Below, piece after piece: positions 1-64,000 of a stretch of 64,000 nucleotides of DNA; positions within the stretch are counted from its first letter, which is position 1, and every line of letters begins with the position of its first letter. The DNA is from an uncultured Alphaproteobacteria bacterium (GTDB lineage: Bacteria > Pseudomonadota > Alphaproteobacteria > Rs-D84). The notes beneath the pieces were generated by a model that was given only the letters and a program-made list of their open reading frames with translations, did no database searches and was not told where the DNA came from. Both the position numbers and the translations under genes were made by a program. The DNA lies in contig CASCZI010000002.1 of assembly GCA_949156565.1 (NCBI GenBank), positions 100,611-164,610 of the forward strand. Direction: 5' to 3'.

Positions 1-9992: not shown

Positions 9993-10473
9993 TTTGCAAA
10001 GACTCCATATTTTTCAAAACATCACGCATTGTGCGTAAGGCACCGGTTAATTTTTCTTCGTCCCGGGGACAGATCCCATGAAACAATTTTTCAATGCCAT
10101 CACGAAAACGCTCCATCGCCGCAACGGCCATCTTTTCGCCCGCCGGCGTGCATTGATACCATGTATTACGCCGGTCCATATCATCAACCGTGCGCGCCAC
10201 CAAACCATCACGTTCCAATTTCCGAAACGTCGCACATAAATTCGGGGTTGATATATTTTCGCGCCGGGCAATGTCTTTTAATCGTGACGGTGCGCCATAT
10301 AAACGCACCAATACCAATAATTGTTGCCGCGGAATACCCGACTGCCCCCCCTGGGCATTACGCAAACGATCCCCCATCCGATCCAATGTCAGAATGTTTT
10401 CCTCCATCAGATGAACAAATTCCTTGCGTGACATCTTTTTCTCCGTTATACTAAGAATGTTATCATTATTCAT
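9985..10473 (-). CDS. MarR-family transcriptional regulator
   Basis: A 162-aa winged-HTH protein (LVRLYGAPSRLKDIARRENISTPNLCATFRKLERDGLV). Its stop overlaps the tolC start. Confidence 0.8.
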   Translation of the reverse strand: MNNDNILSITEKKMSRKEFVHLMEENILTLDRMGDRLRNAQGGQSGIPRQQLLVLVRLYGAPSRLKDIARRENISTPNLCATFRKLERDGLVARTVDDMDRRNTWYQCTPAGEKMAVAAMERFRDGIEKLFHGICPRDEEKLTGALRTMRDVLKNMESLQNA

Positions 10474-10633
10474 TAAAAACGCGAATGATTATATTTTTTA
10501 ATAATTATAATTGCAAGTAAAAAATTACAAAATTCCTAAAAAAAAATTTAGTGCATAAGATATGGAATCACCGGGTAGATATAAGATGCCTTTATCGACA
10601 ATAGGGATGGCCACCAACCAGTGTTCAGGGTTC

Positions 10634-10857
10634 AGATAAAGACCACCCTCCCCCCTTCGGGGTACTCCCTCGAGGGAGGAGAACTTGTCTTTGTGCCACG
10701 CTGAGTTTAAGTTCCCCTCCGGGGTCGGGGTGGCCGCGAAATCGGCCCCCGCAAAAATTGAAAATTTTTGTGGGTGATACCGACGGGGTGTTTTTTTTGC
10801 CCCCCACGGGGTCCAGTGGCGAATGCCCACAAAAGAGAGGATGGTTTATTTGAACTT
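10634..10857. repeat. GC-rich nested-palindrome MITE-like repeat, copy A (long form)
   Basis: The 5' end reads AAAGACCACCCTCCCC and the 3' end GGATGGTTTATTTGAACTT. The core is CTGAGTTTAAGTTCCCCTCCGGGG. A CCCCGCAAAAATTGAAAATTTTTGTGGG submodule is shared with copy C. The ORFs predicted here are spurious. Confidence 0.55.
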
Positions 10858-10922
10858 TAATAAGTTCCCATGCCCGCCCCAAATTTTCCGATCAATAATA
10901 AATCCGCGCCATGCGCGGATGT

Positions 10923-11639
10923 TTATTGTCCATTAACCTTGGTATTAAGGCGCATATTTTCCCTGTTTAAATTTTCTTTGGTCACCGATACCGTGACATT
11001 AAATTCGTTGATCACTTCGTCAATCACAGACTTGGTTGCCGTAATGGGTGCGTCCTTGCCGTCTTTCTTATAGGCGTATGGTTTATCACGGAACCATGTA
11101 TTAAACGCCTTTATATCCACGTCTAATTGACGCTTTGCGTCGCCGTATTTACCACTGTTGGCGGCGGTACGAATATACATCAAATTCGATTGCAGACATT
11201 CAAGAACCGAACTCTGATTCAATTTATCAATACAGTTTTGCGTGCCCGATATAATGATACTGCGATCCTTGGACGCAACCGCACCCGATGCGCCTTCACT
11301 GGCCGCACCTGCCGCCTGTAACGATGTGGTCAAAACCGCTTTTTCCAGTTGTGTTTTAAGCCGCCGAATTGTCGCATTCAGATATTCATATTGCTTAAAC
11401 ATCTGTTGGGTCATGACGGTTGTCTTGATGGCAATAACTTCTTGCATCGCTTGACGCTGGGCCGAATCTCCCAGATTCTGTGCATGTCCCACATTATAAA
11501 CATGCGTTGTGCATAACGCCAATGACGGATTAATATAATCCGCCCCATCTTTGTCACAACCATTACTGGCCGCGCGCACGCCCCCCGACATCATCAAGGC
11601 CGCGATTAACCCACAAAAGATCTTTCTCTTATAATGCAT
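10923..11639 (-). CDS. secreted hypothetical protein
   Basis: A 238-aa ORF with a signal peptide. It lies immediately downstream of 11640-13421 and is probably co-transcribed with it. Confidence 0.5.
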   Translation of the reverse strand: MHYKRKIFCGLIAALMMSGGVRAASNGCDKDGADYINPSLALCTTHVYNVGHAQNLGDSAQRQAMQEVIAIKTTVMTQQMFKQYEYLNATIRRLKTQLEKAVLTTSLQAAGAASEGASGAVASKDRSIIISGTQNCIDKLNQSSVLECLQSNLMYIRTAANSGKYGDAKRQLDVDIKAFNTWFRDKPYAYKKDGKDAPITATKSVIDEVINEFNVTVSVTKENLNRENMRLNTKVNGQ

Positions 11640-13421
11640 TTAAATTCTGTTGTACATATTGTTTGTATTATTTTCAAAAATACTCTTTGAACTCGAAGAA
11701 TTATTCGGTAATTCTACCTTTAACTCTTTCTGATCCTGCAGACCCGCAGATCGCCCACCCGTCGCACCAATACATGATTGTATATTCGGATCAATTTTCT
11801 GGCCATTGGCGGGACATACACAATTATCCCCTTGGATTTCACCCAATGCCTGTTTGCAATCGCGTGACGTCACGAAATCAGCGCCCCCCCATTCTTTGTA
11901 CGTGGTGGCCGCGGCCGACGGGACATAACCCGAAAACGCACTATCCATTTCCCGTTGGGTCACACAAACTTTGTCAGGTAATTTTTTCATTAATGCGGCC
12001 TGTTGCAACTTGGCATACGATTCATCATTAACCGCGCAATATTTGACCGCGTCCGGAATAACAGATTTTTTGGACCCACCAAACAATACAGATCCCCCCA
12101 CATTCGGCGCGTCTTGTTCGATCATACGTCGCAGAATATCGATATCAATATTGGCCTGTTTACGACGCCCCCGGAATAACACAGAATTGTTCAACACATC
12201 CGATGCACAACCCACGCGAATCTGACTGTTTTCGTCGCCGGTATCGGGGTAAAGCCAATTTTGCTGAACCTCTTCGTCGTTGGTCAACATGGTGATCATT
12301 TGACAACCGCCATTGCTCTGCGGGATGACGCCCCCCATGGTACACGGTTGACCCGCACGCACACTTCCATAGGCGATGGATTTTCCATTGGCGTCACAAG
12401 TCTTTGTGCCATAATGCATTTCTTGGTCCTTGGTGCACATATATTTGGCCCATGAACTGCATGTCCCATTCAGCATCAGCAAAATATCCGTAATATCGAC
12501 GCCCACCGATTGCGCCATCTCCAGTGCATCTAAAATCTGATCCAACACATTTTCATAGGGATCAAAAAAATTCGCGGCTTTTTCTTTAAACACCTTAACC
12601 CGCTTGGGGCCGGTGCAATTGTTCCCCGACCGGTCACATCCGGCGTATGCAAAGACATCTTCCATTGTCGCCTTTAACGATTTCATGGCGACCATGGCGG
12701 CCTCTACACTTTCCATAATCTGTCCAGAAACCTGTTGACGAACAAGAACATCGGCCGATACACCGTTCGATGCCGCGTCAACCTGGGCCTGATTTAAATT
12801 ACTTTCTGGGGCCGGCGATGTGGCGGATGTTGCCGCCGCGGCGGCTGCGGCGGCGGCCTGGGCCGCTAATTCCTTTTGCTCCGCCAATGCGGCCTGTAAT
12901 TGCTGTTGTGCGGCGGCGTTTTGCTGGGCCATTTGGGATTGCATTTGTTGCATCTGCGATTGCATGGCCTGTAATTGCTGCTGACTTTGTTCGGCCGCCG
13001 CCGTTGCCGCGGCCGCCTGGGCATTGATGGTGGCGGCATTAACCTTGGCCGTGGAATTGGCCACCAATTGGGCCGCAATGGATTGGATCAAATCATCGCC
13101 GTATTTCTTGCACGTTTCATTGGATTTCACACACCCCGAAACAATGGGCACGGCCACATCCATCGATGTACACCCACCCGTGGCACACTTTGGCTGGGCA
13201 CAACGCAAAATTAACGAATTACAGTTGCCAAAATTTGCCTCTGCCCCGGTGCCGGACGTGCGTCCGATCATGGCATTGTTCCAATTGTTATTGTTCACCG
13301 ATCCCATATTGGTCGGGTTATAGGCGGTTAAATTACTGCCCGCGGTGGATGGGACGGCGGCATGCGCCATGGGCGACGTGACGCACAGGGCAAGCATTAA
13401 AAATCGCGTTAATGATTTCAT
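11640..13421 (-). CDS. large secreted protein with Q/A-rich coiled-coil low-complexity region
   Basis: A 593-aa ORF with a signal peptide and a Cys-rich N-terminus, followed by a long AAQQQLQA-type repeat region and a Cys-containing C-terminal domain. Confidence 0.55.
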   Translation of the reverse strand: MKSLTRFLMLALCVTSPMAHAAVPSTAGSNLTAYNPTNMGSVNNNNWNNAMIGRTSGTGAEANFGNCNSLILRCAQPKCATGGCTSMDVAVPIVSGCVKSNETCKKYGDDLIQSIAAQLVANSTAKVNAATINAQAAAATAAAEQSQQQLQAMQSQMQQMQSQMAQQNAAAQQQLQAALAEQKELAAQAAAAAAAAATSATSPAPESNLNQAQVDAASNGVSADVLVRQQVSGQIMESVEAAMVAMKSLKATMEDVFAYAGCDRSGNNCTGPKRVKVFKEKAANFFDPYENVLDQILDALEMAQSVGVDITDILLMLNGTCSSWAKYMCTKDQEMHYGTKTCDANGKSIAYGSVRAGQPCTMGGVIPQSNGGCQMITMLTNDEEVQQNWLYPDTGDENSQIRVGCASDVLNNSVLFRGRRKQANIDIDILRRMIEQDAPNVGGSVLFGGSKKSVIPDAVKYCAVNDESYAKLQQAALMKKLPDKVCVTQREMDSAFSGYVPSAAATTYKEWGGADFVTSRDCKQALGEIQGDNCVCPANGQKIDPNIQSCIGATGGRSAGLQDQKELKVELPNNSSSSKSIFENNTNNMYNRI

Positions 13422-13506
13422 ATTCTCTCTTATGTCATAATTCTATCATAAAAAAAACATAGGGGCAAAGGAAAAGTACGCCCATTGGCACCACCAAACA
13501 AAAAAA

Positions 13507-13537
13507 TTGACATATATTAAATATGTATTAATATAAT
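13507..13537 (+). promoter_or_regulatory. candidate sigma70-like promoter (TTGACA...TATAAT)
   Basis: TTGACA at 13507-13512 and TATAAT at 13532-13537, with a 19-nt spacer (slightly long). An AAGGGG RBS precedes the ATG at 13561. Confidence 0.3.
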
Positions 13538-13560
13538 TAAAGATTAAGGGGTATATAACA

Positions 13561-13764
13561 ATGCAAAAGAAAACCGGTACATCAAAAGGTCTGTGTTTAA
13601 TGAATTTTATAATGGGTGGATTTTGTGGGGCATGGGGTGCCCATTTAATTGCCCATGACCGCAATTGGCCCAGCATTATTTGCATGGTCATCATTGGTGG
13701 ATTAAATTTTTATTTGGCCATTGATAATTGGCCACGCATTCATGGAAAACAAAAATCACATTAA
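13561..13764 (+). CDS. small membrane protein (hypothetical)
   Basis: A 67-aa ORF with two hydrophobic helices. The promoter-like element and RBS lie upstream and a terminator follows. Confidence 0.35.
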   Translation: MQKKTGTSKGLCLMNFIMGGFCGAWGAHLIAHDRNWPSIICMVIIGGLNFYLAIDNWPRIHGKQKSH

Positions 13765-13785
13765 GGGCACAAATCATATTCCATA

Positions 13786-13815
13786 TAAAAAACCGGGACA
13801 TGCCCGGTTTTTTAT
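13786..13815. terminator. bidirectional rho-independent terminator
   Basis: CCGGGACATGCCCGG hairpin flanked by an A-run and a T-run. It lies between the small + strand gene and the convergent efp. Confidence 0.55.
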
Positions 13816-14381
13816 TTCGCCCGTTCCACATATTCCAGTGTTTCGGTATTAACCACAATCCGTTCACCTTGTTCGATAAAGACCGGGACTTGGACCCGAA
13901 CACCATTATCCAATATGGCGGGTTTGCCCCCACTGGATGTTGCGGTTTGCCCCTTTAATGCGGGTTCGGTTTCTTCGACGGTTGCAATAACGGTTTTAGG
14001 CAATGTGATCGATACCGGCATCCCTTCGACCAGGTTTGCCTTAACCGACATTTCCGGCACCAAGAATTTCATCTGATCGCCCAAAGAATCGACCGGCATC
14101 GTGAATTGTTCATAATCGCTAAGATTCATAAAATACGCATCCGTCCCATCTGCGTACAAATATTGACATTCAACATCTTCGACCATTAACTTTTCAACCT
14201 TATCTTCGGCGCGCCAACGGTCACCACCCTTGTTTCCGGTATCAATATCGCGCAGGTCGGCCTGAACAAACGCGCCACCTTTGCCGGGTTTTACCTTGGT
14301 AATCGATGTCACAGAATAACGACGTCCATTATGGGAAATAACCCAACCGACGCGCATATCATTCGCAATTGTGGATGCCAT
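13812..14381 (-). CDS. efp: elongation factor P
   Basis: A 189-aa protein whose N-terminus (NDMRVGWVISHNGRRYSVT) and KPGKGGAFVQ loop are typical of EF-P. Confidence 0.92.
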   Translation of the reverse strand: MASTIANDMRVGWVISHNGRRYSVTSITKVKPGKGGAFVQADLRDIDTGNKGGDRWRAEDKVEKLMVEDVECQYLYADGTDAYFMNLSDYEQFTMPVDSLGDQMKFLVPEMSVKANLVEGMPVSITLPKTVIATVEETEPALKGQTATSSGGKPAILDNGVRVQVPVFIEQGERIVVNTETLEYVERAK

Positions 14382-14403
14382 TTTATCTACCTCTTGATTA
14401 TAA

Positions 14404-14940
14404 TTATTCTTTGTGTGTGGCGTTGTATCTTTCGATACTTTTCATAATGATTTCATCCGCCGCCGCGCGATCCGCCCACCCATTGATCTTGGACCAAGAA
14501 TTAGGTTCCAAATCTTTATAGTGTTGGAAAAAATATTCGATTTTGGACCGCACAATGGCCGGCAATTCTTCGATAAACGATACATTTTCATAATACGGAT
14601 CCACCCGATCACGTGGCACACAGATAATCTTTTCATCGCCACCGGCCTGATCTTCCATTAACAAGGCACCAATCGGATGCACATCAATCATAACACCGGG
14701 CCGCAACGGTGCGTTACATACGACAACGCAATCCAACGGATCCCCGTCATCACCCAACGTGCCCGGGAAATAACCATAATTGGCCGGATACGCCACCGGC
14801 GTATGCAAAATACGGTCCACCCGCAACAGGCCGGTTTCCTTGTCAATTTCATATTTGACGTAACCGTTTTCTGGAACCTCTATAATCGCTGTCATTTTTT
14901 TCGGCGGCATTTTGCCGGGCTTTAATTGTTCAAGTGTCAT
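14404..14940 (-). CDS. ppa: inorganic pyrophosphatase
   Basis: A 178-aa protein with the DGDPLDCVVV and GDEKI motifs of family I PPase. Confidence 0.92.
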   Translation of the reverse strand: MTLEQLKPGKMPPKKMTAIIEVPENGYVKYEIDKETGLLRVDRILHTPVAYPANYGYFPGTLGDDGDPLDCVVVCNAPLRPGVMIDVHPIGALLMEDQAGGDEKIICVPRDRVDPYYENVSFIEELPAIVRSKIEYFFQHYKDLEPNSWSKINGWADRAAADEIIMKSIERYNATHKE

Positions 14941-14999
14941 TTGTTTTCCCTTTCAATTTGCGGGTGTGATCATATCACACTTTTTCTTTATTGCAATCA

Positions 15000-15728
15000 T
15001 TAATCGTGTATAACGTTCCCGGTTGCCGCATCAAATCGACGACGGTCAACCGATATGATTTTCCCATCATACACGGGTGCCGCCGCACGATCTACCGACA
15101 CCCGCCAGTATGCGTTTCCATCCACACTGTTTAATGCATATAAATATCCATCCGTCCCCATCACAAAAATAACCGTATCCGTCACAATAAACGGATGGGA
15201 CGTCGCCACCGGCGCACACCACCGGCGCCCCCCGGTATCGGCGCGTAAACGACAAAACGCATCACCCAATCCACCAACATAAACATCTGGGCCACGCACA
15301 ACGGGCGGCACAACAATATCCAAGACCGATGAACCGCCGGTCATCGCATTGGGGCGATATATATCTGCAACCCATGACACATGACGCGTTTTGGGATTAA
15401 ATTTCACCAATTCGCCCGTGGTCAACCCCGCATACACAAATTTTCCCGCGCATACCGGCGTCCGCGTGCCCCCCACACTGTTGGATGTGGCAAATCCGGT
15501 AAATACCTTTTTATCCCCATCCCAAATCACGTTTTGGGCATCCTGGACATAGGGACACGATACATCCGAATCTTTTACTGGTTCCGGTAACGGTTCAATG
15601 GGAACATCCAATACGCGAACCCGTGGTGTATCAAAGATGGGATTGCGCGTCCCAGGCAATATCGGATCACGCGTATCGCACCCGCCCAATATCATTAACC
15701 CCACCAATGCCAAACCAATTTTTCGCAT
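15000..15728 (-). CDS. PQQ-like beta-propeller lipoprotein, BamB-like
   Basis: The likely start is MRKIGLALVGLMILGGC, which gives a lipobox. The protein has YVGG/DGYLYAL beta-propeller blades. The ORF track extends upstream to 15866, but that part is probably not translated. It lies downstream of a yfgM-like gene, as in the yfgM-bamB arrangement. Confidence 0.6.
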   Translation of the reverse strand: MRKIGLALVGLMILGGCDTRDPILPGTRNPIFDTPRVRVLDVPIEPLPEPVKDSDVSCPYVQDAQNVIWDGDKKVFTGFATSNSVGGTRTPVCAGKFVYAGLTTGELVKFNPKTRHVSWVADIYRPNAMTGGSSVLDIVVPPVVRGPDVYVGGLGDAFCRLRADTGGRRWCAPVATSHPFIVTDTVIFVMGTDGYLYALNSVDGNAYWRVSVDRAAAPVYDGKIISVDRRRFDAATGNVIHD

Positions 15729-15744
15729 CTGCACCCCCCGATGA

Positions 15745-16395
15745 TTACCGTAATGCGGCCGCATTTGCCGCCACAATGGCCGGCGCATCTTTATCGGCCA
15801 CAATCGCATCCAAAATCGGTCGCGCCGCGGCGACGTTTCCATCCGCCAAATACCGTTGCGCCACAATCAGCCGTGATGTATAGTAATAGGGTGACTTTTT
15901 CGTATCCAGATCCCCCAAATATGCACGCATCTGATCCCCGGTCATATCATCGCCCCGCATGTTGGCGATCGTTATACGGGCCAAATCACGAAAGTCCCGA
16001 CTGTGACCATTTTCGGCCAAATAATCCAACGTATCGACATCCCCGCTGATTAAATAAGATTGGTACAATGCCAAATCTGCACCGGCCCCATGACCCGCAC
16101 GTCCAATCGCCTTTAACGCATTCGCATCACCATTGGCCACGGCGGTTTCATAATTCTGGGCGGCGGCCAAACGTGATGACCGATATGTCGTTACCCCAAT
16201 TTGAATACCCACCACCACAATTAACAATCCCAACGCCGCCGCAATCAACACACGGGCATATTTTTTAATAAACCGTTGGGTCTTTTCATTGTTAACTTCT
16301 TCCCAAACCTCGCGATAAAGGGCATCTTCGGCATAATCTTCGGCCGTTTTCTTTTTGGGCTTAATATTTTTATTTCTTTCCAAAATTGTTGCCAT
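15745..16395 (-). CDS. YfgM-like membrane-anchored TPR-like protein
   Basis: A 216-aa protein with an N-terminal TM helix followed by a helical repeat domain, sitting immediately upstream of the BamB-like gene. Confidence 0.55.
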   Translation of the reverse strand: MATILERNKNIKPKKKTAEDYAEDALYREVWEEVNNEKTQRFIKKYARVLIAAALGLLIVVVGIQIGVTTYRSSRLAAAQNYETAVANGDANALKAIGRAGHGAGADLALYQSYLISGDVDTLDYLAENGHSRDFRDLARITIANMRGDDMTGDQMRAYLGDLDTKKSPYYYTSRLIVAQRYLADGNVAAARPILDAIVADKDAPAIVAANAAALR

Positions 16396-16448
16396 TGAAA
16401 ATTCTCCTGTCTTGATAATTGATAATTAATTGCTATACTATAAATATA

Positions 16449-17366
16449 ATGAAAAAGCAAATCAAGAACGCTTTAACACCTGTACAAAATACATCGCTGG
16501 TTGCGGCACGCGGGGTCAGTGATGACGCATCCCTGGCCCAGTATATTCAGATGGTGCAAAATATCCCCACACTGAACGCGCAACAAGAATACGAATACGC
16601 CACCGATTGGGTTAAAAATCACAACCAGGCATCGGCCCAGCAATTAGTCATCAGTCATTTGCGAATGGTCGTATCGGTGGCCTATGACTTTAAGAATTAT
16701 GGAATTCCCATCGGTGATTTAATCGCCAGTGGAAATATGGGTCTGATGCAGGCGGTTCAAAAATTTGATCCGGATCGTGGTTTTCGTTTTTCAACATATG
16801 CCATGTTCTGGGTCAAGGCTGAAATTTACGAAACCATTTTAAATAATTGGTCGATTGTAAAAATTGGTACATCCGCCAATCAAAAGCGGGTTTTCTTTAA
16901 CCTCTCGCGGGCGAAACGCGCACTGGGGATTATGGACAACAACCTCTCGGATGATCAAACCCGACAAATTGCCACGTATCTGGATGTACCGGAAAATGAT
17001 GTTCGGCGCATGTCCCGGCGCATGTCGGCACGCGATATATCATTAAACACCCCCATGGGCGCCGATAATGACGGGGACGAAGCGATCGTGAACCTGGTGG
17101 ATACACGGGCAACCCCCGACGTGGTGACCGAACAGAATCGATTTCACCATGATGCATCCGCCCTGTTGTATAAACATTTAAATAATTTGCCCGCACGGGA
17201 CCGTGAAATCTTGGTGGCACGCCGATTGACGGAACCGGCCCTTACGCTTGAGGCGTTGTCGAAAACCCACAATATATCTCGCGAACGTGTTCGCCAAATC
17301 GAAGAACGGGCGTTCAACAAACTGCGGACGGCCATGTTAAACGACACCGACGCGCCGATCGATTAA
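16449..17366 (+). CDS. rpoH: RNA polymerase sigma-32 factor
   Basis: Sigma-70 regions 2 and 4 are present, together with an RpoH-box-like QKRVFFNLSRAKRAL. The start is taken at MKKQIKN; the ORF track begins at 16419. Confidence 0.88.
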   Translation: MKKQIKNALTPVQNTSLVAARGVSDDASLAQYIQMVQNIPTLNAQQEYEYATDWVKNHNQASAQQLVISHLRMVVSVAYDFKNYGIPIGDLIASGNMGLMQAVQKFDPDRGFRFSTYAMFWVKAEIYETILNNWSIVKIGTSANQKRVFFNLSRAKRALGIMDNNLSDDQTRQIATYLDVPENDVRRMSRRMSARDISLNTPMGADNDGDEAIVNLVDTRATPDVVTEQNRFHHDASALLYKHLNNLPARDREILVARRLTEPALTLEALSKTHNISRERVRQIEERAFNKLRTAMLNDTDAPID

Positions 17367-17379
17367 CCAACAACCGACC

Positions 17380-18414
17380 ATGGGGACACAACATATGTAT
17401 ACCAAATTAATCTGTATCGGCGCATTATGCACCCTTTTGTCGACGGGCGCCAATGCCGTGACGGTCAACCGGGGACGAACGGCCGTAAAAATCAATGGAT
17501 ACGGCACGACCGGATGGTTCCAAGAAAAATTTCGCGATGGGAAATTTGTCGGCGATTGGCGCGTACGCGGTCAATTGAATTATGCCACCGCACGGGGTCA
17601 AACATTGGGGGCGGTATATGCCATTGACCAATTGGCCACATCCGACGGACGCGCCGCGGCCGATGCATTTATTTTCTATGAATGGGCATCACTTGGTCGG
17701 GTGGAAATGGGATTAACCGATTCGATTGCCCGCAAATTGGGTGTGGGATTACCCGACGTGGGGGGATTGCGTATTAATGACCAATCACTGATTTATAAAA
17801 AAATAAGACCCGACGGCCCCGTGATTGCCGATCTGACCATTACCGATGGGCGTGGGGCACCCCGAATAAATATCGCCACAATGCCCCGCGCCGGGGCCCA
17901 GATGGGTCTGTCGTTTTCCATGCTGGATCCGCATTATGATTTTGCGACCGATGGGGCAATCAAAATCCGATTACCGGGGGGAAAATTAAAAACAGCATTG
18001 ACGGTTGGCGCATCTTATATCGAATCACCGGATAACATGCGTGTGGGAACGGGATCCCCCCGTCTGACCGCAGATTGGCGGGCCCAGGCATCGGTTGGAT
18101 TAAATATTCAGTACAACAGTTGGATCATCGGTCTGGACACCCGGGTTATCTATGACCGGGATGCGATTGGACCGGCATCCGATGGGGTGGCGACCGGTGC
18201 CGGGGTTAGTTATGATTTATTAAAATATACGGTGTCGGCAACCTACTTGTTTTCTGATACGGGAATTTTTCACGATGGGGATAAAAATACGATTAATCAC
18301 ACGGCATTAATGTCTTTGCGGTATAAGTATAGCAAGGATTTAGACGGATGGATATCATTGGGTCTGTCCACGGACACACCATTTGTTGCGGCGGGTATGC
18401 GCGTTACATTTTAA
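17380..18414 (+). CDS. outer membrane beta-barrel protein (porin-like)
   Basis: A 344-aa protein with a signal peptide, amphipathic beta-strand patterning, and a C-terminal ...MRVTF ending in an aromatic Phe. Confidence 0.5.
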   Translation: MGTQHMYTKLICIGALCTLLSTGANAVTVNRGRTAVKINGYGTTGWFQEKFRDGKFVGDWRVRGQLNYATARGQTLGAVYAIDQLATSDGRAAADAFIFYEWASLGRVEMGLTDSIARKLGVGLPDVGGLRINDQSLIYKKIRPDGPVIADLTITDGRGAPRINIATMPRAGAQMGLSFSMLDPHYDFATDGAIKIRLPGGKLKTALTVGASYIESPDNMRVGTGSPRLTADWRAQASVGLNIQYNSWIIGLDTRVIYDRDAIGPASDGVATGAGVSYDLLKYTVSATYLFSDTGIFHDGDKNTINHTALMSLRYKYSKDLDGWISLGLSTDTPFVAAGMRVTF

Positions 18415-18449
18415 ATTGTTGGATACCACCCGGTTGGGATAACCCATTG

Positions 18450-18481
18450 AAAAATCCCCGCAACTGCGGGGATTTTTTTAC
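18450..18481. terminator. bidirectional rho-independent terminator
   Basis: TCCCCGCAACTGCGGGGA hairpin flanked by an A-run and a T-run, between convergent genes. Confidence 0.6.
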
Positions 18482-19074
18482 AATAAACACGCCAACGTTG
18501 CGCCCGTGTTTTTAATCATAAACCATCCAATACGATAATCCGTGGCATAAACCGTTGCCATAAATAACGCGATAATCGCAATGACGGCGATGACATTATT
18601 ACGCTTGCCCCGCATGCAATACAAACTGATGTTATAAAACAAGAACAACAGATAGATGTCGACCGCCAAACTGATGATCCACATCGACACACAATTAAAC
18701 GCCAGCGCATTAAGCACCAATATAACCGGATAAATGAAAAAGATCGATGCCAAACCCTTGATCGCGATTTCCCAATCACGTTCACCCCCCGTGATTTCGG
18801 ACACCAACATCATCAATCCCCCCATCACAAACAGCAATGTTACCGCCAACACCGGCACAATCACCACCGCGGTAAAGATGGCCCCAACCGTAATCGACGC
18901 CCCGCCGATCAAACGTAATATCAAAACCAGGACCCCGCCCAATAAACCATAAAGAAATGCACGCAACATCGATTCTTCTAAATTGCCATCGGCAACGATC
19001 TTGGTAAAGAATCGTTTCGGCTGGGTCAAAACACCTGTGATATGGGACATCCAAGATTTAATTTTTTTACGCAT
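18478..19074 (-). CDS. Yip1-family integral membrane protein
   Basis: A 198-aa protein with five TM helices and a Yip1-like topology. Confidence 0.45.
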   Translation of the reverse strand: MRKKIKSWMSHITGVLTQPKRFFTKIVADGNLEESMLRAFLYGLLGGVLVLILRLIGGASITVGAIFTAVVIVPVLAVTLLFVMGGLMMLVSEITGGERDWEIAIKGLASIFFIYPVILVLNALAFNCVSMWIISLAVDIYLLFLFYNISLYCMRGKRNNVIAVIAIIALFMATVYATDYRIGWFMIKNTGATLACLL

Positions 19075-19128
19075 GCGATAACTCCGGTTTGATTATTTCT
19101 ATTTTTGCTTTATAATTAAAAAAAATCA

Positions 19129-20523
19129 ATGGAAAAAATGATGAAAAAACTGGTTATTGTTGGCCGGCCCAATACCGGCAAATCGACACTGTTTAATGCC
19201 TTGACGGGCACACGGGATGCATTGGTGCATGACCGACCGGGCGTCACACGCGATGTCATTGGGGGAACGATCAAGAACCGCGCATGGACGGTTTATGACA
19301 CGGCGGGTCTGGAATCGGCAAAATCGGGATTGGCCGCGGATTCGACGGATATGGCGGTCCGGTATGTTGCCGATGCCGATGCCATTATCTTTGTTGTCGA
19401 TGGACGGGCCGGATTAACACATGGGGATATGGATTGGGCCCGGGTGGTACGCCGCGCCGCGGGACGTACCCCCATCCGATTGGTGGCCAATAAAACCGAA
19501 TCGTCACGCCGTACCGCCGAAATGGATGATTTTTATAAATTGGGTTTTGGGGCACCGTTTCCCATATCCGCAGAACACAAGCGGGGATTTGACGCCATTT
19601 TTGATTTTATTGACGAAATTGCCCCAATCGCATCTGATACACAATCTGATAACACAGATATGAATACAAATGAAACCACCGCCGCCACCCTTGCCGGGAT
19701 ACCAAATCGGCCATTGCACATCGCCATTATGGGCCAACCCAATGTGGGCAAATCAACATTTGTCAATCGCGTCTTGGGGCAACAACGTCAAATTGTGCGT
19801 GACATGCCGGGCGTCACACGTGACACGGTTAAAATCCCCACCCGTTTTTACGGGCGTGACATCGTTTTAATGGATACGGCCGGATTACGTCGCAAGGCCG
19901 GCGTCACCGACGACGTCGAAACATTGTCGGCGTTAAAGGCATTGGATGCCATCAAAACCGCCGATGCCGTTATATTAATTGTGGATGCCACACGCAATAT
20001 TGAAAATCAGGCATTAATGATCGCGGGCCGAATTTATGACGCCGGCCGGGTATTGTGCGTGGCGTTAAATAAATGGGATCTGGTGCCGGAACATGAACGG
20101 GATGAAAAATTGTTAAAATTAAAACATCAATTTGCCAATTCGTTTCATCAAATTATCAAACCAATGATTTTGGCCATTTCGGCCGAAAAAGGCACCGGTG
20201 TTCAAAATTTGTTTAAACGCGTTTATCAACAATGTGATTTGGCGGCCACCGATGCCCCGACCAGTTTGATTAACCGCATCGTTGAAAAATTGGTCGCCAC
20301 ACGTCAACCCCCGATGTCGCGATTAAAACGCCCGATGAAGATTAAATTTGCCCGTCAAACCGGCCGGCATCCCATGCGTATAACCATTAACGTCGGGGGC
20401 GCATCCGATATCCCCGAATCATATACGCGGTACCTGCGACGGGGATTGGCCACCGCGTTGGGGTGGGAACACCTGCCTGTTGTTATTGAATACGAAAAAT
20501 CAGATAATCCATATGGTCAATAG
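19129..20523 (+). CDS. der: ribosome-biogenesis GTPase Der (EngA)
   Basis: Two tandem GTPase domains (GRPNTGKST and GQPNVGKST G1 boxes) plus a KH-like C-terminus; 464 aa. Confidence 0.93.
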   Translation: MEKMMKKLVIVGRPNTGKSTLFNALTGTRDALVHDRPGVTRDVIGGTIKNRAWTVYDTAGLESAKSGLAADSTDMAVRYVADADAIIFVVDGRAGLTHGDMDWARVVRRAAGRTPIRLVANKTESSRRTAEMDDFYKLGFGAPFPISAEHKRGFDAIFDFIDEIAPIASDTQSDNTDMNTNETTAATLAGIPNRPLHIAIMGQPNVGKSTFVNRVLGQQRQIVRDMPGVTRDTVKIPTRFYGRDIVLMDTAGLRRKAGVTDDVETLSALKALDAIKTADAVILIVDATRNIENQALMIAGRIYDAGRVLCVALNKWDLVPEHERDEKLLKLKHQFANSFHQIIKPMILAISAEKGTGVQNLFKRVYQQCDLAATDAPTSLINRIVEKLVATRQPPMSRLKRPMKIKFARQTGRHPMRITINVGGASDIPESYTRYLRRGLATALGWEHLPVVIEYEKSDNPYGQ

Positions 20524-20657
20524 TTTGATCAACTATTGATGGCGTTCATCGCGTATAAAGGTTTATTAACTTTTCTATCCGCAATCCAACGCATACGGCG
20601 CGGAAAAATTCCGCGCCGTTATAAAAAAAAGGCCGGCATATCGCCGACCCGGGATTT

Positions 20658-20981
20658 TTACCATCCCCCCAGCGGACAACCGGAAATCCCCGGCAGGAAT
20701 TGCAACACAATCCCAATACCGAACAATAACGTAAATCCAACCAACAGACCCGTCCCTTTGTCTTTGACATCGTCCATTTTGACGTCGCCCTTGGAAATAT
20801 ATCCCCATGCCCATTGCGCGATAAAGAATGCCGCCCCCGCAAATGCCAACGTCCGCAAGGTACGAAATACCCCCTGCATCCCTGCAATCAAGGCACATGG
20901 ATCGGCGGCGCCGGTCGCACTGGCCATGGCGACACCACCGGTGGCCATTATCGCAATTAATGCAAATAAAAATTTATTCAT
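20658..20981 (-). CDS. TrbC/VirB2-family pilin-like protein
   Basis: A 107-aa protein with a long signal peptide ending in AAA. The mature part has two hydrophobic helices separated by a charged loop (SKGDVKMDDVKDKG), which is the VirB2 topology. Confidence 0.5.
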   Translation of the reverse strand: MNKFLFALIAIMATGGVAMASATGAADPCALIAGMQGVFRTLRTLAFAGAAFFIAQWAWGYISKGDVKMDDVKDKGTGLLVGFTLLFGIGIVLQFLPGISGCPLGGW

Positions 20982-21103
20982 ATTTATTCCCCTATGGTTT
21001 ATGCGTTATTTTAATTATATCATAATTTTACCCATGATTCAAGTTACACAAAAATCCCCCCAACAAAATAATTGCCGGGGGGAATTTATGGGCATAACCC
21101 GCC

Positions 21104-21511
21104 TTAGCGATTGGTGGGTACAATAATATAACGACGCCGTAAAACTATGGTATCATTGCCATTTGCCATACCGCATCCACATGTTTCTTTGACGGGTTGG
21201 GTTGATGGTTTGTTATCCATTTCAGATTGATCACCCGGCACCGGAACAATCATCGACCGATCACGGCGTGGGGCCACATGGGCATTGTCACGTGCGTACA
21301 AATCGGCACACATCGTGTCACGATAAATAATCTTTTTTTCATTATCTATGCCGCGAATGTCCGCCGAATAATTTTCGCCATATTCGGTCGCCGAATAAAT
21401 ACAATCACGCCCGTCTTGAACATATCGAATATCGCCCCGGAAATAATCATAATGCGTTCCGCATCCCGCCAACATCACCAAACCAATCATAGAAATTAAA
21501 AACGTTTTCAT
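21104..21511 (-). CDS. lipoprotein (hypothetical)
   Basis: A 135-aa ORF with an LAGC lipobox. Confidence 0.45.
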   Translation of the reverse strand: MKTFLISMIGLVMLAGCGTHYDYFRGDIRYVQDGRDCIYSATEYGENYSADIRGIDNEKKIIYRDTMCADLYARDNAHVAPRRDRSMIVPVPGDQSEMDNKPSTQPVKETCGCGMANGNDTIVLRRRYIIVPTNR

Positions 21512-21668
21512 GTGCCATACCCTTGGTCATCACCGAACCCTCTCCGGCCCCCGATTCGGCATCATTGTTACACAAATATTTATGGTGTCAAATTTTATTC
21601 ACAACAATTGATCGCGCCCCGGTCACATGATATAATAACGCCGATCAATTTAACCAAGAGTTACATAA

Positions 21669-22613
21669 ATGAATTACACATCATACGGTCTGGTCAATAC
21701 CCAGAAAATGTTTTCTGATGCCCTGGGGAACGGGTACGCGGTACCGGCATTTAATTTTTATAATATGGAAACGCTGATGGCAATCATGACGGCGGCCCAA
21801 GAATGTCGATCACCGGTGATCTTGGCGGTTTCAGAATCGGCGTTAAAGTATATGGGATCACGCATGCTGATGGGGATGATTTCGGGGTTGGGATTGGATG
21901 GGAAAACGCCCATTGCGTTGCACCTGGATCACGGTGGATCGGTTGATGCATGCCGCGCGGCGGTTGATTTGGGGTTTTCATCCGTCATGATCGATGCCAG
22001 TAAATTGTCCATCGATGAAAACATAGATATCACCCGCACGGTTGTCGAATATGCCCACGCCCATCATGTCAGTGTAGAAGCAGAACTGGGCATCCTCGCA
22101 GGGATCGAAGACGAAAACACATCCAGTACCTATGGCAACTATACCAATCCCGATGATGTGGTGCGATTTGTTCATGCCACCGGTGTTGATTCCTTGGCGA
22201 TTGCCATCGGGACCAGTCACGGGGCCTATAAACGTAAAAGTGACGATGAAAAATTGCGATTTGATATTCTTGAATTAATTGCCGAAAAATTACCTTCTTT
22301 TCCATTGGTATTGCATGGCGCGTCCAGTGTTCCGGGCAAATTGGTTGATATCATTAACACATATGGGGGCGATATGCATGGGGCGCGGGGAATCGCCCCA
22401 GACCAATTACGAATGGCCACATCGATGAACATATGCAAAATTAATGTCGACAGTGATTCCCGCCTGGCATTTACGGCGGCAATGCGGTCTTATTTGACCC
22501 AACACCCTGATGTCTTTGACCCGCGAAAATACCTTGGGCTGGCACGGGATATGATCACCCAGAATTGCATAGATGAAATTCGAACCATTATGAATTCTGA
22601 AAACAGGTATTAA
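21669..22613 (+). CDS. fba: fructose-bisphosphate aldolase, class II
   Basis: A 314-aa protein with the LHLDHGGS motif and zinc-binding His residues of class II FBA. Confidence 0.88.
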   Translation: MNYTSYGLVNTQKMFSDALGNGYAVPAFNFYNMETLMAIMTAAQECRSPVILAVSESALKYMGSRMLMGMISGLGLDGKTPIALHLDHGGSVDACRAAVDLGFSSVMIDASKLSIDENIDITRTVVEYAHAHHVSVEAELGILAGIEDENTSSTYGNYTNPDDVVRFVHATGVDSLAIAIGTSHGAYKRKSDDEKLRFDILELIAEKLPSFPLVLHGASSVPGKLVDIINTYGGDMHGARGIAPDQLRMATSMNICKINVDSDSRLAFTAAMRSYLTQHPDVFDPRKYLGLARDMITQNCIDEIRTIMNSENRY

Positions 22614-22615
22614 TC

Positions 22616-22645
22616 AAAGCCGCGATTTCGCGGCTTTGATTTTTC
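22616..22645 (+). terminator. rho-independent terminator
   Basis: AAAGCCGCGATTTCGCGGCTTTG hairpin followed by a T-run, after fba. Confidence 0.6.
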
Positions 22646-22808
22646 AAAAAAAATGATATAATTATCATGAATCTATGAAATGGGTTCGGGGCCGTTAGAA
22701 AGCCCATATCTGTTAGGCGCGTATGCGTCATTGATCCCTGATCTTTGGGTCGGGGGGCCGCGTGTTATATAAAACGATTACGGAAAACCGCGGGGTCATC
22801 TAACAGAT

Positions 22809-23759
22809 ATGATTTCTAAACTCCCCGGCCGTCATTTCATGACGGTCATTTTTTTCATGGGGCAAAGGTTGAATTTGTTTTTATCGTTAATCATTTTTAT
22901 TGTTTTGTTCATCCCAGAAAAATCAATGGCCACCACGATTGAAATCCCCGATCGATCTATGAAGCTGTGCGCGATGCGCGGCGGGACACCGAACGAATTT
23001 TTTCAATGCTGTATTCATCGTTTGGCCGATGGGGATGATGATCCGGATGATGCCAATCATCATACCGAAAAAATTCCCCCCGATATTGAACAAATGCGGC
23101 AACGTGATATGGCCAATTGTTTAAAATTCCCCGGTGGCGGTGCCCGGGTATCTGTATCGACGGCATTCTGTGTTATATGGAATACAGATGACACAACGAA
23201 TGCCGGATCGCCGCGCGTTGACGCATATGCCACAGAAAATCAGGGTATCCCATATATAACGTTTTGTAATGGGGATCTTTGTTCGAACGCCCAATCCACA
23301 TCATGGTTATTAATGAAAGATGTCACCGGCAATGCCAATATGTATGTTATGCCATGGGCCTATACCTGGGCAAAACAAGATTGTGAAAGAAACGGCGGCA
23401 AACTTGATCTGGAAATCGGTACCAAACACCGCAACGCGTATATATATTGCCAAATCACTGGCACACCCAACGATGTCACCCGTGAAAAATGTGACGCATT
23501 GCAAATCCCGTGGTCTTTGGGGTATATCGATGAAAATATGGGCGGCTGGCACATCAGCGAAAGAACCAATGGTACCCCGACCCAGGCGACGTGCAGATAT
23601 ATACCACGCTTTTTCTATTATACCGCACGTGATATTCCTGGGACCTGCAGAGATAATATGATCGAAGATCCCGAAACGGGACATTGTATGTGTAAATACG
23701 GATATAACGGCGAATTCAGAAATTCCCCCTGTCGCGAACATCCAGAAAACCCGGAATAA
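22809..23759 (+). CDS. secreted cysteine-rich protein (family with CxC-KYGYNGE motif)
   Basis: A 316-aa ORF with a hydrophobic N-terminal signal or anchor and many Cys residues. The start may be downstream, at MTVIFF. A terminator follows. Confidence 0.5.
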   Translation: MISKLPGRHFMTVIFFMGQRLNLFLSLIIFIVLFIPEKSMATTIEIPDRSMKLCAMRGGTPNEFFQCCIHRLADGDDDPDDANHHTEKIPPDIEQMRQRDMANCLKFPGGGARVSVSTAFCVIWNTDDTTNAGSPRVDAYATENQGIPYITFCNGDLCSNAQSTSWLLMKDVTGNANMYVMPWAYTWAKQDCERNGGKLDLEIGTKHRNAYIYCQITGTPNDVTREKCDALQIPWSLGYIDENMGGWHISERTNGTPTQATCRYIPRFFYYTARDIPGTCRDNMIEDPETGHCMCKYGYNGEFRNSPCREHPENPE

Positions 23760-23763
23760 AAAT

Positions 23764-23790
23764 ACCCGCGCAAAAACGCGGGCATTTTTT
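23764..23790. terminator. bidirectional rho-independent terminator
   Basis: CCCGCGCAAAAACGCGGG hairpin followed by a T-run. Confidence 0.6.
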
Positions 23791-23802
23791 TAATGGGATG
23801 AT

Positions 23803-24795
23803 TTATTGCCCTTGTAATTCACGAATTAATTTTTGCAGACGTGCCATGCTGTCTTCGTCATTTAACGCGGTTGCAATGGTAAACGCACTATCTAAATCAT
23901 TCCGTGCCGATGCGACGTTCCCCAGGCTCAGGTTCAATGCCGCCGATTTTTCAAAATACGTCATCGCACGACTGGATAAATCTTCGCGTTCCTGGGCGGT
24001 GGTTGTACCTTGGATCTGTTCGGAAATAATCCGCACCGCCGATGTGTAATCATTGATCGCATCTGCGTATTGTCCCAATGCCGTATACGCTTCGGCCCGT
24101 TCGGCATAAACATTGGGCGTCACATTACCATCGGGACGTGCCAATGAATTTGTGTAATCGGCAATCGCCCCTTCCCAATTTTTTAGCCACAAATTCAATT
24201 GACCCCGACGCGCATACAAATCACGTAACCGTAATATGTCATTCGCGCCACCGGCCCGGGCGGCCAATGCGTTGTTAATATCATTCAACGCCGCCGAATA
24301 ATTTTCAAGCCGTGTATTCAACAATGACCGATCATAATACGCCACCGCATTATTGGGATCCAATTCAATCGCCCGATCAAAATCCCCCAATGCCGCGGCA
24401 AAGTTGGATGATTGCATATACGCTTCGCCCCGCAGAATCAACGCATCCACCGACGGATGGGCATCATCTATGGCCGCGCTCAGATCGGCGATCGCATCAT
24501 CGATTTGACCGGCAACCAACTTGGCCTTGCCTTGATCATAATAATCATTGGCCGGCACCAAGGCTTCTTCGGTGACGGAGACATTATTAACCACCGGATG
24601 CAAGATGGCATGACTGCGCCCCAGGATATAAAACGTTGCCGCAATAAAGAAAAGAATAATAAACCAATACAAATAAATCGACAATGACCACGGATTAAAA
24701 CGTGCCGGTGCCGTGTTGCTTTTGACCATTGCCTTGGCCGGCGCGGCGCGACGCGTGGCCTGTGTTTTCTTTGGTTGCGCTTTTTTCTGTTTCAT
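23803..24795 (-). CDS. membrane-anchored tetratricopeptide-repeat protein
   Basis: A 330-aa protein with a basic N-terminus and one TM helix, followed by multiple TPR units (AxxYxxRGxAY type). Confidence 0.7.
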   Translation of the reverse strand: MKQKKAQPKKTQATRRAAPAKAMVKSNTAPARFNPWSLSIYLYWFIILFFIAATFYILGRSHAILHPVVNNVSVTEEALVPANDYYDQGKAKLVAGQIDDAIADLSAAIDDAHPSVDALILRGEAYMQSSNFAAALGDFDRAIELDPNNAVAYYDRSLLNTRLENYSAALNDINNALAARAGGANDILRLRDLYARRGQLNLWLKNWEGAIADYTNSLARPDGNVTPNVYAERAEAYTALGQYADAINDYTSAVRIISEQIQGTTTAQEREDLSSRAMTYFEKSAALNLSLGNVASARNDLDSAFTIATALNDEDSMARLQKLIRELQGQ

Positions 24796-24819
24796 GGAAA
24801 TCTCCCTTGCCCTACGTTC

Positions 24820-25533
24820 TTATCCTTTATTGTAAAGAGATTTCATAATCGCGTCAATGCTTTTCTGGTCTAATTCGCAAATTTCACCCGGTTTTAAACG
24901 ATCGATCCCAATGGGCCCAAATGATATACGATGCAATTTCATCACCGGCGCCCCCACCGCACGCAAGACAATTCGAACCTCGTTCTTCTTCCCTTCGGTG
25001 ACCAGAACCCGCAATGTATGATCATCGACGACATCAATCCGCATGGGCCGGTAATGAATCCCATCGATCGTAATCCCACGCCGCGCCGCCCCCAGATTGG
25101 CCGCCCGTGCATTTTTTACCGTCGCAAGATAGGTTCGCGGTATCTGCGATTGGGGTAACGTTAATTGCCGCGCCACATCCCCGTTATTGGTCATCAACAA
25201 CAATCCTGTGGTCTTAAAATCCAATCGCCCAATATATTTTAGGTTTTTATATTCCACCCCCAACACGTCGTAAATGGTTCGCCGGCCGTTTGGATCACGT
25301 GTCGTGGTCATGGTATCGATGGGTTTATGAAATGCAAAGATACGCACCCTTGGATCACAATGAACATTATGACCATGAACCGTAACACGATCATCATCAC
25401 CCACAAAGAATACAGGCGTGTCCACAATGGTTCCATTAACCGCCACGGCACCGGTGGCGATCAAGCGTTCGGCATCCCGGCGCGACGCCACACCCGCGTC
25501 CGATAAAAATTTTCCCAATCGTATTGCCATCAC
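24820..25533 (-). CDS. rRNA pseudouridine synthase (RsuA/RluB family)
   Basis: An S4 RNA-binding N-terminus (KFLSDAGVASRRDAERLI) followed by a pseudouridine synthase core (GRLDFKTTGLLL). Confidence 0.85.
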   Translation of the reverse strand: MMAIRLGKFLSDAGVASRRDAERLIATGAVAVNGTIVDTPVFFVGDDDRVTVHGHNVHCDPRVRIFAFHKPIDTMTTTRDPNGRRTIYDVLGVEYKNLKYIGRLDFKTTGLLLMTNNGDVARQLTLPQSQIPRTYLATVKNARAANLGAARRGITIDGIHYRPMRIDVVDDHTLRVLVTEGKKNEVRIVLRAVGAPVMKLHRISFGPIGIDRLKPGEICELDQKSIDAIMKSLYNKG

Positions 25534-26204
25534 GCATCACCCCGACCCGTCATGGCCATCATAACGACGGCCGCCACTTCGGCACGTAAAATGGTTTTTC
25601 CCAATGAAACCGGTATGGCACCCCCCGCGCGCAATGCGTCAAATTCGGCGGGGGAAAATCCCCCTTCGGGTCCAATCAGAACACGATTGCCCGGCCGGGC
25701 CGCGCCCACCAAATCCCCATGCGCCGCACGTTCATCGCCAAACGCCAACCCCGCCATATCCAACCCAGAAAATTTAATCGGAGAATAAATTTTCGGCACA
25801 CTGTTTCGACCAGATTGTTCGGCCGCCTCTATCACGATTTTTTGCATGCGGTCCCAATGAATATGGTGCGCCACGGTGCGATCGGTCATCACCGGCACAA
25901 ACGCCGCCACCCCCATCTGGGTCGCCATGTTCATCAGATCATCTGTTTTTTTAATTGGTGCAAAATACATGGTGACGTCCCCCGACGGATCGGGGTGATC
26001 GGTGGCCGCCCCCACATCCAGGCTTTGCCCATCGCCCCCCAATTTGGCAGTGTATTCGATGCCCGCCCCAAAGACCAGACACGTATCGGTCCGCATAACG
26101 CGCGTCAAATAATGCGCCACATCACGCGTTATTGGCACCGTTACGCCCACCCCCAACGGGGCATCACAATAAATTCGTGGAATATTTTTCATGCACATCC
26201 CCAA
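25530..26204 (-). CDS. rsmE: 16S rRNA (uracil1498-N3)-methyltransferase
   Basis: N-terminal PRIY and the C-terminal SPOUT motif GPEGGFSPAE. The start may be the internal MKNIPRIY (26192). Confidence 0.8.
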   Translation of the reverse strand: MGMCMKNIPRIYCDAPLGVGVTVPITRDVAHYLTRVMRTDTCLVFGAGIEYTAKLGGDGQSLDVGAATDHPDPSGDVTMYFAPIKKTDDLMNMATQMGVAAFVPVMTDRTVAHHIHWDRMQKIVIEAAEQSGRNSVPKIYSPIKFSGLDMAGLAFGDERAAHGDLVGAARPGNRVLIGPEGGFSPAEFDALRAGGAIPVSLGKTILRAEVAAVVMMAMTGRGDA

Positions 26205-26250
26205 TTCATGTCTTTAACATCATCTTTTTTTCTGATATAATCATAACACA

Positions 26251-28506
26251 ATGGCACGCAAGTTCAACATTTTATCCAACAGCGCCGAAGGCAAAGGTCT
26301 GCGGATTTTTTCATCCGCCGCATACAAAGAACATGAACGCACGCCCATGGCGCGTACATTTTGGCGTATACGGTGGGCCTGTTATATCTGGTTGGTGTGT
26401 GCGTTGGGATTTTCATTGGCATTTGTGGTTGAACACATATGGCGATATGGATGGTCCCCGGCGACATTGGTATGGATAAAAACATATCTAACCCATGTGA
26501 TGACGACGGGTGGATTGGCCACGATGGCGGAAATTCCATCATGGGTTGCACGCACAATTTTCCGGACAGACATCATGTGCCTGGTTCCATTTTTGGCCAT
26601 TATTGCGTATTACTTTTTGGCCGACGCCACATTGGTTGATGAATTTAACCCCAATTCCAAGGATAAATTTGACGCCAAATCATCGAACAAGGCCACCGCC
26701 GAAGATATCGCCAAAATGGGCAAAAACGGTGGTAATTTATTCAAGGGTTTTATGATGGTCCTTGGGTATTTTAAGTACAAGGGTAAAATGACCGCCATGA
26801 TGTTTGACGAATGCCTCTCGGCGTTGTGCGTCGCGCCCCCCGGGACCGGTAAAACCGCGGGCGTGTGCGTCCCAACCATATTGGATTGCGACGGGGTGTC
26901 AATGATCATTAATGACCCGAAACCAGAATTAAAACAACAAACGTCTGGTTACCGGGCCAGTATTGGCCCCACATTCATTATGAACTGGGCCGGCCAAGAT
27001 GATCCGGCACGGGGCATCTATTACCCATCATGGAATCCGTTGTCACCCGAACACGTGCCATTTAATATGGAACAACGCGATCTGTATATTGATTCAATGT
27101 GCAAGGTGTTAATTCCCGACAACACGTCATCATCGGCCGATCCACACTGGTCTTTGACGGGGCGTGCGGGATTATCTGGTCTGATTCAATTTATTATTTC
27201 CAAAATCGAACGCGCCAAGGCCGATGATTATTTTTATTCCCGTCTGAATGCAGGCACATTTGATGCCGAAGATGCCGCTGTTTTAGGCGATTATTATCTG
27301 GCCATGATTCATGATCCAAATGCGTATGCGGCACACGCCATTTTGACACGCGGGGAATTAACGGCGCAAAACTATGTCCATATTGGTACATGGTCCAATA
27401 TCCCCGACGCATGGCACGGGAAAGAGGCATCGCTCTCTATGATTCTGGATTGGATGAACGCGAACCAGATCCGCATCGCCCAGGAAATGGAATCCCGTCG
27501 TCGCCAGGGGGATCAAATGGTCATGATGGCCGACCCCATGAAAGATCTGTTCGAAGACGCCGTCAAAGAAGCGCGCCAATTCGCCTATGCCCACCGCGCG
27601 ATTTTGGAATTAACGCAACTGGCCAATACCCCGGACAAGGAACGCGGATCCATCCTTTCGACGATTCAATCGGGCCTGGGGATATTCCGAAATGCCGCCG
27701 TTCGCAACCGGACCAGTCATTCGGACTTTCACTTTTCGGATCTGCGGGGCCTGCGCGATCCCCGCGACGGCAAGGTAAAGCCGGTGACGGTCTATCTTTC
27801 GATCAATCTGGTAGATGCCCAGGCGTTAAACCCCATTACCGGGATCTTTATCGAATTGATGTCAAATTACCTGTTGGCGAACGCCCCCAATACAACAAAC
27901 GCCAGTGGCCAGAAAATGGGCCCCTATCCCGTCTTGTTCGTGTTGGACGAAATGCCCAAGATGCAAAAACTTGACGCCGTGATTCAGGGACCTGACCTGG
28001 GGCGTGGGCAACAAATATCGTATTTAATTATTGGTCAGGATCTGCACCAGATCGCGGAAAAATACGGCCAAGACGCCGCCGCCACAATTATTTCCACAAC
28101 GGCCGGGAAAATCGTCTTGCGTCAAAATGACCCCGACAGTGCGAAACGCTTTTCCGAAATGATCGGGATGAAGGTGAAAAAGAAAATGGTAAAGGGACCT
28201 GACGGCAAAGAAACCGAAACGGATGACCGCGAACCCCTTTATTCCGAAATGGACATCATGAAATTACCAGAGGGCAAACAACTGGTCATTATTCAGGGAC
28301 ACTATAACCGCCCGATAGAGGCATCCCAAGAACGCTGGTTTAAAAATAAATCAGAGATCGAGAAAAAATTATATGCCAAAGTAATGATGGGCGAAGCGCC
28401 CCCCCTGCCTGAATTTTTGGTCCCATCCCATCACCGGGCATTGTCCTATCCGGGCGTACCAAAAATCTATTACCCGGCCACCAAAGAATTAAAGGTATTG
28501 GGATAA
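26251..28506 (+). CDS. type IV secretion coupling protein (VirD4/TraG family ATPase)
   Basis: Two N-terminal TM helices and a Walker A (VAPPGTGKTAG). It also has a DPKPEL motif, a Walker B (VLFVLDEMP) and a Q-x-x-x-QI...YG motif. The protein is 751 aa with a roughly 150-aa C-terminal extension. An alternative start lies at 26347. Confidence 0.8.
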   Translation: MARKFNILSNSAEGKGLRIFSSAAYKEHERTPMARTFWRIRWACYIWLVCALGFSLAFVVEHIWRYGWSPATLVWIKTYLTHVMTTGGLATMAEIPSWVARTIFRTDIMCLVPFLAIIAYYFLADATLVDEFNPNSKDKFDAKSSNKATAEDIAKMGKNGGNLFKGFMMVLGYFKYKGKMTAMMFDECLSALCVAPPGTGKTAGVCVPTILDCDGVSMIINDPKPELKQQTSGYRASIGPTFIMNWAGQDDPARGIYYPSWNPLSPEHVPFNMEQRDLYIDSMCKVLIPDNTSSSADPHWSLTGRAGLSGLIQFIISKIERAKADDYFYSRLNAGTFDAEDAAVLGDYYLAMIHDPNAYAAHAILTRGELTAQNYVHIGTWSNIPDAWHGKEASLSMILDWMNANQIRIAQEMESRRRQGDQMVMMADPMKDLFEDAVKEARQFAYAHRAILELTQLANTPDKERGSILSTIQSGLGIFRNAAVRNRTSHSDFHFSDLRGLRDPRDGKVKPVTVYLSINLVDAQALNPITGIFIELMSNYLLANAPNTTNASGQKMGPYPVLFVLDEMPKMQKLDAVIQGPDLGRGQQISYLIIGQDLHQIAEKYGQDAAATIISTTAGKIVLRQNDPDSAKRFSEMIGMKVKKKMVKGPDGKETETDDREPLYSEMDIMKLPEGKQLVIIQGHYNRPIEASQERWFKNKSEIEKKLYAKVMMGEAPPLPEFLVPSHHRALSYPGVPKIYYPATKELKVLG

Positions 28507-28604
28507 TTCTCTATGATGGGTTCCCCCACGGAACTTTAATTTCCGTGGGTTGGGCCTGGCGGGGGGAACTATGCTATGGCATGGCACAAAGACAGATGAA
28601 TACA

Positions 28605-28636
28605 AAAAAACCGCCCATATGGGCGGTTTTTATTTA
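28605..28636. terminator. bidirectional rho-independent terminator
   Basis: CCGCCCATATGGGCGG hairpin flanked by an A-run and a T-run. Confidence 0.6.
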
Positions 28637-29848
28637 GCCATTTAATGCTTCGAACCCGACGGTCATATATAATGTTTTCCAATGTCCGGCATCTTTGCCC
28701 GTTGATTGCGGGTTGTTCCCCAGACTGCGACTGCGTTCGACGGTGGTCAACACCAAATCAGACCCCACACGTTCTAAAATTTTAAACGGATCAACACCGT
28801 CACGCCACGAATAGACGCCATCTTTTTCCACGACCAGTGCCCGGAATGCCCCCAGTATAGGATAAATAAATCCCGTTGGCGTCATATAATCCATCGGCTT
28901 TTGATAATACTTGGACATTGCCCCTTCGAATGGAACAACCCCCTTAATCGCACCATATTTACCGTTTGTAACCGCATTGCGATAGAAATCCGCCATAGAC
29001 ACTTCGATCTGATCATAAAGCTTGAAAATATCCACCATAATGTTTTTCATTTTCACATACGGATTCTGGGGCGAATCCTTATGCGCTTTATATTGCGATA
29101 AATACGTATCCAGACATCTCTTTTTTCCGCTGTATGAAATGGTTGCCGCCACATCTTTGCCGTCATATTGATCGATATTGAACATGTTTAAAACCGCCAA
29201 AACGTCCATGACGTCAATGTCCCCCCTTTCGTCATTTTCTTTGTACACCAAACGTGATGCAAACGGTTCGTTTTTTAACGCGTCTTTGACAATATCAAAC
29301 TTGTTTTCCAATTCGGCCAACGATTGATCTTTGACCTGAACCGATGTGTTACGGGCGCCGGCCAGCTCTTGAAAAATCGATTCAACCCCGGTCAATATTT
29401 CCAAACGCACATATTGTTGATCCGGCCCCAGGGAATCTTTGCATTGTTGAATAATTTTATAGGTGTGCCCCCCGTCCACGTTGCCATGCACCGCCGGATC
29501 TTCGAAAACCACACTTAATTCGTTATTATAATTGTTATAACTCACACTTTTCGCCGATAATAAGATCCCGCGATTCATTAAAAAGAAATACGGCGATCCC
29601 ACATCCATCAATGTGTTACGTATTCCCTTGGCCACAAATGTGGTTAATTTTTGTTCCCGCGGATTGGTTTCCATCGGAATATTGTTCGGCAATTTGGTCA
29701 CATCACACATCGCGATATAGGCCATCGGATGTGTCTGGGCGGAAAATTCCACCTCTTCCCCGATATAGGGATTGGGAATTTTCCGTAATGACTTTACCGG
29801 AAATTTTATTTCAATGGGTGCCTTTTGGGCTTTGATTTTTTCTGTCAT
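28634..29848 (-). CDS. putative abortive-infection/defence protein (AIPR-like; ParB/DGQHR-like N-terminal motif), tentative
   Basis: A 404-aa cytoplasmic protein. An FFLMNRGILLSA segment resembles the AIPR NNGIT block. A NVDGGHTYKII segment resembles the DGQHR/DGQQR motif of ParB-like nuclease domains. It is divergent from an XRE regulator and bracketed by terminators. Confidence 0.35.
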   Translation of the reverse strand: MTEKIKAQKAPIEIKFPVKSLRKIPNPYIGEEVEFSAQTHPMAYIAMCDVTKLPNNIPMETNPREQKLTTFVAKGIRNTLMDVGSPYFFLMNRGILLSAKSVSYNNYNNELSVVFEDPAVHGNVDGGHTYKIIQQCKDSLGPDQQYVRLEILTGVESIFQELAGARNTSVQVKDQSLAELENKFDIVKDALKNEPFASRLVYKENDERGDIDVMDVLAVLNMFNIDQYDGKDVAATISYSGKKRCLDTYLSQYKAHKDSPQNPYVKMKNIMVDIFKLYDQIEVSMADFYRNAVTNGKYGAIKGVVPFEGAMSKYYQKPMDYMTPTGFIYPILGAFRALVVEKDGVYSWRDGVDPFKILERVGSDLVLTTVERSRSLGNNPQSTGKDAGHWKTLYMTVGFEALNG

Positions 29849-29995
29849 TCTTTGCTCCTGTCTAAGGTTTGTTATCGGATACGCTGTCTAACGAGCCATC
29901 CATATTTAAATAATAAGACACCCAAATCATCAATTCAACGTCATATATGACGTTTTTTGCTTGCAAAATGCATTTTTTTAATAAAAAATTCGATC

Positions 29996-30214
29996 ATGAA
30001 CGACATTAATCGTGAATTTGGCCAAATTTTACGCCGTTTTCGACGGGGACGTAATTTGCCCCAGGATAAATTTGCCGACCAATGCGGGATTAGTCGCGCC
30101 TATTACGGGCGCATTGAACGCGGCGAATACAGTCCTACGATCACCCTATGCCATCGAATTGCGACGGCCCTGTCGATCACGATGGATGATCTTTTTCGTG
30201 ATATGCCCATATAA
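29996..30214 (+). CDS. XRE-family helix-turn-helix transcriptional regulator
   Basis: About 72 aa, with the Cro/C1-type HTH (QDKFADQCGISRAYYGRIERGEYSPTI). The start is taken at MNDIN; the ORF track begins at 29957. Confidence 0.7.
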   Translation: MNDINREFGQILRRFRRGRNLPQDKFADQCGISRAYYGRIERGEYSPTITLCHRIATALSITMDDLFRDMPI

Positions 30215-30257
30215 TCCCCCCCTGTTTCTTTGGACCGGGGGATGGATCAATCGTAAT

Positions 30258-31043
30258 TTATTCCATCCGATACGTTGTGCCACCAACCGTCACATGAATC
30301 CCGGTGCCATGGCCGGCCGTCAAATTTCCGTAACAGATGCCGCCCGGCGTCCGAATGACCAGTGTCGGCGTCGTATATTTAACCGGGAACAATGGCGCAG
30401 TATTGGTTCCGGCGTGAATTTGCGTTACCCCCGCCGTACAGAGCGGTTGGCACACGTCCCCGACGCGCCCATATCCCGCGTCACATTCCCACGGGCAATC
30501 ATTGGCGTCCGTGATGGACCCATCGGGCGCGTCGGGGGTACCCGGACCGGTATAGTGCGCGTGCGCGGGGGCATTGGTACACGGGCGGACATTGTGATAC
30601 CATTTTTTCCAGGATTCGTTACGATAACCCGACAAATAAAATCCCCATCCCGCATCATACCAAAGATAACGGGTTTGATCATCCGACCAATAGTTTTCCC
30701 CATTCCAAGAGACTTCAAGCAAGAATGAATTTCCATCAGAATCACGGAAATACAAACTACCCGCACAATTAAAGATGCTGGAATTGTTTTGGGGGCTGGC
30801 CCAGTTTGCCTCTGATCCGTCAAAAAAGGTATAGCCAAATTGGTTATAATCCGTATCGGTCGTGGGGCACGGATGGCGAACATCATCCCCCGGACAATAA
30901 TAGGGTTCATAGCCCGGGGAACAGTTTGAACACGACCCATTATTCAGATAATACCCCGCCGCACATATTGCCGCATGGGCCGTCGCCCCGCCGCCCAAGA
31001 AGACGGCGACCACGCCCAAAAAACCGACAGTTTTTTTAGGCAT
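30258..31043 (-). CDS. secreted cysteine-rich protein (C-x-AG-Y-Y family)
   Basis: A 261-aa ORF with a signal peptide. It contains CAAGYYLNNGSCSNCSPGYEPYYC and CDAGYGRVGDVCQPLC, with many Trp and Tyr residues. Confidence 0.55.
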   Translation of the reverse strand: MPKKTVGFLGVVAVFLGGGATAHAAICAAGYYLNNGSCSNCSPGYEPYYCPGDDVRHPCPTTDTDYNQFGYTFFDGSEANWASPQNNSSIFNCAGSLYFRDSDGNSFLLEVSWNGENYWSDDQTRYLWYDAGWGFYLSGYRNESWKKWYHNVRPCTNAPAHAHYTGPGTPDAPDGSITDANDCPWECDAGYGRVGDVCQPLCTAGVTQIHAGTNTAPLFPVKYTTPTLVIRTPGGICYGNLTAGHGTGIHVTVGGTTYRME

Positions 31044-31220
31044 AGTTGGGGGGAAAATTTGTCGCAGAAATCCGGGATTTTTAATTTTAGAATTATGCCT
31101 AAAAAAACTGTCCCTTTGGATTAGGCATAGTCAAATCACGTTCAACCCCAGGAATTATACCCGTTAGCACGATTTTTGACAAGGGGAAAATTGGGAACAA
31201 CGCCCCCCCGTATGGGATCT

Positions 31221-31352
31221 AAATAAAAGACCACCTCTCCCCTTCGTGGCACCCCTCCACCGGAGGGGAACCTGGACCGAACAAGCCTGAGTCTCAGTTC
31301 TCCTCCTGTGGAGGAGTACCCCGAAGGGGAGAGGTGGTCTTTACTTGAACTC
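31221..31352. repeat. GC-rich nested-palindrome MITE-like repeat, copy B (compact form)
   Basis: Perfect terminal inverted repeats: AAAGACCACCTCTCCCCTTCG at 31226-31246 and CGAAGGGGAGAGGTGGTCTTT at 31322-31342. Internal hairpins are CCCTCCACCGGAGGG and CTCCTCCTGTGGAGGAG. The core reads CTGAGTCTCAGTTCTCCTC. Confidence 0.6.
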
Positions 31353-31450
31353 TGCACCCTGTATTGGCGACCAAGGCCCGGATCCCCACCCAAAATATTT
31401 CTTGACAAATCATTATTATGTATTATATTAAAGGATACAAAAGAGGATAA

Positions 31451-31873
31451 ATGATGAATCCGGTATTCAAAGAACAGATTCTTAGTTTAGCAAAATCCAA
31501 CCCGATCACCTTTCGCCGGACCGAGGTCGAAGAAGTATACTCTATTCAAGATTCGAATAATCAGCCATTAATCCATCTGATCAAAACCCTGCGTTCGGGA
31601 ACCTATGCATTGGTGATCAATCGCGCGATTGTTGTACGGGCCACATTTCCCGACGATCGGTTGGGCGCGAAATTACAAGACCTGATGGACGTTATGGAAA
31701 TCGAATCAACATGCAATCGCACTGTTCTGGAACGGGCAGAGTATCGACAAACACTTGAAAAGATGTCCGATCATGAAAGACGTGCCTCTAACTTTATCAA
31801 TGACGTCATGTTACAGCAATACAAAGAAAAAAACATGTTGTTGCCGCACGAGAAGAAATCATTAACCCGTTAA
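31451..31873 (+). CDS. hypothetical protein
   Basis: A 140-aa ORF with no recognisable motifs; a terminator follows. Confidence 0.4.
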   Translation: MMNPVFKEQILSLAKSNPITFRRTEVEEVYSIQDSNNQPLIHLIKTLRSGTYALVINRAIVVRATFPDDRLGAKLQDLMDVMEIESTCNRTVLERAEYRQTLEKMSDHERRASNFINDVMLQQYKEKNMLLPHEKKSLTR

Positions 31874-31880
31874 AAATTTT

Positions 31881-31910
31881 TGCCATCAAATACTTGATGG
31901 CATTTTTTAT
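31881..31910. terminator. bidirectional rho-independent terminator
   Basis: TGCCATCAAATACTTGATGGCA hairpin followed by a T-run. Confidence 0.55.
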
Positions 31911-32641
31911 ATGGCATGCACCACACGACAAAATGTCACCCCCCAGACATCACGCGCACCGGCACGCATCAAAACACGACGCAATTCGGAAAATGTTGCC
32001 CCACTGGTGAATACATCGTCGACCAATAAAATTGTTTTACCCCGCACCGCATCGGGATGAACAACACAAAAAACGCCGTGAATATGTTCCGCACGTTCGC
32101 GCGCACTTTTATGTCCCATGTCACTGCGATATTTACGGCGCACCGAATTAACGTCGATCGCTATATTTAAATGCCGGGCAATGGGCCGGGCCAATAAAGT
32201 TGCCTGGTTATAACCACGATGAAACAAACGCCCCCATGCCAACGGCACAGGCATCACCAAATCCGGCGTGGCGGGCATATCCCCCAACAAACCAATCATG
32301 GCACGCGCCATAATATGACGATATTTAATGCGGCCGGCATGTTTAAACGGCAACATAATGTTACGCGACACATCATCATACACACACGCCGATCGCATCC
32401 AATGAATCTCGTTCTTGCCGGCGGCACACACCGGACACATGGGATGTGGTCCCAAATCCAGATCCGCCGCAAATGGATAACCACATATATGACAACGCGG
32501 ATTACCAATCCAATTAAACGTTGCCCAACATGCCGCACACATCATCCCGTGCGCGTCACACGGTGCCCCACAAATCGGACAGATGGGCGGAAATAAAAAA
32601 TCGATGATTTTACCCATAACACGCGCCGGGCGTTTTACCAA
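31907..32641 (-). CDS. comF: ComF-family protein (double zinc-ribbon plus phosphoribosyltransferase-like domain)
   Basis: N-terminal CxxC...CxxC pairs and a C-terminal PRTase-like LLVDDVFTSGAT motif. Confidence 0.75.
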   Translation of the reverse strand: MVKRPARVMGKIIDFLFPPICPICGAPCDAHGMMCAACWATFNWIGNPRCHICGYPFAADLDLGPHPMCPVCAAGKNEIHWMRSACVYDDVSRNIMLPFKHAGRIKYRHIMARAMIGLLGDMPATPDLVMPVPLAWGRLFHRGYNQATLLARPIARHLNIAIDVNSVRRKYRSDMGHKSARERAEHIHGVFCVVHPDAVRGKTILLVDDVFTSGATFSELRRVLMRAGARDVWGVTFCRVVHAI

Positions 32642-34092
32642 GACATACTTTTATACGTTTTCTTACCAACCGTATCGCCAAACATATCACGCTTTTTCTG
32701 GGTCAATGTTTCGAATTGATCATTGGAAATCATCCGCAAAACATACCCTTGTTCATCACGTGCCGACAATACCGGCATAATACGGTGTTCCGACACACCG
32801 GTATCACGTAAAACCTGTTCAACAATGGCCAAGCGGCGGGCGGCCAATTTCCGTGCCGTTGCATCGTGGGTAACACTTTCTGGAATAGATACTTGGACCG
32901 AACGTTTTGGATTGGCCAAGACAATGGATGCATATTCCGTCAACAGATTATAGTTTTCACGGGACAAGGATGCATCATCCCCACGAAATTTAATCTTGAT
33001 CTCTAACGGGCGAACGCCGCCGGCCTCGGATAAATCACGGACGGCGGTAAATCCTTCGGATTGGGATTCCATGTCACTCACCACGTCAAAACGATCGTCT
33101 ATTTGAAATGTTGAAAGATGCTTGTTCTCGGATAAAAAGGTTTTACGAAACGCCTTTTTTAATTCCGATGGCGTCATCGTGGCCATATCCGTATCGGCCC
33201 GCGCCAGCACCGTGGGGGCCGTCGCCGTGCGAACCGGACGTACGGTCACACCCGTATCCATCGGCACAACCATTCGATGAACCACCGCCGCCCCAGACGA
33301 TGCATCATTAATCGCCACGGGCGTTGTCCCCGATGTCGCCGATGCCGTTATGGACGAATCATTTGACGCATCCGCCAATACCCCGACCCGTGATTGATCA
33401 TGGCCTGCCATAGATGCAACCGGGGTCGATACAGGTTGTGACGACACACCCCCACGACGGGGTAAAACACGCCGCGCCGTGGTTGTGCCAGTGGTCGATG
33501 CAGGCAATGGACGCACCGCAGCAACCGTCGGGGTCGTTTCGGCGCGACGCGCGGCATCAACTAATTTTTCAATTTCTGCATCCAACGCCCCCATGCCCAC
33601 CGATTGGGATAATGGGGCCGGTGGCACATCCCGAACCGTTGCGATACGGGGTTGATCCAAACTTTCTTCGGGTAATTCGGCATCACTGCGAATCACAGAA
33701 AATTCCTGGGGGGTGGGCATCCGCAACGGGGTGTCTGTACGTGCCCATAAATCACCACTGGGGCGATGGGGGACCAAAACATCCATTACCGATGAATTGG
33801 CGGCGATACGCGCCCCTTGATCCGCGGGGGGAATGGGATCTGCGTCCTGTTTATGAACACGCGCAACCCGATTTTTGTCGGCCACCGATGCACGGGCCAC
33901 AACCGTTTTTTTCACCGATTTTTGGGATTTTGAATCTGCACCAACCCCAAACGCCGCACGGGCCGACACCGCGTTTCCACCAATATTAACCACCGGCAAA
34001 CGTGCATCCGCCAACGCCGATGTACAAATCGCCATTGATAATACAGAAATACCAATCCGTCGCATGATTTCCTTTTCCTTATGCCCCATCAT
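32635..34092 (-). CDS. secreted low-complexity protein with degenerate C-terminal OmpA-like domain
   Basis: A signal peptide (MRRIGISVLSMAICTSALA) and a long Ala/Thr/Pro-rich region. The C-terminus (LSRENYNLLTEYASIVL...KLAARRLAIVEQVLRDTGVSEHRI) resembles an OmpA_C fold but lacks the GhTD motif. Confidence 0.4.
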   Translation of the reverse strand: MMGHKEKEIMRRIGISVLSMAICTSALADARLPVVNIGGNAVSARAAFGVGADSKSQKSVKKTVVARASVADKNRVARVHKQDADPIPPADQGARIAANSSVMDVLVPHRPSGDLWARTDTPLRMPTPQEFSVIRSDAELPEESLDQPRIATVRDVPPAPLSQSVGMGALDAEIEKLVDAARRAETTPTVAAVRPLPASTTGTTTARRVLPRRGGVSSQPVSTPVASMAGHDQSRVGVLADASNDSSITASATSGTTPVAINDASSGAAVVHRMVVPMDTGVTVRPVRTATAPTVLARADTDMATMTPSELKKAFRKTFLSENKHLSTFQIDDRFDVVSDMESQSEGFTAVRDLSEAGGVRPLEIKIKFRGDDASLSRENYNLLTEYASIVLANPKRSVQVSIPESVTHDATARKLAARRLAIVEQVLRDTGVSEHRIMPVLSARDEQGYVLRMISNDQFETLTQKKRDMFGDTVGKKTYKSMSW

Positions 34093-34134
34093 AGAACAAA
34101 TGACGAATCAGGGGCAAGCAGAAAAATCAATCAT

Positions 34135-35208
34135 CTATGCTTTTGTGACGACATCCGCAATACGTGTTACCGCATCATTGGGTACACATGCCTTGGCCGC
34201 CATTTTGGCCAACCGTGACGGATTATCAAACAATTCGCCCAATGTGGTTGATAACCATTTAACTGTAAACCGGTTCTGAGGCACGGCAAATCCCCCCCCT
34301 TGCTTTTCAAAGGCGGCGGCGTTGGCAGCCTGATCTGGGTTAATACCCAACGGGACCAGTATCGCAGGCCGGCCCACGGTTTCTAATTCGACAACGGTAC
34401 TGGCACCGGCACGACCGATGATCAAATCGGCCCCAACAACAACATCTGCCATATCATGAATAAACGATAATACATTGGCGCGAATTTTATGATCGGCATA
34501 AAACCGGCGCAAACGGGCCACATTTTGGGGACGGGTTTGATGGGTCACAAAGATTTTATTGTTTTTCATCCCCGCAATTGCCACCGGGACCACATCGTCC
34601 AAAATCTGGGCCCCCAAGGATCCGCCCGTGACCAATATCCGCCCCCCATCGGGCCACGGTGCACCGGCCGCATCCATAAATTCACGACGCACCGGCAACC
34701 CGGTGTATACCACCGATGACCGCATGCCAGACGGCATACCGTTAACGGTTGGAAAGCTGGTCATCAAGACACGAACCCAACGCATGGCAAACCGATTGGC
34801 ACGCCCAATCGCCGCATTTTGTTCATGCAAATACGTCGGTATCCGCCATATATGCGCCGCCGCCACCGCCGGCACAGATGCATACCCACCAAATGCAACC
34901 ACCCGATCCGGCCGCACCACCATAAATCGCAGGCACAGGGCCGCCGTACTTACCCCGATTTTCATTAATGCCCACGCCTGGCGTAATGGGCCGCGTGCCC
35001 CAACCCCAGATGCCCAAATATGAACAATGCGTGTCCCCTGGGGCCGACCGGACGCAACCATATCACGCACGCGCCCATCGCACGAAAGCGTCACACGATG
35101 CCCCCGTTGCACCAATTCTGACGCCACGCTTAATGCGGGAAATACGTGCCCGCCCGTTCCGCCTGTTGCCATCCAGATTTTCATTGCCCCACCTTTTTTT
35201 ATTTCCAT
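34135..35208 (-). CDS. murG: undecaprenyldiphospho-muramoylpentapeptide beta-N-acetylglucosaminyltransferase
   Basis: GGTGGHVFPALSVA G-loop and the C-terminal GT-B domain. The start may be MKIWMATGG (35184). Confidence 0.9.
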   Translation of the reverse strand: MEIKKGGAMKIWMATGGTGGHVFPALSVASELVQRGHRVTLSCDGRVRDMVASGRPQGTRIVHIWASGVGARGPLRQAWALMKIGVSTAALCLRFMVVRPDRVVAFGGYASVPAVAAAHIWRIPTYLHEQNAAIGRANRFAMRWVRVLMTSFPTVNGMPSGMRSSVVYTGLPVRREFMDAAGAPWPDGGRILVTGGSLGAQILDDVVPVAIAGMKNNKIFVTHQTRPQNVARLRRFYADHKIRANVLSFIHDMADVVVGADLIIGRAGASTVVELETVGRPAILVPLGINPDQAANAAAFEKQGGGFAVPQNRFTVKWLSTTLGELFDNPSRLAKMAAKACVPNDAVTRIADVVTKA

Positions 35209-36386
35209 TTATCTTCGCGAATAATCGCCAATACCATACCAAACAATAAACACAGGGATACATACGAACTGCCCCCATATGACACAAAGGGTAATGTCAT
35301 CCCCTTGGTCGGCACCAGGTTCAGTGCCGTCATAATATTAATACATGCCTGGGCACCAAATAACGCCATGGTTCCGCCGGCCGCATAAAAAACAAATGGA
35401 TCGCGCGCGCCCACCGCATTATCGCGCAACAATTTCATCATATATACAAATACCCCCAACATGGCACATGCCGCAATGGCCCCCACATCTTCGGCAATAC
35501 CGGCAAACACGAAATCGGTATGAGAATCAGGCAAAAATTCTTTGACGAATGCGTTATCCCCACTGCCGATCAAGCCCCCATGTTGAATCGATGCAATGGA
35601 TTTATCCACCTGGTAATGATCGCCCCCACCGGTAAAAAAGTTCATGACGCGCGTATGCACATGCGACATCGTGAAAAACGCCACAACCCCACCCATGGCC
35701 GCCACCGCACCAAATGTCCAAACAATAAACCACGGCAACCCCGCCAAGAATAACATCGTGCCCAAAACCGCAAAATACAAAATTGCCGTTCCAAAATCCG
35801 GATGCAGAAAGATAATCAATACCGCCGGCACAAACATCGCCAAATAGGTCCACCAACTATACCCACGTGGTTGCCATGCATCACGCGTCAAAAACATATT
35901 TGATCCAAACCGTTGCCGCATTTGACCCAAAAACCATGCCGTCATGATGATAAATCCCGGCTTCATCAAATCTGATGGCATTAAACGAATGCCGGCAATA
36001 CTGGCCCAACGATGACTGCCCTTGATCTCGATCGGGGCAACAATCGTAATTATCAATAATGCCATGCACCCAATCACATCCATCAGCGATAACCGCAACA
36101 CCCATTTTTTATCCAAACAACTGGTAAAAAACAATGCCCCCAAACCTAACGCGTAAAATGGCAACATTTTCAAGATAAAAAAATGCCATGGCATGCCAAT
36201 TCGATCGGCCGCCGCAGACCCTGTTGAAATCATTTCCAACATCCCAATAAAGGTCAGCAAAATCACCCCACCCAGAACGCGCCGGTCGACTTCGAAATAC
36301 CACCCTGTCAGTTTGCTTTCATCACTGCGTATAAACATGCGCCTATTATACCATCTTTTATTGGAAATAAAAATTATCTGATGCAA
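35199..36386 (-). CDS. ftsW: peptidoglycan glycosyltransferase / lipid II flippase FtsW
   Basis: A SEDS-family 10-TM protein (DFVFAGIAEDVGAIAACAML) lying immediately upstream of murG. Confidence 0.88.
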   Translation of the reverse strand: MHQIIFISNKRWYNRRMFIRSDESKLTGWYFEVDRRVLGGVILLTFIGMLEMISTGSAAADRIGMPWHFFILKMLPFYALGLGALFFTSCLDKKWVLRLSLMDVIGCMALLIITIVAPIEIKGSHRWASIAGIRLMPSDLMKPGFIIMTAWFLGQMRQRFGSNMFLTRDAWQPRGYSWWTYLAMFVPAVLIIFLHPDFGTAILYFAVLGTMLFLAGLPWFIVWTFGAVAAMGGVVAFFTMSHVHTRVMNFFTGGGDHYQVDKSIASIQHGGLIGSGDNAFVKEFLPDSHTDFVFAGIAEDVGAIAACAMLGVFVYMMKLLRDNAVGARDPFVFYAAGGTMALFGAQACINIMTALNLVPTKGMTLPFVSYGGSSYVSLCLLFGMVLAIIREDKWK

Positions 36387-36441
36387 AAAATTTAAATAAA
36401 ATATTGATATATATTATTATGGTGCTATATATATTACCACT

Positions 36442-37764
36442 ATGAAAACACCATCTGACCCCATTTATTTGGCAATCAAGCGGCAAAACGGCGAACGTTT
36501 TGCCCAAACCATTCGTCGTTATGATAATGGGATATTTGACATCCCCAATATTGTCCATCGCATACGTTATGCCGGACGGGATGCCACACCATTGTTGGAA
36601 TACCTTGAATCGATCAAGAATTCACGCATGACGTCGGATTACCAAACCGATGAATCACCATTCGAATTGCTGGCCGCGGCCGGATATCATGCCGAATATG
36701 CCGATACGATGTACAAGAAAAATGCGATTTCCCGCTATTTTGCCCCCGGCGAAGAATTATGCACATTTAACGATGATATGCGTCATCAAAATTATTATAT
36801 TATAAACGCCGTGCGTCACGATGCCGACACCTTACGTCGCAGTGATTTTACCGTCCCCCAACGCCAAGACGCCTATGGCACCAGTGTGATTTCCATTCAG
36901 ATGACAAAAACGGGCGGATTTATATCCATTAAAAACCGATATAATCATGCGGTGCCACATCCCGACAACACATTCGACAGTGACCCTGATCAAATTATTC
37001 CCGGCCTCTCTGCGTCATTGAAAAAATATTTTGATGTTGATTTTAATTGTGCCTCTCAATTACCCGGTGGATATACATTAATTAAAAATCAAATTGTGAA
37101 ATATAATTTTGAAATAAACGATGTCTATTACGGTGACACATTTTATACAGACTTTAATAAAATTATTGAATTAAACCGTGATTATGAATTGATGATGGAT
37201 TATATGGTCTTTGACCTGCATCGTCGGGAATTTACCATGTATCCCCGTGGCCGTTCCACAGAACTTGACCCCCGTGACGATTTCCGACATGTATTACCCA
37301 TAGAAATTGGGGACACCCCCATCCAAACAACATCAGAAAAATTACCCGATGGAACAATCGTCCGATGCCTGTACGCGCATCACACAAAAATCGCCGAAAT
37401 GCACAATGGCCAAATTATTCGGTTAAATTTGCCACACAGCACACGAATTGGCGATGCATTTATGATGAACAATCGCACCTTGATTGATTTACAAATTCCG
37501 CGTGTCGCCTATATCGGTGATTACTTTTTGTTACAAAACCGCGTTTTGCCCCAATTAGAAATCAATGCAGATACCATCGGGACCAATGCATTATCTAACA
37601 ACACATCGATGACCAAATTAACATTAAACACATCCAGAATTGGTTATGGTTTTATGGATGCCAACAGAAAATTAACCCAATTGATCTTAAAGAAAAAGCC
37701 CACAGACATTGGCATTCAAAACAATTACATGAAAAAATTATTTGCCGACGCCATGGCGCGATAA
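36442..37764 (+). CDS. leucine-rich-repeat protein (BspA-type LRR C-terminus), effector-like
   Basis: A 440-aa cytoplasmic-type N-terminus. The C-terminus carries about four repeats of the pattern L-x-L/I-P-x-x-x-x-IGD-x-F-x-x-N-x-x-L. It is encoded opposite to the flanking dcw genes. Confidence 0.55.
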   Translation: MKTPSDPIYLAIKRQNGERFAQTIRRYDNGIFDIPNIVHRIRYAGRDATPLLEYLESIKNSRMTSDYQTDESPFELLAAAGYHAEYADTMYKKNAISRYFAPGEELCTFNDDMRHQNYYIINAVRHDADTLRRSDFTVPQRQDAYGTSVISIQMTKTGGFISIKNRYNHAVPHPDNTFDSDPDQIIPGLSASLKKYFDVDFNCASQLPGGYTLIKNQIVKYNFEINDVYYGDTFYTDFNKIIELNRDYELMMDYMVFDLHRREFTMYPRGRSTELDPRDDFRHVLPIEIGDTPIQTTSEKLPDGTIVRCLYAHHTKIAEMHNGQIIRLNLPHSTRIGDAFMMNNRTLIDLQIPRVAYIGDYFLLQNRVLPQLEINADTIGTNALSNNTSMTKLTLNTSRIGYGFMDANRKLTQLILKKKPTDIGIQNNYMKKLFADAMAR

Positions 37765-37790
37765 AAAACGGGGCATGGCCCCGTTTTAAT
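37764..37790. terminator. bidirectional rho-independent terminator
   Basis: ACGGGGCATGGCCCCGT hairpin followed by a T-run. Confidence 0.55.
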
Positions 37791-38881
37791 TACGCAAATT
37801 TTAATAACACCAACGCCAATCCCGAAAACAAAATGGCCAAGATAAAGAATCGTTCCACAATTTTGGTTTCCGGCCATCCCAATTCTTCGAAATGATGATG
37901 CAACGGTGCCCGACGAAATACCCGCCGTCCCGTACCGGTCAAATGACGTGTCGCCTTGAAATACATCGTCTGAACAAACGATGATAACAGGATCAAGACC
38001 ATCATCCCCGCGGCAATTCCCATAATAATTTCAGATTTTAGCAGCATCGCCACCGTTCCCATAAATCCCCCCAACGCCAACGATCCCACGTCACCCATAA
38101 ATATGGACGCCGGCTTTGAATTATACCATAAAAACCCAAGCACCGCCCCAAATGCCGCGCCCAACGGCGCGTACAGCCCACTGGCGCCCGGCAAAAACAT
38201 AACCGTATCCATAAATCCGATACGTGTCGCCCCGTACAATGCGACAACCAACACCACCAGCACCGGCAAATATAATTTCGATAACTGGGAATCCAGACCA
38301 TCGGTAATGTTCGCCGCGTTCGCCGCACCCGCAATCACGAAATAGGCAAAGATATAATACAACACCATCCCCAATGGCAATAATATCCCCGACCCAATCG
38401 CCAAAGAATATTCGGGAATATACGGCGGCATGGTCCAATTAATCAATGTCGCCAATATTAAAACACATCCGGCCTCTAACCCCAGACGTAACAGGGGGGT
38501 TAACCCATTGCTCGATTTTTTAGATTGGGACGTCACTTTTTTATAATCGTCGGCAAACCCAATTAATGCAAACATGACCAAAGATAATATCGCGATCCAT
38601 GCATCCGCACTGCGTATCGGCATAAACAAGATCGACGACACAATAATCGCCCCCAGTACCAGAATCCCCCCCATGGTTGGGGTCCCAGCCTTTTGACGAT
38701 GGGACGCCGGGACGTTTTCACTGATGGGTTGCCCCATCCCTTGAAACCGACGCATGGCCCGAATAAATGGCCGACCCGCCAACATCATCATGACAAATGC
38801 CAATCCAAATGACGCCGCAAATTGGGCCCACCCACTGGCAAAAAATGTAAAACCGTGCGATAAAAATAACTGGCTTAGCAT
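37790..38881 (-). CDS. mraY: phospho-N-acetylmuramoyl-pentapeptide transferase
   Basis: A 363-aa 10-TM protein carrying MraY motifs (DDYKK, GLDS-like, NAANITDGLDSQ). Confidence 0.92.
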   Translation of the reverse strand: MLSQLFLSHGFTFFASGWAQFAASFGLAFVMMMLAGRPFIRAMRRFQGMGQPISENVPASHRQKAGTPTMGGILVLGAIIVSSILFMPIRSADAWIAILSLVMFALIGFADDYKKVTSQSKKSSNGLTPLLRLGLEAGCVLILATLINWTMPPYIPEYSLAIGSGILLPLGMVLYYIFAYFVIAGAANAANITDGLDSQLSKLYLPVLVVLVVALYGATRIGFMDTVMFLPGASGLYAPLGAAFGAVLGFLWYNSKPASIFMGDVGSLALGGFMGTVAMLLKSEIIMGIAAGMMVLILLSSFVQTMYFKATRHLTGTGRRVFRRAPLHHHFEELGWPETKIVERFFILAILFSGLALVLLKFA

Positions 38882-38940
38882 GATAAATCCTTTCTATACC
38901 TTGCCCTTTATTTTACCACAAAAATTTTTGAAAAAAACCG

Positions 38941-39243
38941 TTATTTCACATCACAAGGGGTGATGTTGTCATCATCCAAGATTAAAATCCATTCATCGCC
39001 CTTGGACCACAAGGTCACCGGAATATCATTCAATACCCCGTCATATTTGGCCCCAGACGCCGATACAGCCCGCCCCAGCGTTACCGCATCCCCGTTAATG
39101 ACGGCCGTTATCGTTTCCCCATCCGCCGCCGGTTGGATATCAACCATGTATGCCCCACATTGATGCACCGGCCGCACCGGCACCGGTTGATCGCACCCAG
39201 ACATACAAAATGCCACCAACACCCACATAATCCATTGTCGCAT
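38941..39243 (-). CDS. MliC/PliC-family lysozyme-inhibitor-like lipoprotein
   Basis: Start at MRQWIMWVLVAFCMSGC, giving a lipobox. It carries an SASGAKYDG motif and a C-terminal Cys, as in MliC. Confidence 0.5.
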   Translation of the reverse strand: MRQWIMWVLVAFCMSGCDQPVPVRPVHQCGAYMVDIQPAADGETITAVINGDAVTLGRAVSASGAKYDGVLNDIPVTLWSKGDEWILILDDDNITPCDVK

Positions 39244-39262
39244 ATATTGTCCCCCCATTGAT

Positions 39263-41311
39263 TTAAAAAATCCCCCCAACACGCGCATCAGACGCCGCCT
39301 GAACCTTTTTCGGGGCGGGATTGGGTGATTGGCCATCTTTAAATACTTCGGTAATAATCATGCCATCTGGATCATCGGTGGCGGATGCCCCACTGCGCCG
39401 GTTAACCCGCATAAATGTTAAACCCGATGGCACCGCAAAGGGTTGATTTTTTTCATCCCGCAGCGCGGTTTTCATGAAATCTGCAAACACACGGGCGGCC
39501 ATATGACTGCCGGCGCCACGTCCCAATGGACGGGGGGTATCAAACCCAAGATACACACCCGCAATCAAATTCTTTGAAAATCCGACAAACCATACATCCT
39601 TGACCTCGTTCGTGGTGCCGGTCTTGCCGGCAATGGTGTGACCGGGAACCCGTGCCTGTTTCCCCGTACCGCGTTCAACCGCCCCCTGCAGAATCGAAAC
39701 CATTTGATACAAACTCTGATCATCGGACAAGGGTTGGTTTTCCATCGTTCCCCGCGGGGGTGTCAACCCATCTTGCCATGGGATCATCTCATGCCCCGCC
39801 CCACCCAAAACATGGCCATAGCGATCTTCGATATAATCGACCATTTTGGGTTCAATCGCGCGACCACCATTGGCAAATGCCGCATACCCCAACACCAATT
39901 TTTCCAATGTCGTTTCCCCCGACCCCAATGCCATCGATAAATTAATATTGGGCATATCCGTGGGATAAACACCAAATCGTTGGGCCACAGAAATAGCCTT
40001 TTCTGCACCAATTTTTTCAACCAAGCGCACACTGGGGACATTTCGTGATGTTTCCAGCGAAAGACGCAACGGCAAATCCCCCAGGAATTTTTTATCATAA
40101 TTTTCCGGTTTCCACATCGTGTCATCGGCACGCCATCCCACAATCGGCGCATCCAATAATAATGTTGTGGGTGACATCCCCGATTCCAATCCCGCCAGAT
40201 AAACAAACGGCTTGATCGTACTGCCGATTTGACGACGGGCCTGGGTTGCACGATTAAACGAACTGTCACTAAATGACCGGCCCCCGGCCATCGCCACAAT
40301 ACGCCCCGTGTGGGGATTCATGGCAATGATCGCGCCCTGTAATGGTTGATCGGCATCGGGATGCGCGGCGTTATAGGCATCCAGTTCTTTGGCCAATGCC
40401 GCCGATGCCGCCCGCTGTAATTGGGGAACAATTGTCGTTTTAATATACAGACCGTCGTTATAAAGAACCTCGCGCCCTAAATCAGTCAATAATTGCCGGC
40501 GCACATCTTCGGCAAAATATTGAAATTCTGGTTCCATCTGGGCGGTAAATCCACTGTTGATATTTAATTCTTCGGCGGCGGCCACGGCCGCTTCGTCGGG
40601 GGTAATATATCCTTCTTCGACCATACGACGCAGGACATAGTTCCGACGTTCCACCGCACGATCACGATTATTGGGTGCCTTGGGCAATGATGCCAAAAAT
40701 GCACACTCACTAAGGGTTAATTCCGACACCTTTTTATTAAAATACATCAACGATGCCGACCCAACGCCATACGCACGGGCCCCCAAGAAAATTTGATTGA
40801 GATAAAGAGTTAAAATATGTTGCTTTGAAAATGCACGTTCCAACCGCAGGGCCAAAATCGCTTCCTTTATCTTACGCGACAGGGTTTGTTTCGACGAAAG
40901 AAAGAAATTCTTGGCCACTTGCTGGGTAATGGTGGATGCCCCAGAAAATCCCACCTTGAACCCCAATACGCGGGCCGCATTCCCCGCCGCCGCACGGGCA
41001 ATACCCATAACATCAATTCCCGGATGGGTCCAAAAATTCTGATCTTCGGCGGCAATAAATGCATTCACCAACTGCTGTGGCATATCCCCCAGATCGATAA
41101 ACACCCGCCGTTCGGCCGCATATTCAATCAACAATGACCCGTCTGATGCATATAAACGTGTGGCCACCGGTGGCGCATACGTCGCCAAACGACGATAATC
41201 GGGTAAATCATTACCATAAATCAAAACCAATGCCGCCAACGCCCCCACCGCCGCGGTCAAGGCCCAGAAAACCATATTAATAAAAATGCGCCAAAATTTC
41301 TTAACGGTCAT
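39263..41311 (-). CDS. mrcA: penicillin-binding protein 1A (bifunctional transglycosylase/transpeptidase)
   Basis: An N-terminal TM helix and a GT51 domain (EDQNFWTHPGID). A transpeptidase domain (STIKP, SxN, KTGT) follows. Confidence 0.88.
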   Translation of the reverse strand: MTVKKFWRIFINMVFWALTAAVGALAALVLIYGNDLPDYRRLATYAPPVATRLYASDGSLLIEYAAERRVFIDLGDMPQQLVNAFIAAEDQNFWTHPGIDVMGIARAAAGNAARVLGFKVGFSGASTITQQVAKNFFLSSKQTLSRKIKEAILALRLERAFSKQHILTLYLNQIFLGARAYGVGSASLMYFNKKVSELTLSECAFLASLPKAPNNRDRAVERRNYVLRRMVEEGYITPDEAAVAAAEELNINSGFTAQMEPEFQYFAEDVRRQLLTDLGREVLYNDGLYIKTTIVPQLQRAASAALAKELDAYNAAHPDADQPLQGAIIAMNPHTGRIVAMAGGRSFSDSSFNRATQARRQIGSTIKPFVYLAGLESGMSPTTLLLDAPIVGWRADDTMWKPENYDKKFLGDLPLRLSLETSRNVPSVRLVEKIGAEKAISVAQRFGVYPTDMPNINLSMALGSGETTLEKLVLGYAAFANGGRAIEPKMVDYIEDRYGHVLGGAGHEMIPWQDGLTPPRGTMENQPLSDDQSLYQMVSILQGAVERGTGKQARVPGHTIAGKTGTTNEVKDVWFVGFSKNLIAGVYLGFDTPRPLGRGAGSHMAARVFADFMKTALRDEKNQPFAVPSGLTFMRVNRRSGASATDDPDGMIITEVFKDGQSPNPAPKKVQAASDARVGGIF

Positions 41312-41361
41312 AATATCCCCCAGGATAAAACAATTCCCCCCCGAACGCAAGTATCGGCCAA

Positions 41362-42645
41362 TTATTTTTTACCCCCGCCAATCCCACGCAGATTTTTCCA
41401 TCCCTTACGCGTGGTGTCCCATAATTTTTTCAAATCGCCCCCCAACTGTTTGCTGATATTTTCTTTGACACTGCCGCCCAAATCTGTGGCCAATTTTTCG
41501 GCCCGCGTCACCATATATGCCGCCAAGAACCCCACCAACAACGTGACCATCCCATCGCCTTGATTAATTATTGGCATGCCATTTCCATCAAAATGTATCA
41601 CAAATCCCATCAACGCCGCCGCAACCGCAACAACCATGGCCAAGGATATAAAATAAATCGACGCATCAATAAATCGTCCCAACTGGGTCGTTAGGTTTTC
41701 TGACTTGAAAATCCCCATAAACCCATTGAATATATCCCCGGCAATCCCTTTGTAATTGGTTTTCGTAACCGTTTCTGCCACCGCGGTAAACGGTAACATG
41801 AACAAGGCCAAAAACAATTCGGCAATGACCCCCAACGCCATCAATGTAAATTTCCATATATTAAATACAAAAACAAATACCATGGCCGCCCCGACGACAA
41901 ATCCCGTCACACTGTGCCCGATCCCCCCAATCATCCAACGCCATCCGGTTGCAATCGCGGTATAGAAAAATCCAGTAATCCGGGTTGGCAAACACATCAA
42001 ATCTGCCGCCGTACCGGCGTCCAGGATTAATCCATCCCCGGCATTGGCCACAACATATTGATGGACCGCCGCACACGTATCGGGCAATGTCACACCCGCG
42101 GTTTGCGTCACCGCCCCTAAAATCAAATCGGCCATATATGATCCAAACATCACGATCGGCGTCACAATCCATACAAACAACCGCGCCGGCCCCACATTTA
42201 AGATCATAATCCAGACCGTAATCAATATCCCCCGGGTAAAAATCTTTTGAACCAAATCCCATGCTTTTTGTCCATCGCGCATCATTTGATACGTATCAAA
42301 CATGATCCAAAATGCATATGCAATAATGATAAACATGATCATAAACCGGACCAACGAACTTTCCAATATTTCCCCAATTAATGACATCGCCCCCACAAAG
42401 GCCAAACCAATACGTGCCTCTGGCGGGACAAAGCCCGGTGTCCGATATGAATCTTGGATGGAACCTGAAAATGCGGCCATATCATGGGATAAATTTTGTG
42501 TAAACGCGGCCGCATTGTGTTCGGTCATCCATGTTCCATAATCCCCAATATCGCCCGGCGTGGTGGGGGTGGCACCCCACACCGGCGTGGCCATCAATGC
42601 CACCGCCATTACAATTGCCCGAATAAAATGACACAAACGGTGCAT
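41362..42645 (-). CDS. VirB6/TrbL-like polytopic membrane protein, paralog 1
   Basis: A 427-aa protein with a signal peptide, about 6-8 TM helices, a central loop bearing a Cys pair, and a Gly/Lys-rich C-terminal tail. It is one of five paralogs. Confidence 0.45.
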   Translation of the reverse strand: MHRLCHFIRAIVMAVALMATPVWGATPTTPGDIGDYGTWMTEHNAAAFTQNLSHDMAAFSGSIQDSYRTPGFVPPEARIGLAFVGAMSLIGEILESSLVRFMIMFIIIAYAFWIMFDTYQMMRDGQKAWDLVQKIFTRGILITVWIMILNVGPARLFVWIVTPIVMFGSYMADLILGAVTQTAGVTLPDTCAAVHQYVVANAGDGLILDAGTAADLMCLPTRITGFFYTAIATGWRWMIGGIGHSVTGFVVGAAMVFVFVFNIWKFTLMALGVIAELFLALFMLPFTAVAETVTKTNYKGIAGDIFNGFMGIFKSENLTTQLGRFIDASIYFISLAMVVAVAAALMGFVIHFDGNGMPIINQGDGMVTLLVGFLAAYMVTRAEKLATDLGGSVKENISKQLGGDLKKLWDTTRKGWKNLRGIGGGKK

Positions 42646-42651
42646 GACGCC

Positions 42652-44088
42652 TTACTCCTTGCCACCAATGGCTTTGGAAATCCGTACCACAACATTCTGG
42701 GGGATTGCCCAAATCTTTTTCCCCAATTCTTTGACCGCCCCACCGAAATCAAAGCTTTGGGATGATTTCTTGGCCAAAATCCCATCAACCTTGGGATTAA
42801 CCACGTAAAAGTAAAGCAAACACAACCCCACCATCACCATCAAGAAATCCCATCCATCATCCAAGAAATCGAACGCCCCCGGATATCGACGTTCCACCAT
42901 TGTTTTTTGTGTGTTAAAACATTGACGAAACGCATCTGCATCCATTTCACCCGATTGCAATCCCACCTGTTCACATGTGGAAAAGACATGATGAATGGCC
43001 ATTGTTTGGGCATCTGAATGAACCGGCCCCGATATACCCATTAATGGGGGCATAATGGCACTGTACCCATCACGTGGACCGGGCATTGTCATATCCGCCG
43101 CATAGGATATGGTTGCATATATAATCAAAATCTTTAACGTGATTGCCACAATTTGAACCGCGGCATTAAACAACATTTCGACGGCATTCTTTACCAACCC
43201 ATCGGCCAATTTCCACGTTCCTTCGAACGCACTGGCCGCCAAGAGTAACGGCATAAATATAATCACAAAGATTAATCTAAACACAACCGAAAGAACCTGG
43301 AAAAACAAATTAAACCCAATCATCAAGAAAATTATCACCAATGCCAATCCTGCAACCCATGTCATGGCCCCACCACCCATGCCCAACCATGCATAATTCA
43401 TCAATGAAAATCCCGCCGCCGCACCGGCCAACATCACGGTATTTAAATTTCCCATAACACACATAAACGGCCGCAACACAGGATTAAGAACATCGTCACT
43501 TTCCCCAGACATGGGACATGCCGCCGCCGATTCAACACCCGTTGCCGCCATGGCCAATTCAGATCCCACAAACATAACCGGCGCCACCGTGATATTGGTC
43601 ACCACACGTAACGCGCCCGTCCCCCCCATCCCCAGGGTCCCCATCAGCACCCCCACAATCATCACACGCGACCCGAGTTTCCATACCTTGTCCACCCACG
43701 GGGCCAATTCTATTTTACGTTCTTTGTCATCGGGATTGGCCGCCGCAACGGCCGCATCGTAAATGTATTTCGCACTATAGAGAAACAGCCATACCCCAAA
43801 CCCAATCGCCAACACAATCCACAAATGATCGACAATCGCGGTCCAAAACATTTCGGTCCCGGCCCCGATCGCCCCAAACAATTTTTCAATATACCCACAC
43901 AAGAAACATCCATTGACCGATGCAATATCACCATCACCCACCCCAATGGCACGCAGAAATCCCGGCAAACTGGTGTACGTCAAACTGGCCCCACCAATCG
44001 ATGACGACAGATACCATATCCCCACCCCCAGCGCAATCGCCGCAAACAAAAAACGCACGGCAATAATGATTATCTTGGCCTTGAACAT
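42652..44088 (-). CDS. VirB6/TrbL-like polytopic membrane protein, paralog 2
   Basis: A 478-aa protein with the same architecture: a central loop Cys pair, an FxxxFMP proline helix, and a basic tail. Confidence 0.45.
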   Translation of the reverse strand: MFKAKIIIIAVRFLFAAIALGVGIWYLSSSIGGASLTYTSLPGFLRAIGVGDGDIASVNGCFLCGYIEKLFGAIGAGTEMFWTAIVDHLWIVLAIGFGVWLFLYSAKYIYDAAVAAANPDDKERKIELAPWVDKVWKLGSRVMIVGVLMGTLGMGGTGALRVVTNITVAPVMFVGSELAMAATGVESAAACPMSGESDDVLNPVLRPFMCVMGNLNTVMLAGAAAGFSLMNYAWLGMGGGAMTWVAGLALVIIFLMIGFNLFFQVLSVVFRLIFVIIFMPLLLAASAFEGTWKLADGLVKNAVEMLFNAAVQIVAITLKILIIYATISYAADMTMPGPRDGYSAIMPPLMGISGPVHSDAQTMAIHHVFSTCEQVGLQSGEMDADAFRQCFNTQKTMVERRYPGAFDFLDDGWDFLMVMVGLCLLYFYVVNPKVDGILAKKSSQSFDFGGAVKELGKKIWAIPQNVVVRISKAIGGKE

Positions 44089-45327
44089 TTATTGTGCGCC
44101 CCCATCTTTGGATGTATCTTTTTTCTGGGTTGCGTCACCCGATTTTTTCGCATCCGCGCCGGCATCACCCAAAATTGTTTGTCCCAATTGCTTGGTCGCC
44201 CCAACCAGTGTCTTGGTTAATTGCCCCGCATCATTGGCCAAACCTTTGCTAATTTTGGTTTCGGTTCCAACATCAAATGCCCCCAGAACCATTTTCGTCA
44301 CATCGGGAACCATTGATATCAAGAAATTTACCACATACACCAACACCACCGCCCCCATCAGGGTGACCCCCGCCAAGTTTTCATCACTTAAATCCGACGC
44401 CAACACCGTACCCGATGTAATTTTTCCCATTAAATCGACGCCACCCGCATCCGCGCCCCCAAAGAATTTGGCAATCAAAACCATCGCCACGGTATATGTT
44501 AATACCGCCGCACCCAACGCGACAATTGCATTAATCACTTTTTTAATCTGATCTGTCCCCATCTTTTTCCCATAATTTTTCATCCAATCGGGCGCGTCTG
44601 ATTGACGGAATGCGAACAGCGCCAACGACAATGGAAAGAAAAACGCAAAATACGTCATGGCCACAATTATATCGGCAAAATAAAAACAATACCGCACAAA
44701 TAATTTAAAGAATCCATACACCAGATATAACCCAATAAAAAACATCATTACGTGTTTAATAAATGCACCAATTCCCCCCAACGCCCCCCACGAAAACGCC
44801 GCATCCATCACCGCCAGGCCCAATTTAACATACGCCTGAAATTGGGTGACCGTGGTTTTCATAAGCATAATGATCCGATCGCGCAATTGGGGCCGATAAA
44901 ATCCGTCGTCACCCATTGGCATCGGCGTATAATCCACCCGCGCATCAACCGCATCATCGGTCATACCCGACACCACCTGAGTATAACGCAGGGTAATTTC
45001 CGCCACCGGTTCAAATGTAATCGATGTCACAACACGGGGCACGACCACCCCCATAGCCAATAATGTTAACGCCACCAGCGCACTGATCAGAACGGGTTGA
45101 ACCGATTTTTTATAAAACGGGTCTTTGACCCCATCTTTGATATTTTTCCACACCGCATTGATGATGTAAAATGCCAACAACCCACAAAACAACACCACAC
45201 ACAACGTGGCAAATTTTCCGTACGCCGCGGCGGCCGCACCGGACACCACATTAATCAGTTTGTCAAACACCGGACATCCCCAGCATTGAACCACATGATC
45301 GACCAAAGGATTCATTGCATTATTCAT
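44089..45327 (-). CDS. VirB6/TrbL-like polytopic membrane protein, paralog 3
   Basis: A 412-aa protein with an N-terminal CWGCPVF motif (compare CWSCDMF in paralog 5), multiple TM helices, and a charged tail. Confidence 0.45.
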   Translation of the reverse strand: MNNAMNPLVDHVVQCWGCPVFDKLINVVSGAAAAAYGKFATLCVVLFCGLLAFYIINAVWKNIKDGVKDPFYKKSVQPVLISALVALTLLAMGVVVPRVVTSITFEPVAEITLRYTQVVSGMTDDAVDARVDYTPMPMGDDGFYRPQLRDRIIMLMKTTVTQFQAYVKLGLAVMDAAFSWGALGGIGAFIKHVMMFFIGLYLVYGFFKLFVRYCFYFADIIVAMTYFAFFFPLSLALFAFRQSDAPDWMKNYGKKMGTDQIKKVINAIVALGAAVLTYTVAMVLIAKFFGGADAGGVDLMGKITSGTVLASDLSDENLAGVTLMGAVVLVYVVNFLISMVPDVTKMVLGAFDVGTETKISKGLANDAGQLTKTLVGATKQLGQTILGDAGADAKKSGDATQKKDTSKDGGAQ

Positions 45328-46604
45328 TTCTTTTTCGTCAGCCCCAGTGCCCCCGTCACCCCACGTCCCATCTTTTTGATATTGCCCGCCATTTTTTTGG
45401 CATCCCCCGTCACGGCGTTATACATTTTATCCATATCCGGTGCATACTTCTTTAACTGATCACGGGTCCGTTGAAAGATTTGACCCATCAAATAAAATGT
45501 TAAAATCGCCGTCAACCACAACACCGAATGTGTACCAAATCCAAGATCCGGGGCAAGCGTGGGTACATTACCGGCGGCCATACCGTTTGTGCCCGCCACA
45601 AAAACCGATGAATCCCACCGAAACAAGGCATGAATCACCGCAACGTTAATACATAAAATAAACGCACACGCAATCATGGTAATCACCAGTTTTTGTAACG
45701 CGGTTACAATACCAGAAAACGGGGGCCAAATATCAAACCATTTATCGGGATTTTTTGGCTTTGCCACCCATGTTAAAACATTAAAGGGATATAATATTAA
45801 TGCCATGACAAAGTTAAAAATTGCCTGAATAATCAATAACGCCATAAATAAATTACATCCCACAAACGCAAAGACCAACAAAATACCCGTAATAATGTTC
45901 AGAAAATCTTCGCCCCCATGTGGAATCAATGTCGCCAATCCCCGAATACCACGATCGATAAAATCAAATCCGCGCTTGATCACCTGATTGTTGGCGTGAC
46001 TGATGTCGGCCACTGGTTGAACCAGGAATTGACATGACGACGCACTGATCCATTCATGGGATAAAACATCTGCCGGACATTCAATTTGCGGCCCGCGACC
46101 ACCGGCGACGGCGGCACTGATCCGATTGGTATAAATCGCCCCAAATTCAAGAAAAGGATTTACCAGCCATTCGGTGACAAATACCGGTCGAACCTGTAAC
46201 AAAACCAACGCCGCGATTAACCCGCGCATTAATGGACGGGCCACATTTTGTACGATCGATGTACCCGATGCCTTGCCGTCCCACATTTCACCGCCACCCG
46301 AAAATCCTAAAAATCCCAACCATGATTTCGGAATGTACATTTTCACCAAATACATCCCAATGGAAATTCCCACAAACCCATAAACCAAAATATAAACAAT
46401 TCCACCACCGTGGCCCACAAAATAATCATATGTGGCGGTCGCCACCATCATCATGGTATCCAAAATCAACGGCACAAACGGCGCCAGGTTTAAATGATCC
46501 ACAATACCCCATGCGGCATGCGCCCCCACCGGCATTATAAATGCCGCCGCGGCCAAACACGCACCGAAAAAAACCCGCCAAAAACGCGATTTAAATAAAT
46601 ACAT
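45324..46604 (-). CDS. VirB6/TrbL-like polytopic membrane protein, paralog 4
   Basis: A 426-aa protein with a signal peptide, a Cys pair in the central loop, and a KKMAGNIKKMGRG tail. It overlaps paralog 3 by 4 bp. Confidence 0.45.
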   Translation of the reverse strand: MYLFKSRFWRVFFGACLAAAAFIMPVGAHAAWGIVDHLNLAPFVPLILDTMMMVATATYDYFVGHGGGIVYILVYGFVGISIGMYLVKMYIPKSWLGFLGFSGGGEMWDGKASGTSIVQNVARPLMRGLIAALVLLQVRPVFVTEWLVNPFLEFGAIYTNRISAAVAGGRGPQIECPADVLSHEWISASSCQFLVQPVADISHANNQVIKRGFDFIDRGIRGLATLIPHGGEDFLNIITGILLVFAFVGCNLFMALLIIQAIFNFVMALILYPFNVLTWVAKPKNPDKWFDIWPPFSGIVTALQKLVITMIACAFILCINVAVIHALFRWDSSVFVAGTNGMAAGNVPTLAPDLGFGTHSVLWLTAILTFYLMGQIFQRTRDQLKKYAPDMDKMYNAVTGDAKKMAGNIKKMGRGVTGALGLTKKK

Positions 46605-46662
46605 TCTCTTTCTTTATTTCAATTATATCACATTTGATGCAAAATATGATATAGTAAAACCA

Positions 46663-47952
46663 ATGAACATCTTAAAAAAAATCTGGATCGCGATTGTCGC
46701 CATCTTGCCAGGTGCAGGATTGGCCGCCGTCCCATTTGTGGTGGGCGGGATTGCCGGATTGGGGGCGATTGCCGGATTTTCTATATATCGATCGATGGCG
46801 CCGGTTAATATGGCCGATGCCATGTCTTTTTTCTCGGCCTGTTGGTCGTGTGATATGTTTTCTGCGATTATATCGGCGATGTCAAACCTGTTGCCGGGGG
46901 TATATCATGCGTTGGGATTGGTTATTATCCCGATCGCTATTGGATTAACGGCCCTGTGGCTGGGGTGGACATTGTTGTCGGGATATTTAAATATCAAGGT
47001 GGATAACCCATTAACCATCACCACAAATCTAACGCGGCATATGATTAAATTGGCGTTTGTAATCACCTTGATGGCGGCCCCATTGCCCCGAATGATATCA
47101 ACCATCGCCATCGAACCTATTTTTAATATCGGGCTTAGTCTGAACCGTGCGGCATCGGGGGATGATGCATTTGCATCATGTATCGTGGCCACGGCCATTG
47201 CCGATCCCGCATCCATCAGTGCCGATGCCGCGAATTCTGGCGCATTTTCGCCCCATTTGCGCCACAATTTAACATGTGAAATTGCCAACGTGCATCAGAT
47301 AACAGGTCTGGGGATGACGGTGGGGTGGACCATGCTAAACATGGCATTTAATGATAAATACATGCATAAAATTATGTGGGATGTCCCCATTTTCCCGAAC
47401 GTTCCAATCTTTTTGGGGGGCTTGCTGATTCTTTTGCTGTTCTTTTTCGCTCTCTTACCGGTTCCGCTTTATTTTCTGGATGCATTGGTAACATTATCCA
47501 TGGATTTGATCATGTTGCCCCTTTTTCTGTTGGGCTGGGTATTCAAAGACTGGAAAATCATTCCCGGTGGCGGGGCCAAATCCATCCAAGAAATCATCAA
47601 TAACGCCGTCAAGGCGACGGTTGGAATCGCCCTCGTTGGGACATTTGTAACATTCGCAATCATGTTCTTAAACGCGGTATTTGGTCATTGGGACGGGGCG
47701 GCAACCCTGGGGGCGGCAATGGCACAAAATGACCCCAGTATTTTAATGGACGGCCTGATGATGCAAAACGATTCGCTGATTACGGTGGTGCTGATGGGGT
47801 TGTTTATCGCGATGTTTATGACCATGATTCCCCAACTGGTCAAGATGTTGTTTAAGGTCGAGATCAGCAGTAAAACATACGACAAAGTTAAAAAAGATTT
47901 AGAGACCCTCTGGAAAAATGTCCAGAAAATCTATGCCGGCATAAAAAAATAA
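46663..47952 (+). CDS. VirB6/TrbL-like polytopic membrane protein, paralog 5 (divergent)
   Basis: A 429-aa protein with a CWSCDMF motif, a Cys pair, and many TM helices. It is transcribed divergently from paralogs 1-4. Confidence 0.45.
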   Translation: MNILKKIWIAIVAILPGAGLAAVPFVVGGIAGLGAIAGFSIYRSMAPVNMADAMSFFSACWSCDMFSAIISAMSNLLPGVYHALGLVIIPIAIGLTALWLGWTLLSGYLNIKVDNPLTITTNLTRHMIKLAFVITLMAAPLPRMISTIAIEPIFNIGLSLNRAASGDDAFASCIVATAIADPASISADAANSGAFSPHLRHNLTCEIANVHQITGLGMTVGWTMLNMAFNDKYMHKIMWDVPIFPNVPIFLGGLLILLLFFFALLPVPLYFLDALVTLSMDLIMLPLFLLGWVFKDWKIIPGGGAKSIQEIINNAVKATVGIALVGTFVTFAIMFLNAVFGHWDGAATLGAAMAQNDPSILMDGLMMQNDSLITVVLMGLFIAMFMTMIPQLVKMLFKVEISSKTYDKVKKDLETLWKNVQKIYAGIKK

Positions 47953-48020
47953 AAAATCAAGTCCTTTATTTATTCCGGCCCCCTTTTTTATACATTTTAT
48001 TTCTGATATAATTCATAGAG

Positions 48021-48530
48021 ATGAACACGTTTCCGATTCTTTACTGGCCACGCAAGACCACCAACGATACGGATTATCTGTTGGCCCGCAAAAGTATCAG
48101 TACCGCCACCGGCGTCATGCCTGAAATCATTACCGATGATCTGGATATAGGGGGATTATTTACCGAAACACCCGGCGCGGTTGTTTATTATCCAGTATTT
48201 TGCGAATCAACCGGATGGTGGGGCGAATTATTGGGATCAGATGCCATTGTTACGGACAAAATGATCATATCACCCGAATGTCAATTAATGGTGATCCGTC
48301 ATGCCGACACGCCCGCACCACGGGGATGTAACCAATTGTTGGCCGCGGAAATTTACCCCGCCAGTGGGTTTTTCAAAAAAATGAATTCCGGGATCGCCAC
48401 GGTTGCCGATATGTTGGCCACCGACACGGGAACAATCTTGGCCCTTTTTTCTGGACGCAATCAAAATCAATTTATTCGCGTTCTGGAATCAACCGGCAAT
48501 TCATACCTGGGATGCATCGGTCGTTATTAA
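48021..48530 (+). CDS. hypothetical protein
   Basis: A 169-aa ORF with no confident motif. Confidence 0.4.
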   Translation: MNTFPILYWPRKTTNDTDYLLARKSISTATGVMPEIITDDLDIGGLFTETPGAVVYYPVFCESTGWWGELLGSDAIVTDKMIISPECQLMVIRHADTPAPRGCNQLLAAEIYPASGFFKKMNSGIATVADMLATDTGTILALFSGRNQNQFIRVLESTGNSYLGCIGRY

Positions 48531-48638
48531 TTCGTGGGGCACGCCCCCCTTTTTAATAATGCTTGCTTTCCAGAAAATTCAATGTATAATTTACGAGTTT
48601 AAAATTAAGTTAACCGAAATATTCAAAAGGCTAAAATT

Positions 48639-48851
48639 ATGAAAAAAGGCATTCACCCACCATATAACCCGATCAAGGTGACACGCACCGATGGCACAAC
48701 CATTGAAATTTTCACCACCTCGGGCAAGGATTTGGTTCTGTCCCAGGATAATTTAAATCATTCTGCCTGGACCGGTCAACGCAACAATACCGGCGACAAG
48801 GGCAAACGTGCGGCTGATTTTAAAACAAAATTTGCTGGGTTTAAATTCTAA
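48639..48851 (+). CDS. rpmE: 50S ribosomal protein L31 (non-zinc type)
   Basis: A 70-aa protein starting MKKGIHPPY. Its core has the L31 pattern without the CxxC zinc ribbon. Confidence 0.8.
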   Translation: MKKGIHPPYNPIKVTRTDGTTIEIFTTSGKDLVLSQDNLNHSAWTGQRNNTGDKGKRAADFKTKFAGFKF

Positions 48852-48860
48852 AAATGACGT

Positions 48861-49592
48861 GTGGCGCATCACGGGGGGGCACTGATGGAATTGCTGATTA
48901 AAGGTTCGACGGAATTAAACAAGATGTTTGTTGCGTTACAACGTACGGCATCGGGATTGCGTCGTGATTTCGGCGAAATCGAAAATCTTCAGCAATCATT
49001 ACGTGGTGCGCGTGATTTCGTGGCAAAGGCGGCGGCCCGCATCGAAGAAAGCGTTCTGGGGGATCTGTTATTGGTTCGACCCAATGCGGGTTTGTTGACC
49101 CCCAACGTGACGCGGGCGGGCGATGGACGCGATGAATTTGTTTTGGCCCTGTCGGGGGCGGCAAATTTCGTACGGGCCAATCCGCGATTTGCCATTACGT
49201 TGGCCCTGCGGTCAAATGATGAAACAAAAATTGGTCTGATCTATTCCCCGATTGATGAAAAATTATATTATGCCGAACAAGATTCGGGGGCGTATGAATT
49301 TTCTGCGTTTCATTCAACGCGAATCCGGGTATCAAACATCAAAAATTCTGAAGACATGACGATGGCGTACAATTTAGCAACGCCACGGCCCACCATGGGC
49401 AAAAATGCCCGTGTGACGGGGTGTCCGGCACTGGATCTGGCATGGGTTGCATCGGGTAAATTTGACGGATTTATATCCGATCCATTGGATTATGCCGAAT
49501 TGGCGGCGGGGGACCTTATCCTGCGCGAGGCAGGCGGTCGCATCACCATGGACGCGGATTTAATTGCCACCAATGGGCACATCGAATATTAA
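48861..49592 (+). CDS. inositol-monophosphatase-family protein (possibly degenerate active site)
   Basis: A 243-aa protein with a WDxAAG-like block (DYAELAAGDLILREAGG). The DPIDGT motif is altered to SPIDEKL. Confidence 0.65.
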   Translation: MAHHGGALMELLIKGSTELNKMFVALQRTASGLRRDFGEIENLQQSLRGARDFVAKAAARIEESVLGDLLLVRPNAGLLTPNVTRAGDGRDEFVLALSGAANFVRANPRFAITLALRSNDETKIGLIYSPIDEKLYYAEQDSGAYEFSAFHSTRIRVSNIKNSEDMTMAYNLATPRPTMGKNARVTGCPALDLAWVASGKFDGFISDPLDYAELAAGDLILREAGGRITMDADLIATNGHIEY

Positions 49593-49623
49593 AAAATGCG
49601 GGGGTTATCCCCGTTTTTTTTGG
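49591..49623 (+). terminator. rho-independent terminator
   Basis: GCGGGGGTTATCCCCGT hairpin followed by a 9-T run. Confidence 0.6.
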
Positions 49624-49672
49624 GACAAAACGCCTGTGTACATCGCCAAATTCCCGTGATACGATATATGTT

Positions 49673-50164
49673 ATGCACAAATTATGTCGTTTTAAATATA
49701 CCGGGGCATTGGTGTTGGGCATGCATGATGCGTTGGTTGAAATCACTGGAATTATGGCAGGCCTGGCCTTTGCCATTGATCAAAAACGCATTCTGGTTAT
49801 GACGGGATTAATCGCCGGCGTCGCGGCCAGTTTGTCGATGGCCGCCGCTAATTATATGGCCCAACGCACCGAACATAACCCCGATGCCTTGATCTGTGCC
49901 CTTTATACCGGATTAATGTATATTATGACGTCTGCGGCGGTTATTGCACCATTTTGTTTTATTGATCATCGATTCTGGGCCTTGGGGGCTATGGGATTGA
50001 TGGCGGTGGGAATTATCTTTGTCTTTAACTGGGTAACGTCATGTGCGGGCGAACGTCCCTTTTGGTCACGATTTTTGGAAATGCTGATTATCTGTACGGG
50101 GGTGTCCGTGACATCATTTGCCATCGGCCAAGGTGCCAAATACTTTCTGGGGGTGACGGTTTAA
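49673..50164 (+). CDS. VIT1/CCC1-family membrane protein
   Basis: A 163-aa protein with HDALVEITGIMAGLAFA (the VIT-family D-x-x-V-x-x-x-G-x-x-AG pattern) and 4-5 TM helices. Confidence 0.6.
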   Translation: MHKLCRFKYTGALVLGMHDALVEITGIMAGLAFAIDQKRILVMTGLIAGVAASLSMAAANYMAQRTEHNPDALICALYTGLMYIMTSAAVIAPFCFIDHRFWALGAMGLMAVGIIFVFNWVTSCAGERPFWSRFLEMLIICTGVSVTSFAIGQGAKYFLGVTV

Positions 50165-50172
50165 CCACGCCA

Positions 50173-50898
50173 TTATCGCCATGTGCAAATCACACTGGCG
50201 TGTTCAATACCATCATCGGTCAAGATTTTATGACGCGACATCAATCCATCAATTGCCACATCCACCGTCACAGACGGGGTATCGGGGGATATTTCTTTTT
50301 TAAAGTTTAATTCAATGGCGCGCAATTGATGCTGATTTCGGAAATCATATCCCACGCTTTCTGTGGCCCAAACCGCATAAACTGCATTGTTAATATGCTG
50401 ATTCACATCGATATCATCAAACCGACATTTCATCATATGGGATTTTTGGGGGACGAAATCTGGAAACTTGTCAAATGATCGATCCCATGCCCGACAATCA
50501 TTGGTCACAAATCGGGGTAAATTTTCATCCAATCGCACCGGCCGACGCCGGGCCAAATCGATCAAAACCCATTGCGATGTTGCCCGAACCATTAAACGCC
50601 CATCGGCCCCACGAATTTCAAAATCACGTGTGGCCCGCAACGCATCCGTACACGACGGCCATGTTAGAAATGTTAATTCTTCGCGTTCTGTGGGCATTTC
50701 AATAATATCCACCAGATAATGCGTCACAACCCATGCGATACCATGCGTCTGGCAATAGGCATACCCCACCCCCAACATTTCGGCATGTTTATCGCCTAAT
50801 CCCTGTAATTCATTCATCAGGATTAATGGCCGCATATTCCCATACCGATCACATTGATAGGCCGCCAGTGTCCGTCGTTCAATTAGTTGTTCGGTCAT
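50173..50898 (-). CDS. acyl-ACP thioesterase (hotdog fold)
   Basis: A 241-aa tandem-hotdog protein with DIDVNQHINNAVY in the second half. Confidence 0.65.
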   Translation of the reverse strand: MTEQLIERRTLAAYQCDRYGNMRPLILMNELQGLGDKHAEMLGVGYAYCQTHGIAWVVTHYLVDIIEMPTEREELTFLTWPSCTDALRATRDFEIRGADGRLMVRATSQWVLIDLARRRPVRLDENLPRFVTNDCRAWDRSFDKFPDFVPQKSHMMKCRFDDIDVNQHINNAVYAVWATESVGYDFRNQHQLRAIELNFKKEISPDTPSVTVDVAIDGLMSRHKILTDDGIEHASVICTWR

Positions 50899-50903
50899 TT
50901 TCT

Positions 50904-53306
50904 TTAACCCACCGTGGCCGGTGCCACAACAAAATCAATCCCATCACCCACCACAATTTCATTGGCCCGGCACGCCGATTGGATTAATCCTTGGACCGAT
51001 TCGGGCACATTTGTGGGAATGGTCAACGTGTCCAACCGGGCACCATTACCCACCTTGCGTTCGGTTCGCAGTCCACGCACCGCCCGTACGATATCAAGGG
51101 CCGATGCCATATCGGCCACATCGGTGTTGTATTCGTCCAGAACAATCGGGAACGCCGTCCGATGCAGGGTATCCCCGCCTTCGGTCGGGCGATAGATTTT
51201 TTGCCACAATTCTTCGGTAATAAACGGGATAAATGGTGCATACATCCCCAATATTGCCCGCAAAACCGTATACAATGTCCATTGTGCCGATGCCTTGGAC
51301 ATGTCATTGTATTTTTCCGGCGACCAAAACCGATCCTTGATAAATTCAATATATTGGTCACAGAACACATCATAAAAGAATGTATCAATCGCCGCACGGG
51401 CATTATAATTGTCGTATTTATCCAAATGGCGACGCACGTCGGAAATGGTCTTGTTCAATTCCGACAATACCCACCGATCTTCGATAAAGCGATCGGCAAC
51501 AGGTACCTTTGCGGTCGTTGTCGGATCAAAATCGGTTAAATACATCAACACAAACTTGGCCACATTCCATAATTTCGTCAGCAGTTTGGATCCCCGCTTT
51601 ACCTCATCATCACTATAACGAATATCCGTTCCGATGGGGGCTGTCGCGATCCAATACCGTAATGCATCCGCCCCAAATTTTTCCACCGCCGTCAACGGGT
51701 CAACACCATTGCCCTTGGTCTTGGACATCTTTTGCCCCTTGGCGTCACGCACCAGACCATGGAAATTAACGGTCCGGAACGGCACATCACCCATGGCGTA
51801 CATGCCCATCATCACCATCCGCGCCACCCAGAAAAAGATAATATCTGCGCCGGTGTATAATAAATCTGTGGGATAATATTTTTTCAATTCCGGCGTTTCG
51901 TCTGGCCAACCCAATGTTGAAAACGGCCACAATCCGGATGAAAACCACGTGTCCAAACATGATTGGTCGCGCGTTAATTCTTTGCCCCCCGATTGTTTAA
52001 TCGCCTCTTCCTCGGTTTCGGCAACATAGATGTTCCCATCCGCGTCATACCATGCCGGGATATGATGTCCCCACCATAATTGCCGCGAAATAGACCATTC
52101 ATGAATGTCACGCATCCATGCCATAAACAGGTTGTACCGATGGTCGGGCATGAATTTAATTTTGCCGGATTCGACCGCGGCAATGGCCGGCGCAGCCAAT
52201 TTTTGGGCGTCAACAAACCATTCATCACGCACCATGTATTCAATCACAACACCACCGCGTTCGGAATATGGGGTCGGAATAACCTTGTCATCAATATGGG
52301 TCAATAAACCGGCCGCATCCAGATCCGCAATAATCGCGTCGCGCGCCGCAAAGCGATCCATCCCACGATACTTTTCCGGGACGACATCAACATCCGCCAT
52401 TTTGGCATCGTTTGTTAAAATACCCACCACCGGCAAATGATGCCGCAGACCAACCCCCCAGTCATCCTTGTCATGGGCCGGGGTAATTTTCACGGCCCCC
52501 GTTCCTTTGTCCGGGTTGGCATGAACATCGGCAATGACCGGAATTTCAATATCGGTTAACGGAATAATCGCCGTGCGGCCAATCAAATGTTTTAACTTTT
52601 CATTTTCGGGATGAATGGCAATCGCCTGGTCGCCAAACAATGTTTCGGGCCGGGTCGTCGCAATTTCAATAAATCCACCGTCCTTTAATGGATAATTAAA
52701 GTAATAGAATTTACCTTTTTCTTCCTTAATATCTACTTCAAGATCTGAAATGGACGTTTGCTGTTTCGGGCACCAATTGACCAAACGCCGCGCCCGATAA
52801 ATCAAACCGTCGCGATACATTTTAACGAACATTTTATTCACCGCACGCGACAATCCTGCATCCATCGTAAATCGTTGACGCGCCCACACCGGTGTCACCC
52901 CCAGGGTGTGCAACTGATGCACAATTTGGCCGCCTTTGTCCGCCTTGTACGCCCATGCGGCATCCAATAATTCTGATGGGGTCATGGCACGGGGATTTTT
53001 CCCATTCTTGGACAGATCGCGTTCCACCATTAATTGCATCGCAATCGACGCATGATCGGTCCCGGGTTGCCATAACACGTCATATCCATCCATACGCTTG
53101 TACCGGCAAATAATATCGGTCAACACATTATCCAGCGCATGCCCCATATGCAAATTACCCGTCACATTCGGCGGCGGCATCATGATACAGAACGGCTTTT
53201 TATCCGATGTGACATCATTGTCCCAAAACGCGCCCGTGTCCCAAAATTGCTGCATACGGGTTTCGATTTCCCGCGGATTAATGTTTTTGCCCAATTCAAT
53301 GTTCAT
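50904..53306 (-). CDS. valS: valyl-tRNA synthetase (short form lacking C-terminal coiled coil)
   Basis: An 800-aa protein with a PPPNVTGNLHMGHA (HIGH-region) motif, a KMSKTKGN (KMSKS) motif, and editing and anticodon-binding domains. Confidence 0.93.
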   Translation of the reverse strand: MNIELGKNINPREIETRMQQFWDTGAFWDNDVTSDKKPFCIMMPPPNVTGNLHMGHALDNVLTDIICRYKRMDGYDVLWQPGTDHASIAMQLMVERDLSKNGKNPRAMTPSELLDAAWAYKADKGGQIVHQLHTLGVTPVWARQRFTMDAGLSRAVNKMFVKMYRDGLIYRARRLVNWCPKQQTSISDLEVDIKEEKGKFYYFNYPLKDGGFIEIATTRPETLFGDQAIAIHPENEKLKHLIGRTAIIPLTDIEIPVIADVHANPDKGTGAVKITPAHDKDDWGVGLRHHLPVVGILTNDAKMADVDVVPEKYRGMDRFAARDAIIADLDAAGLLTHIDDKVIPTPYSERGGVVIEYMVRDEWFVDAQKLAAPAIAAVESGKIKFMPDHRYNLFMAWMRDIHEWSISRQLWWGHHIPAWYDADGNIYVAETEEEAIKQSGGKELTRDQSCLDTWFSSGLWPFSTLGWPDETPELKKYYPTDLLYTGADIIFFWVARMVMMGMYAMGDVPFRTVNFHGLVRDAKGQKMSKTKGNGVDPLTAVEKFGADALRYWIATAPIGTDIRYSDDEVKRGSKLLTKLWNVAKFVLMYLTDFDPTTTAKVPVADRFIEDRWVLSELNKTISDVRRHLDKYDNYNARAAIDTFFYDVFCDQYIEFIKDRFWSPEKYNDMSKASAQWTLYTVLRAILGMYAPFIPFITEELWQKIYRPTEGGDTLHRTAFPIVLDEYNTDVADMASALDIVRAVRGLRTERKVGNGARLDTLTIPTNVPESVQGLIQSACRANEIVVGDGIDFVVAPATVG

Positions 53307-53309
53307 CTG

Positions 53310-53831
53310 TTACTTCCTTATAATTGGTGTCCAATTTTTTGAATCTTGTTTGTATGATGCCGGATCTGTTATCTCTACCCAATGTTGGGTCCGACCAAAG
53401 GGCCCAATTTTCCCCCGCACATTTAAATGACCCGGCACATCCTGCCATAAAAGGGACGAATATACCTTGCCCGATTGGGGATCCATAATTTTGCCATCTT
53501 CATATCGATTCTCGTCCCTATCCCATTCCATGTCCCAAATAATGTCCAAACCCACGTATTTGGGCGCACCCGGTACGTTTTCCGCCACCCGAACCGCATT
53601 GCGGGGTGTATCTGTTACCTGGCCGTCGGCACCATAGAGGGCCACAATCCGACCCGCCAATTTCATATCATCACCATCTTGATATTCATAGAGTTGCACA
53701 ATCGATTTCGGATTGCCTGTTTTGTCATCAATCGTTTGATATAAATCGGCAAACGGCAACGCCGCCGATGCCGCCCCCGATAAAAACACACACATAATAC
53801 CCATTAAAAATTTGTTCATTGAATGATCCAT
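53310..53831 (-). CDS. DUF2147-family secreted protein
   Basis: A signal peptide followed by DGKIMDPQSGKVYSS, matching the DUF2147 'G.IYDP..GK.Y' pattern. Confidence 0.6.
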   Translation of the reverse strand: MDHSMNKFLMGIMCVFLSGAASAALPFADLYQTIDDKTGNPKSIVQLYEYQDGDDMKLAGRIVALYGADGQVTDTPRNAVRVAENVPGAPKYVGLDIIWDMEWDRDENRYEDGKIMDPQSGKVYSSLLWQDVPGHLNVRGKIGPFGRTQHWVEITDPASYKQDSKNWTPIIRK

Positions 53832-53919
53832 TTACCCATATCCCCATTATCGTATCAGATTTAAATCAAATTTCAAGAACCCATCCAGAACGAAAAAAAA
53901 ATTGACATTTTGACATTTT

Positions 53920-54444
53920 GTGGCACGATATACCTGGAATAATAAAAGGTTTATGATGTCAACCCCAAAAATTATTTTAACCGCAGATTCTTTTACCAAA
54001 ATTGTATCATCGGCCGGGCGCCTGGTCAACATTTACCCCATTCATTTCCGTCCCATGAAAAAGGGCACCGATGAATGGGCCCAAATCTTTCAATCCGAAA
54101 ATTTGATTGATTCCGAACATGCAAAAAAACTCTCCCTGTTTTCCCTGCCGGGTTTTCAAGGCACCTATGACATTATCCCCGAAAATTCGCGTACCGTCAT
54201 TATGCGGGCGGGATTTAATGTAAAACAATCCCGTCAACATCCCACAGACACAAAATATTATGGCTATGTCGAATTTACCCCGGATAATCCCCATAGCCGG
54301 TACCGCTTTACCAATATTGAGCATAAGGCATTGGTCCCGATGATCTTGGAACCCTTGCTTAAAGAATATAACAGACAGCAAATAGATCATGATCAGAACA
54401 AGTTAACTTATCTGCTCCAGGTTCTTAAAGAATACACACGCTAA
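53920..54444 (+). CDS. hypothetical protein, paralog of 54881-55393
   Basis: A 174-aa ORF that shares Y-G/A-Y-V/I-EFTP and a C-terminal ...L..LK.Y block with the downstream ORF. The start may be MMSTPK (53953). Confidence 0.45.
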   Translation: MARYTWNNKRFMMSTPKIILTADSFTKIVSSAGRLVNIYPIHFRPMKKGTDEWAQIFQSENLIDSEHAKKLSLFSLPGFQGTYDIIPENSRTVIMRAGFNVKQSRQHPTDTKYYGYVEFTPDNPHSRYRFTNIEHKALVPMILEPLLKEYNRQQIDHDQNKLTYLLQVLKEYTR

Positions 54445-54476
54445 AAAATTCCCGGAAATACCCGGGATTTTTTATA
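54444..54476 (+). terminator. rho-independent terminator
   Basis: TCCCGGAAATACCCGGGA hairpin followed by a T-run. Confidence 0.55.
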
Positions 54477-54490
54477 GGTATAAGTTATAA

Positions 54491-54800
54491 CGCCCACCCA
54501 CGCAAACACATGTTCGCGTGGGTGGTCCCAGGAGGGGAATTTCCATCGAATATGCCTGAGAATAAGTTCCCCTCTATTGGAGGGGTGGCGCAACGCGCCG
54601 GGGTGGTCTTTATATTCCCCGCCAGGGGGCAACGCCCCCGCAGGCGGAGAACTTACGCCGTACAACGCCACAAACCTCAGCCTTTCCTCATTGTCATTCC
54701 CGGGCTGGACCCCGGGCCCCGCAAAAACTTGTTTTTGTGGGCGGGACCCCGGAATCCAGGTAAAATATGTCCCGCGATAGCGGGATGCCTTTACCCCCCC
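54491..54800. repeat. GC-rich nested-palindrome repeat, copy C (composite)
   Basis: An initial hairpin reads CCCACCCACGCG...CGCGTGGGTGG. The core is CTGAGAATAAGTTCCCCTCTATTGGAGGGG, followed by the GGGGTGGTCTTTATATT terminus motif. It also carries the CCCCGCAAAAACTTGTTTTTGTGGG submodule shared with copy A. The ORFs predicted here are spurious. Confidence 0.5.
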
Positions 54801-54880
54801 AAAAAAACAAAACCCATTAAACAAAATTTTTATTGACAATATAATATATTTTTGTCAACCTTTAAAAAAGGAGTATTATA

Positions 54881-55393
54881 ATGTTTACCAATGATGACAT
54901 CACCTTATCATGCAGTGAGTATGATGATCTCTTATCCGCGTCAATGCATGTGATTGAATGCAAGCCTGTCGTGTATCACCCCGCGGTTGATTATGGCAAG
55001 ACCAATCGGGAATCAATTAAAAAATCAGAAAATAGAACATATCTGGAACCAGGCAATGAATATATGCACAAACTCATTTCAATCATGCATGGCGGTTTTT
55101 ATGACGTTGTAGAAGATTTAACCCCCGGGGCCCCCACACTCATACGTACCGCCTATAATGTTAATAAGATCGAGAATCTATATGACAATGATTATGCCTA
55201 TTATGCGTATATTGAATTTACACCCGGGCAACACAAAACACACCAAATTTTTCGCGGTGGATCAACTTTCGAACGTTCCCGAACGTTTGTACAAAAAATG
55301 TTGCCCTGCGTCCTGAATAAATATTATTCCCAGGAAAAAAATATCACCACAAACAAGATATCCAATATCATTACAAAATTAAAGCAGTATTAA
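54881..55393 (+). CDS. hypothetical protein, paralog of 53920-54444
   Basis: A 170-aa ORF with YAYIEFTPGQ and a C-terminal KISNIITKLKQY, aligning with the upstream paralog. Confidence 0.45.
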   Translation: MFTNDDITLSCSEYDDLLSASMHVIECKPVVYHPAVDYGKTNRESIKKSENRTYLEPGNEYMHKLISIMHGGFYDVVEDLTPGAPTLIRTAYNVNKIENLYDNDYAYYAYIEFTPGQHKTHQIFRGGSTFERSRTFVQKMLPCVLNKYYSQEKNITTNKISNIITKLKQY

Positions 55394-55422
55394 AAATCCG
55401 CCGGTTTCGGCGGATTTTTTTA
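55392..55422. terminator. bidirectional rho-independent terminator
   Basis: TCCGCCGGTTTCGGCGGA hairpin flanked by an A-run and a T-run. Confidence 0.6.
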
Positions 55423-55824
55423 ACCGTTCAGTGTACTTAGCGCCTGATCCAATAACGCGATCGCCCGTTCTATATCAACGCGCCGTGCGGTATCTGTCCC
55501 CGCATCCCGTGGCGTCGCCCCGTGCCCGACATCCCTTGGTCTTTCGCCAAATTGGTCCATCGCATCCCCGGCCCGGGCGGGCAAATTTCCATCCCGGATC
55601 AGTTTTTTAACCCCCGCGATCGTCATTCCATGTTTATAGAGTAAGTCTTTGATCACCACCAATCGGTCAACCGTTTCCGCACGATAATACCGCCGTCCCC
55701 CCGCCCCAGTGGTTGGGCGGATGGCCACTGGAAACTGCTTTTCCCAATAACGCAACGTATGTGCCGGAACATCCAATTGTTTCGACACATCGTTGATTGA
55801 TGAAAAATATTCATTATTGTTCAT
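55420..55824 (-). CDS. MerR-family transcriptional regulator
   Basis: An HTH ([22 protein letters not shown]) followed by a coiled-coil dimerisation helix. The start is MNNNEYF. It overlaps the gyrA stop by about 11 bp. Confidence 0.75.
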
Positions 55825-58585
55825 CGTTGTCCTTTGATTCATTATCCCCGGCATCATCGGTTTGGGCAATCACAGCTTCTTCGTCGGTGTCATCACGCAC
55901 AATTGATATGGCCGATACCACCTTTTCATTGTCGGCCGTGCGTAACAATGTTACCCCCGCCGTGGCGCGGCCCGCAATACGCACATCGGCCGCAGGCGTA
56001 CGGATAATTTTCCCCCCGTCGGTCACCATGATAATGTCTTGATCATCTGTGACCGGGAAAGACCCCGCCACCGCCGTGTTTTTACCCCCCAATTTAATGT
56101 TGGTAAACCCACCGCCACCACGATGCGTAATCCGATATTCATAGGAACTGGTCCGTTTACCAAATCCGTTTTCAGAAATGGTTAATATAAACTGTTCCGC
56201 CGCCGCCATTTCCGCCATCTTGGCATCATCGAGGACCAAATTCGTTGCTTCTTCGTCCGTATCCCCTGCATCTTCTTCGATCCCCGTCGCGGCACGACGC
56301 AATGCGCGTGATTGGCGGATATACGCCGCACGCACGGCCGAATCAGATTCGCCGTGATTTAACATGGCCATGCCAATAATCCGATCGTCCGAATTTAATG
56401 ACATCCCCCGTACACCGGTTGAATTACGACCGGCAAAGACGCGAATTTCCGAAACCGGGAACCGGATACACCGCCCGCGATAGGTGGATAAAAACACATC
56501 CATATCATCCGTACAGGGTAAAACGGAAATCAAGCTGTCGCCTTCGTCCAATTTCATGGCAATTTTTCCATTGGCCCGGATCGAATCAAAATCCGACATA
56601 CGGTTACGCCGCACGGTCCCCGACGCCGTTGCAAACATCAAGAAATGTTCTTTGCCCGACGCGGCAACCCGTTGCACATCTTCGTCCGACACCGGCAAAA
56701 TGGCCGTGATGGTTTCCCCATCCGAGAGTGGCAATAAATTAACCAATGGCCGCCCCTTGGCCGCCGCGGCCGCTTCGGGTAATTTGTATGTTTTTAATTT
56801 ATAACACAATCCCTTTGAACTAAAGAACAACAACGGCGTGTGGGTATTGGCCACAAATACCTGAACCACATAATCGTCTTCTTTGGTCGCCATGGCGTTA
56901 CGTCCCTTGCCACCCCGCTTTTGCGCGCGATATGTATCCAACGCAACACGTTTAATGTATCCGGTATTGGTGACCGTCACCACCATATCTTCGCGCGCAA
57001 TCAAATCTTCGATATCAATATCAATTTCTGCATCTGAAATCTCTGTGCGGCGATCGGATGCCCAACTATCGCGTATGGCCGCGGTTTCTTCGCGGATGAT
57101 TTGTGTGATGCGCGCGGCACTGCCCAAGATTTCTAACAAATCTTTGATAACCGCACCCAATTCAGTTAAATCATTGTGAATCTTGTCCCGTTCCAAACCC
57201 GTTAGGCGGTGCAACTGTAATTCCAGAATCGCGCGCGCTTGATCTTCGGACATATGGAACATGCCGTTTTCATATTCGGTGTTAGGATCGTCGATCAATT
57301 GAATGTACGTTTCAATATCCGATGCCTTCCACCCACGTGACATCAATGCTTCGCGGGCGGCATCGGGGGACGGACTGGATTTAATTAATTCAATAACGGC
57401 ATCCAAATTACCCACCGCCACCGATAACCCCAGTAACGTATGTGCGCGATTGCGCGCCTTGTTTAAATCAAAGATGGTGCGACGACGAATCACCTCTGCC
57501 CGGAAATCGATAAAGGCATCCAAAACGCCGCGAATATTAAACAGCATCGGCCGACCGCGATTTAACGCCATCATGTTGACCGGAAAACTGGTCTGCATTT
57601 CGGTGTATTGGAACAAATGATTTAACACCACGTCCGCAATGGCATCTCGTTTTAATTCAACCACCACCCGCAGTCCTTCTTTGGATGATTCATCCCGAAT
57701 TTCAGAAATACCTTCGATTCGTTTGTCTTTGATCAATTCCGCAATTTTGATAATCATTTGGGCTTTGTTGACCTGATACGGGATTTCATCAACAATAATC
57801 GCCTGATGATCACGAAAATCTTCGATATGTGTTTTGGCCCGAACCAGAATCGATCCACGCCCCGTGTTGTGTGCCTTGTACGAACCGGCACGCCCCATTA
57901 TGATCCCGCCCGTTGGAAAATCAGGCCCCGGGATAATATCAAATAATTCATCGTCGGTTATGTCGCGATTATCTAAAATAGCCAAAATACCATTGCACAC
58001 TTCGCCCAAGTTATAGGTTGGTACATTCGTCGCCATCCCAACCGCAATCCCCGATCCCCCATTGACCAAGAAATTTGGGAACTTTGCCGGCAAGACAGCC
58101 GGTTCTTGTAACGTCCCGTCAAAATTGGGATTCCAATCCACCGTGTCTTTGTCCATGTCATCCATCAACGACGCCCCCAGTTTAGAGAGTCGTGCCTCTG
58201 TATAACGCATGGCGGCGGGTTTATCCCCATCACGTGAACCAAAGTTACCCTGACCCTGGACCAATGTTTCCCCCATGGAAAAATCTTGGGCCATGCGGGC
58301 CATTGCCTCATAAATCGAACTGTCGCCATGGGGATGATACTTACCCATCACATCACCCACGATACGGGCGGATTTCACAGTTGCGCGTGTTGCGGGCGCC
58401 ACATCATTCATCACATATAAAATGCGTCGATGCACCGGTTTGCACCCGTCACGAACGTCGGGCAATGCACGATCCACAATCACCGACATCGCATAGTCCA
58501 AAAAGCTGGTCCGCATTTCATGTTCCAGCGATGATTGTGGCACTTTGATTTCATTAATTTCGTTATTGGATGTGATTTCACTCAT
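55814..58585 (-). CDS. gyrA: DNA gyrase subunit A
   Basis: A 923-aa protein with an N-terminal active-site-Tyr region ([12 protein letters not shown]), a QRDR-like segment, and a C-terminal beta-pinwheel with an acidic tail. Confidence 0.95.
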
Positions 58586-58883
58586 ACTGCTTTTTCCCCT
58601 AATTTTTCATGCCTTTACAATAGCAAAATTTTAGGCTTTTGGTCAAGAAATAAACCACAAAAAACATATTGACAAAAGATCGATTTGTAATACAATAAAT
58701 GCATCATAAATAACAGGATTAAAAATGTTTTTAGCTTTATGGAATTTGTTCGTTGTCTTGTTTGTTTATCACGCCACGATTTTGTGGATGCAACATCTGG
58801 GTATTTTAAAAGGCAAATTAAAATAAAAAAAGGTTGCGTTTTCCAAAAACCTATGATTAAATAGACGCACAAAAGGATTTATT

Positions 58884-59036
58884 ATGGCAACAAAACGTAC
58901 TTATCAACCGTCGAAAACCCGTCGTATTCGCACACATGGTTTTCGTGAACGTATGGCGACCAAATCGGGACGCGCGGTATTATCCCGTCGTCGCGCCGCG
59001 GGACGCAAAAGATTGGCCGTTTCGGCGGCAAATTAA
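58884..59036 (+). CDS. rpmH: 50S ribosomal protein L34
   Basis: A 50-aa ORF ([50 protein letters not shown]) that was absent from the ORF track. Confidence 0.85.
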
Positions 59037-59066
59037 AAACACCCCCATCGGGGGTGTTTTTTTTAT
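59037..59066. terminator. bidirectional rho-independent terminator
   Basis: ACACCCCCATCGGGGGTGT hairpin followed by a 9-T run, directly after rpmH. Confidence 0.6.
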
Positions 59067-59075
59067 ATCTTTGTC

Positions 59076-59786
59076 TTATCGACCCGAATATCCCATAATT
59101 TCCAATACGCGGGCACGAACGGCGGGCGACGCCATACGTATCATATTCACACGCCCATCATTAATCCCAAATGTAAATACAGAATCAATTTTTTCCTCGA
59201 CCGTCATGTCCATGGCATCGGGACGCATATGTGCCGATCGAATATATTTACACGCCAGGGGAAAACAAAATTGAAACAACCGTTCGGATTGATAACAATG
59301 CCGAACACTTTTCCAATTTACAACGGCCGACATCAAAATTACATCAATGACCATCGTATCCAGAACCGGGACATAATACATCACATCATACGCAATATCA
59401 CGCCCCTGTAACGCATCCCATCCATCCGCACGCACCAAAGAATCAATTTCATTTAATCGACATGTATCACGCAACATGTGCAATTCGGATGCCACGCGCG
59501 CACTTAATTCATCCATCGCCACGGGCAATTTACCAAATTCACTGTTTTTCACATGGCGTAATTCATGATGAACCGTCGACCCCGACCATTGACGAATATA
59601 AACATTTCCCGTCATCAGGTCCATGTATCCCAATGCTTTTATATCCCCCGTTTCATAAAGACGTGTCCAGCCTAGACGTGCCGGTTCAATATGCCATGAT
59701 CGCCACAAAACCCCAAAATGTATTCCTATATAGGGGGTGGATAAAATCAGCATCCGAACAAAAATCTTTTTGATCGCGGATTTCAT
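59076..59786 (-). CDS. YgjP-like (DUF45 / M48-family) HExxH metallohydrolase
   Basis: A 236-aa protein. Its VHHELRHVKNSEFGKL matches the DUF45 'HELxHlxxxNHSxxF' signature. Confidence 0.5.
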   Translation of the reverse strand: MKSAIKKIFVRMLILSTPYIGIHFGVLWRSWHIEPARLGWTRLYETGDIKALGYMDLMTGNVYIRQWSGSTVHHELRHVKNSEFGKLPVAMDELSARVASELHMLRDTCRLNEIDSLVRADGWDALQGRDIAYDVMYYVPVLDTMVIDVILMSAVVNWKSVRHCYQSERLFQFCFPLACKYIRSAHMRPDAMDMTVEEKIDSVFTFGINDGRVNMIRMASPAVRARVLEIMGYSGR

Positions 59787-59992
59787 TTTTTTCCCAAATG
59801 TCCCGGTTCACATGTCACCACGGTAATGACGGCGCGACGCGCCACCGTTGCCCGGTCCAATGCACGACGCATCGCCGCACGTGAACAATTTGTTGTCCGA
59901 ACCGCATAATAATTGGGGCCCGGATGCCACGGTGCGGCATGCGCGCACACACCCCATACCAAACAAAACAGAACAAAAATAATCTTTTTCAT
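59783..59992 (-). CDS. small secreted protein (hypothetical)
   Basis: Start at MKKIIFVLFCLVWGVCAHA, giving a signal peptide; about 69 aa. Confidence 0.3.
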   Translation of the reverse strand: MKKIIFVLFCLVWGVCAHAAPWHPGPNYYAVRTTNCSRAAMRRALDRATVARRAVITVVTCEPGHLGKK

Positions 59993-59993
59993 C

Positions 59994-60212
59994 TTAACGT
60001 CCCCGGATGGCCGCACGCACAACCAATGCCGCCCCACATACCACCAAACTGATTCCACCAATATGCGCGGCCGAATCCAAATATCCCGGCCGGTCATCCG
60101 CGAATACCGATGTTAGAACCGATCCCATTGACACCAACCATGCCCCCCCAGACACCAATATGGCACGATCCAACACATTAACAACGCGGTCTTTTATATT
60201 GTTATTTTTCAT
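59994..60212 (-). CDS. small membrane protein (hypothetical)
   Basis: Start at MKNNNIKDRV; about 72 aa with two TM helices. Confidence 0.3.
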   Translation of the reverse strand: MKNNNIKDRVVNVLDRAILVSGGAWLVSMGSVLTSVFADDRPGYLDSAAHIGGISLVVCGAALVVRAAIRGR

Positions 60213-60271
60213 TATCTTTTCCTTTTTTCGGGAAAATATTACAACAAAATAATTATTTGTCAATATATTTA

Positions 60272-60793
60272 TCAGGCAACCCAATGCCCCTTTCGATTAT
60301 TATGCCGTGTGGGCCGAATATGAATGACGTGTTTATGATACCGCACGGCACGCCCCAGAATAATCGGCAACCGATCCCGTTCATATCGATACGCCACCCC
60401 CATCAGGTAACGCGTCCGGTGCCACGGACGACGGTAATGGGGTTCAAGGATTGATCGCACCCATACACGCCACACGCATTGAATCGGATGCCGACGCAGC
60501 ACCACAACCACGTCACATTGTTCAATGGCGTATTGGGTCCATGAATGCCACGCGGTCCCATCCACAATCCATTCATCCGCCGCATCAATTGCATTTTTCA
60601 ATCGACGCCGACATGTGGCGGGGGAAAATTCATGCCGAACGATGGGACCACCCACATAACGCAAATCATCCAAGGAAATAACACCGCATCCTAATTTTTC
60701 CGATAACCGGCGTGAAAAAAAGCTTTTTCCACTGCCCGGTGCCCCGATAACGCATATTTTTTTATATTTTGAAAAATCAATGGCGCGTGTCAT
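60272..60793 (-). CDS. P-loop NTPase (adenylate-kinase/FlaR-like) with Trp/Arg-rich C-terminus
   Basis: Start at MTRAIDF, with Walker A ICVIGAPGSGKS. A paralogous fragment lies at the window end. Confidence 0.5.
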   Translation of the reverse strand: MTRAIDFSKYKKICVIGAPGSGKSFFSRRLSEKLGCGVISLDDLRYVGGPIVRHEFSPATCRRRLKNAIDAADEWIVDGTAWHSWTQYAIEQCDVVVVLRRHPIQCVWRVWVRSILEPHYRRPWHRTRYLMGVAYRYERDRLPIILGRAVRYHKHVIHIRPTRHNNRKGHWVA

Positions 60794-61031
60794 GCGACCA
60801 TTATACCATCCCCCAACATGATGACCCCGGGGAACCTTTTCCGCCGGGGCCCCAATTTTAACACTCTTTAATCCGACATATCCATTAAACAGCATAAAAC
60901 TGAACAACGCCGTGCGGCGCAGATATGTTTTCCACTTTATGTGCATTTCTAGCTTTATATAAGAAAAATTACACCACAAAATCACCCAAAAACAAAAAAT
61001 ACCCACATGGGGTATTTGTTGTCACGCCGGG

Positions 61032-61337
61032 TTATATCCCCGATAAATGCCCGTTGGGTCGGTTGTTATCAAAAAAACGCCGGATCATATCCCGCACTTG
61101 ATCAAATGCATTCGCCCCCGCGCGCAACGATTGGGCCCATGTATAACCTTGCTTAAAAAACATCAGGTATTCCAACGGTGTCAAAACCACACAAGACAAC
61201 AGAAACCCCGTCACATCAGAATGAATAATAACGGCGACACCCACAGAAATCACGGTCGCGATCGCCAAACTCGCCACTGTTGTCTTGGCTAAATTCACCA
61301 AGAAACGGCGATCAAATTTTTGATTTTTGCAATTCAT
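61032..61337 (-). CDS. small membrane protein (hypothetical)
   Basis: A 101-aa ORF with two TM helices. Confidence 0.35.
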   Translation of the reverse strand: MNCKNQKFDRRFLVNLAKTTVASLAIATVISVGVAVIIHSDVTGFLLSCVVLTPLEYLMFFKQGYTWAQSLRAGANAFDQVRDMIRRFFDNNRPNGHLSGI

Positions 61338-61355
61338 GCGCCCATCGTTTTGTGT

Positions 61356-61604
61356 TTAACGAACCCGCCGATAGAAATCCATCACACCTGTGTCTTTGAC
61401 TTGCTTGCTATCCTTGGCCATTGCCACGGCAACACGGGCTTTATATTCCCCTTCGGCCAAATGACGCGATGGAAACGATTGGGACTTGCATTGAACCATC
61501 CCAGAGGTATTCACGATTTCGCGCGTCACAGAAAATTCTTTGCCATCGTCAATCAACGCAATGACTTCAGAAATTCCATCGTATTTTTTTAGTGTTTTGA
61601 CCAT
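61356..61604 (-). CDS. hypothetical small protein
   Basis: An 82-aa ORF. Confidence 0.3.
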   Translation of the reverse strand: MVKTLKKYDGISEVIALIDDGKEFSVTREIVNTSGMVQCKSQSFPSRHLAEGEYKARVAVAMAKDSKQVKDTGVMDFYRRVR

Positions 61605-61724
61605 AACCTTTTCCTTTGGCTTGTTTTATCTTTGTACATCACAAAACCAATTTTGTCAACACAAATTCCCCTATGCTTGACATTCCATCCGAACCTGCTA
61701 GACTAAAAACATCTGGGATATAAC

Positions 61725-62228
61725 ATGAATTCAATGAAAAAGATTAAATTAACCGACAACCGTATCATCGACGTCCCCGCATGCACTGGGTGCACGATGG
61801 TGGAACTGAATCGCGCGGGGCAATTACCCATGGCACCGATTTGGTCGGGAAAATATTGCTGGGCATTACAAGATTTGGAAACCCCTATGCCGGGCTTTTA
61901 TGTGATTTCCCCCTATCGTCATATTTTTTCCATCACGGATCTATCCCCTGATGAATATGATGAATACAACCAATTAATCCTGATGACGCGACGCGGTTTG
62001 GGTGATGTGTTGGGGATTCGGCGCGCCCATATTTACCAAGAAGAAAAACCATCATCCCATCTACATACTTGGATACTACCCATTTGGGATGCCAACGAAT
62101 CCATTCGCATTTCAAAAAATAATATCAACGATTATATGGCCCGCTATACCACCGATACGCATGGCCGTAAAATGATTCAATGCGCCGATTTGATGCGGGC
62201 ATATCTGATAAAGAACATGGCACGGTAA
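61725..62228 (+). CDS. HIT-superfamily protein with variant triad
   Basis: An N-terminal CTGC, then ISPYRHIFSITDLSPDEY and SHLHTWILP. These are HIT-like, but the third His of the triad is replaced by Trp. Confidence 0.5.
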   Translation: MNSMKKIKLTDNRIIDVPACTGCTMVELNRAGQLPMAPIWSGKYCWALQDLETPMPGFYVISPYRHIFSITDLSPDEYDEYNQLILMTRRGLGDVLGIRRAHIYQEEKPSSHLHTWILPIWDANESIRISKNNINDYMARYTTDTHGRKMIQCADLMRAYLIKNMAR

Positions 62229-62329
62229 CTTCTGAAAACCATTGGGAATACAAACGCCTGTTTTCCGTTATCGCCAATCCCCCCAGACGCGATGGCGGGT
62301 ATTCAATAAACTCCTATGCGAATCACACT

Positions 62330-62357
62330 AAAAACGCCCCGTGGGGCGTTTTTATTT
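62330..62357 (+). terminator. rho-independent terminator
   Basis: ACGCCCCGTGGGGCGT hairpin followed by a T-run. Confidence 0.55.
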
Positions 62358-62681
62358 AACCCGGTACTGGCATGAATGACGAAATATTTCCCAATACGCC
62401 ATTCTGATATAACGTGATTATCGCCACGTCATTCATAAATTCATTAATTTTTTTAAGCATATGTTCACCCTTGTTACCCATTAAATATCACAAACCATAA
62501 ATTTGCTTGGACCACCAAATAATCAAAAGTAAAAATTAAATCCGCCACAGGATGCATATAGTGGATTTGACCTGTCATGCACCCTGGCGGCAACAATGCC
62601 ATTTGCCATATCGATATGATCGGTTTGATTTCCTTGAATAAGGCCTTGGTCACGTGAATGCATTTTGCAAGGGGTTTGGTG

Positions 62682-63575
62682 TTATTTCTGATTTTTTTGA
62701 TTTAATTTATCCCTTAAAATTGGGTTCATCTGACGCGGGCCATGGGCGGAATTAATAATACTCTCAAACTTTTTTATGCGTTGTGCAAATGGCAGACTTG
62801 AATGCACCCCAAAAATAGGACTTTTGCCGAATTTCATGGCAAAGAACATATAGTCAATAACATGCGGATGTTCCGCCACACAACGGGCCACCAGGCGTTC
62901 AAACCGTGCCACATCGTCCGTCCGAATACAGTACGCCAATTTTTTCACCAGATCGACTTCATCACGCGTCAATTGCCGGATATCGTCAATTTTGCCGGGG
63001 CGCCCCACATATGACCCCGGGTCAATTAATTTGCCATTCTTGAAATTATTTGAATGTGCATCCGTGATGGTAATTCCCCGCGTCAAATAGGCATAGTACA
63101 ATTTTTCCATCGCATAATAAAAACTGTCTTGTTTATCGTCCGCGATATAATCTGATATAACCCAAGAATATTTGCGGCCGCCGTATTCAAAGACGCCACC
63201 GATATGCATTTTATTAATTAAATTACGCACCCCATGGGCACGCGACAGCACATCCAATTCCCCAAACGCAGACCGCCGATTAATCTTGAACGCGAATGTG
63301 ACGTCACCAATATGGATTTGATACACACTGCCGACCGAACCGCTGGCGACATAATCTAATGTAACCGGCTGACCAAACAGGTTCGGTGCCTTTAGTTTGA
63401 TTTGTTCGGGCGTCAAATCCGCCGCCAATCCTGATTGAAAGTCTGTGGCGATTTGCGTCATAAATGCATTAAATTCCCCCGTGGCCGTATCAATATGTTC
63501 CAAATCCACATATTTGAATAATTGGGGCGGCAAACTGCCCATGCTTTGGTGAATTTTTCGATCAAACTTTTTCAT
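62682..63575 (-). CDS. protein-kinase-like (PKL-fold) protein, effector-like
   Basis: Start at MKKFDRK. It has a Gly-rich loop (SGSVGSVYQI), an AFK lysine, and a catalytic-loop-like ITDAHSNNF (H-x-D-x4-N). IDPGS sits at the DFG position. Confidence 0.45.
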   Translation of the reverse strand: MKKFDRKIHQSMGSLPPQLFKYVDLEHIDTATGEFNAFMTQIATDFQSGLAADLTPEQIKLKAPNLFGQPVTLDYVASGSVGSVYQIHIGDVTFAFKINRRSAFGELDVLSRAHGVRNLINKMHIGGVFEYGGRKYSWVISDYIADDKQDSFYYAMEKLYYAYLTRGITITDAHSNNFKNGKLIDPGSYVGRPGKIDDIRQLTRDEVDLVKKLAYCIRTDDVARFERLVARCVAEHPHVIDYMFFAMKFGKSPIFGVHSSLPFAQRIKKFESIINSAHGPRQMNPILRDKLNQKNQK

Positions 63576-63649
63576 AAGATTAATTATACCACAAAATTCC
63601 CAGAATATAAAAAATCCGCCCCATGGGCGATATCGATATGCAACCGGCA

Positions 63650-64000
63650 TTATGCGGCCATACGCCATTGATGACGGCGGTTATCCCGACGCGATGGCCG
63701 CACCTGGAAAACAGGTATGCCCCGGGTATGAATGCGCCCCAAAATAATGGGCAACCGTTCCCGGTCATAGGCCAAACTTATCCGGATCAGCCCCAACGTC
63801 GATGCCCAATTCCGGCCATAGCGGTTATCCCACAACCAGCGCCACACAATACGCCAAATCCGCCGCATGGCCCCATGACGCAACACCACAATTAAATCCG
63901 CCTGACGCATTGCCTGTTCGGTCCAGGGTTGCCATGCGGTTCCTTCAATAACCCACTGGGAATTGTTTTTTAATATTTGCCCCAGGCGCCGCGCACAAAC
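63650..64000 (-). CDS. P-loop NTPase paralog (partial, runs off window end)
   Basis: The C-terminal segment (ISLAYDRERLPIILGRIHTRGIPVFQVRPSRRDNRRHQW) aligns with GVAYRYERDRLPIILGRAVRYHKHVIHIRPTRHNNRKGHW of the 60272-60793 protein. Confidence 0.4.
   Translation of the reverse strand, partial: VCARRLGQILKNNSQWVIEGTAWQPWTEQAMRQADLIVVLRHGAMRRIWRIVWRWLWDNRYGRNWASTLGLIRISLAYDRERLPIILGRIHTRGIPVFQVRPSRRDNRRHQWRMAA

Follow-up and report, generated by a model that had tools for sequence, protein, structure and literature searches.

How does a gene for a type IV coupling protein (T4CP) come to stand by itself among housekeeping genes of a gut alphaproteobacterium, and what could it do there? The organism belongs to the Candidatus Enterousia/Rs-D84 lineage, which is common in human, livestock and wildlife guts, uncultured, and endowed with genomes of less than 1 Mb whose gene content suggests dependence on other cells. 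A published genome analysis describes Rs-D84 as partner-dependent, without standard transporters and with many unexplained membrane proteins (PMC12306168). The word 'secretion' is absent from that analysis, and for the partner interaction it offers only 'hypothetical membrane-bound proteins' (PMC12306168). We found no description of a type IV secretion system (T4SS) for the lineage in the literature on Enterousia, Rs-D84 and RF32 with type IV secretion. Here we analysed the 64-kb stretch of DNA that carries the gene (the window; features in Table 1) together with related loci. It appears probable, though well short of certain, that the T4CP serves as coupling ATPase in a VirB/VirD4-like T4SS that is chromosomal and vertically inherited, with its islets dispersed through the ~0.9-Mb Enterousia genomes.

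Table 1. Features of the T4CP locus and of the VirB6-like cluster in the window.
Feature	Position	Strand	Remarks
TPR protein, RsuA-like pseudouridine synthase, RsmE	23803-26204	-	conserved syntenic neighbours; rsmE at 25530-26204
Promoter-like TTAACA-16-TATAAT, extended -10 (TG)	26214-26241	+	11/12 match
VirD4/TraG-type T4CP gene	26251-28506	+	751 aa, ATG start, single-gene expression unit
N-terminal membrane anchor, two hydrophobic helices	26368-26637	+	aa 40-64 and 102-129, hydropathy scan
Walker A / P-loop APPGTGKT	26833-26856	+	aa 195-202, ORF translation
T4CP signature DPKPEL	26914-26931	+	aa 222-227, invariant in orthologue and plasmid T4CP alignments
Lineage-specific 56-aa insertion in all-alpha domain	27220-27387	+	aa 324-379, highly conserved, e.g. 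DPNAYAA
Walker B VLFVLDEMP	27931-27957	+	aa 561-569; D566 and E567 invariant in 26 orthologues and plasmid T4CPs
Q...YG motif QDLHQIAEKYG	28036-28068	+	aa 596-606; GQDLHQIAEKYG is aa 595-606
Short C-terminal tail, about 50-55 aa	28339-28503	+	invariant PLPEFLxPSHH motif
Intrinsic-terminator-like hairpin, bidirectional	28606-28631		11-bp stem, A-run and T-run flanks
Four tandem divergent VirB6/TrbL-like polytopic membrane proteins	41362-46604	-	427, 478, 412 and 426 aa
Fifth VirB6/TrbL-like paralog	46663-47952	+	429 aa, divergently transcribed from the other four

The product had been taken for a genuine type IV coupling protein in a preliminary description made from the sequence alone, and Pfam profiles bear this out: T4SS-DNA_transf (PF02534) matched at 168 bits (cutoff 20.1, E 3.8e-49), TraG-D_C (PF12696) at 68 bits (E 8e-19) and TrwB_AAD_bind (PF10412) at 61 bits (E 1.4e-16). 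The Walker A, DPKPEL, Walker B and Q...YG motifs named there are all present in the translation, and the key residues show no variation across 26 orthologues. In fact, G198, G200 and K201 of Walker A are also kept in plasmid T4CPs, and Q596, Q600, I601 and Y605 are invariant in the orthologue and plasmid T4CP alignments alike, whereas G606 is so among the orthologues only. Two N-terminal transmembrane helices, a P-loop NTPase that has both Walker motifs, the DPKxE signature and the Q...YG motif are shared with the VirD4/TraG/TrwB family, and the stretch separating the Walker motifs is a putative counterpart of the family's all-alpha insertion; however, the Enterousia protein is very divergent, carries an N-terminal extension and a 56-aa insertion, and is encoded on its own in a housekeeping block.

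The divergence is seen in all the searches against curated models. Every score for the NCBIfam VirD4/TraG equivalog models lay far under its cutoff, the best being NF045973 CD1115 (129 bits against 250), and the VirD4 models, which have cutoffs of 728 and 681 bits, scored 88 and 62. A phmmer search of the single sequence against PDB sequences gave no match, and the family profile retrieved Cag5 alone, at marginal significance (E 0.0086, 17 bits). We regard the T4CP as a divergent family member because of these equivalog scores and of the weak Cag5 match. Helicobacter pylori Cag5 (Cag-beta, PDB 8dol) is the T4CP of an effector-translocating T4SS, and the region matched (aa 470-702) is that half of the NTPase domain which contains Walker B; the marginal match signals no specific relationship. 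By its sequence, the protein is placed inside the VirD4/TraG/TrwB family and outside all the curated subfamilies (VirD4, IncP TraG, F TraD and CD1115). An AlphaFold2 model built with the 26 orthologues was of low confidence (mean pLDDT 49, pTM 0.29), since the orthologue alignment holds no diversity under 70% identity.

Along the protein, a conserved cytoplasmic extension of ~30-35 aa precedes the anchor (aa 1-39); it is lineage-specific and is missing from the plasmid relatives in the alignment. The two anchor helices were modelled as helical, with a pLDDT of 70-88 in a model whose overall mean is 49, and the loop that joins them is conserved in the orthologue alignment. Between Walker A and Walker B, residues ~298-490 are all-helical in the same poor model, including the 56-aa insertion, which is conserved among orthologues and corresponds to a gap in both closest plasmid T4CPs. 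At the other end, the Pfam T4CP domain reaches residue ~701, so only some 50-55 aa are left as a tail, which does not exceed the tails of the closest plasmid T4CPs in length and has the PLPEF motif in common with them. As for the acidic/basic run KVKKKMVKGPDGKETETDD (aa ~640-660), it lies inside the nucleotide-binding domain, where it forms a variable loop. The acidic/basic C-terminal extension of ~150 aa that had been proposed as a substrate-recognition module is therefore absent and cannot serve as such. To judge from the alignments, the lineage-specific additions to the T4CP are the N-terminal extension and the 56-aa insertion in the all-alpha domain.

The gene lies in a block that marks the locus as chromosomal core, since the TPR, RsuA-like and RsmE proteins are products of housekeeping genes. 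The T4CP gene had been described as following rsmE; the two are indeed adjacent, but they are on opposite strands and thus divergent. The -10 element ends 9-10 nt ahead of the ATG and no Shine-Dalgarno sequence was found, which makes a leaderless, or almost leaderless, mRNA probable. In 52 of 53 related loci, the elements TGATATAAT/TGGTATAAT are found equally far from the start codon. Downstream, the anticipated terminator appears as a strong bidirectional terminator-like hairpin between the T4CP gene and the convergent gene for an AIPR protein (PF10592), which is followed by a C-protein-like HTH gene. These two genes correspond to the defence-like islet noted earlier. None of the 80 related loci examined has AIPR, so the islet is strain-specific, its adjacency to the T4CP gene is incidental, and a defence role by way of this neighbour was rejected. 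A comF gene is found 3.4 kb downstream of the T4CP gene.

The T4CP is widely conserved. Its relatives form more than 120 protein clusters that are 70-88% identical over the full length, and 300 species genomes have a match, the best 80 of which are all gut Alphaproteobacteria or Ca. Enterousia MAGs. In the loci retrieved from these best 80 of 300, the protein is full length and 70-87% identical. The dN/dS of the gene is about 0.07-0.1. The TPR-rsuA-rsmE block lies at fixed offsets in 77-79 of these 80 species-level loci, the position of the T4CP gene being fixed and not that of a mobile gene. Judged by these comparisons, the T4CP is under strong purifying selection and is a strongly conserved core gene of Candidatus Enterousia. 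As the preliminary description had advised, relaxases were searched for: no relaxase family was found among the window ORFs scanned with Pfam (64 kb), and tblastn with the MobA/MobL proteins of the nearest plasmid systems gave no match in the window or in the 80 loci (~1.7 Mb). Its view that the gene belongs to a secretion system and not to a degraded conjugative element agrees with the conservation, the fixed synteny, the purifying selection and the lack of a relaxase nearby.

Is the T4CP then an orphan, as it had been called? In its immediate neighbourhood it is, as no recognisable T4SS gene was found within about 10 kb on either side; however, the term does not hold more widely, given the VirB6-like genes in the window and a virB3-virB4 pair in relatives. 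In one related locus (L067), VirB3 and VirB4 are encoded on the T4CP contig itself, ~5.6 kb upstream (from the VirB4 stop to the T4CP start). The Enterousia VirB4 is recognised by Pfam CagE_TrbE_VirB, is at least 78% identical across more than 120 clusters and has a fixed ychF...virB3-virB4-orf context in relatives, the islet being placed between ychF/sufBD-like genes and rml or lpx genes. Moreover, the longest contigs of T4CP and VirB4 clusters are of equal size in at least five cases (695,807; 287,479; 117,175; 74,618; 201,727). As virB4 is seen in relatives, it is presumably present also in the genome from which the window derives. The scattering of T4SS genes that had been suspected is thus apparent: a virB3-virB4 islet amid housekeeping genes, a VirB6-like cluster elsewhere and a T4CP gene alone.

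The five VirB6/TrbL-like paralogs, overlooked in the preliminary description, are encoded 13 kb downstream of the T4CP gene, between PBP1A and rpmE; the gene calls of the four in tandem agree with the public annotation. Pfam and NCBIfam gave no direct recognition of the five proteins, even at E<=10. The fifth paralog has orthologues across the lineage (60-81% identical) and gave an AlphaFold2 model of medium confidence (pLDDT 61.7), whose top Foldseek matches in the PDB were R388 TrwJ/VirB5-TrwI/VirB6 stalk chains (probability 1.0, TM 0.52-0.55, E 0.02-0.15); from their lengths of ~260-270 residues, we take the matched chains to be TrwI/VirB6. Among remote relatives of the paralog family, 5 of 10 and 8 of 77 matched Pfam TrbL/VirB6, and no other family recurred. 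The link of the five paralogs to VirB6/TrbL is one supported by a medium-confidence fold model and by Pfam matches in remote relatives. The four in tandem probably provide channel subunits to the T4SS in which the T4CP takes part. A profile of paralog A2 against PDB sequences gave a chance match only.

The remaining components were searched for with all the VirB proteins and relaxases of the two nearest plasmid operons, by tblastn and blastp against the window and the 80 loci. The VirB4 of L067 was the only match, VirB11-like matches in three loci (L008, L009 and L022) aside; the latter belong to a 545-aa T2SSE ATPase of a type IVb pilus-like cluster and not to VirB11. Such a cluster lies near virB4 in relatives. 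VirB7, VirB8, VirB9, VirB10 and VirB11 were found neither in the window nor in the 80 T4CP loci nor in six VirB4 loci; an outer-membrane core (VirB7/9/10) and VirB11, presumed for the system, may be encoded elsewhere in the genome. A 107-aa ORF at 20658-20981 has a VirB2-like topology, but it has no Pfam or NCBIfam match and, as its hhalign probability against the plasmid VirB2 was 0.6%, it was discarded as a VirB2 candidate.

The origin of the system can be approached through its nearest plasmid relatives. In the searched plasmid collection, the closest T4CPs are 32% identical over ~570 aa (E 2e-84 to 9e-74) and are encoded by Erythrobacter aureus NZ_CP031358, Sphingosinicella NZ_CP035502 and Microvirga pMVF16-3 NZ_CP069357, megaplasmids with P-type conjugative T4SSs. 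The nearest hosts are thus Sphingomonadales and Hyphomicrobiales, followed by Ca. Paracaedimonas plasmids. The same three plasmids provide the top three matches of the Enterousia VirB4, and these sequence matches show that the T4CP and VirB4 share their ancestry with a single type of plasmid T4SS. In the plasmids, the T4CP gene ends a contiguous virB2-3-4-5-8-9-10-11-D4 operon accompanied by a MobA/MobL relaxase and replication genes, whereas in Enterousia the genes are dispersed on the chromosome, a relaxase was not seen and the VirB6-like genes are five-fold. Plasmid-encoded proteins of 428-453 aa that by position were candidates for VirB6 have at most one N-terminal hydrophobic segment; they are not polytopic and therefore not VirB6.

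Scattered T4SS genes are also typical of the rvh system of Rickettsiales, an effector-translocating T4SS with multiplied VirB6, and the preliminary description had likened the stand-alone T4CP gene to it. The scattering stands; the comparison itself is one of analogy, and the nearest relatives found are plasmid T4SSs. By this analogy, the Enterousia layout resembles that of rvh: both belong to partner-dependent alphaproteobacteria with reduced genomes, with T4SS genes in several chromosomal islets amid housekeeping genes, multiple VirB6 paralogs in tandem, a linked virB3-virB4 pair and no associated relaxase. The differences are nonetheless several. In Rickettsia, virD4 is usually the last gene of a virB8-virB11 islet and does not stand alone, whereas the Enterousia gene is monocistronic, with its own promoter and terminator, and VirB8, VirB9, VirB10 and VirB11 with virD4 at the end of the islet were not seen in the window or in the retrieved loci. 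The rvh VirB6 proteins are of 600-1400 aa, compared with 412-478 aa for the Enterousia proteins, which are not encoded next to virB3-virB4. VirB4, VirB8 and VirB9 are duplicated in rvh, and no duplicated VirB4 was seen in the window or retrieved loci. Finally, Enterousia belongs to the order Rs-D84 and not to Rickettsiales.

We infer that the T4CP, VirB3/VirB4 and the VirB6-like proteins are parts of one working machine. Based on the T4CP family, the protein would be held in the inner membrane by its two N-terminal helices and form an ATP-hydrolysing ring, and its enlarged all-alpha domain would take up the secretion substrates. These could then be handed to the VirB4 ATPase and to a channel made of VirB3 and the five VirB6-like paralogs. 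The substrates might be effector proteins or other macromolecules swapped with a partner cell, which seems likelier than a conjugative plasmid because a relaxase was not seen and the lineage is thought to be partner-dependent.

A rather unlikely alternative is that the T4CP serves a domesticated chromosomal system for the transfer, release or uptake of DNA, with its relaxase encoded elsewhere. The DNA would be used for exchange or as a source of nucleotides, which the lineage is unable to make, their biosynthesis being missing (PMC12306168). The system descends from a conjugative type, its plasmid relatives having MobA/MobL, DNA transfer is the classical task of T4CP ATPases, and both comF and the type IVb pilus-like cluster of relatives would fit such a function. 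However, a relaxase was detected neither in the 64-kb window nor in ~1.7 Mb of related loci. The multiplication of VirB6 and the scattering of genes are traits of effector-translocating systems such as rvh, and the known T4SS-type DNA uptake system, ComB of H. pylori, functions without VirD4.

Less probable still, with perhaps a slight chance of being right, is the recruitment of a T4CP-like ATPase to a task that requires no T4SS channel, for instance as a membrane translocase of DNA or protein that cooperates with the type IVb pilus-like apparatus, or in AIPR-linked defence. The gene is transcribed alone, its product has diverged far from the curated VirD4/TraG models, an AIPR gene is its neighbour, outer-membrane core genes were not found in the window or retrieved loci, and PADLOC gave a match to mad8 (E 1e-5, 23 bits). 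That match is partial and weak, and we judged it to be generic NTPase similarity, while AIPR occurs in 0/80 related loci. Moreover, the lineage also conserves virB3-virB4 and the VirB6-like genes, and these share a plasmid ancestry with the T4CP, which makes them its natural partners.

The gene stands alone without neighbouring virB genes, the closest relatives of its product outside the lineage are plasmid T4CPs beside MobA/MobL relaxases and a strain-specific islet adjoins it, but the idea that it is a leftover traG/virD4 of an integrated conjugative element or plasmid, its secretion function lost, is very improbable and largely refuted by conservation and synteny, as the 80 relatives retrieved, from among 300 genomes with a match, are full length, nearly all in the same housekeeping block, with the low dN/dS, all catalytic motifs invariant, a conserved promoter, a GC content that is not distinctive, no relaxase found nearby and an islet whose adjacency is incidental.

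Returning to the dispersed secretion system, we put forward tentatively, as a possibility that we would not call likely, that Enterousia/Rs-D84, independently of Rickettsiales, domesticated a VirB/VirD4 system of plasmid type, which became a scattered, rvh-like core machine with five VirB6 paralogs. The T4CP with its unique insertion would be the substrate gate, and the machine would exploit partner cells or exchange macromolecules with them. If true, it would be a second case, this one outside Rickettsiales, of a reduced alphaproteobacterial genome whose T4SS is dispersed and whose VirB6 is multiplied, and the partner cells of gut Rs-D84 would be bacteria or protists. The conserved T4CP, VirB3/VirB4 and five VirB6-like proteins are a concrete candidate machine for the partner interaction, such that the question of the Enterousia lifestyle becomes testable. 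In public records, the VirB4 and VirB6-like genes are labelled 'hypothetical'.

The gene under study (26251..28506, + strand, ATG start) encodes, in the window translation, a 751-aa VirD4/TraG-type coupling protein (T4CP), as the preliminary description had proposed. Its Pfam matches are T4SS-DNA_transf at 168 bits and E 3.8e-49, TraG-D_C at E 8e-19 and TrwB_AAD_bind at E 1.4e-16, each far over its gathering score; the family resemblance is not due to chance, and the motifs named at first reading are all in the translation. Although a member of the T4CP family, it fits none of the curated VirD4, TraG, TraD and CD1115 subfamilies. Compared with the two closest plasmid T4CPs, its extra length lies in a conserved cytoplasmic N-terminal extension of ~30 aa, in the membrane region and in a 56-aa insertion (aa 324-379), with an invariant DPNAYAA, between Walker A and Walker B. 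Since a low-confidence model predicts the region between the Walker motifs to be all-helical, it is modelled as an all-alpha domain with the insertion inside. A C-terminal extension of ~150 aa had also been claimed; it is absent, the Pfam T4CP domain ending at ~residue 701, so that the tail has roughly 50-55 aa and is not longer than those of the two closest plasmid T4CPs, with the PLPEF motif common to all. The acidic/basic run KVKKKMVKGPDGKETETDD (aa ~640-660) is, in the alignments, a variable internal loop of the NTPase domain, preceding the conserved MDIMKL...QG.Y.RPIEA that closes this domain; in the tail, PLPEFLxPSHH is invariant among 26 orthologues. The protein family of the T4CP is real and ordinary; its setting is instructive.

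Features of the window and motifs of the T4CP
Feature	Position	Strand	Remark
107-aa called gene	20658-20981	-	signal peptide and two hydrophobic helices, VirB2/TrbC-pilin-like topology
rsuA-like pseudouridine synthase	24820-25533	-	upstream of T4CP, opposite strand
rsmE	25530-26204	-	directly upstream of T4CP, opposite strand
Two hydrophobic helices	aa 40-64 and 102-129		N-terminal to NTPase domain of T4CP
APPGTGKT	aa 195-202		T4CP translation
DPKPEL	aa 222-227		T4CP translation
VLFVLDEMP	aa 561-569		T4CP translation
GQDLHQIAEKYG	aa 595-606		T4CP translation
Bidirectional terminator-like hairpin, strong	28606-28631		downstream of T4CP
AIPR protein, PF10592	28634-29848		downstream of T4CP
C-protein-like HTH, divergent regulator	29957-30214		after AIPR gene
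Four tandem polytopic membrane proteins	41362-46604	-	427, 478, 412, 426 aa
Fifth polytopic membrane protein	46663-47952	+	429 aa

The gene had been called an orphan, and no T4SS gene adjoins it; among the other window ORFs, Pfam scans detected neither VirB proteins nor a relaxase. Within the plasmid collection, the T4CPs nearest to it are encoded on megaplasmids from Erythrobacter aureus, Sphingosinicella and Microvirga (32% identity, E 2e-84 to 9e-74), ordinary conjugative T4CPs (~25% identical) being much farther. In the two plasmids inspected, from Erythrobacter and Microvirga, the T4CP gene closes a virB2-3-4-5-8-9-10-11-D4 operon that is complete and comes with a MobA/MobL relaxase. When the VirB proteins of these operons were used as queries against the window and 80 T4CP loci of related genomes, the sole find was the 805-aa VirB4 of one locus, L067, which is 31-32% identical to plasmid VirB4 over 800 aa (E 1e-123), is preceded by a VirB3-like gene and, on the contig that also carries the T4CP gene, stops ~5.6 kb upstream of where the latter begins. 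This find is decisive against the orphan label, which applies only locally and which the VirB6-like genes of the window also contradict. VirB4 is a core gene of the lineage, with >120 clusters at at least 78% identity matching Pfam CagE_TrbE_VirB and named 'hypothetical protein' in NCBI records, and its context is fixed in relatives (ychF - sufBD-like - virB3 - virB4 - 190-208-aa ORF - housekeeping genes). Several T4CP and VirB4 clusters share the size of their longest contig (695,807; 287,479; 117,175; 74,618; 201,727), which fits the two genes living on the same contigs. The top three plasmid matches of Enterousia VirB4 were the same three plasmids as for the T4CP, which indicates that both descend from one T4SS type. 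The secreted 190-208-aa ORF directly after virB4 (L067 4402-5025; in further relatives' loci, L083 12414-13040 and L086 12464-13036) is conserved, overlaps virB4 in L067 and L083, has no family match, carries a HExxH-like motif (HEDEH) in L067, and could be an unrecognised T4SS component.

The five polytopic membrane proteins of the window are annotated as hypothetical in public records and themselves have no Pfam or NCBIfam match; they are distant paralogs of each other (E 1e-13 to 1e-4 by blastp, with a small database) and conserved at at least 60% identity across the lineage. An AlphaFold2 model of the fifth, of medium confidence (pLDDT 61.7), found its best matches among 350,542 PDB chains in the R388 TrwJ/VirB5-TrwI/VirB6 stalk complex (8rtd_L, 8rt9_F, 7o3v_F/G/J), with probability 0.75-1.0 (1.0 for four of the five chains), target-normalised TM 0.42-0.55 and weak E 0.02-0.54. 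These chains have ~260-270 residues and, the search output naming no subunit, are taken from their length to be TrwI/VirB6. A profile of the paralog family drew 1065 relatives from 1.84 billion representatives; remote relatives matched Pfam TrbL/VirB6 in 5 of 10 and 8 of 77 cases (best E 1e-8), one of the matches listed individually topping the gathering score, and for the five proteins listed individually, this match and that of the family profile overlap. Among the remote relatives, no other family recurred. Because of the fold matches and the remote homology, we read the five paralogs, with fair confidence, as divergent VirB6/TrbL proteins. Four remote relatives of 999-1497 aa (P0466, P0494, P0504, P0510) carry an N-terminal M23 peptidase domain before the profile-matched region, three of them also matching Pfam TrbL/VirB6 and one of the four having a VgrG3-like C-terminal domain; such a fusion would join cell-wall hydrolysis to a channel subunit.

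The T4CP most likely serves as VirD4, the ATPase that receives substrates, in a VirB/VirD4-type T4SS that is inherited vertically and whose genes are dispersed over the chromosome. It would be anchored by its two transmembrane helices, assemble as an ATP-driven ring, recognise substrates, plausibly via the enlarged all-alpha domain, and hand them to VirB4 and an inner-membrane channel based on VirB3/VirB6. The analysis shows that the protein belongs to the family, that its motifs are intact, that it is under selection in a fixed synteny, and that partner genes exist in the lineage; that the T4CP, VirB4 and the VirB3/VirB6-like proteins assemble as a single machine, and what its substrate is, we infer. 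The rvh (Rickettsiales vir homolog) T4SS translocates effectors, and because the gene layout here is like that of rvh and no relaxase was seen, we favour, by analogy, protein or other macromolecules exchanged with partner cells as the cargo over plasmid DNA. Both systems have a reduced alphaproteobacterial genome, scattered islets, tandem multiplication of VirB6 and no relaxase seen; unlike in rvh, virD4 is here monocistronic, the VirB6 paralogs are short and lie away from virB3-virB4, and VirB8-11 were not seen in the window and fetched loci. Also unlike rvh, the nearest available relatives are systems on plasmids from Sphingomonadales and Hyphomicrobiales. A system serving DNA transfer or release is a serious rival to the favoured reading. 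The earlier idea of a scattered secretion system holds for the favoured VirB/VirD4-type T4SS, with a virB3-virB4 islet in relatives and a VirB6-like cluster in the window, both apart from the T4CP gene. Literature searches found no T4SS description for the Enterousia/Rs-D84 lineage. Enterousia is placed in GTDB order Rs-D84, with genomes under ~1 Mb that are devoid of respiration, many biosyntheses and standard transporters, and is thought to rely on partner cells (PMC12306168, where the word 'secretion' is absent). What is new is the evidence that this prevalent and uncultured gut lineage, which depends on partners, has a conserved and dispersed T4SS not described so far, with VirD4, VirB3, VirB4 and five VirB6-like proteins.

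The exact neighbouring proteins of the T4CP map the window to contig CARIEI010000001.1 (351,708 bp) of assembly GCA_948993165.1. At the 90% identity level, the T4CP has >120 clusters of homologues; each is 70-88% identical to it along the full length (731-767 aa), and all come from uncultured gut Alphaproteobacteria, the NCBI label of one record aside. That record (P0025), an orthologue with 74% identity, bears the name 'Lachnospiraceae bacterium', probably through an error of binning or labelling. A scan with one genome per species found a relative in 300 genomes. The top 80, at 70-87% identity, are MAGs that go under the names Candidatus Enterousia, Alphaproteobacteria or 'Rickettsiales bacterium' and were recovered from human, ruminant, horse, bird and rodent guts; they include a circular chromosome of 958,618 bp. 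Mean column identity of 26 aligned orthologues was 79% across the whole length, N-terminus, membrane region, all-alpha insertion and tail included, with all catalytic residues invariant; dN/dS against orthologues was 0.07-0.1, synonymous sites being near saturation. The block TPR protein - rsuA-like - rsmE / T4CP keeps fixed offsets in 77-79 of the 80 loci, and beyond it both flanks differ from species to species, having been rearranged repeatedly. With a median identity of 72%, the T4CP matches the essential GTPase Der (72%) in conservation and exceeds the rRNA-modification neighbours (58%). A decaying remnant of a mobile element, the alternative raised beforehand, is very unlikely in view of full-length conservation, invariant catalytic residues, dN/dS, fixed synteny, a conserved promoter and unremarkable GC content, and the Pfam scans detected no relaxase among the window ORFs. 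The sigma factor/porin/BamB-like/der block (window 15000-20523) lies upstream of the T4CP gene here and downstream in ~40 related loci.

The promoter, an extended -10 type (TGATATAAT, 26214-26250), ends 9-10 nt before the ATG and recurs in 52 of 53 related loci; there is no Shine-Dalgarno sequence, which suggests that the mRNA is probably leaderless or near-leaderless. With the terminator, which the preliminary description had rightly named, it makes the T4CP gene a conserved single-gene transcription unit. The rRNA-modification genes described as neighbours do lie directly upstream, but on the opposite strand. The 'defence-like islet' (28634-31873) does contain AIPR (abortive-infection-type) and HTH genes, with those for a Cys-rich secreted 261-aa protein and a 140-aa unknown; however, these genes are missing from all 80 related loci and der comes straight after the T4CP gene in the closest relative, and the islet is therefore a strain-specific insertion without functional link to the T4CP.

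VirB7, 8, 9, 10 and 11 were found neither in the window nor in the fetched related loci. VirB11-like BLAST matches in relatives were really the 545-aa T2SSE ATPase of a type IVb pilus-like cluster near virB4. This cluster, ~7 kb from virB3-virB4 (L008 16712-21385, L083 19390-22421, L086-L088 19163-22415), also encodes a PAP_PilO-like, a coiled-coil and a polytopic T2SSF-like protein, and pilin-like N-termini occur in several loci, e.g., L073 3930-4460. The 107-aa ORF overlaps a longer spurious + strand ORF (20536-21126) and is 79% identical in the closest relative; it showed no profile similarity to plasmid VirB2 (hhalign) and no Pfam/NCBIfam match. Cys-rich secreted proteins and a weak BspA-type LRR protein, lacking family assignment, are encoded at window 22809-23759 (+), 30258-31043 (-) and 36442-37764 (+). 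Recognisable transporters being few in this genome, these proteins are candidates for a place at the surface or a role as effectors.

Follow-up and report, generated by a model that had tools for sequence, protein, structure and literature searches.

Inverted doublets of a two-hairpin palindromic unit in an Alphaproteobacteria genome, and the linkage of the unit family to DUF559 endonuclease genes

Introduction

Palindromic repeats are common in bacterial genomes and, to our knowledge, a mobilising enzyme has been identified for only one class of them, the GTAG REPs. Other REP classes are described as elements that "lack a dedicated transposase" (PMC3733652). The REP/BIME/REPIN-RAYT systems of E. 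coli and Pseudomonas consist of short palindromic units found as singletons, inverted (head-to-head or tail-to-tail) dimers and clusters, mostly outside genes and after them, and the dimers fold into long hairpins. In addition, one protein gene is bracketed by units (the "REPtron"), is syntenic and appears to be kept vertically in one clade, and occasional intragenic copies occur in repair genes. The repeat family described here resembles these systems in each of these respects, and its inverted-doublet architecture is typical of REP dimers (PMC3733652). It differs from them in having a two-hairpin unit whose second hairpin is hypervariable and which carries no GTAG or CGTC tag, in bracketing a gene for a Vsr-like PD-(D/E)XK nuclease (DUF559) instead of an HUH Y1 transposase, and in keeping its unit sequence constant across distant lineages, whereas REPs are usually lineage-specific.

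Other described systems share part of this profile. By description, the Rickettsia palindromic elements (RPE-1 to RPE-10) are comparable as ~50-150 bp palindromes in an Alphaproteobacterial setting with no known transposase. RPEs insert in frame into unrelated housekeeping genes and also lie between genes (PMC10969869), and in-frame insertion likewise characterises the present unit family (three sites in queA, and priA, uvrD and leuS), though not the copies analysed in detail below; unlike RPEs, the family has a nuclease-carrying form and occurs outside Rickettsia. Correia/NEMIS, ERIC and other bacterial MITEs are similar in size (~100-150 bp), terminal inverted repeats, intergenic position and potential for long hairpins, but the copies studied here show no target-site duplication and have no related DDE insertion sequence, and the present family is modular, with singletons common. 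Finally, the Vsr/DUF559/EDxHD clade (I-Bth0305I, PDB 3R3P; 3HRL) includes a proven homing endonuclease, and the 3HRL clade is grouped with Vsr and with 3R3P (PMC3424549). The DUF559 module resembles a homing endonuclease gene in lying inside conserved genes at alternative sites. However, no intron or intein surrounds it (no Rfam intron in 20 unit-rich loci), the insert stays in frame, and the module has long inverted hairpin ends that such genes do not need.

Results

Three repeat loci in the window

The window is a 64-kb stretch of DNA from an uncultured Alphaproteobacteria bacterium, in which a sequence-only reading had proposed a MITE-like repeat family with three or more copies (among them A, B and C), which could be mobile miniature elements, REP- or RPE-like repeats, or structured sRNAs. 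The family is real, and the core said to be common to the copies is present at every locus: the pattern CTGAG-N3-MAGTTCYCCTC matched exactly three times, always on the + strand (10701, 31287 and 54556), against a chance expectation of 0.01. The loci are also intergenic, as had been claimed, in three of three cases, and all lie outside predicted promoter-to-terminator spans. A full-sensitivity scan of the window with covariance model R1 yielded five units in three doublets and no further copies. A scan of GC-rich segments for extra hairpin islands gave no information, since coding DNA is just as GC-rich.

Each locus is a head-to-head inverted pair of a ~55-nt unit around a 25-nt asymmetric centre. 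Read 5' to 3', the unit consists of AGTTCCCCTCC, a 3-5 nt loop and GGAGGGGTG (hairpin 1), followed by a hypervariable GC hairpin (hairpin 2) and then GGGGTGGTCTTT. The components of the three loci are as follows.

10635..10691, - strand: A left unit (R1 45.5 bits, E 1.9e-11)
10685..10709, + strand: A centre TTGTCTTTGTGCCACGCTGAGTTTA, 25 nt (sequence, motif, alignment)
10704..10799, + strand: A right unit, with a 47-nt insertion in hairpin 2 (R1 28 bits, E 4.8e-6)
10746-10774, + strand: nested hairpin CCCCCGCAAAAATTGAAAATTTTTGTGGG within the expanded hairpin 2 of the A right unit (sequence)
10835..10855, + strand: displaced degenerate tail of A, GAGAGGATGGTTTATTTGAAC, which pairs with GTTCAGATAAAGACCACC, the left terminus (outer stem closed in the fold)
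31223..31278, - strand: B left unit, GGTTCCCCTCC-GGT-GGAGGGGTG, CCACGAAGGGG, GAGAGGTGGTCTTTT (R1 52.4 bits, E 1.5e-13)
31272..31296, + strand: B centre CTGGACCGAACAAGCCTGAGTCTCA, 25 nt, with the CTGAG common to A, B and C (arm spacing, motif, alignment)
31290..31345, + strand: B right unit, AGTTCTCCTCC-TGT-GGAGGAGTA, CCCCGAAGGGG, AGAGGTGGTCTTTA (R1 57.4 bits, E 4e-15)
54491..54539, - strand: C degenerate left unit, AATTCCCCTCC, hairpin CCACCCACGC..GCGTGGGTGG, GCGTTAT (below the R1 threshold, so assigned by position and residual similarity only)
54540..54564, + strand: C centre TTTCCATCGAATATGCCTGAGAATA, 25 nt (sequence, motif, alignment)
54559..54614, + strand: C right unit, AAGTTCCCCTC-TATTG-GAGGGGTG, GCGCAACGCGC, CGGGGTGGTCTTTAT (R1 61.9 bits, E 1.7e-16)
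54615..54810, + strand: appended mosaic of other hairpin modules in C, outside the unit family (sequence)
54692-54759, + strand: CGTC/TGTC-tagged REP in the C mosaic, TGTC-ATTCCCGGG...CCCGGAAT-CCAG (CGTC REP definition, PMC3733652)
54717-54741, + strand: nested CCCCGCAAAAACTTGTTTTTGTGGG hairpin inside the tagged REP (sequence)

Copy B contains the perfect 21-bp inverted repeat that had been reported, with AAAGACCACCTCTCCCCTTCG (31226-31246) fully complementary to CGAAGGGGAGAGGTGGTCTTT (31322-31342), and both additional hairpins, each of 7 bp (CCCCTCC..GGAGGGG and CTCCTCC..GGAGGAG). Its full arms (31226-31271 and 31297-31342) span 46 nt, are 89% complementary and enclose 25 nt, giving an element of ~120 bp. 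The complementary ends thus exist, but what had been called terminal inverted repeats is in fact the two-hairpin unit, present twice in inverted orientation. Nor are the termini uniformly shared: B is perfect, whereas the right terminus of A, GGATGGTTTAT (10835-10855), and the left terminus of C, ATAACGCCCACC, are degenerate. The extent proposed for C (54491-54800) holds as far as 54614, beyond which lie unrelated hairpin modules. Of the units in the window, the C right unit comes closest to the family consensus. The A left unit closely matches the left unit of the doublet at locus L213, and the B right unit is nearly identical to a unit directly upstream of DUF559 at locus L209.

As the sequence-only reading had suggested should be checked, copy B was folded, and the whole element forms one long hairpin. 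With RNA parameters the folding energies are -85.8 kcal/mol (+ strand) and -93.1 kcal/mol (- strand), with z scores of -9.7 and -10.5; with DNA parameters they are -43.9 and -48.5 kcal/mol (z -9.3 and -11.5). The doublet can extrude as a single ~55-bp hairpin or cruciform. All three centres carry GC-CTGAG and the centres in relatives differ, which indicates that the doublet, not the single unit, is the copied entity in this lineage. A strict doublet-centre pattern gave no match in genome, metagenome and viral collections, sets that do not include the source species, the centre being lineage-specific. Mutual similarity among A, B and C is only about 70%; the copies are therefore old and may be inert.

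Genomic context

The following transcription signals surround the three copies.

10902..10920, - strand: terminator-like hairpin of a 238-aa ORF; A lies between it and a marR promoter-like site (10516-10488)
31154..31182, - strand: promoter-like site (11/12) of a leftward 261-aa ORF, with B upstream of its -35 (promoter scan)
31402..31429, + strand: promoter-like site (11/12) of a rightward 140-aa ORF, with B upstream of its -35 (promoter scan)
54450..54467, + strand: terminator-like hairpin and T-run of an upstream 174-aa ORF, with C beginning ~20 nt past it (terminator prediction)

The flanks of B are A-rich on the 5' side and T-rich on the 3' side. Exact-protein look-ups of the flanking genes found no empty sites for A, B or C, and all strain contigs recovered keep A and C unchanged. 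Relative to 80 relatives compared by gyrA synteny, the site of C is a lineage-specific rearrangement junction, so no orthologous empty site exists there. No insertion-site duplication, another check that had been proposed, is visible flanking A, B or C, and no DUF559 gene is present in the 64-kb window. An Rfam scan at gathering scores found no match in the window and one tRNA only in 20 unit-rich loci; copy B at E values up to 10 gave only chance-level miRNA matches, and a tRNA/tmRNA scan found none. An apparent short spacer in locus L084 turned out to be only a spurious ORF call.

Spread and structure of the unit family

The unit family extends well beyond the window. The exact hairpin-1 pattern occurs in at least 120 metagenome stretches, with 153 matches, of which 133 run on into a hairpin and RGGGTGK, features that were not in the search pattern; the commonest tail is GGGGTGGTCTTT. 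In 564 kb of metagenome loci chosen for carrying units, model R1 found at least 200 units, some of them single and others in inverted pairs or tandem arrays. Neighbouring pairs in these loci were head-to-head in 24 cases, tail-to-tail in 12 and tandem in 28, and 106 units (about half) were singletons. By comparison, 1.49 Mb of sequence from 80 related species yielded only 9 units and the 64-kb window has 5, a ~13-fold difference in density. The same unit sequence recurs in lineages as distant as gut Alphaproteobacteria and the source of a Bacteroidota-type contig. A BLAST search of plasmids and phages with a consensus unit returned one weak match, on a Pleomorphomonas plasmid, and none in phages, and literature searches with sequence strings gave no match.

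An alignment of 122 units shows that the conserved single-stranded parts are AGTT (5'), TG (linker) and GGGGTGGT (3'). In hairpin 2, compensatory changes are numerous; at one pair, for instance, CG occurs 46 times and GC, AU and UA 23 times each. Triloops, mostly GAA or GCA, make up 50 of 84 hairpin-2 loops, taken from 88 distinct hairpin-2 sequences. Triloops of the GNA type are characteristic of stable DNA mini-hairpins, whereas tetraloops are usual in RNA. G.U pairs favour the unit strand by 14 to 2, and a T.G apposition at the base of hairpin 2 is invariant.

Mobility and in-frame insertion

The unit family is mobile. In orthologous queA genes, filled and empty alleles were found at three sites, every insertion being in frame, and the splitting of queA by DUF559 was confirmed by Pfam. 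These filled and empty sites in related bacteria support the mobile-element, REP- or RPE-like branch of the sequence-only reading. Furthermore, 51 of 212 units lie inside long open frames, including those of priA, uvrD and leuS. At queA site 1, TTGGTGGTT and GGGGTGGTG border the composite element as an imperfect 9-nt direct repeat, and the empty allele has TTGGTGGTG once; no direct repeat was found at the solo unit of queA site 3.

Association with DUF559 genes

DUF559 proteins are tiny Vsr-like nucleases with thousands of homologues. In other bacteria, a ~0.45-kb module has the unit at both ends in inverted orientation and contains a single gene, which encodes a DUF559 (Vsr-like PD-(D/E)XK) endonuclease; the associated ORF matches the DUF559 domain (Pfam 6e-26), and its nearest solved structure is the DUF559 protein 3HRL (9e-15). 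In the 2.26 Mb examined, all ten DUF559 genes are flanked by units at 9-124 nt, nine of them on both sides, a co-occurrence count that is biased because the metagenome loci were selected for units. Among the best 120 public DUF559 homologues, 88 carry unit-encoded peptides at an end, several also with a QueA domain. The DUF559 gene lies inside queA at two alternative sites, where the reading frame runs continuously through unit, DUF559 and unit. A survey of neighbouring genes that left out ORFs overlapping units showed no enriched family, and among the literature on DUF559 no paper on repeats was found.

Relatives of the source genome carry a homologue of doublet B immediately upstream of a conserved DUF559 gene, in the interval from uvrB to tsaE. 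The order uvrB, doublet, DUF559, tsaE was found with three distinct DUF559 proteins. This locus is syntenic across species, as would be expected equally of a resident gene and of one domesticated in the manner of a RAYT. At locus L213, the DUF559 start codon lies in the hairpin-2 loop, and hairpin 1 supplies a GGAGG that probably serves as the ribosome-binding site. Units are far more numerous than DUF559 genes. DUF559 could be a passenger, or, as the L213 arrangement illustrates, a gene whose expression the unit controls. In relatives, a GIY-YIG gene is flanked by CGTC-type REPs.

Discussion

Weighing the explanations

Taken together, A, B and C are probably non-autonomous, REPIN/BIME/RPE-like doublets of a small selfish palindromic element that is tied to DUF559, with DUF559 inferred to be the mobilising enzyme. 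On a strict REP/REPIN reading, a RAYT (HUH Y1 tyrosine transposase) encoded elsewhere would move the units in trans, and DUF559 would be a frequent neighbour or a favoured target. The mixture of head-to-head doublets, singletons and clusters matches REP organisation, in which head-to-head dimers predominate (PMC3733652); the copies are extragenic and follow terminators, and intragenic REPs in repair genes are already known. This reading is nonetheless unlikely, given that neither GTAG nor CGTC tags appear in the 122 aligned units, that the gene bracketed by units is DUF559 in ten of ten cases, and that transposases are not enriched (none among the top 25 of 156 Pfam families in 150 neighbouring ORFs). 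No IS200/RAYT-like ORF was found in 2.26 Mb either, in a phmmer search with one IS200 TnpA query, which is a weak test. A classical MITE, that is, a deletion derivative of a DDE-transposase insertion sequence moved by cut and paste with target-site duplication, would account for the inverted ends and ~120-bp length of B, and the queA composite could be read as showing a 9-bp duplication. Those queA flanks, however, resemble the unit's own tail and may reflect target preference rather than duplication. With no direct repeat flanking A, B, C or the solo unit at queA site 3, about half of the units lacking an inverted partner, no DDE transposase near any copy, and the sole longer form with the same ends encoding DUF559 and not a known transposase, such an origin is very improbable. 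The label "MITE with TIRs" was imprecise.

Little credence is likewise given to a structured RNA family (sRNA, terminator, mRNA stabiliser or ribosome-binding-site sequesterer) kept for a host function. Very stable folds, covariation in hairpin 2, the bias of G.U pairs toward the unit strand and the flanks of B, which recall a bidirectional terminator, would all suit an RNA, and at DUF559 hairpin 1 can sequester the GGAGG while the start codon sits in the hairpin-2 loop. Against this, Rfam scans of the window and of the 20 unit-rich loci gave no relevant match, the hairpin-2 loops are mainly triloops and not RNA-typical tetraloops, filled and empty alleles exist, and density differs ~13-fold between the window and relatives. 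Each copy is placed either after a terminator and before the next promoter or in the space separating two divergent promoters, with no promoter found that would transcribe B. Units are found in either orientation, as arrays and, in frame, within ORFs; the sRNA branch of the sequence-only reading is therefore not upheld. Host-serving DNA sites (for nucleoid protein, gyrase or recombinase binding, or as supercoil-absorbing cruciforms) that are immobile in this lineage would be compatible with a selfish origin. Their position between transcription units, the single orientation of all three copies, the rearrangement junction at C and the constancy of A and C among strain contigs point that way. 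Yet three copies would fall on one strand by chance in one case out of four, relatives showed no conserved position, and the family is patchily distributed and demonstrably moves elsewhere, which makes this role highly doubtful as a full account.

Several further identities were rejected. The termini AAAGACCACC and GGTGGTCTTT are not the R''/R' core sites of integron attC (RYYYAAC ... GTTRRRY), and the copies lie ~20 kb apart among core genes. No Cys/Ser...HN signature and no intein domain in a Pfam scan were found that would indicate an intein. T4SS island att sites, Chi or KOPS sites, and CsrB-like or anti-SD small RNAs were also considered and dropped.

A possible mechanism

If the selfish, DUF559-linked doublet is the correct explanation, the nuclease would recognise the folded unit; one possible cue is the T.G apposition found invariantly at the base of hairpin 2, which is like the mismatch cut by Vsr. 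DUF559 might nick at this T.G, after which repair or replication could copy the unit, the doublet or the nuclease-carrying module to new sites. Copies that lack the nuclease gene, A, B and C among them, would be acted on by the enzyme in trans and may in this way still be mobilisable. The window copies most likely have no dedicated host function, though as a side effect they may form hairpins or cruciforms in the spaces between promoters and behind terminators.

More tentatively, the unit and DUF559 may constitute an undescribed cross-phylum mobile system parallel to REPIN-RAYT, in which a Vsr-like nuclease recognises hairpins, perhaps via the T.G, and drives their spread, including the in-frame colonisation of queA, priA, uvrD and leuS, with A, B and C as its nuclease-less offspring. 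The GIY-YIG gene beside CGTC-type REPs is a hint that small nucleases may likewise partner other "orphan" REP classes.

Implications

Units of this family give rise to spurious ORFs, add N- or C-terminal extensions to annotated DUF559 proteins, lead to fusions of adjacent genes and cause breaks in assemblies. If the link between the unit and DUF559 is causal, DUF559 would gain a function, a second enzyme class for REP-like mobility would be defined, and the entry of palindromes into essential genes in frame and without destruction would become testable.

Structure and setting of the window copies

The window is chromosomal DNA of an uncultured gut Alphaproteobacterium near 'Candidatus Enterousia', with core genes such as gyrA, leuS, murG, ftsW, der and efp, and its counterpart is contig CARIEI010000001.1 of GCA_948993165.1; no tRNA or tmRNA genes were found in a window scan. 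The repeat loci A (10634-10857), B (31221-31352) and C (54491-54800) are intergenic, as first read, and each lies outside the predicted transcription units. Copy B is placed between two divergent promoter-like sites (11/12 each), upstream of both -35 boxes, copy A has a terminator-like hairpin on one side and a marR promoter-like site on the other, and copy C begins about 20 nt past a terminator-like hairpin and stops short of the next promoter-like sites. The remaining intergenic regions inspected were ordinary.

Copy B has the form described in the sequence-only reading, with 21-nt termini that are perfect complements; over their full 46 nt, the arms (31226-31271 and 31297-31342) are 89% complementary, and 25 nt separate them. 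On both strands it folds as a single long hairpin, at -85.8 kcal/mol (z -9.7, plus strand) and -93.1 kcal/mol (z -10.5, minus strand) with RNA parameters, and at -43.9 and -48.5 kcal/mol with DNA parameters. The core assigned to all three copies was recovered as CTGAG-N3-MAGTTCYCCTC, three times and always on the plus strand, against a chance expectation of 0.01. The supposed terminal inverted repeats are indeed inverted repeats, but their nature is different: they are two inverted copies of one unit of about 55 nt. From 5' to 3', this unit consists of hairpin 1 (AGTTC(C/T)CCTCC, a loop of 3-5 nt, GGAGG(G/A)GTG; 7-bp stem), hairpin 2 (a short GC hairpin of variable sequence) and the tail (C)GGGGTGGTCTTTA. 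In A, B and C, a minus-strand and a plus-strand unit stand head to head, as a doublet, around a 25-nt non-palindromic centre. A scan of the window, filters off, with R1, a covariance model of the unit trained on units nearly all from outside the window, gave exactly five significant units:

10635-10691, minus strand: A(-) unit, 45.5 bits
10704-10799, plus strand: A(+) unit, 28 bits, hairpin 2 expanded by 47 nt
31223-31278, minus strand: B(-) unit, 52.4 bits
31290-31345, plus strand: B(+) unit, 57.4 bits
54559-54614, plus strand: C(+) unit, 61.9 bits

The left unit of copy C is degenerate and has no R1 score, and past 54614 this copy is a mosaic of other hairpins. Adjoining its doublet, the element at 54692-54759 (TGTC-ATTCCCGGG...CCCGGAAT-CCAG) agrees with the description of CGTC-tagged REPs (dRS3/RPE-4/6-like) given by Di Nocera et al. 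(PMC3733652), so copy C combines three or more kinds of repeat. Since GC-CTGAG is common to the three window centres and equivalent centres in related species differ, the entity copied in this lineage is the whole doublet. At about 70% identity, the three copies are not recent.

Inside other hairpins, a very small one with an AT centre, CCCCGCAAAAA-N-TTTTTGTGGG, turns up repeatedly: hairpin 2 of A(+) contains it (10746-10774), as do the CGTC REP of copy C (54717-54741), a hairpin-1 loop (L209 2566-2600) and a hairpin 2 on contig L097 (~8540-8570), and a further instance is at L052 8050-8080. It appears to be a third mini-insertion module, aimed at hairpin loops. Public contig L086 (3718-3878) ends within the nested palindrome of copy A, which indicates that such elements break short-read assemblies. 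The spurious ORFs ascribed to the copies were also borne out, as repeat elements yield false ORF calls (e.g. L084 3-398).

Copy B lies at the right edge of a small island among core genes (26251-31043):

26251-28506, plus strand: T4SS coupling protein (VirD4/TraG-like)
28634-29848, minus strand: AIPR abortive-infection protein
about 29996-30215, plus strand: short XRE-type HTH ORF
30258-31043, minus strand: 261-aa orphan ORF

A coupling protein 66% identical occurs on metagenome contig L094 together with three unit doublets in 12 kb. A 27-nt inverted repeat (31021-31047 and 31091-31117; 89% complementary, 43 nt apart) covers the start and 5' leader of the 261-aa ORF; possibly an operator or leader hairpin, it has no relation to the unit family. 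Around copy C (50904-58585), the order is gyrA-merR-[p170, C, p174]-DUF2147-leuS, all in minus-strand reading, unlike the DUF2147-leuS-(1.5 kb)-gyrA-merR of most of 80 relatives; copy C and the two orphan ORFs (p170, p174) sit exactly at the rearrangement junction.

A conserved two-hairpin family

The strict doublet-centre pattern had no match in genome, metagenome and viral collections. A hairpin-1-only pattern (AGTTCCCCTC-N3-8-GAGGGGTG) matched at least 120 metagenome stretches, apparently from termite-gut, rumen and other samples, judging by their JGI contig prefixes. Among the listed matches, 133 of 153 go on into a hairpin and then RGGGTGK, which was absent from the search pattern, and the commonest ending is GGGGTGGTCTTT, the same tail as in the window units. 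In these metagenome loci (564 kb), which were pre-selected for carrying units, R1 found 200 units; 1.49 Mb of sequence surrounding gyrA in 80 related species gave only 9, and the 64-kb window 5. The distribution is thus patchy, with lineage-specific abundance. Some unit loci are Enterousia-like (protein identity to the window or its relatives 64-80%) and others distant (29-43%); one unit lies within a protein bearing a T9SS sorting domain (Pfam), a mark of Bacteroidota.

The unit occurs as singles, doublets and arrays. About half of the metagenome-locus units are singletons, the rest forming tandem arrays, tail-to-tail pairs, or head-to-head pairs whose hairpin-1 cores are separated by 1-27 nt, like those of the window. 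Same-orientation arrays spaced at about 110-150 nt were seen in L172 (500-1830), L178 (508-801 and 12675-12905, reverse-complement coordinates) and L201 (2081-2812); some public DUF559 proteins (P0031, P0111) carry C-terminal repeated ...NPALTGTPPQEGN... peptides such as tandem arrays encode.

Across 122 units, hairpin 2 is hypervariable in sequence and always kept as a hairpin; one of its base pairs is CG in 46, GC in 23, AU in 23 and UA in 23. Among the 88 distinct hairpin-2 sequences, 50 of 84 loops are triloops, chiefly GAA and GCA, and hairpin 1 also occurs with 3-nt loops. C-GNA-G triloops characterise very stable DNA mini-hairpins; tetraloops are favoured by structured RNAs. In the variable stems, 14 G.U pairs fall on the unit strand and 2 on the opposite strand, so that the single-stranded form of one strand seems to matter, both RNA and single-stranded DNA being compatible with this. 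At the base of hairpin 2, an invariant T (GGGGTG) is apposed to a nearly invariant G (CGGGG).

Gain and loss in genes

Units come and go at particular sites, among them in-frame positions within genes. Orthologous queA was compared on five related contigs; Pfam confirmed Queuosine_synth, which DUF559 (a Vsr-like PD-(D/E)XK endonuclease domain) splits in the L097 copy.

Alleles of queA by insertion site
Site 1 (after ...SRMLVV): unit-DUF559-unit (~0.45 kb) in L097, L186, L202, L088; solo unit in none; empty in L175, L104
Site 3 (after ...VIPARF): unit-DUF559-unit in none; solo unit (51 nt) in L097, L202; empty in L186, L175, L104
Site C (after ...TSMRTLESA): unit-DUF559-unit in L175, L104; solo unit in L097; empty in L202, L186

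Every queA insert keeps the reading frame. In L088 (queA at 294-1076, reverse complement), the whole stretch from site 1 to site C is missing, consistent with a deletion via recombination between two element copies that would leave queA a pseudogene. Furthermore, 51 of 212 metagenome-locus units lie within open frames running at least 60 codons to either side, with Pfam-confirmed hosts including priA, uvrD, leuS, a type ISP restriction enzyme and a DNA methylase. These in-frame intragenic copies and the filled and empty queA alleles back the earlier suggestion of a mobile, REP- or RPE-like repeat. In-frame insertion of palindromes into genes is described for Rickettsia palindromic elements (PMC10969869), and intragenic REPs likewise (PMC3733652). 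For A, B and C no empty site was found, A and C being unchanged in every strain contig retrieved.

Association with DUF559 nucleases

The unit brackets a DUF559 nuclease gene, and the unit-DUF559-unit composite is itself present at alternative sites. A tblastn search with the queA-borne DUF559 gave 10 DUF559 genes in the 2.26 Mb examined; units lie 9-124 nt from all ten, on both sides in nine, with heads mostly pointing outward. Against a public protein collection, unit-DUF559-unit matched 2618 proteins (E <= 1e-10). A unit-encoded peptide stands at an end in 88 of the best 120 of these, as ..SPPLEGCPxGGVV or FPSGGGVA N-terminally and NHPALTGTPPxEGN or HPSxGGE C-terminally. In several of the matched proteins, which come from independent sources, DUF559 is joined to a QueA domain. 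Among the source names for the best 120 are Alphaproteobacteria, Rickettsiales, Dysgonamonadaceae, Bacteroidetes and Oscillospiraceae.

Three distinct DUF559 proteins of Enterousia-like genomes share a position between uvrB and tsaE. A single head-to-head doublet, homologous over its full length to those of the window, precedes each of them; the window copies thus represent that doublet in nuclease-less form. The right unit of copy B is nearly identical to its L209 counterpart, and in the same frame copy B reads ...QFSSCGGVPRRGEVVF where the public homologue P0102 reads ...KFSSCGGVPAGGGGLV. In L213 (1466-1522), the annotated DUF559 ATG lies within the hairpin-2 loop (GCGCGAATGCGAC), about 10 nt downstream of GGAGG in the 3' arm of hairpin 1; the unit could thereby sequester the ribosome-binding site, and units at DUF559 genes may also control nuclease translation.

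The nearest solved structure to the associated protein is 3HRL, a DUF559 protein. On the most likely reading, DUF559 would be the enzyme acting on the folded unit. Vsr cleaves DNA beside a T.G mismatch, and purely by analogy the T.G apposition at the base of hairpin 2 is an attractive candidate for recognition. Nuclease-less units and doublets would be mobilised in trans, and the syntenic uvrB-DUF559-tsaE gene would be the counterpart of the single-copy RAYT genes for REPINs. As for A, B and C, the simplest view makes them old, selfish copies whose effects, if any, would be incidental and confined to local DNA structure. A published grouping (PMC3424549) unites DUF559, Vsr and the homing endonuclease 3R3P, and a literature search of incomplete coverage found no paper tying DUF559 to repeats.

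Alternative readings and wider meaning

A structured RNA family, one of the initial readings, would account for the stability, covariation and strand bias, but is very improbable. The window has no Rfam match at gathering thresholds and copy B only chance-level miRNA matches (E <= 10); promoters are lacking, copies occur in both orientations and within genes, and the triloops and presence/absence alleles also speak against it. A DDE-type MITE, to which the inverted termini would correspond, is no more credible: no target-site duplication accompanies the window copies or queA site 3, and singletons are common. An imperfect 9-nt repeat flanks the insert at queA site 1 only, and it also resembles the unit tail. 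Host DNA sites are likewise very improbable as the main explanation, though such a function is conceivable as a secondary one. Strict REP/RAYT mobilisation fits the architecture and is nevertheless unlikely, as the unit lacks the GTAG/CGTC tag, no Y1 transposase was found by weak tests (an IS200 TnpA query against the 2.26 Mb examined, and the commonest neighbour Pfam families), and the bracketed gene is DUF559.

In kind, the family consists of palindromic repeats resembling REP/BIME/REPIN elements and RPEs. It departs from REP-RAYT systems in those defining features that were open to testing (tag, Y1 transposase), and further in a unit of two hairpins, the second of them hypervariable, in a sequence conserved across distant lineages and in a Vsr-like nuclease as partner gene. 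A further nuclease gene, of the GIY-YIG type, is flanked by CGTC-type REP hairpins (GTCATTCCTGC...GCAGGAATGAC) in L040 (5380-5915; ORF 5517-5870, minus strand), L045 (6089-6436) and L059 (1057-1326); in L040, a region of about 1.1 kb is bounded by inverted copies of terminator, unit and purine-rich stretch. As the CGTC REP class has no dedicated transposase (Di Nocera et al., PMC3733652), the GIY-YIG gene may be its partner, and this case suggests that pairing with a small nuclease may be more widespread.

What the first reader, a model, noticed from the sequence alone, without database searches (positions are those of the whole stretch)
41362..47952. Array of five paralogous polytopic membrane proteins, interpreted as VirB6/TrbL-like
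Five consecutive ORFs of 412-478 aa share one architecture, four in tandem on the minus strand and one divergent. Each has an N-terminal signal or TM segment and 6-8 TM helices with recurring F-x-x-x-F-M/L-P helices. The central hydrophilic loop carries a conserved Cys pair about 25-30 residues apart in four of the five (the spacing is much longer in paralog 3). The C-terminal tail is basic and Gly/Lys-rich. Two of them share an N-terminal CW(G/S)C motif. Tandem proliferation of such proteins is the hallmark of virB6 in Rickettsiales-type rvh type IV secretion systems. Here the usual virB3-virB4 genes are not adjacent and one paralog is inverted, which is atypical. If these are not VirB6, this is a large undescribed membrane-protein family expansion.
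Basis: partly seen in the sequence, partly recalled or inferred. Interest (0 to 1): 0.72.

Follow-up and report, generated by a model that had tools for sequence, protein, structure and literature searches.

The report
Five-gene VirB6-like membrane protein array
Five neighbouring genes for unannotated membrane proteins in a tiny-genome gut alphaproteobacterium are very divergent copies of VirB6, the inner-membrane base of type IV secretion machines, which suggests that this uncultured lineage uses such a machine to interact with partner cells.

Summary
Five ORFs of 412-478 aa lie at exactly the stated coordinates, four in tandem on the minus strand and one divergent.

Profile comparisons show that the five share ancestry. 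Eight of ten pairs score 44-81, against 15-27 for reversed-sequence nulls, and paralog E links to all four others.

Pfam and NCBIfam give no TrbL/VirB6 hit for any of the five. Three other lines of evidence place them in the VirB6 superfamily:
- The E profile finds only 188 relatives among 1.84 billion proteins, and 29 of 68 distant ones match Pfam TrbL/VirB6 in the same region.
- All five profiles match the profile of those distant relatives at 99.3-100% probability.

An intact VirD4 coupling-protein gene lies about 13 kb away, alone among housekeeping genes.

The host belongs to order Rs-D84, near Candidatus Enterousia, with genomes under 1 Mb. The block is syntenic in all 80 related species loci examined, and each paralog has its own ortholog. 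A distant lineage carries the same five genes in the same order.

This is a divergent, compact version of the Rickettsia-type virB6 array. Whether virB4 and virB8-11 exist elsewhere in the genome could not be tested.

The parts
41362..42645 (-). Paralog A, 427 aa. VirB6-superfamily membrane protein of the A/D subgroup. It has an N-terminal signal-like segment and a conserved C191/C218 pair.
   Evidence: ORF. 75 orthologs at median 46% identity. hhalign A-D 94.9%, A-E 90.5%. 99.6% (E 1e-24) to the profile of distant VirB6-like domains.
42652..44088 (-). Paralog B, 478 aa. VirB6-superfamily membrane protein with conserved C61xxC64, C191/C210 and C372/C390.
   Evidence: 77 orthologs at median 61% identity. 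99.6% (E 2e-23) to the distant-superfamily profile. Its ortholog in lineage L081 scores 121 bits.
44089..45327 (-). Paralog C, 412 aa. VirB6-superfamily membrane protein. It lacks the N-terminal hydrophobic segment and has C15xxC18.
   Evidence: C~E phmmer 3e-14 and hhalign 96.8%. 99.8% (E 7e-30) to the distant-superfamily profile.
45324..46604 (-). Paralog D, 426 aa, first gene of the D-C-B-A operon. It has a signal-peptide-like N-terminus (..GAHA/AW) and a conserved C176/C191 pair.
   Evidence: 80 orthologs at median 59% identity. 99.3% (E 4e-20) to the distant-superfamily profile.
46605..46662 (.). 58-bp AT-rich divergent intergenic region between D and E. It is presumed to hold promoters for both directions.
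   Evidence: Sequence. One promoter-like match on each strand, but such matches are not enriched over shuffles, so this is only suggestive.
46663..47952 (+). Paralog E, 429 aa. It is the most conserved paralog and the hub of the family. It has C60xxC63 and C173/C205, and its model has the VirB6 fold.
48021..48530 (+). orf169, a soluble protein of unknown function that always lies directly downstream of E. It is a possible accessory, or merely a linked housekeeping gene.
   Evidence: Present in 80/80 loci at median 74% identity and in L085. No Pfam or PDB match.
26251..28506 (+). VirD4-type type IV coupling protein, 751 aa. It is an orphan gene among housekeeping genes and the inferred partner ATPase of the same T4SS.
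   Evidence: Pfam T4SS-DNA_transf 3.8e-49, TraG-D_C 8e-19, TrwB_AAD_bind 1e-16. Walker A GTGKT and a DE box are intact. Full-length orthologs at 58-72% identity in four related loci with the same neighbours.

Best explanation
The five genes encode five ancient, non-redundant paralogs of VirB6 (TrbL/VirB6 superfamily). VirB6 is the polytopic protein that forms the inner-membrane base, or stalk base, of type IV secretion systems.

I propose that the five are co-expressed, D-C-B-A as a translationally coupled operon and E from a divergent promoter. I propose that they assemble in the inner membrane into the VirB6 platform of a chromosomally scattered, Rickettsiales-vir-homolog-like T4SS. That system would also use the orphan VirD4 coupling ATPase encoded about 13 kb away.

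The central hydrophilic region with conserved Cys pairs would be the periplasmic domain, stabilised by disulfides. The basic C-terminal tails would face the cytoplasm. The machine would move proteins or DNA between this metabolically dependent bacterium (genome under 1 Mb) and a partner cell.

Shown: the paralogy, membership of the VirB6 superfamily by remote homology and fold, strict conservation of all five genes, and the presence of virD4.

Inferred: assembly into one complex, topology, the link to VirD4, and the substrate.
For: - Paralogy.
- Superfamily link: the E profile finds 188 proteins in 1.84e9. Of 68 distant hits, 29 match PF04610 TrbL/VirB6 at E<=0.01 (best 1.2e-8), where under one chance hit is expected. 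The TrbL stretch lies inside the region aligned to E in P0180, P0184, P0214 and P0215.
- All five profiles against 88 distant domains give 99.3-100% probability, E 4e-20 to 6e-48, with reversed nulls <=11%.
- T4SS context: an intact, clade-conserved VirD4.
- Conservation: the array is syntenic in all 80 species loci, each paralog has its own ortholog at 46-62% median identity, and none is lost despite genomes of about 0.7-1 Mb (PMC12306168).
- The same five-gene order, E-D-C-B-A, occurs in a 34% GC lineage.
- Precedent: Rickettsia has five tandem RvhB6 paralogs, about 80% divergent from each other, with T4SS genes scattered in islets (PMC2653234).
Against: - No direct Pfam or NCBIfam TrbL/VirB6 hit for the five proteins, and only 1 of 105 orthologs hits.
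- No PDB sequence match, not even to TrwI.
- The structural model has only moderate confidence (pLDDT 65.5, pTM 0.58), and Foldseek E-values are 0.06-0.29.
- No virB2, B3, B4 or B8-11 gene was found in the 64-kb window, in 10 kb beyond its left end, or in the flanks of 80 related loci.
- virD4 is not linked to the array in most genomes.
- The rest of the genome could not be searched.
Confidence: 0.62

Rival explanations
1. VirB6-fold proteins exapted to a T4SS-independent role. The five paralogs would form a hetero-oligomeric inner-membrane channel or uptake system, for example for metabolites or lipids taken from a partner cell. The T4SS would be lost or reduced, and virD4 would belong to something else.
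For: - No other T4SS structural or ATPase gene was seen in the window or in about 1.6 Mb of related flanks.
- The array sits next to cell-envelope and housekeeping genes.
- Rs-D84 genomes are reported to lack standard sugar, amino-acid and peptide transporters and to carry many hypothetical membrane proteins (PMC12306168).
- The family has diverged beyond Pfam TrbL detection.
Against: - An intact VirD4 is conserved across the clade, and a coupling protein has no known role without a T4SS channel.
- Scattered T4SS genes are normal in the closest analogue, Rickettsia (PMC2653234), so absence from the flanks says little.
- No T4SS-independent VirB6 function is known to me.
Confidence: 0.22
2. Part of a ComB-like DNA-uptake (competence) T4SS. 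The VirB6-like proteins would act as ComB6 does in Helicobacter, passing incoming DNA to ComEC.
For: - A ComEC gene (Competence/DUF4131) lies about 10 kb beyond the left end of the window on the same contig.
- Another ComEC gene lies next to a VirB6-like pair in lineage L083.
- Gillespie et al. note ComB-like features of Rickettsia VirB7/VirB9 (PMC2653234).
Against: - ComB systems do not use a VirD4 coupling protein, and one is conserved here.
- ComEC is widespread and its proximity is loose.
- No ComB paralog array of five is known to me.
Confidence: 0.08
3. Remnant or cargo of an integrated conjugative element or plasmid transfer region.
For: TrbL/VirB6 and VirD4 are typical conjugation genes. 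An AIPR abortive-infection gene lies next to virD4.
Against: - The array is at the same chromosomal position, with its own orthologs, in 80 species-level genomes.
- GC content (0.46-0.49) matches the rest of the window.
- No relaxase, integrase or VirB4 lies nearby.
- virD4 keeps the same housekeeping neighbours in five genomes.
Confidence: 0.03
4. Unrelated polytopic membrane proteins whose similarity reflects only hydrophobic composition.
For: Pairwise identity is only 17-27%. Two pairs, B-D and C-D, are at null level.
Against: - Reversed-sequence nulls score 15-27, against 44-81 for real pairs, with near full-length collinear alignments.
- All five hit one external superfamily profile at E 4e-20 or better.
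Confidence: 0.02

Closest known systems
RvhB6a-e, the five tandem VirB6 paralogs of the Rickettsiales vir homolog (rvh) T4SS (Gillespie et al. 2009, PMC2653234)
   Same: - Five tandem, mutually very divergent VirB6-domain paralogs.
- Found in an alphaproteobacterium with a reduced genome.
- Encoded on the chromosome, vertically conserved, with T4SS genes dispersed rather than in one operon.
   Different: - These proteins are compact (412-478 aa, against 674-1154 aa) and lack the large flanking extensions.
- They are not detected by PF04610, whereas all five RvhB6 are.
- They are not adjacent to virB3-virB4, and one gene is inverted.
- They carry conserved CxxC and Cys-pair motifs.
- virD4 is solitary rather than following virB8-11.
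- The host is a gut lineage (order Rs-D84), not an intracellular Rickettsiales.
- Orthology to RvhB6a-e was not tested.
TrwI/VirB6 of plasmid R388, PDB 7O3V/8RT9/8RTD (Macé et al. 2022, PMC9259494)
   Same: - Long, mostly hydrophobic helices with a helical periplasmic part.
   Different: - TrwI is a single gene whose product forms a homopentamer capped by VirB5.
- Here there are five distinct genes.
- Sequence identity is 13-16%, and there is no sequence-level match.
- About 100-170 extra residues are present.
Pfam PF04610 TrbL/VirB6 family (VirB6 of Agrobacterium, TrbL of RP4)
   Same: The superfamily relationship is shown through intermediate sequences and profile-profile comparison. The matched region is the hydrophobic core after the central loop.
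   Different: The window proteins themselves score below any reportable threshold against the Pfam model. They form a separate, rare clade of 188 representatives at 50% clustering.
VirB6-like proteins fused to an M23 peptidase, and other large relatives of 600-1500 aa found in metagenomes
   Same: They are detected by the E profile at E 1e-7 to 1e-26, and many are PF04610-positive.
   Different: They carry N-terminal Peptidase_M23 or long extensions. Their hosts and gene contexts are unknown.

Membership tests
TrbL/VirB6 (Pfam PF04610) | Protein scores above the Pfam gathering threshold (25.9 bits) against PF04610 | tested here: not met
   No hit at E<=10 for any of the five. Only 1 of 105 orthologs hits, at E 6e-4. 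NCBIfam gives nothing.
TrbL/VirB6 (Pfam PF04610) | Homology to PF04610-positive proteins over the same region (superfamily membership) | tested here: met
   29 of 68 distant relatives found with the E profile hit PF04610 (best 1.2e-8). The regions overlap in P0180, P0184, P0214 and P0215. All five profiles match 88 distant domains at 99.3-100%.
TrbL/VirB6 (Pfam PF04610) | VirB6 three-dimensional fold as in TrwI (7O3V) | tested here: met
   [not shown]
TrbL/VirB6 (Pfam PF04610) | Polytopic inner-membrane topology with a large central periplasmic loop and a cytoplasmic C-terminus | tested here: inconclusive
   Hydropathy shows 4-6 strong hydrophobic cores, a central hydrophilic region with conserved Cys pairs, and a basic tail. 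This is consistent, but no topology predictor or experiment was used.
TrbL/VirB6 (Pfam PF04610) | Invariant, essential Trp in the conserved TM/cytoplasmic region (PMC2653234) | not tested
   No reliable residue-level alignment to Agrobacterium VirB6 was available. E orthologs do have invariant W222 and W297.
TrbL/VirB6 (Pfam PF04610) | Encoded together with other T4SS genes (VirB4, VirB8-11, VirD4) in the same genome | tested here: inconclusive
   VirD4 is present in the window and conserved in the clade. No VirB4 or VirB8-11 was found in the window, in a 10-kb extension, or in the flanks of 80 loci. The rest of the genome could not be reached.
Rickettsiales rvh-type virB6 array (RvhB6a-e) | Four to five tandem, divergent VirB6 paralogs conserved by vertical descent | tested here: met
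   Five paralogs, syntenic in all 80 species loci, and also present in two more distant lineages.
Rickettsiales rvh-type virB6 array (RvhB6a-e) | Array immediately follows virB3-virB4 | tested here: not met
   In the window the neighbours are PBP1A on one side and orf169, L31 and IMPase on the other; in other genomes the A side has UvrD or LptD instead of PBP1A.
Rickettsiales rvh-type virB6 array (RvhB6a-e) | Large proteins (674-1154 aa) with long extensions flanking the VirB6 domain | tested here: not met
   The proteins are 412-478 aa, essentially domain-only. The mean RvhB6 domain is 413 aa (PMC2653234).
Rickettsiales rvh-type virB6 array (RvhB6a-e) | One-to-one orthology with RvhB6a-e | not testable with these tools
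Conjugative plasmid or ICE transfer region | Relaxase, integrase or VirB4 nearby, patchy distribution, atypical composition | tested here: not met
   None is nearby. The chromosomal position is fixed in 80 species. GC is typical.

The most novel reading that the evidence does not exclude
The five paralogs are the five protomers of a heteropentameric VirB6 stalk base. The solved R388 machine has a C5 homopentamer of VirB6. Here, and in an independent 34% GC lineage, exactly five distinct VirB6 genes are kept in a fixed order, E-D-C-B-A, at one copy each in every genome, and none is ever lost. That would make the T4SS core asymmetric, with each position specialised. It would also offer an explanation for the long-unexplained five-fold virB6 proliferation in Rickettsia. 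It would further mean that the uncultured Rs-D84 gut lineage lives by T4SS-mediated contact with other cells.
Probability: 0.25. Interest if true: 0.85.

Novelty: new variant of a known kind. Interest (0 to 1): 0.6.

Why it matters
Order Rs-D84 (Candidatus Enterousia and relatives) is a widespread, uncultured gut lineage. Its genomes are under 1 Mb and lack most biosynthesis and standard transporters. How it obtains what it needs is unknown (PMC12306168), and I found no paper that links it to type IV secretion.

These five strictly conserved 'hypothetical' membrane proteins turn out to be VirB6 homologs, and a conserved VirD4 accompanies them. That gives a concrete, testable candidate for the cell-contact machinery of this lineage.

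The result also extends the peculiar Rickettsia-type virB6 multiplication to a compact, Pfam-invisible subfamily outside the classical intracellular Rickettsiales. Because solved VirB6 is a pentamer, exactly five fixed paralogs also make a heteropentamer hypothesis directly testable by co-folding or cryo-EM.

Practically, the ortholog alignments could seed a new profile, so that hundreds of proteins now called 'hypothetical' can be annotated.

Tried and rejected
- Pfam and NCBIfam scans of the five proteins gave only sub-noise hits: Iron_permease, SID-1, EI24 and CD3337/EF1877 at E 0.008-3.7. I did not use them.
- The Pfam scan of 105 orthologs gave FAM70 in 14, with best E 3.5e-6. FAM70 is a eukaryotic 4-TM family. 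I treat this as a compositional match because it affects only some orthologs and contradicts the fold result.
- PDB sequence searches with the E profile and with a 68-sequence distant profile found nothing relevant.
- The first AF2 run, with 29 near-identical orthologs, was poor (pLDDT 56.6). Adding paralogs and four distant relatives raised it only to 65.5.
- Two of the three homolog searches gave no useful new diversity. A mixed profile returned E orthologs again. A profile of distant relatives returned only 4 proteins.
- The search for VirB4/VirB11 among Walker-A ORFs in the 80 loci found only IF-2, PNPase, RarA, MutS and PBP1A.
- Extending the window's right end failed because no exact protein was on record. 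The left extension showed no T4SS gene.
- Source names for distant relatives were all 'hypothetical protein'.
- The promoter scan was not enriched over shuffles.
- I considered orf169 as a system component because it follows E in 80/80 loci. It has no detectable homology, and it sits in a block with L31 and IMPase. It is listed as uncertain.


Full report
**Observation.** They are A 41362-42645(-) 427 aa, B 42652-44088(-) 478 aa, C 44089-45327(-) 412 aa, D 45324-46604(-) 426 aa and E 46663-47952(+) 429 aa. D, C, B and A are packed head to tail: D/C overlap by 4 bp, C/B have no gap, and B/A are 6 bp apart. This suggests one translationally coupled operon. E diverges from D across a 58-bp AT-rich spacer. 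GC content (0.46-0.49) does not differ from the rest of the window.

**Paralogy.** Direct comparison gives C~E at phmmer 3e-14 (23% identity over nearly the full length). BLASTP gives A~D at 2e-6, B~C at 1e-5 and B~E at 1e-4. I extracted 75-80 orthologs of each paralog from related genomes and compared the five profiles with hhalign. Eight of ten pairs score 44-81 (probability 65-97%) in long collinear alignments. The same comparisons against reversed targets score 14.7-27.3 (probability <=3.4%). B-D and C-D are at null level, but E links to all four others. BLAST clustering also merges C with E and A with D, and leaves B alone. The five are therefore true, very old paralogs.

**Sequence features.** Hydropathy averaged over orthologs shows several strong hydrophobic cores flanking a central hydrophilic region.
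- Cysteines conserved in at least 94% of orthologs are A C191/C218; B C61xxC64, C191/C210 and C372/C390; C C15xxC18, C43 and C214; D C176/C191; and E C60xxC63 and C173/C205.
- The CxxC motif is therefore shared by B, C and E, not by two paralogs. The central pair spacing is 15-32 residues, and C lacks a central pair.
- The last 40 residues carry 6-10 Lys/Arg.
- A and D begin with signal-peptide-like segments. B and E begin with a hydrophobic anchor. C begins directly at the CxxC.

**Organism and conservation.** The window comes from GCA_948993165.1, contig CARIEI010000001.1, which is 351,708 bp long.
- E has hundreds of relatives at 60% identity or more. All are 'hypothetical' and come from uncultured gut Alphaproteobacteria labelled Candidatus Enterousia or 'Rickettsiales bacterium'.
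- GTDB places Enterousia in order Rs-D84. Its genomes are mostly under 1 Mb, lack most biosynthetic pathways and standard transporters, and are thought to belong to obligate symbionts or parasites (PMC12306168).
- A scan of one genome per species found E in 163 species genomes. In all 80 loci fetched, the arrangement A-B-C-D(-)/E(+) is present wherever the contig reaches.
- Each paralog has its own ortholog. Median identity to the window is 46% for A, 61% for B, 55% for C, 59% for D and 62% for E.
- A more distant relative at 50% identity has the same block.
- Downstream of E, a 169-aa ORF with no detectable homology (74% identity, 80/80 loci), ribosomal protein L31 and an inositol monophosphatase always follow.
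- Outside this block, synteny varies. In most genomes PBP1A-MliC-MraY-FtsW-MurG lie beyond the monophosphatase, whereas in the window they lie next to A. The other flank holds UvrD and an exonuclease, or LptD/LptG.
- None of this resembles a mobile element.

**What the proteins are.**
- *Direct family scans.* Pfam and NCBIfam give no TrbL/VirB6 hit for the five proteins even at E<=10. Among 105 orthologs, only one reaches PF04610, at E 6e-4. PDB sequence searches are empty.
- *Exhaustive profile search.* A search with the E family against 1.84 billion representatives found only 188 proteins at E<=1e-3. Beyond the E and C orthologs, these are proteins of 400-1500 aa.
- *Pfam on the distant hits.* Of 68 such proteins, 29 match PF04610 TrbL/VirB6 at E<=0.01 (best 1.2e-8), and 11 carry an M23 peptidase domain. 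With 68 proteins, under one chance hit at that threshold is expected across all families. In P0180, P0184, P0214 and P0215 the TrbL stretch falls inside or overlaps the segment aligned to E. Most of these individual scores are below the Pfam gathering cut-off.
- *Independent test of the other paralogs.* I aligned the matched domains of 88 distant relatives and compared that profile with each ortholog profile. A gives 99.6% (E 1e-24), B 99.6% (2e-23), C 99.8% (7e-30), D 99.3% (4e-20) and E 100% (6e-48). Reversed nulls give <=11%. The set was selected with E, so the E value is circular, but A-D are independent tests.

**Structure.**
- An AlphaFold2 model of E from 29 orthologs was poor, with pLDDT 56.6.
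- With 65 sequences, including the paralogs and four distant relatives, it reached pLDDT 65.5 and pTM 0.58.
- Foldseek against 350,542 PDB chains puts five chains of TrwI/VirB6 from the R388 T4SS stalk at ranks 1-5. Probabilities are 0.96-1.00 and target-normalised TM-scores are 0.44-0.55. E-values are only 0.06-0.29.
- The earlier poor model already ranked TrwI/VirB6 chains at ranks 2-5.
- Remote homology and fold therefore agree that these are VirB6-superfamily proteins.

**Other T4SS genes.**
- ORF 26251-28506(+) is a VirD4-type coupling protein. Pfam gives T4SS-DNA_transf 3.8e-49, TraG-D_C and TrwB_AAD_bind. Its Walker A (GTGKT) and DE box are intact.
- It lies alone between an RNA methyltransferase/pseudouridine synthase pair and an AIPR gene.
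- Full-length orthologs at 58-72% identity, with the same methyltransferase neighbours, occur in four related loci. In one of them the gene lies about 1.7 kb from the array block.
- No VirB4, VirB11 or VirB8-10 gene was found among the window ORFs of 150 aa or more that were scanned, in 10 kb beyond the left end, or in the variable flanks of the 80 loci. There, all Walker-A ORFs proved to be IF-2, PNPase, RarA, MutS or PBP1A.
- The remaining roughly 85% of the genome could not be searched with these tools.
- In Rickettsia the rvh genes are scattered over five islets (PMC2653234), so absence from the neighbourhood is weak evidence.

**Deeper history.** The closest non-orthologous relative of E is P0169. 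It lies on a 34% GC metagenomic contig (L081) and is followed on the same strand by four more paralogs of 619, 459, 460 and 437 aa.
- By HMM and tblastn, gene 1 matches E, gene 3 matches C, gene 4 matches B (121 bits) and gene 5 matches A.
- Gene 2 occupies the position of D.
- The ancestral operon order was therefore E-D-C-B-A. The 'inverted' E of the window is a lineage-specific inversion.
- The five-fold set predates the split of these two lineages.
- A 78-aa, two-helix membrane protein precedes the L081 array. This recalls the small VirB3 or VirB2 genes of vir operons, but that is only an impression.

**Mechanism proposed.** The five proteins form the VirB6 platform of a chromosomally dispersed T4SS that also uses VirD4.
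- In R388 the stalk base is a pentamer of VirB6 inserted in the inner membrane under a VirB5 pentamer (PMC9259494).
- Five distinct paralogs at one gene copy each, never lost in genomes under strong reduction, and found in two lineages, fit a hetero-oligomer. An attractive but unproven version is a heteropentamer.
- I found no paper that states this for any VirB6 array.
- From the known VirB6 topology (own knowledge of the Agrobacterium work), the conserved Cys pairs in the central region and the N-terminal CxxC are probably periplasmic.

**Rivals.**
- A T4SS-independent membrane channel built from a VirB6 scaffold is the main rival. It is plausible given the lack of transporters in this clade, but VirD4 argues against it.
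- A ComB-like DNA-uptake system is possible, since ComEC is on the same contig, but ComB systems lack VirD4.
- A mobile-element remnant is excluded by synteny.
- Chance similarity is excluded by the null comparisons.

**Comparison with known systems.** The closest analogue is the RvhB6a-e array of Rickettsia. It has five tandem paralogs about 80% divergent from each other, proteins of 674-1154 aa, PF04610-positive domains, and a position after virB3-virB4 (PMC2653234). The array here shares the multiplicity, divergence, vertical inheritance and dispersed T4SS genes. It differs in these respects:
- compact, domain-only size;
- invisibility to Pfam;
- the cysteine motifs;
- no link to virB3/virB4;
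- a solitary virD4;
- host ecology.

I file it as a new variant of a known kind. No publication in the searchable library connects Rs-D84 or Enterousia with type IV secretion.

**Verdict.** Its interpretation is supported at the level of superfamily and fold. Function within a complete T4SS is likely, at about 0.6, but unproven. Interest is moderate to high. The result names hundreds of 'hypothetical' proteins and points to the likely interaction machinery of an enigmatic gut lineage. It also makes the reason for five-fold VirB6 multiplication testable.

Noticed in passing
window 26251-28506 (+): An orphan VirD4-type coupling protein with intact ATPase motifs lies among housekeeping genes. It is conserved at 58-72% identity, with the same RsmE/pseudouridine-synthase neighbours, in four related genomes.
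   Followed up: yes
window 48021-48530 (+): A 169-aa soluble ORF with no Pfam or PDB match lies immediately downstream of E in 80/80 related loci. At 74% median identity it is more conserved than any of the five membrane proteins. L31 and an inositol monophosphatase follow it.
   Followed up: partly
window 28634-31043: An AIPR (abortive infection) gene, a small HTH gene and an unannotated 261-aa ORF lie in a stretch of lower GC (0.44) next to virD4. This may be a small defence or variable island.
   Followed up: no
window 36442-37764 (+): A 440-aa ORF with a weak BspA-type leucine-rich-repeat hit is inserted on the opposite strand between ftsW and mraY. No counterpart was found in any of the 80 related loci.
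   Followed up: partly
window 10923-13421 (-): Two adjacent secreted proteins of 238 and 593 aa carry signal peptides. The 593-aa one has many cysteines and a long Ala/Gln-rich stretch, possibly coiled-coil. Neither has a meaningful Pfam match. They may be surface or adhesion proteins.
   Followed up: no
window 32635-34092 (-): A 485-aa ORF lies next to murG, where a Mur ligase would be expected, yet it has no Pfam hit. It is conserved at 49% identity in 45 related loci.
   Followed up: no
window 37790-41350, compared with L001-L080: The PBP1A-MliC-MraY-FtsW-MurG block lies next to paralog A in this genome. In about 50 related genomes it lies beyond the inositol monophosphatase on the E side. 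This points to a local rearrangement that left the five-gene block intact.
   Followed up: partly
L081 4928-10004 and 9768-10004: In the 34% GC lineage, a 78-aa two-helix membrane protein precedes the five-paralog array. The array also faces four divergently transcribed genes (921, 336, 180 and 147 aa) with no Pfam match and no homolog in the window.
   Followed up: partly
distant relatives P0198, P0215 and others (11 of 68): Several large VirB6-like relatives carry an N-terminal M23 peptidase domain. This fuses a peptidoglycan hydrolase to the VirB6 module.
   Followed up: no
orthologs of the array in L001-L066 (alignment A6): 14 of 105 orthologs give sub-threshold to moderate hits (best E 3.5e-6) to Pfam FAM70, a eukaryotic four-TM family. 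One such hit falls at residues 272-356 of an A ortholog. This is probably compositional.
   Followed up: no
window 4974-9992 (-): An AcrB-type RND pump, a 206-aa ORF and an outer-membrane efflux protein, with a MarR regulator, are retained despite the very small genome.
   Followed up: no
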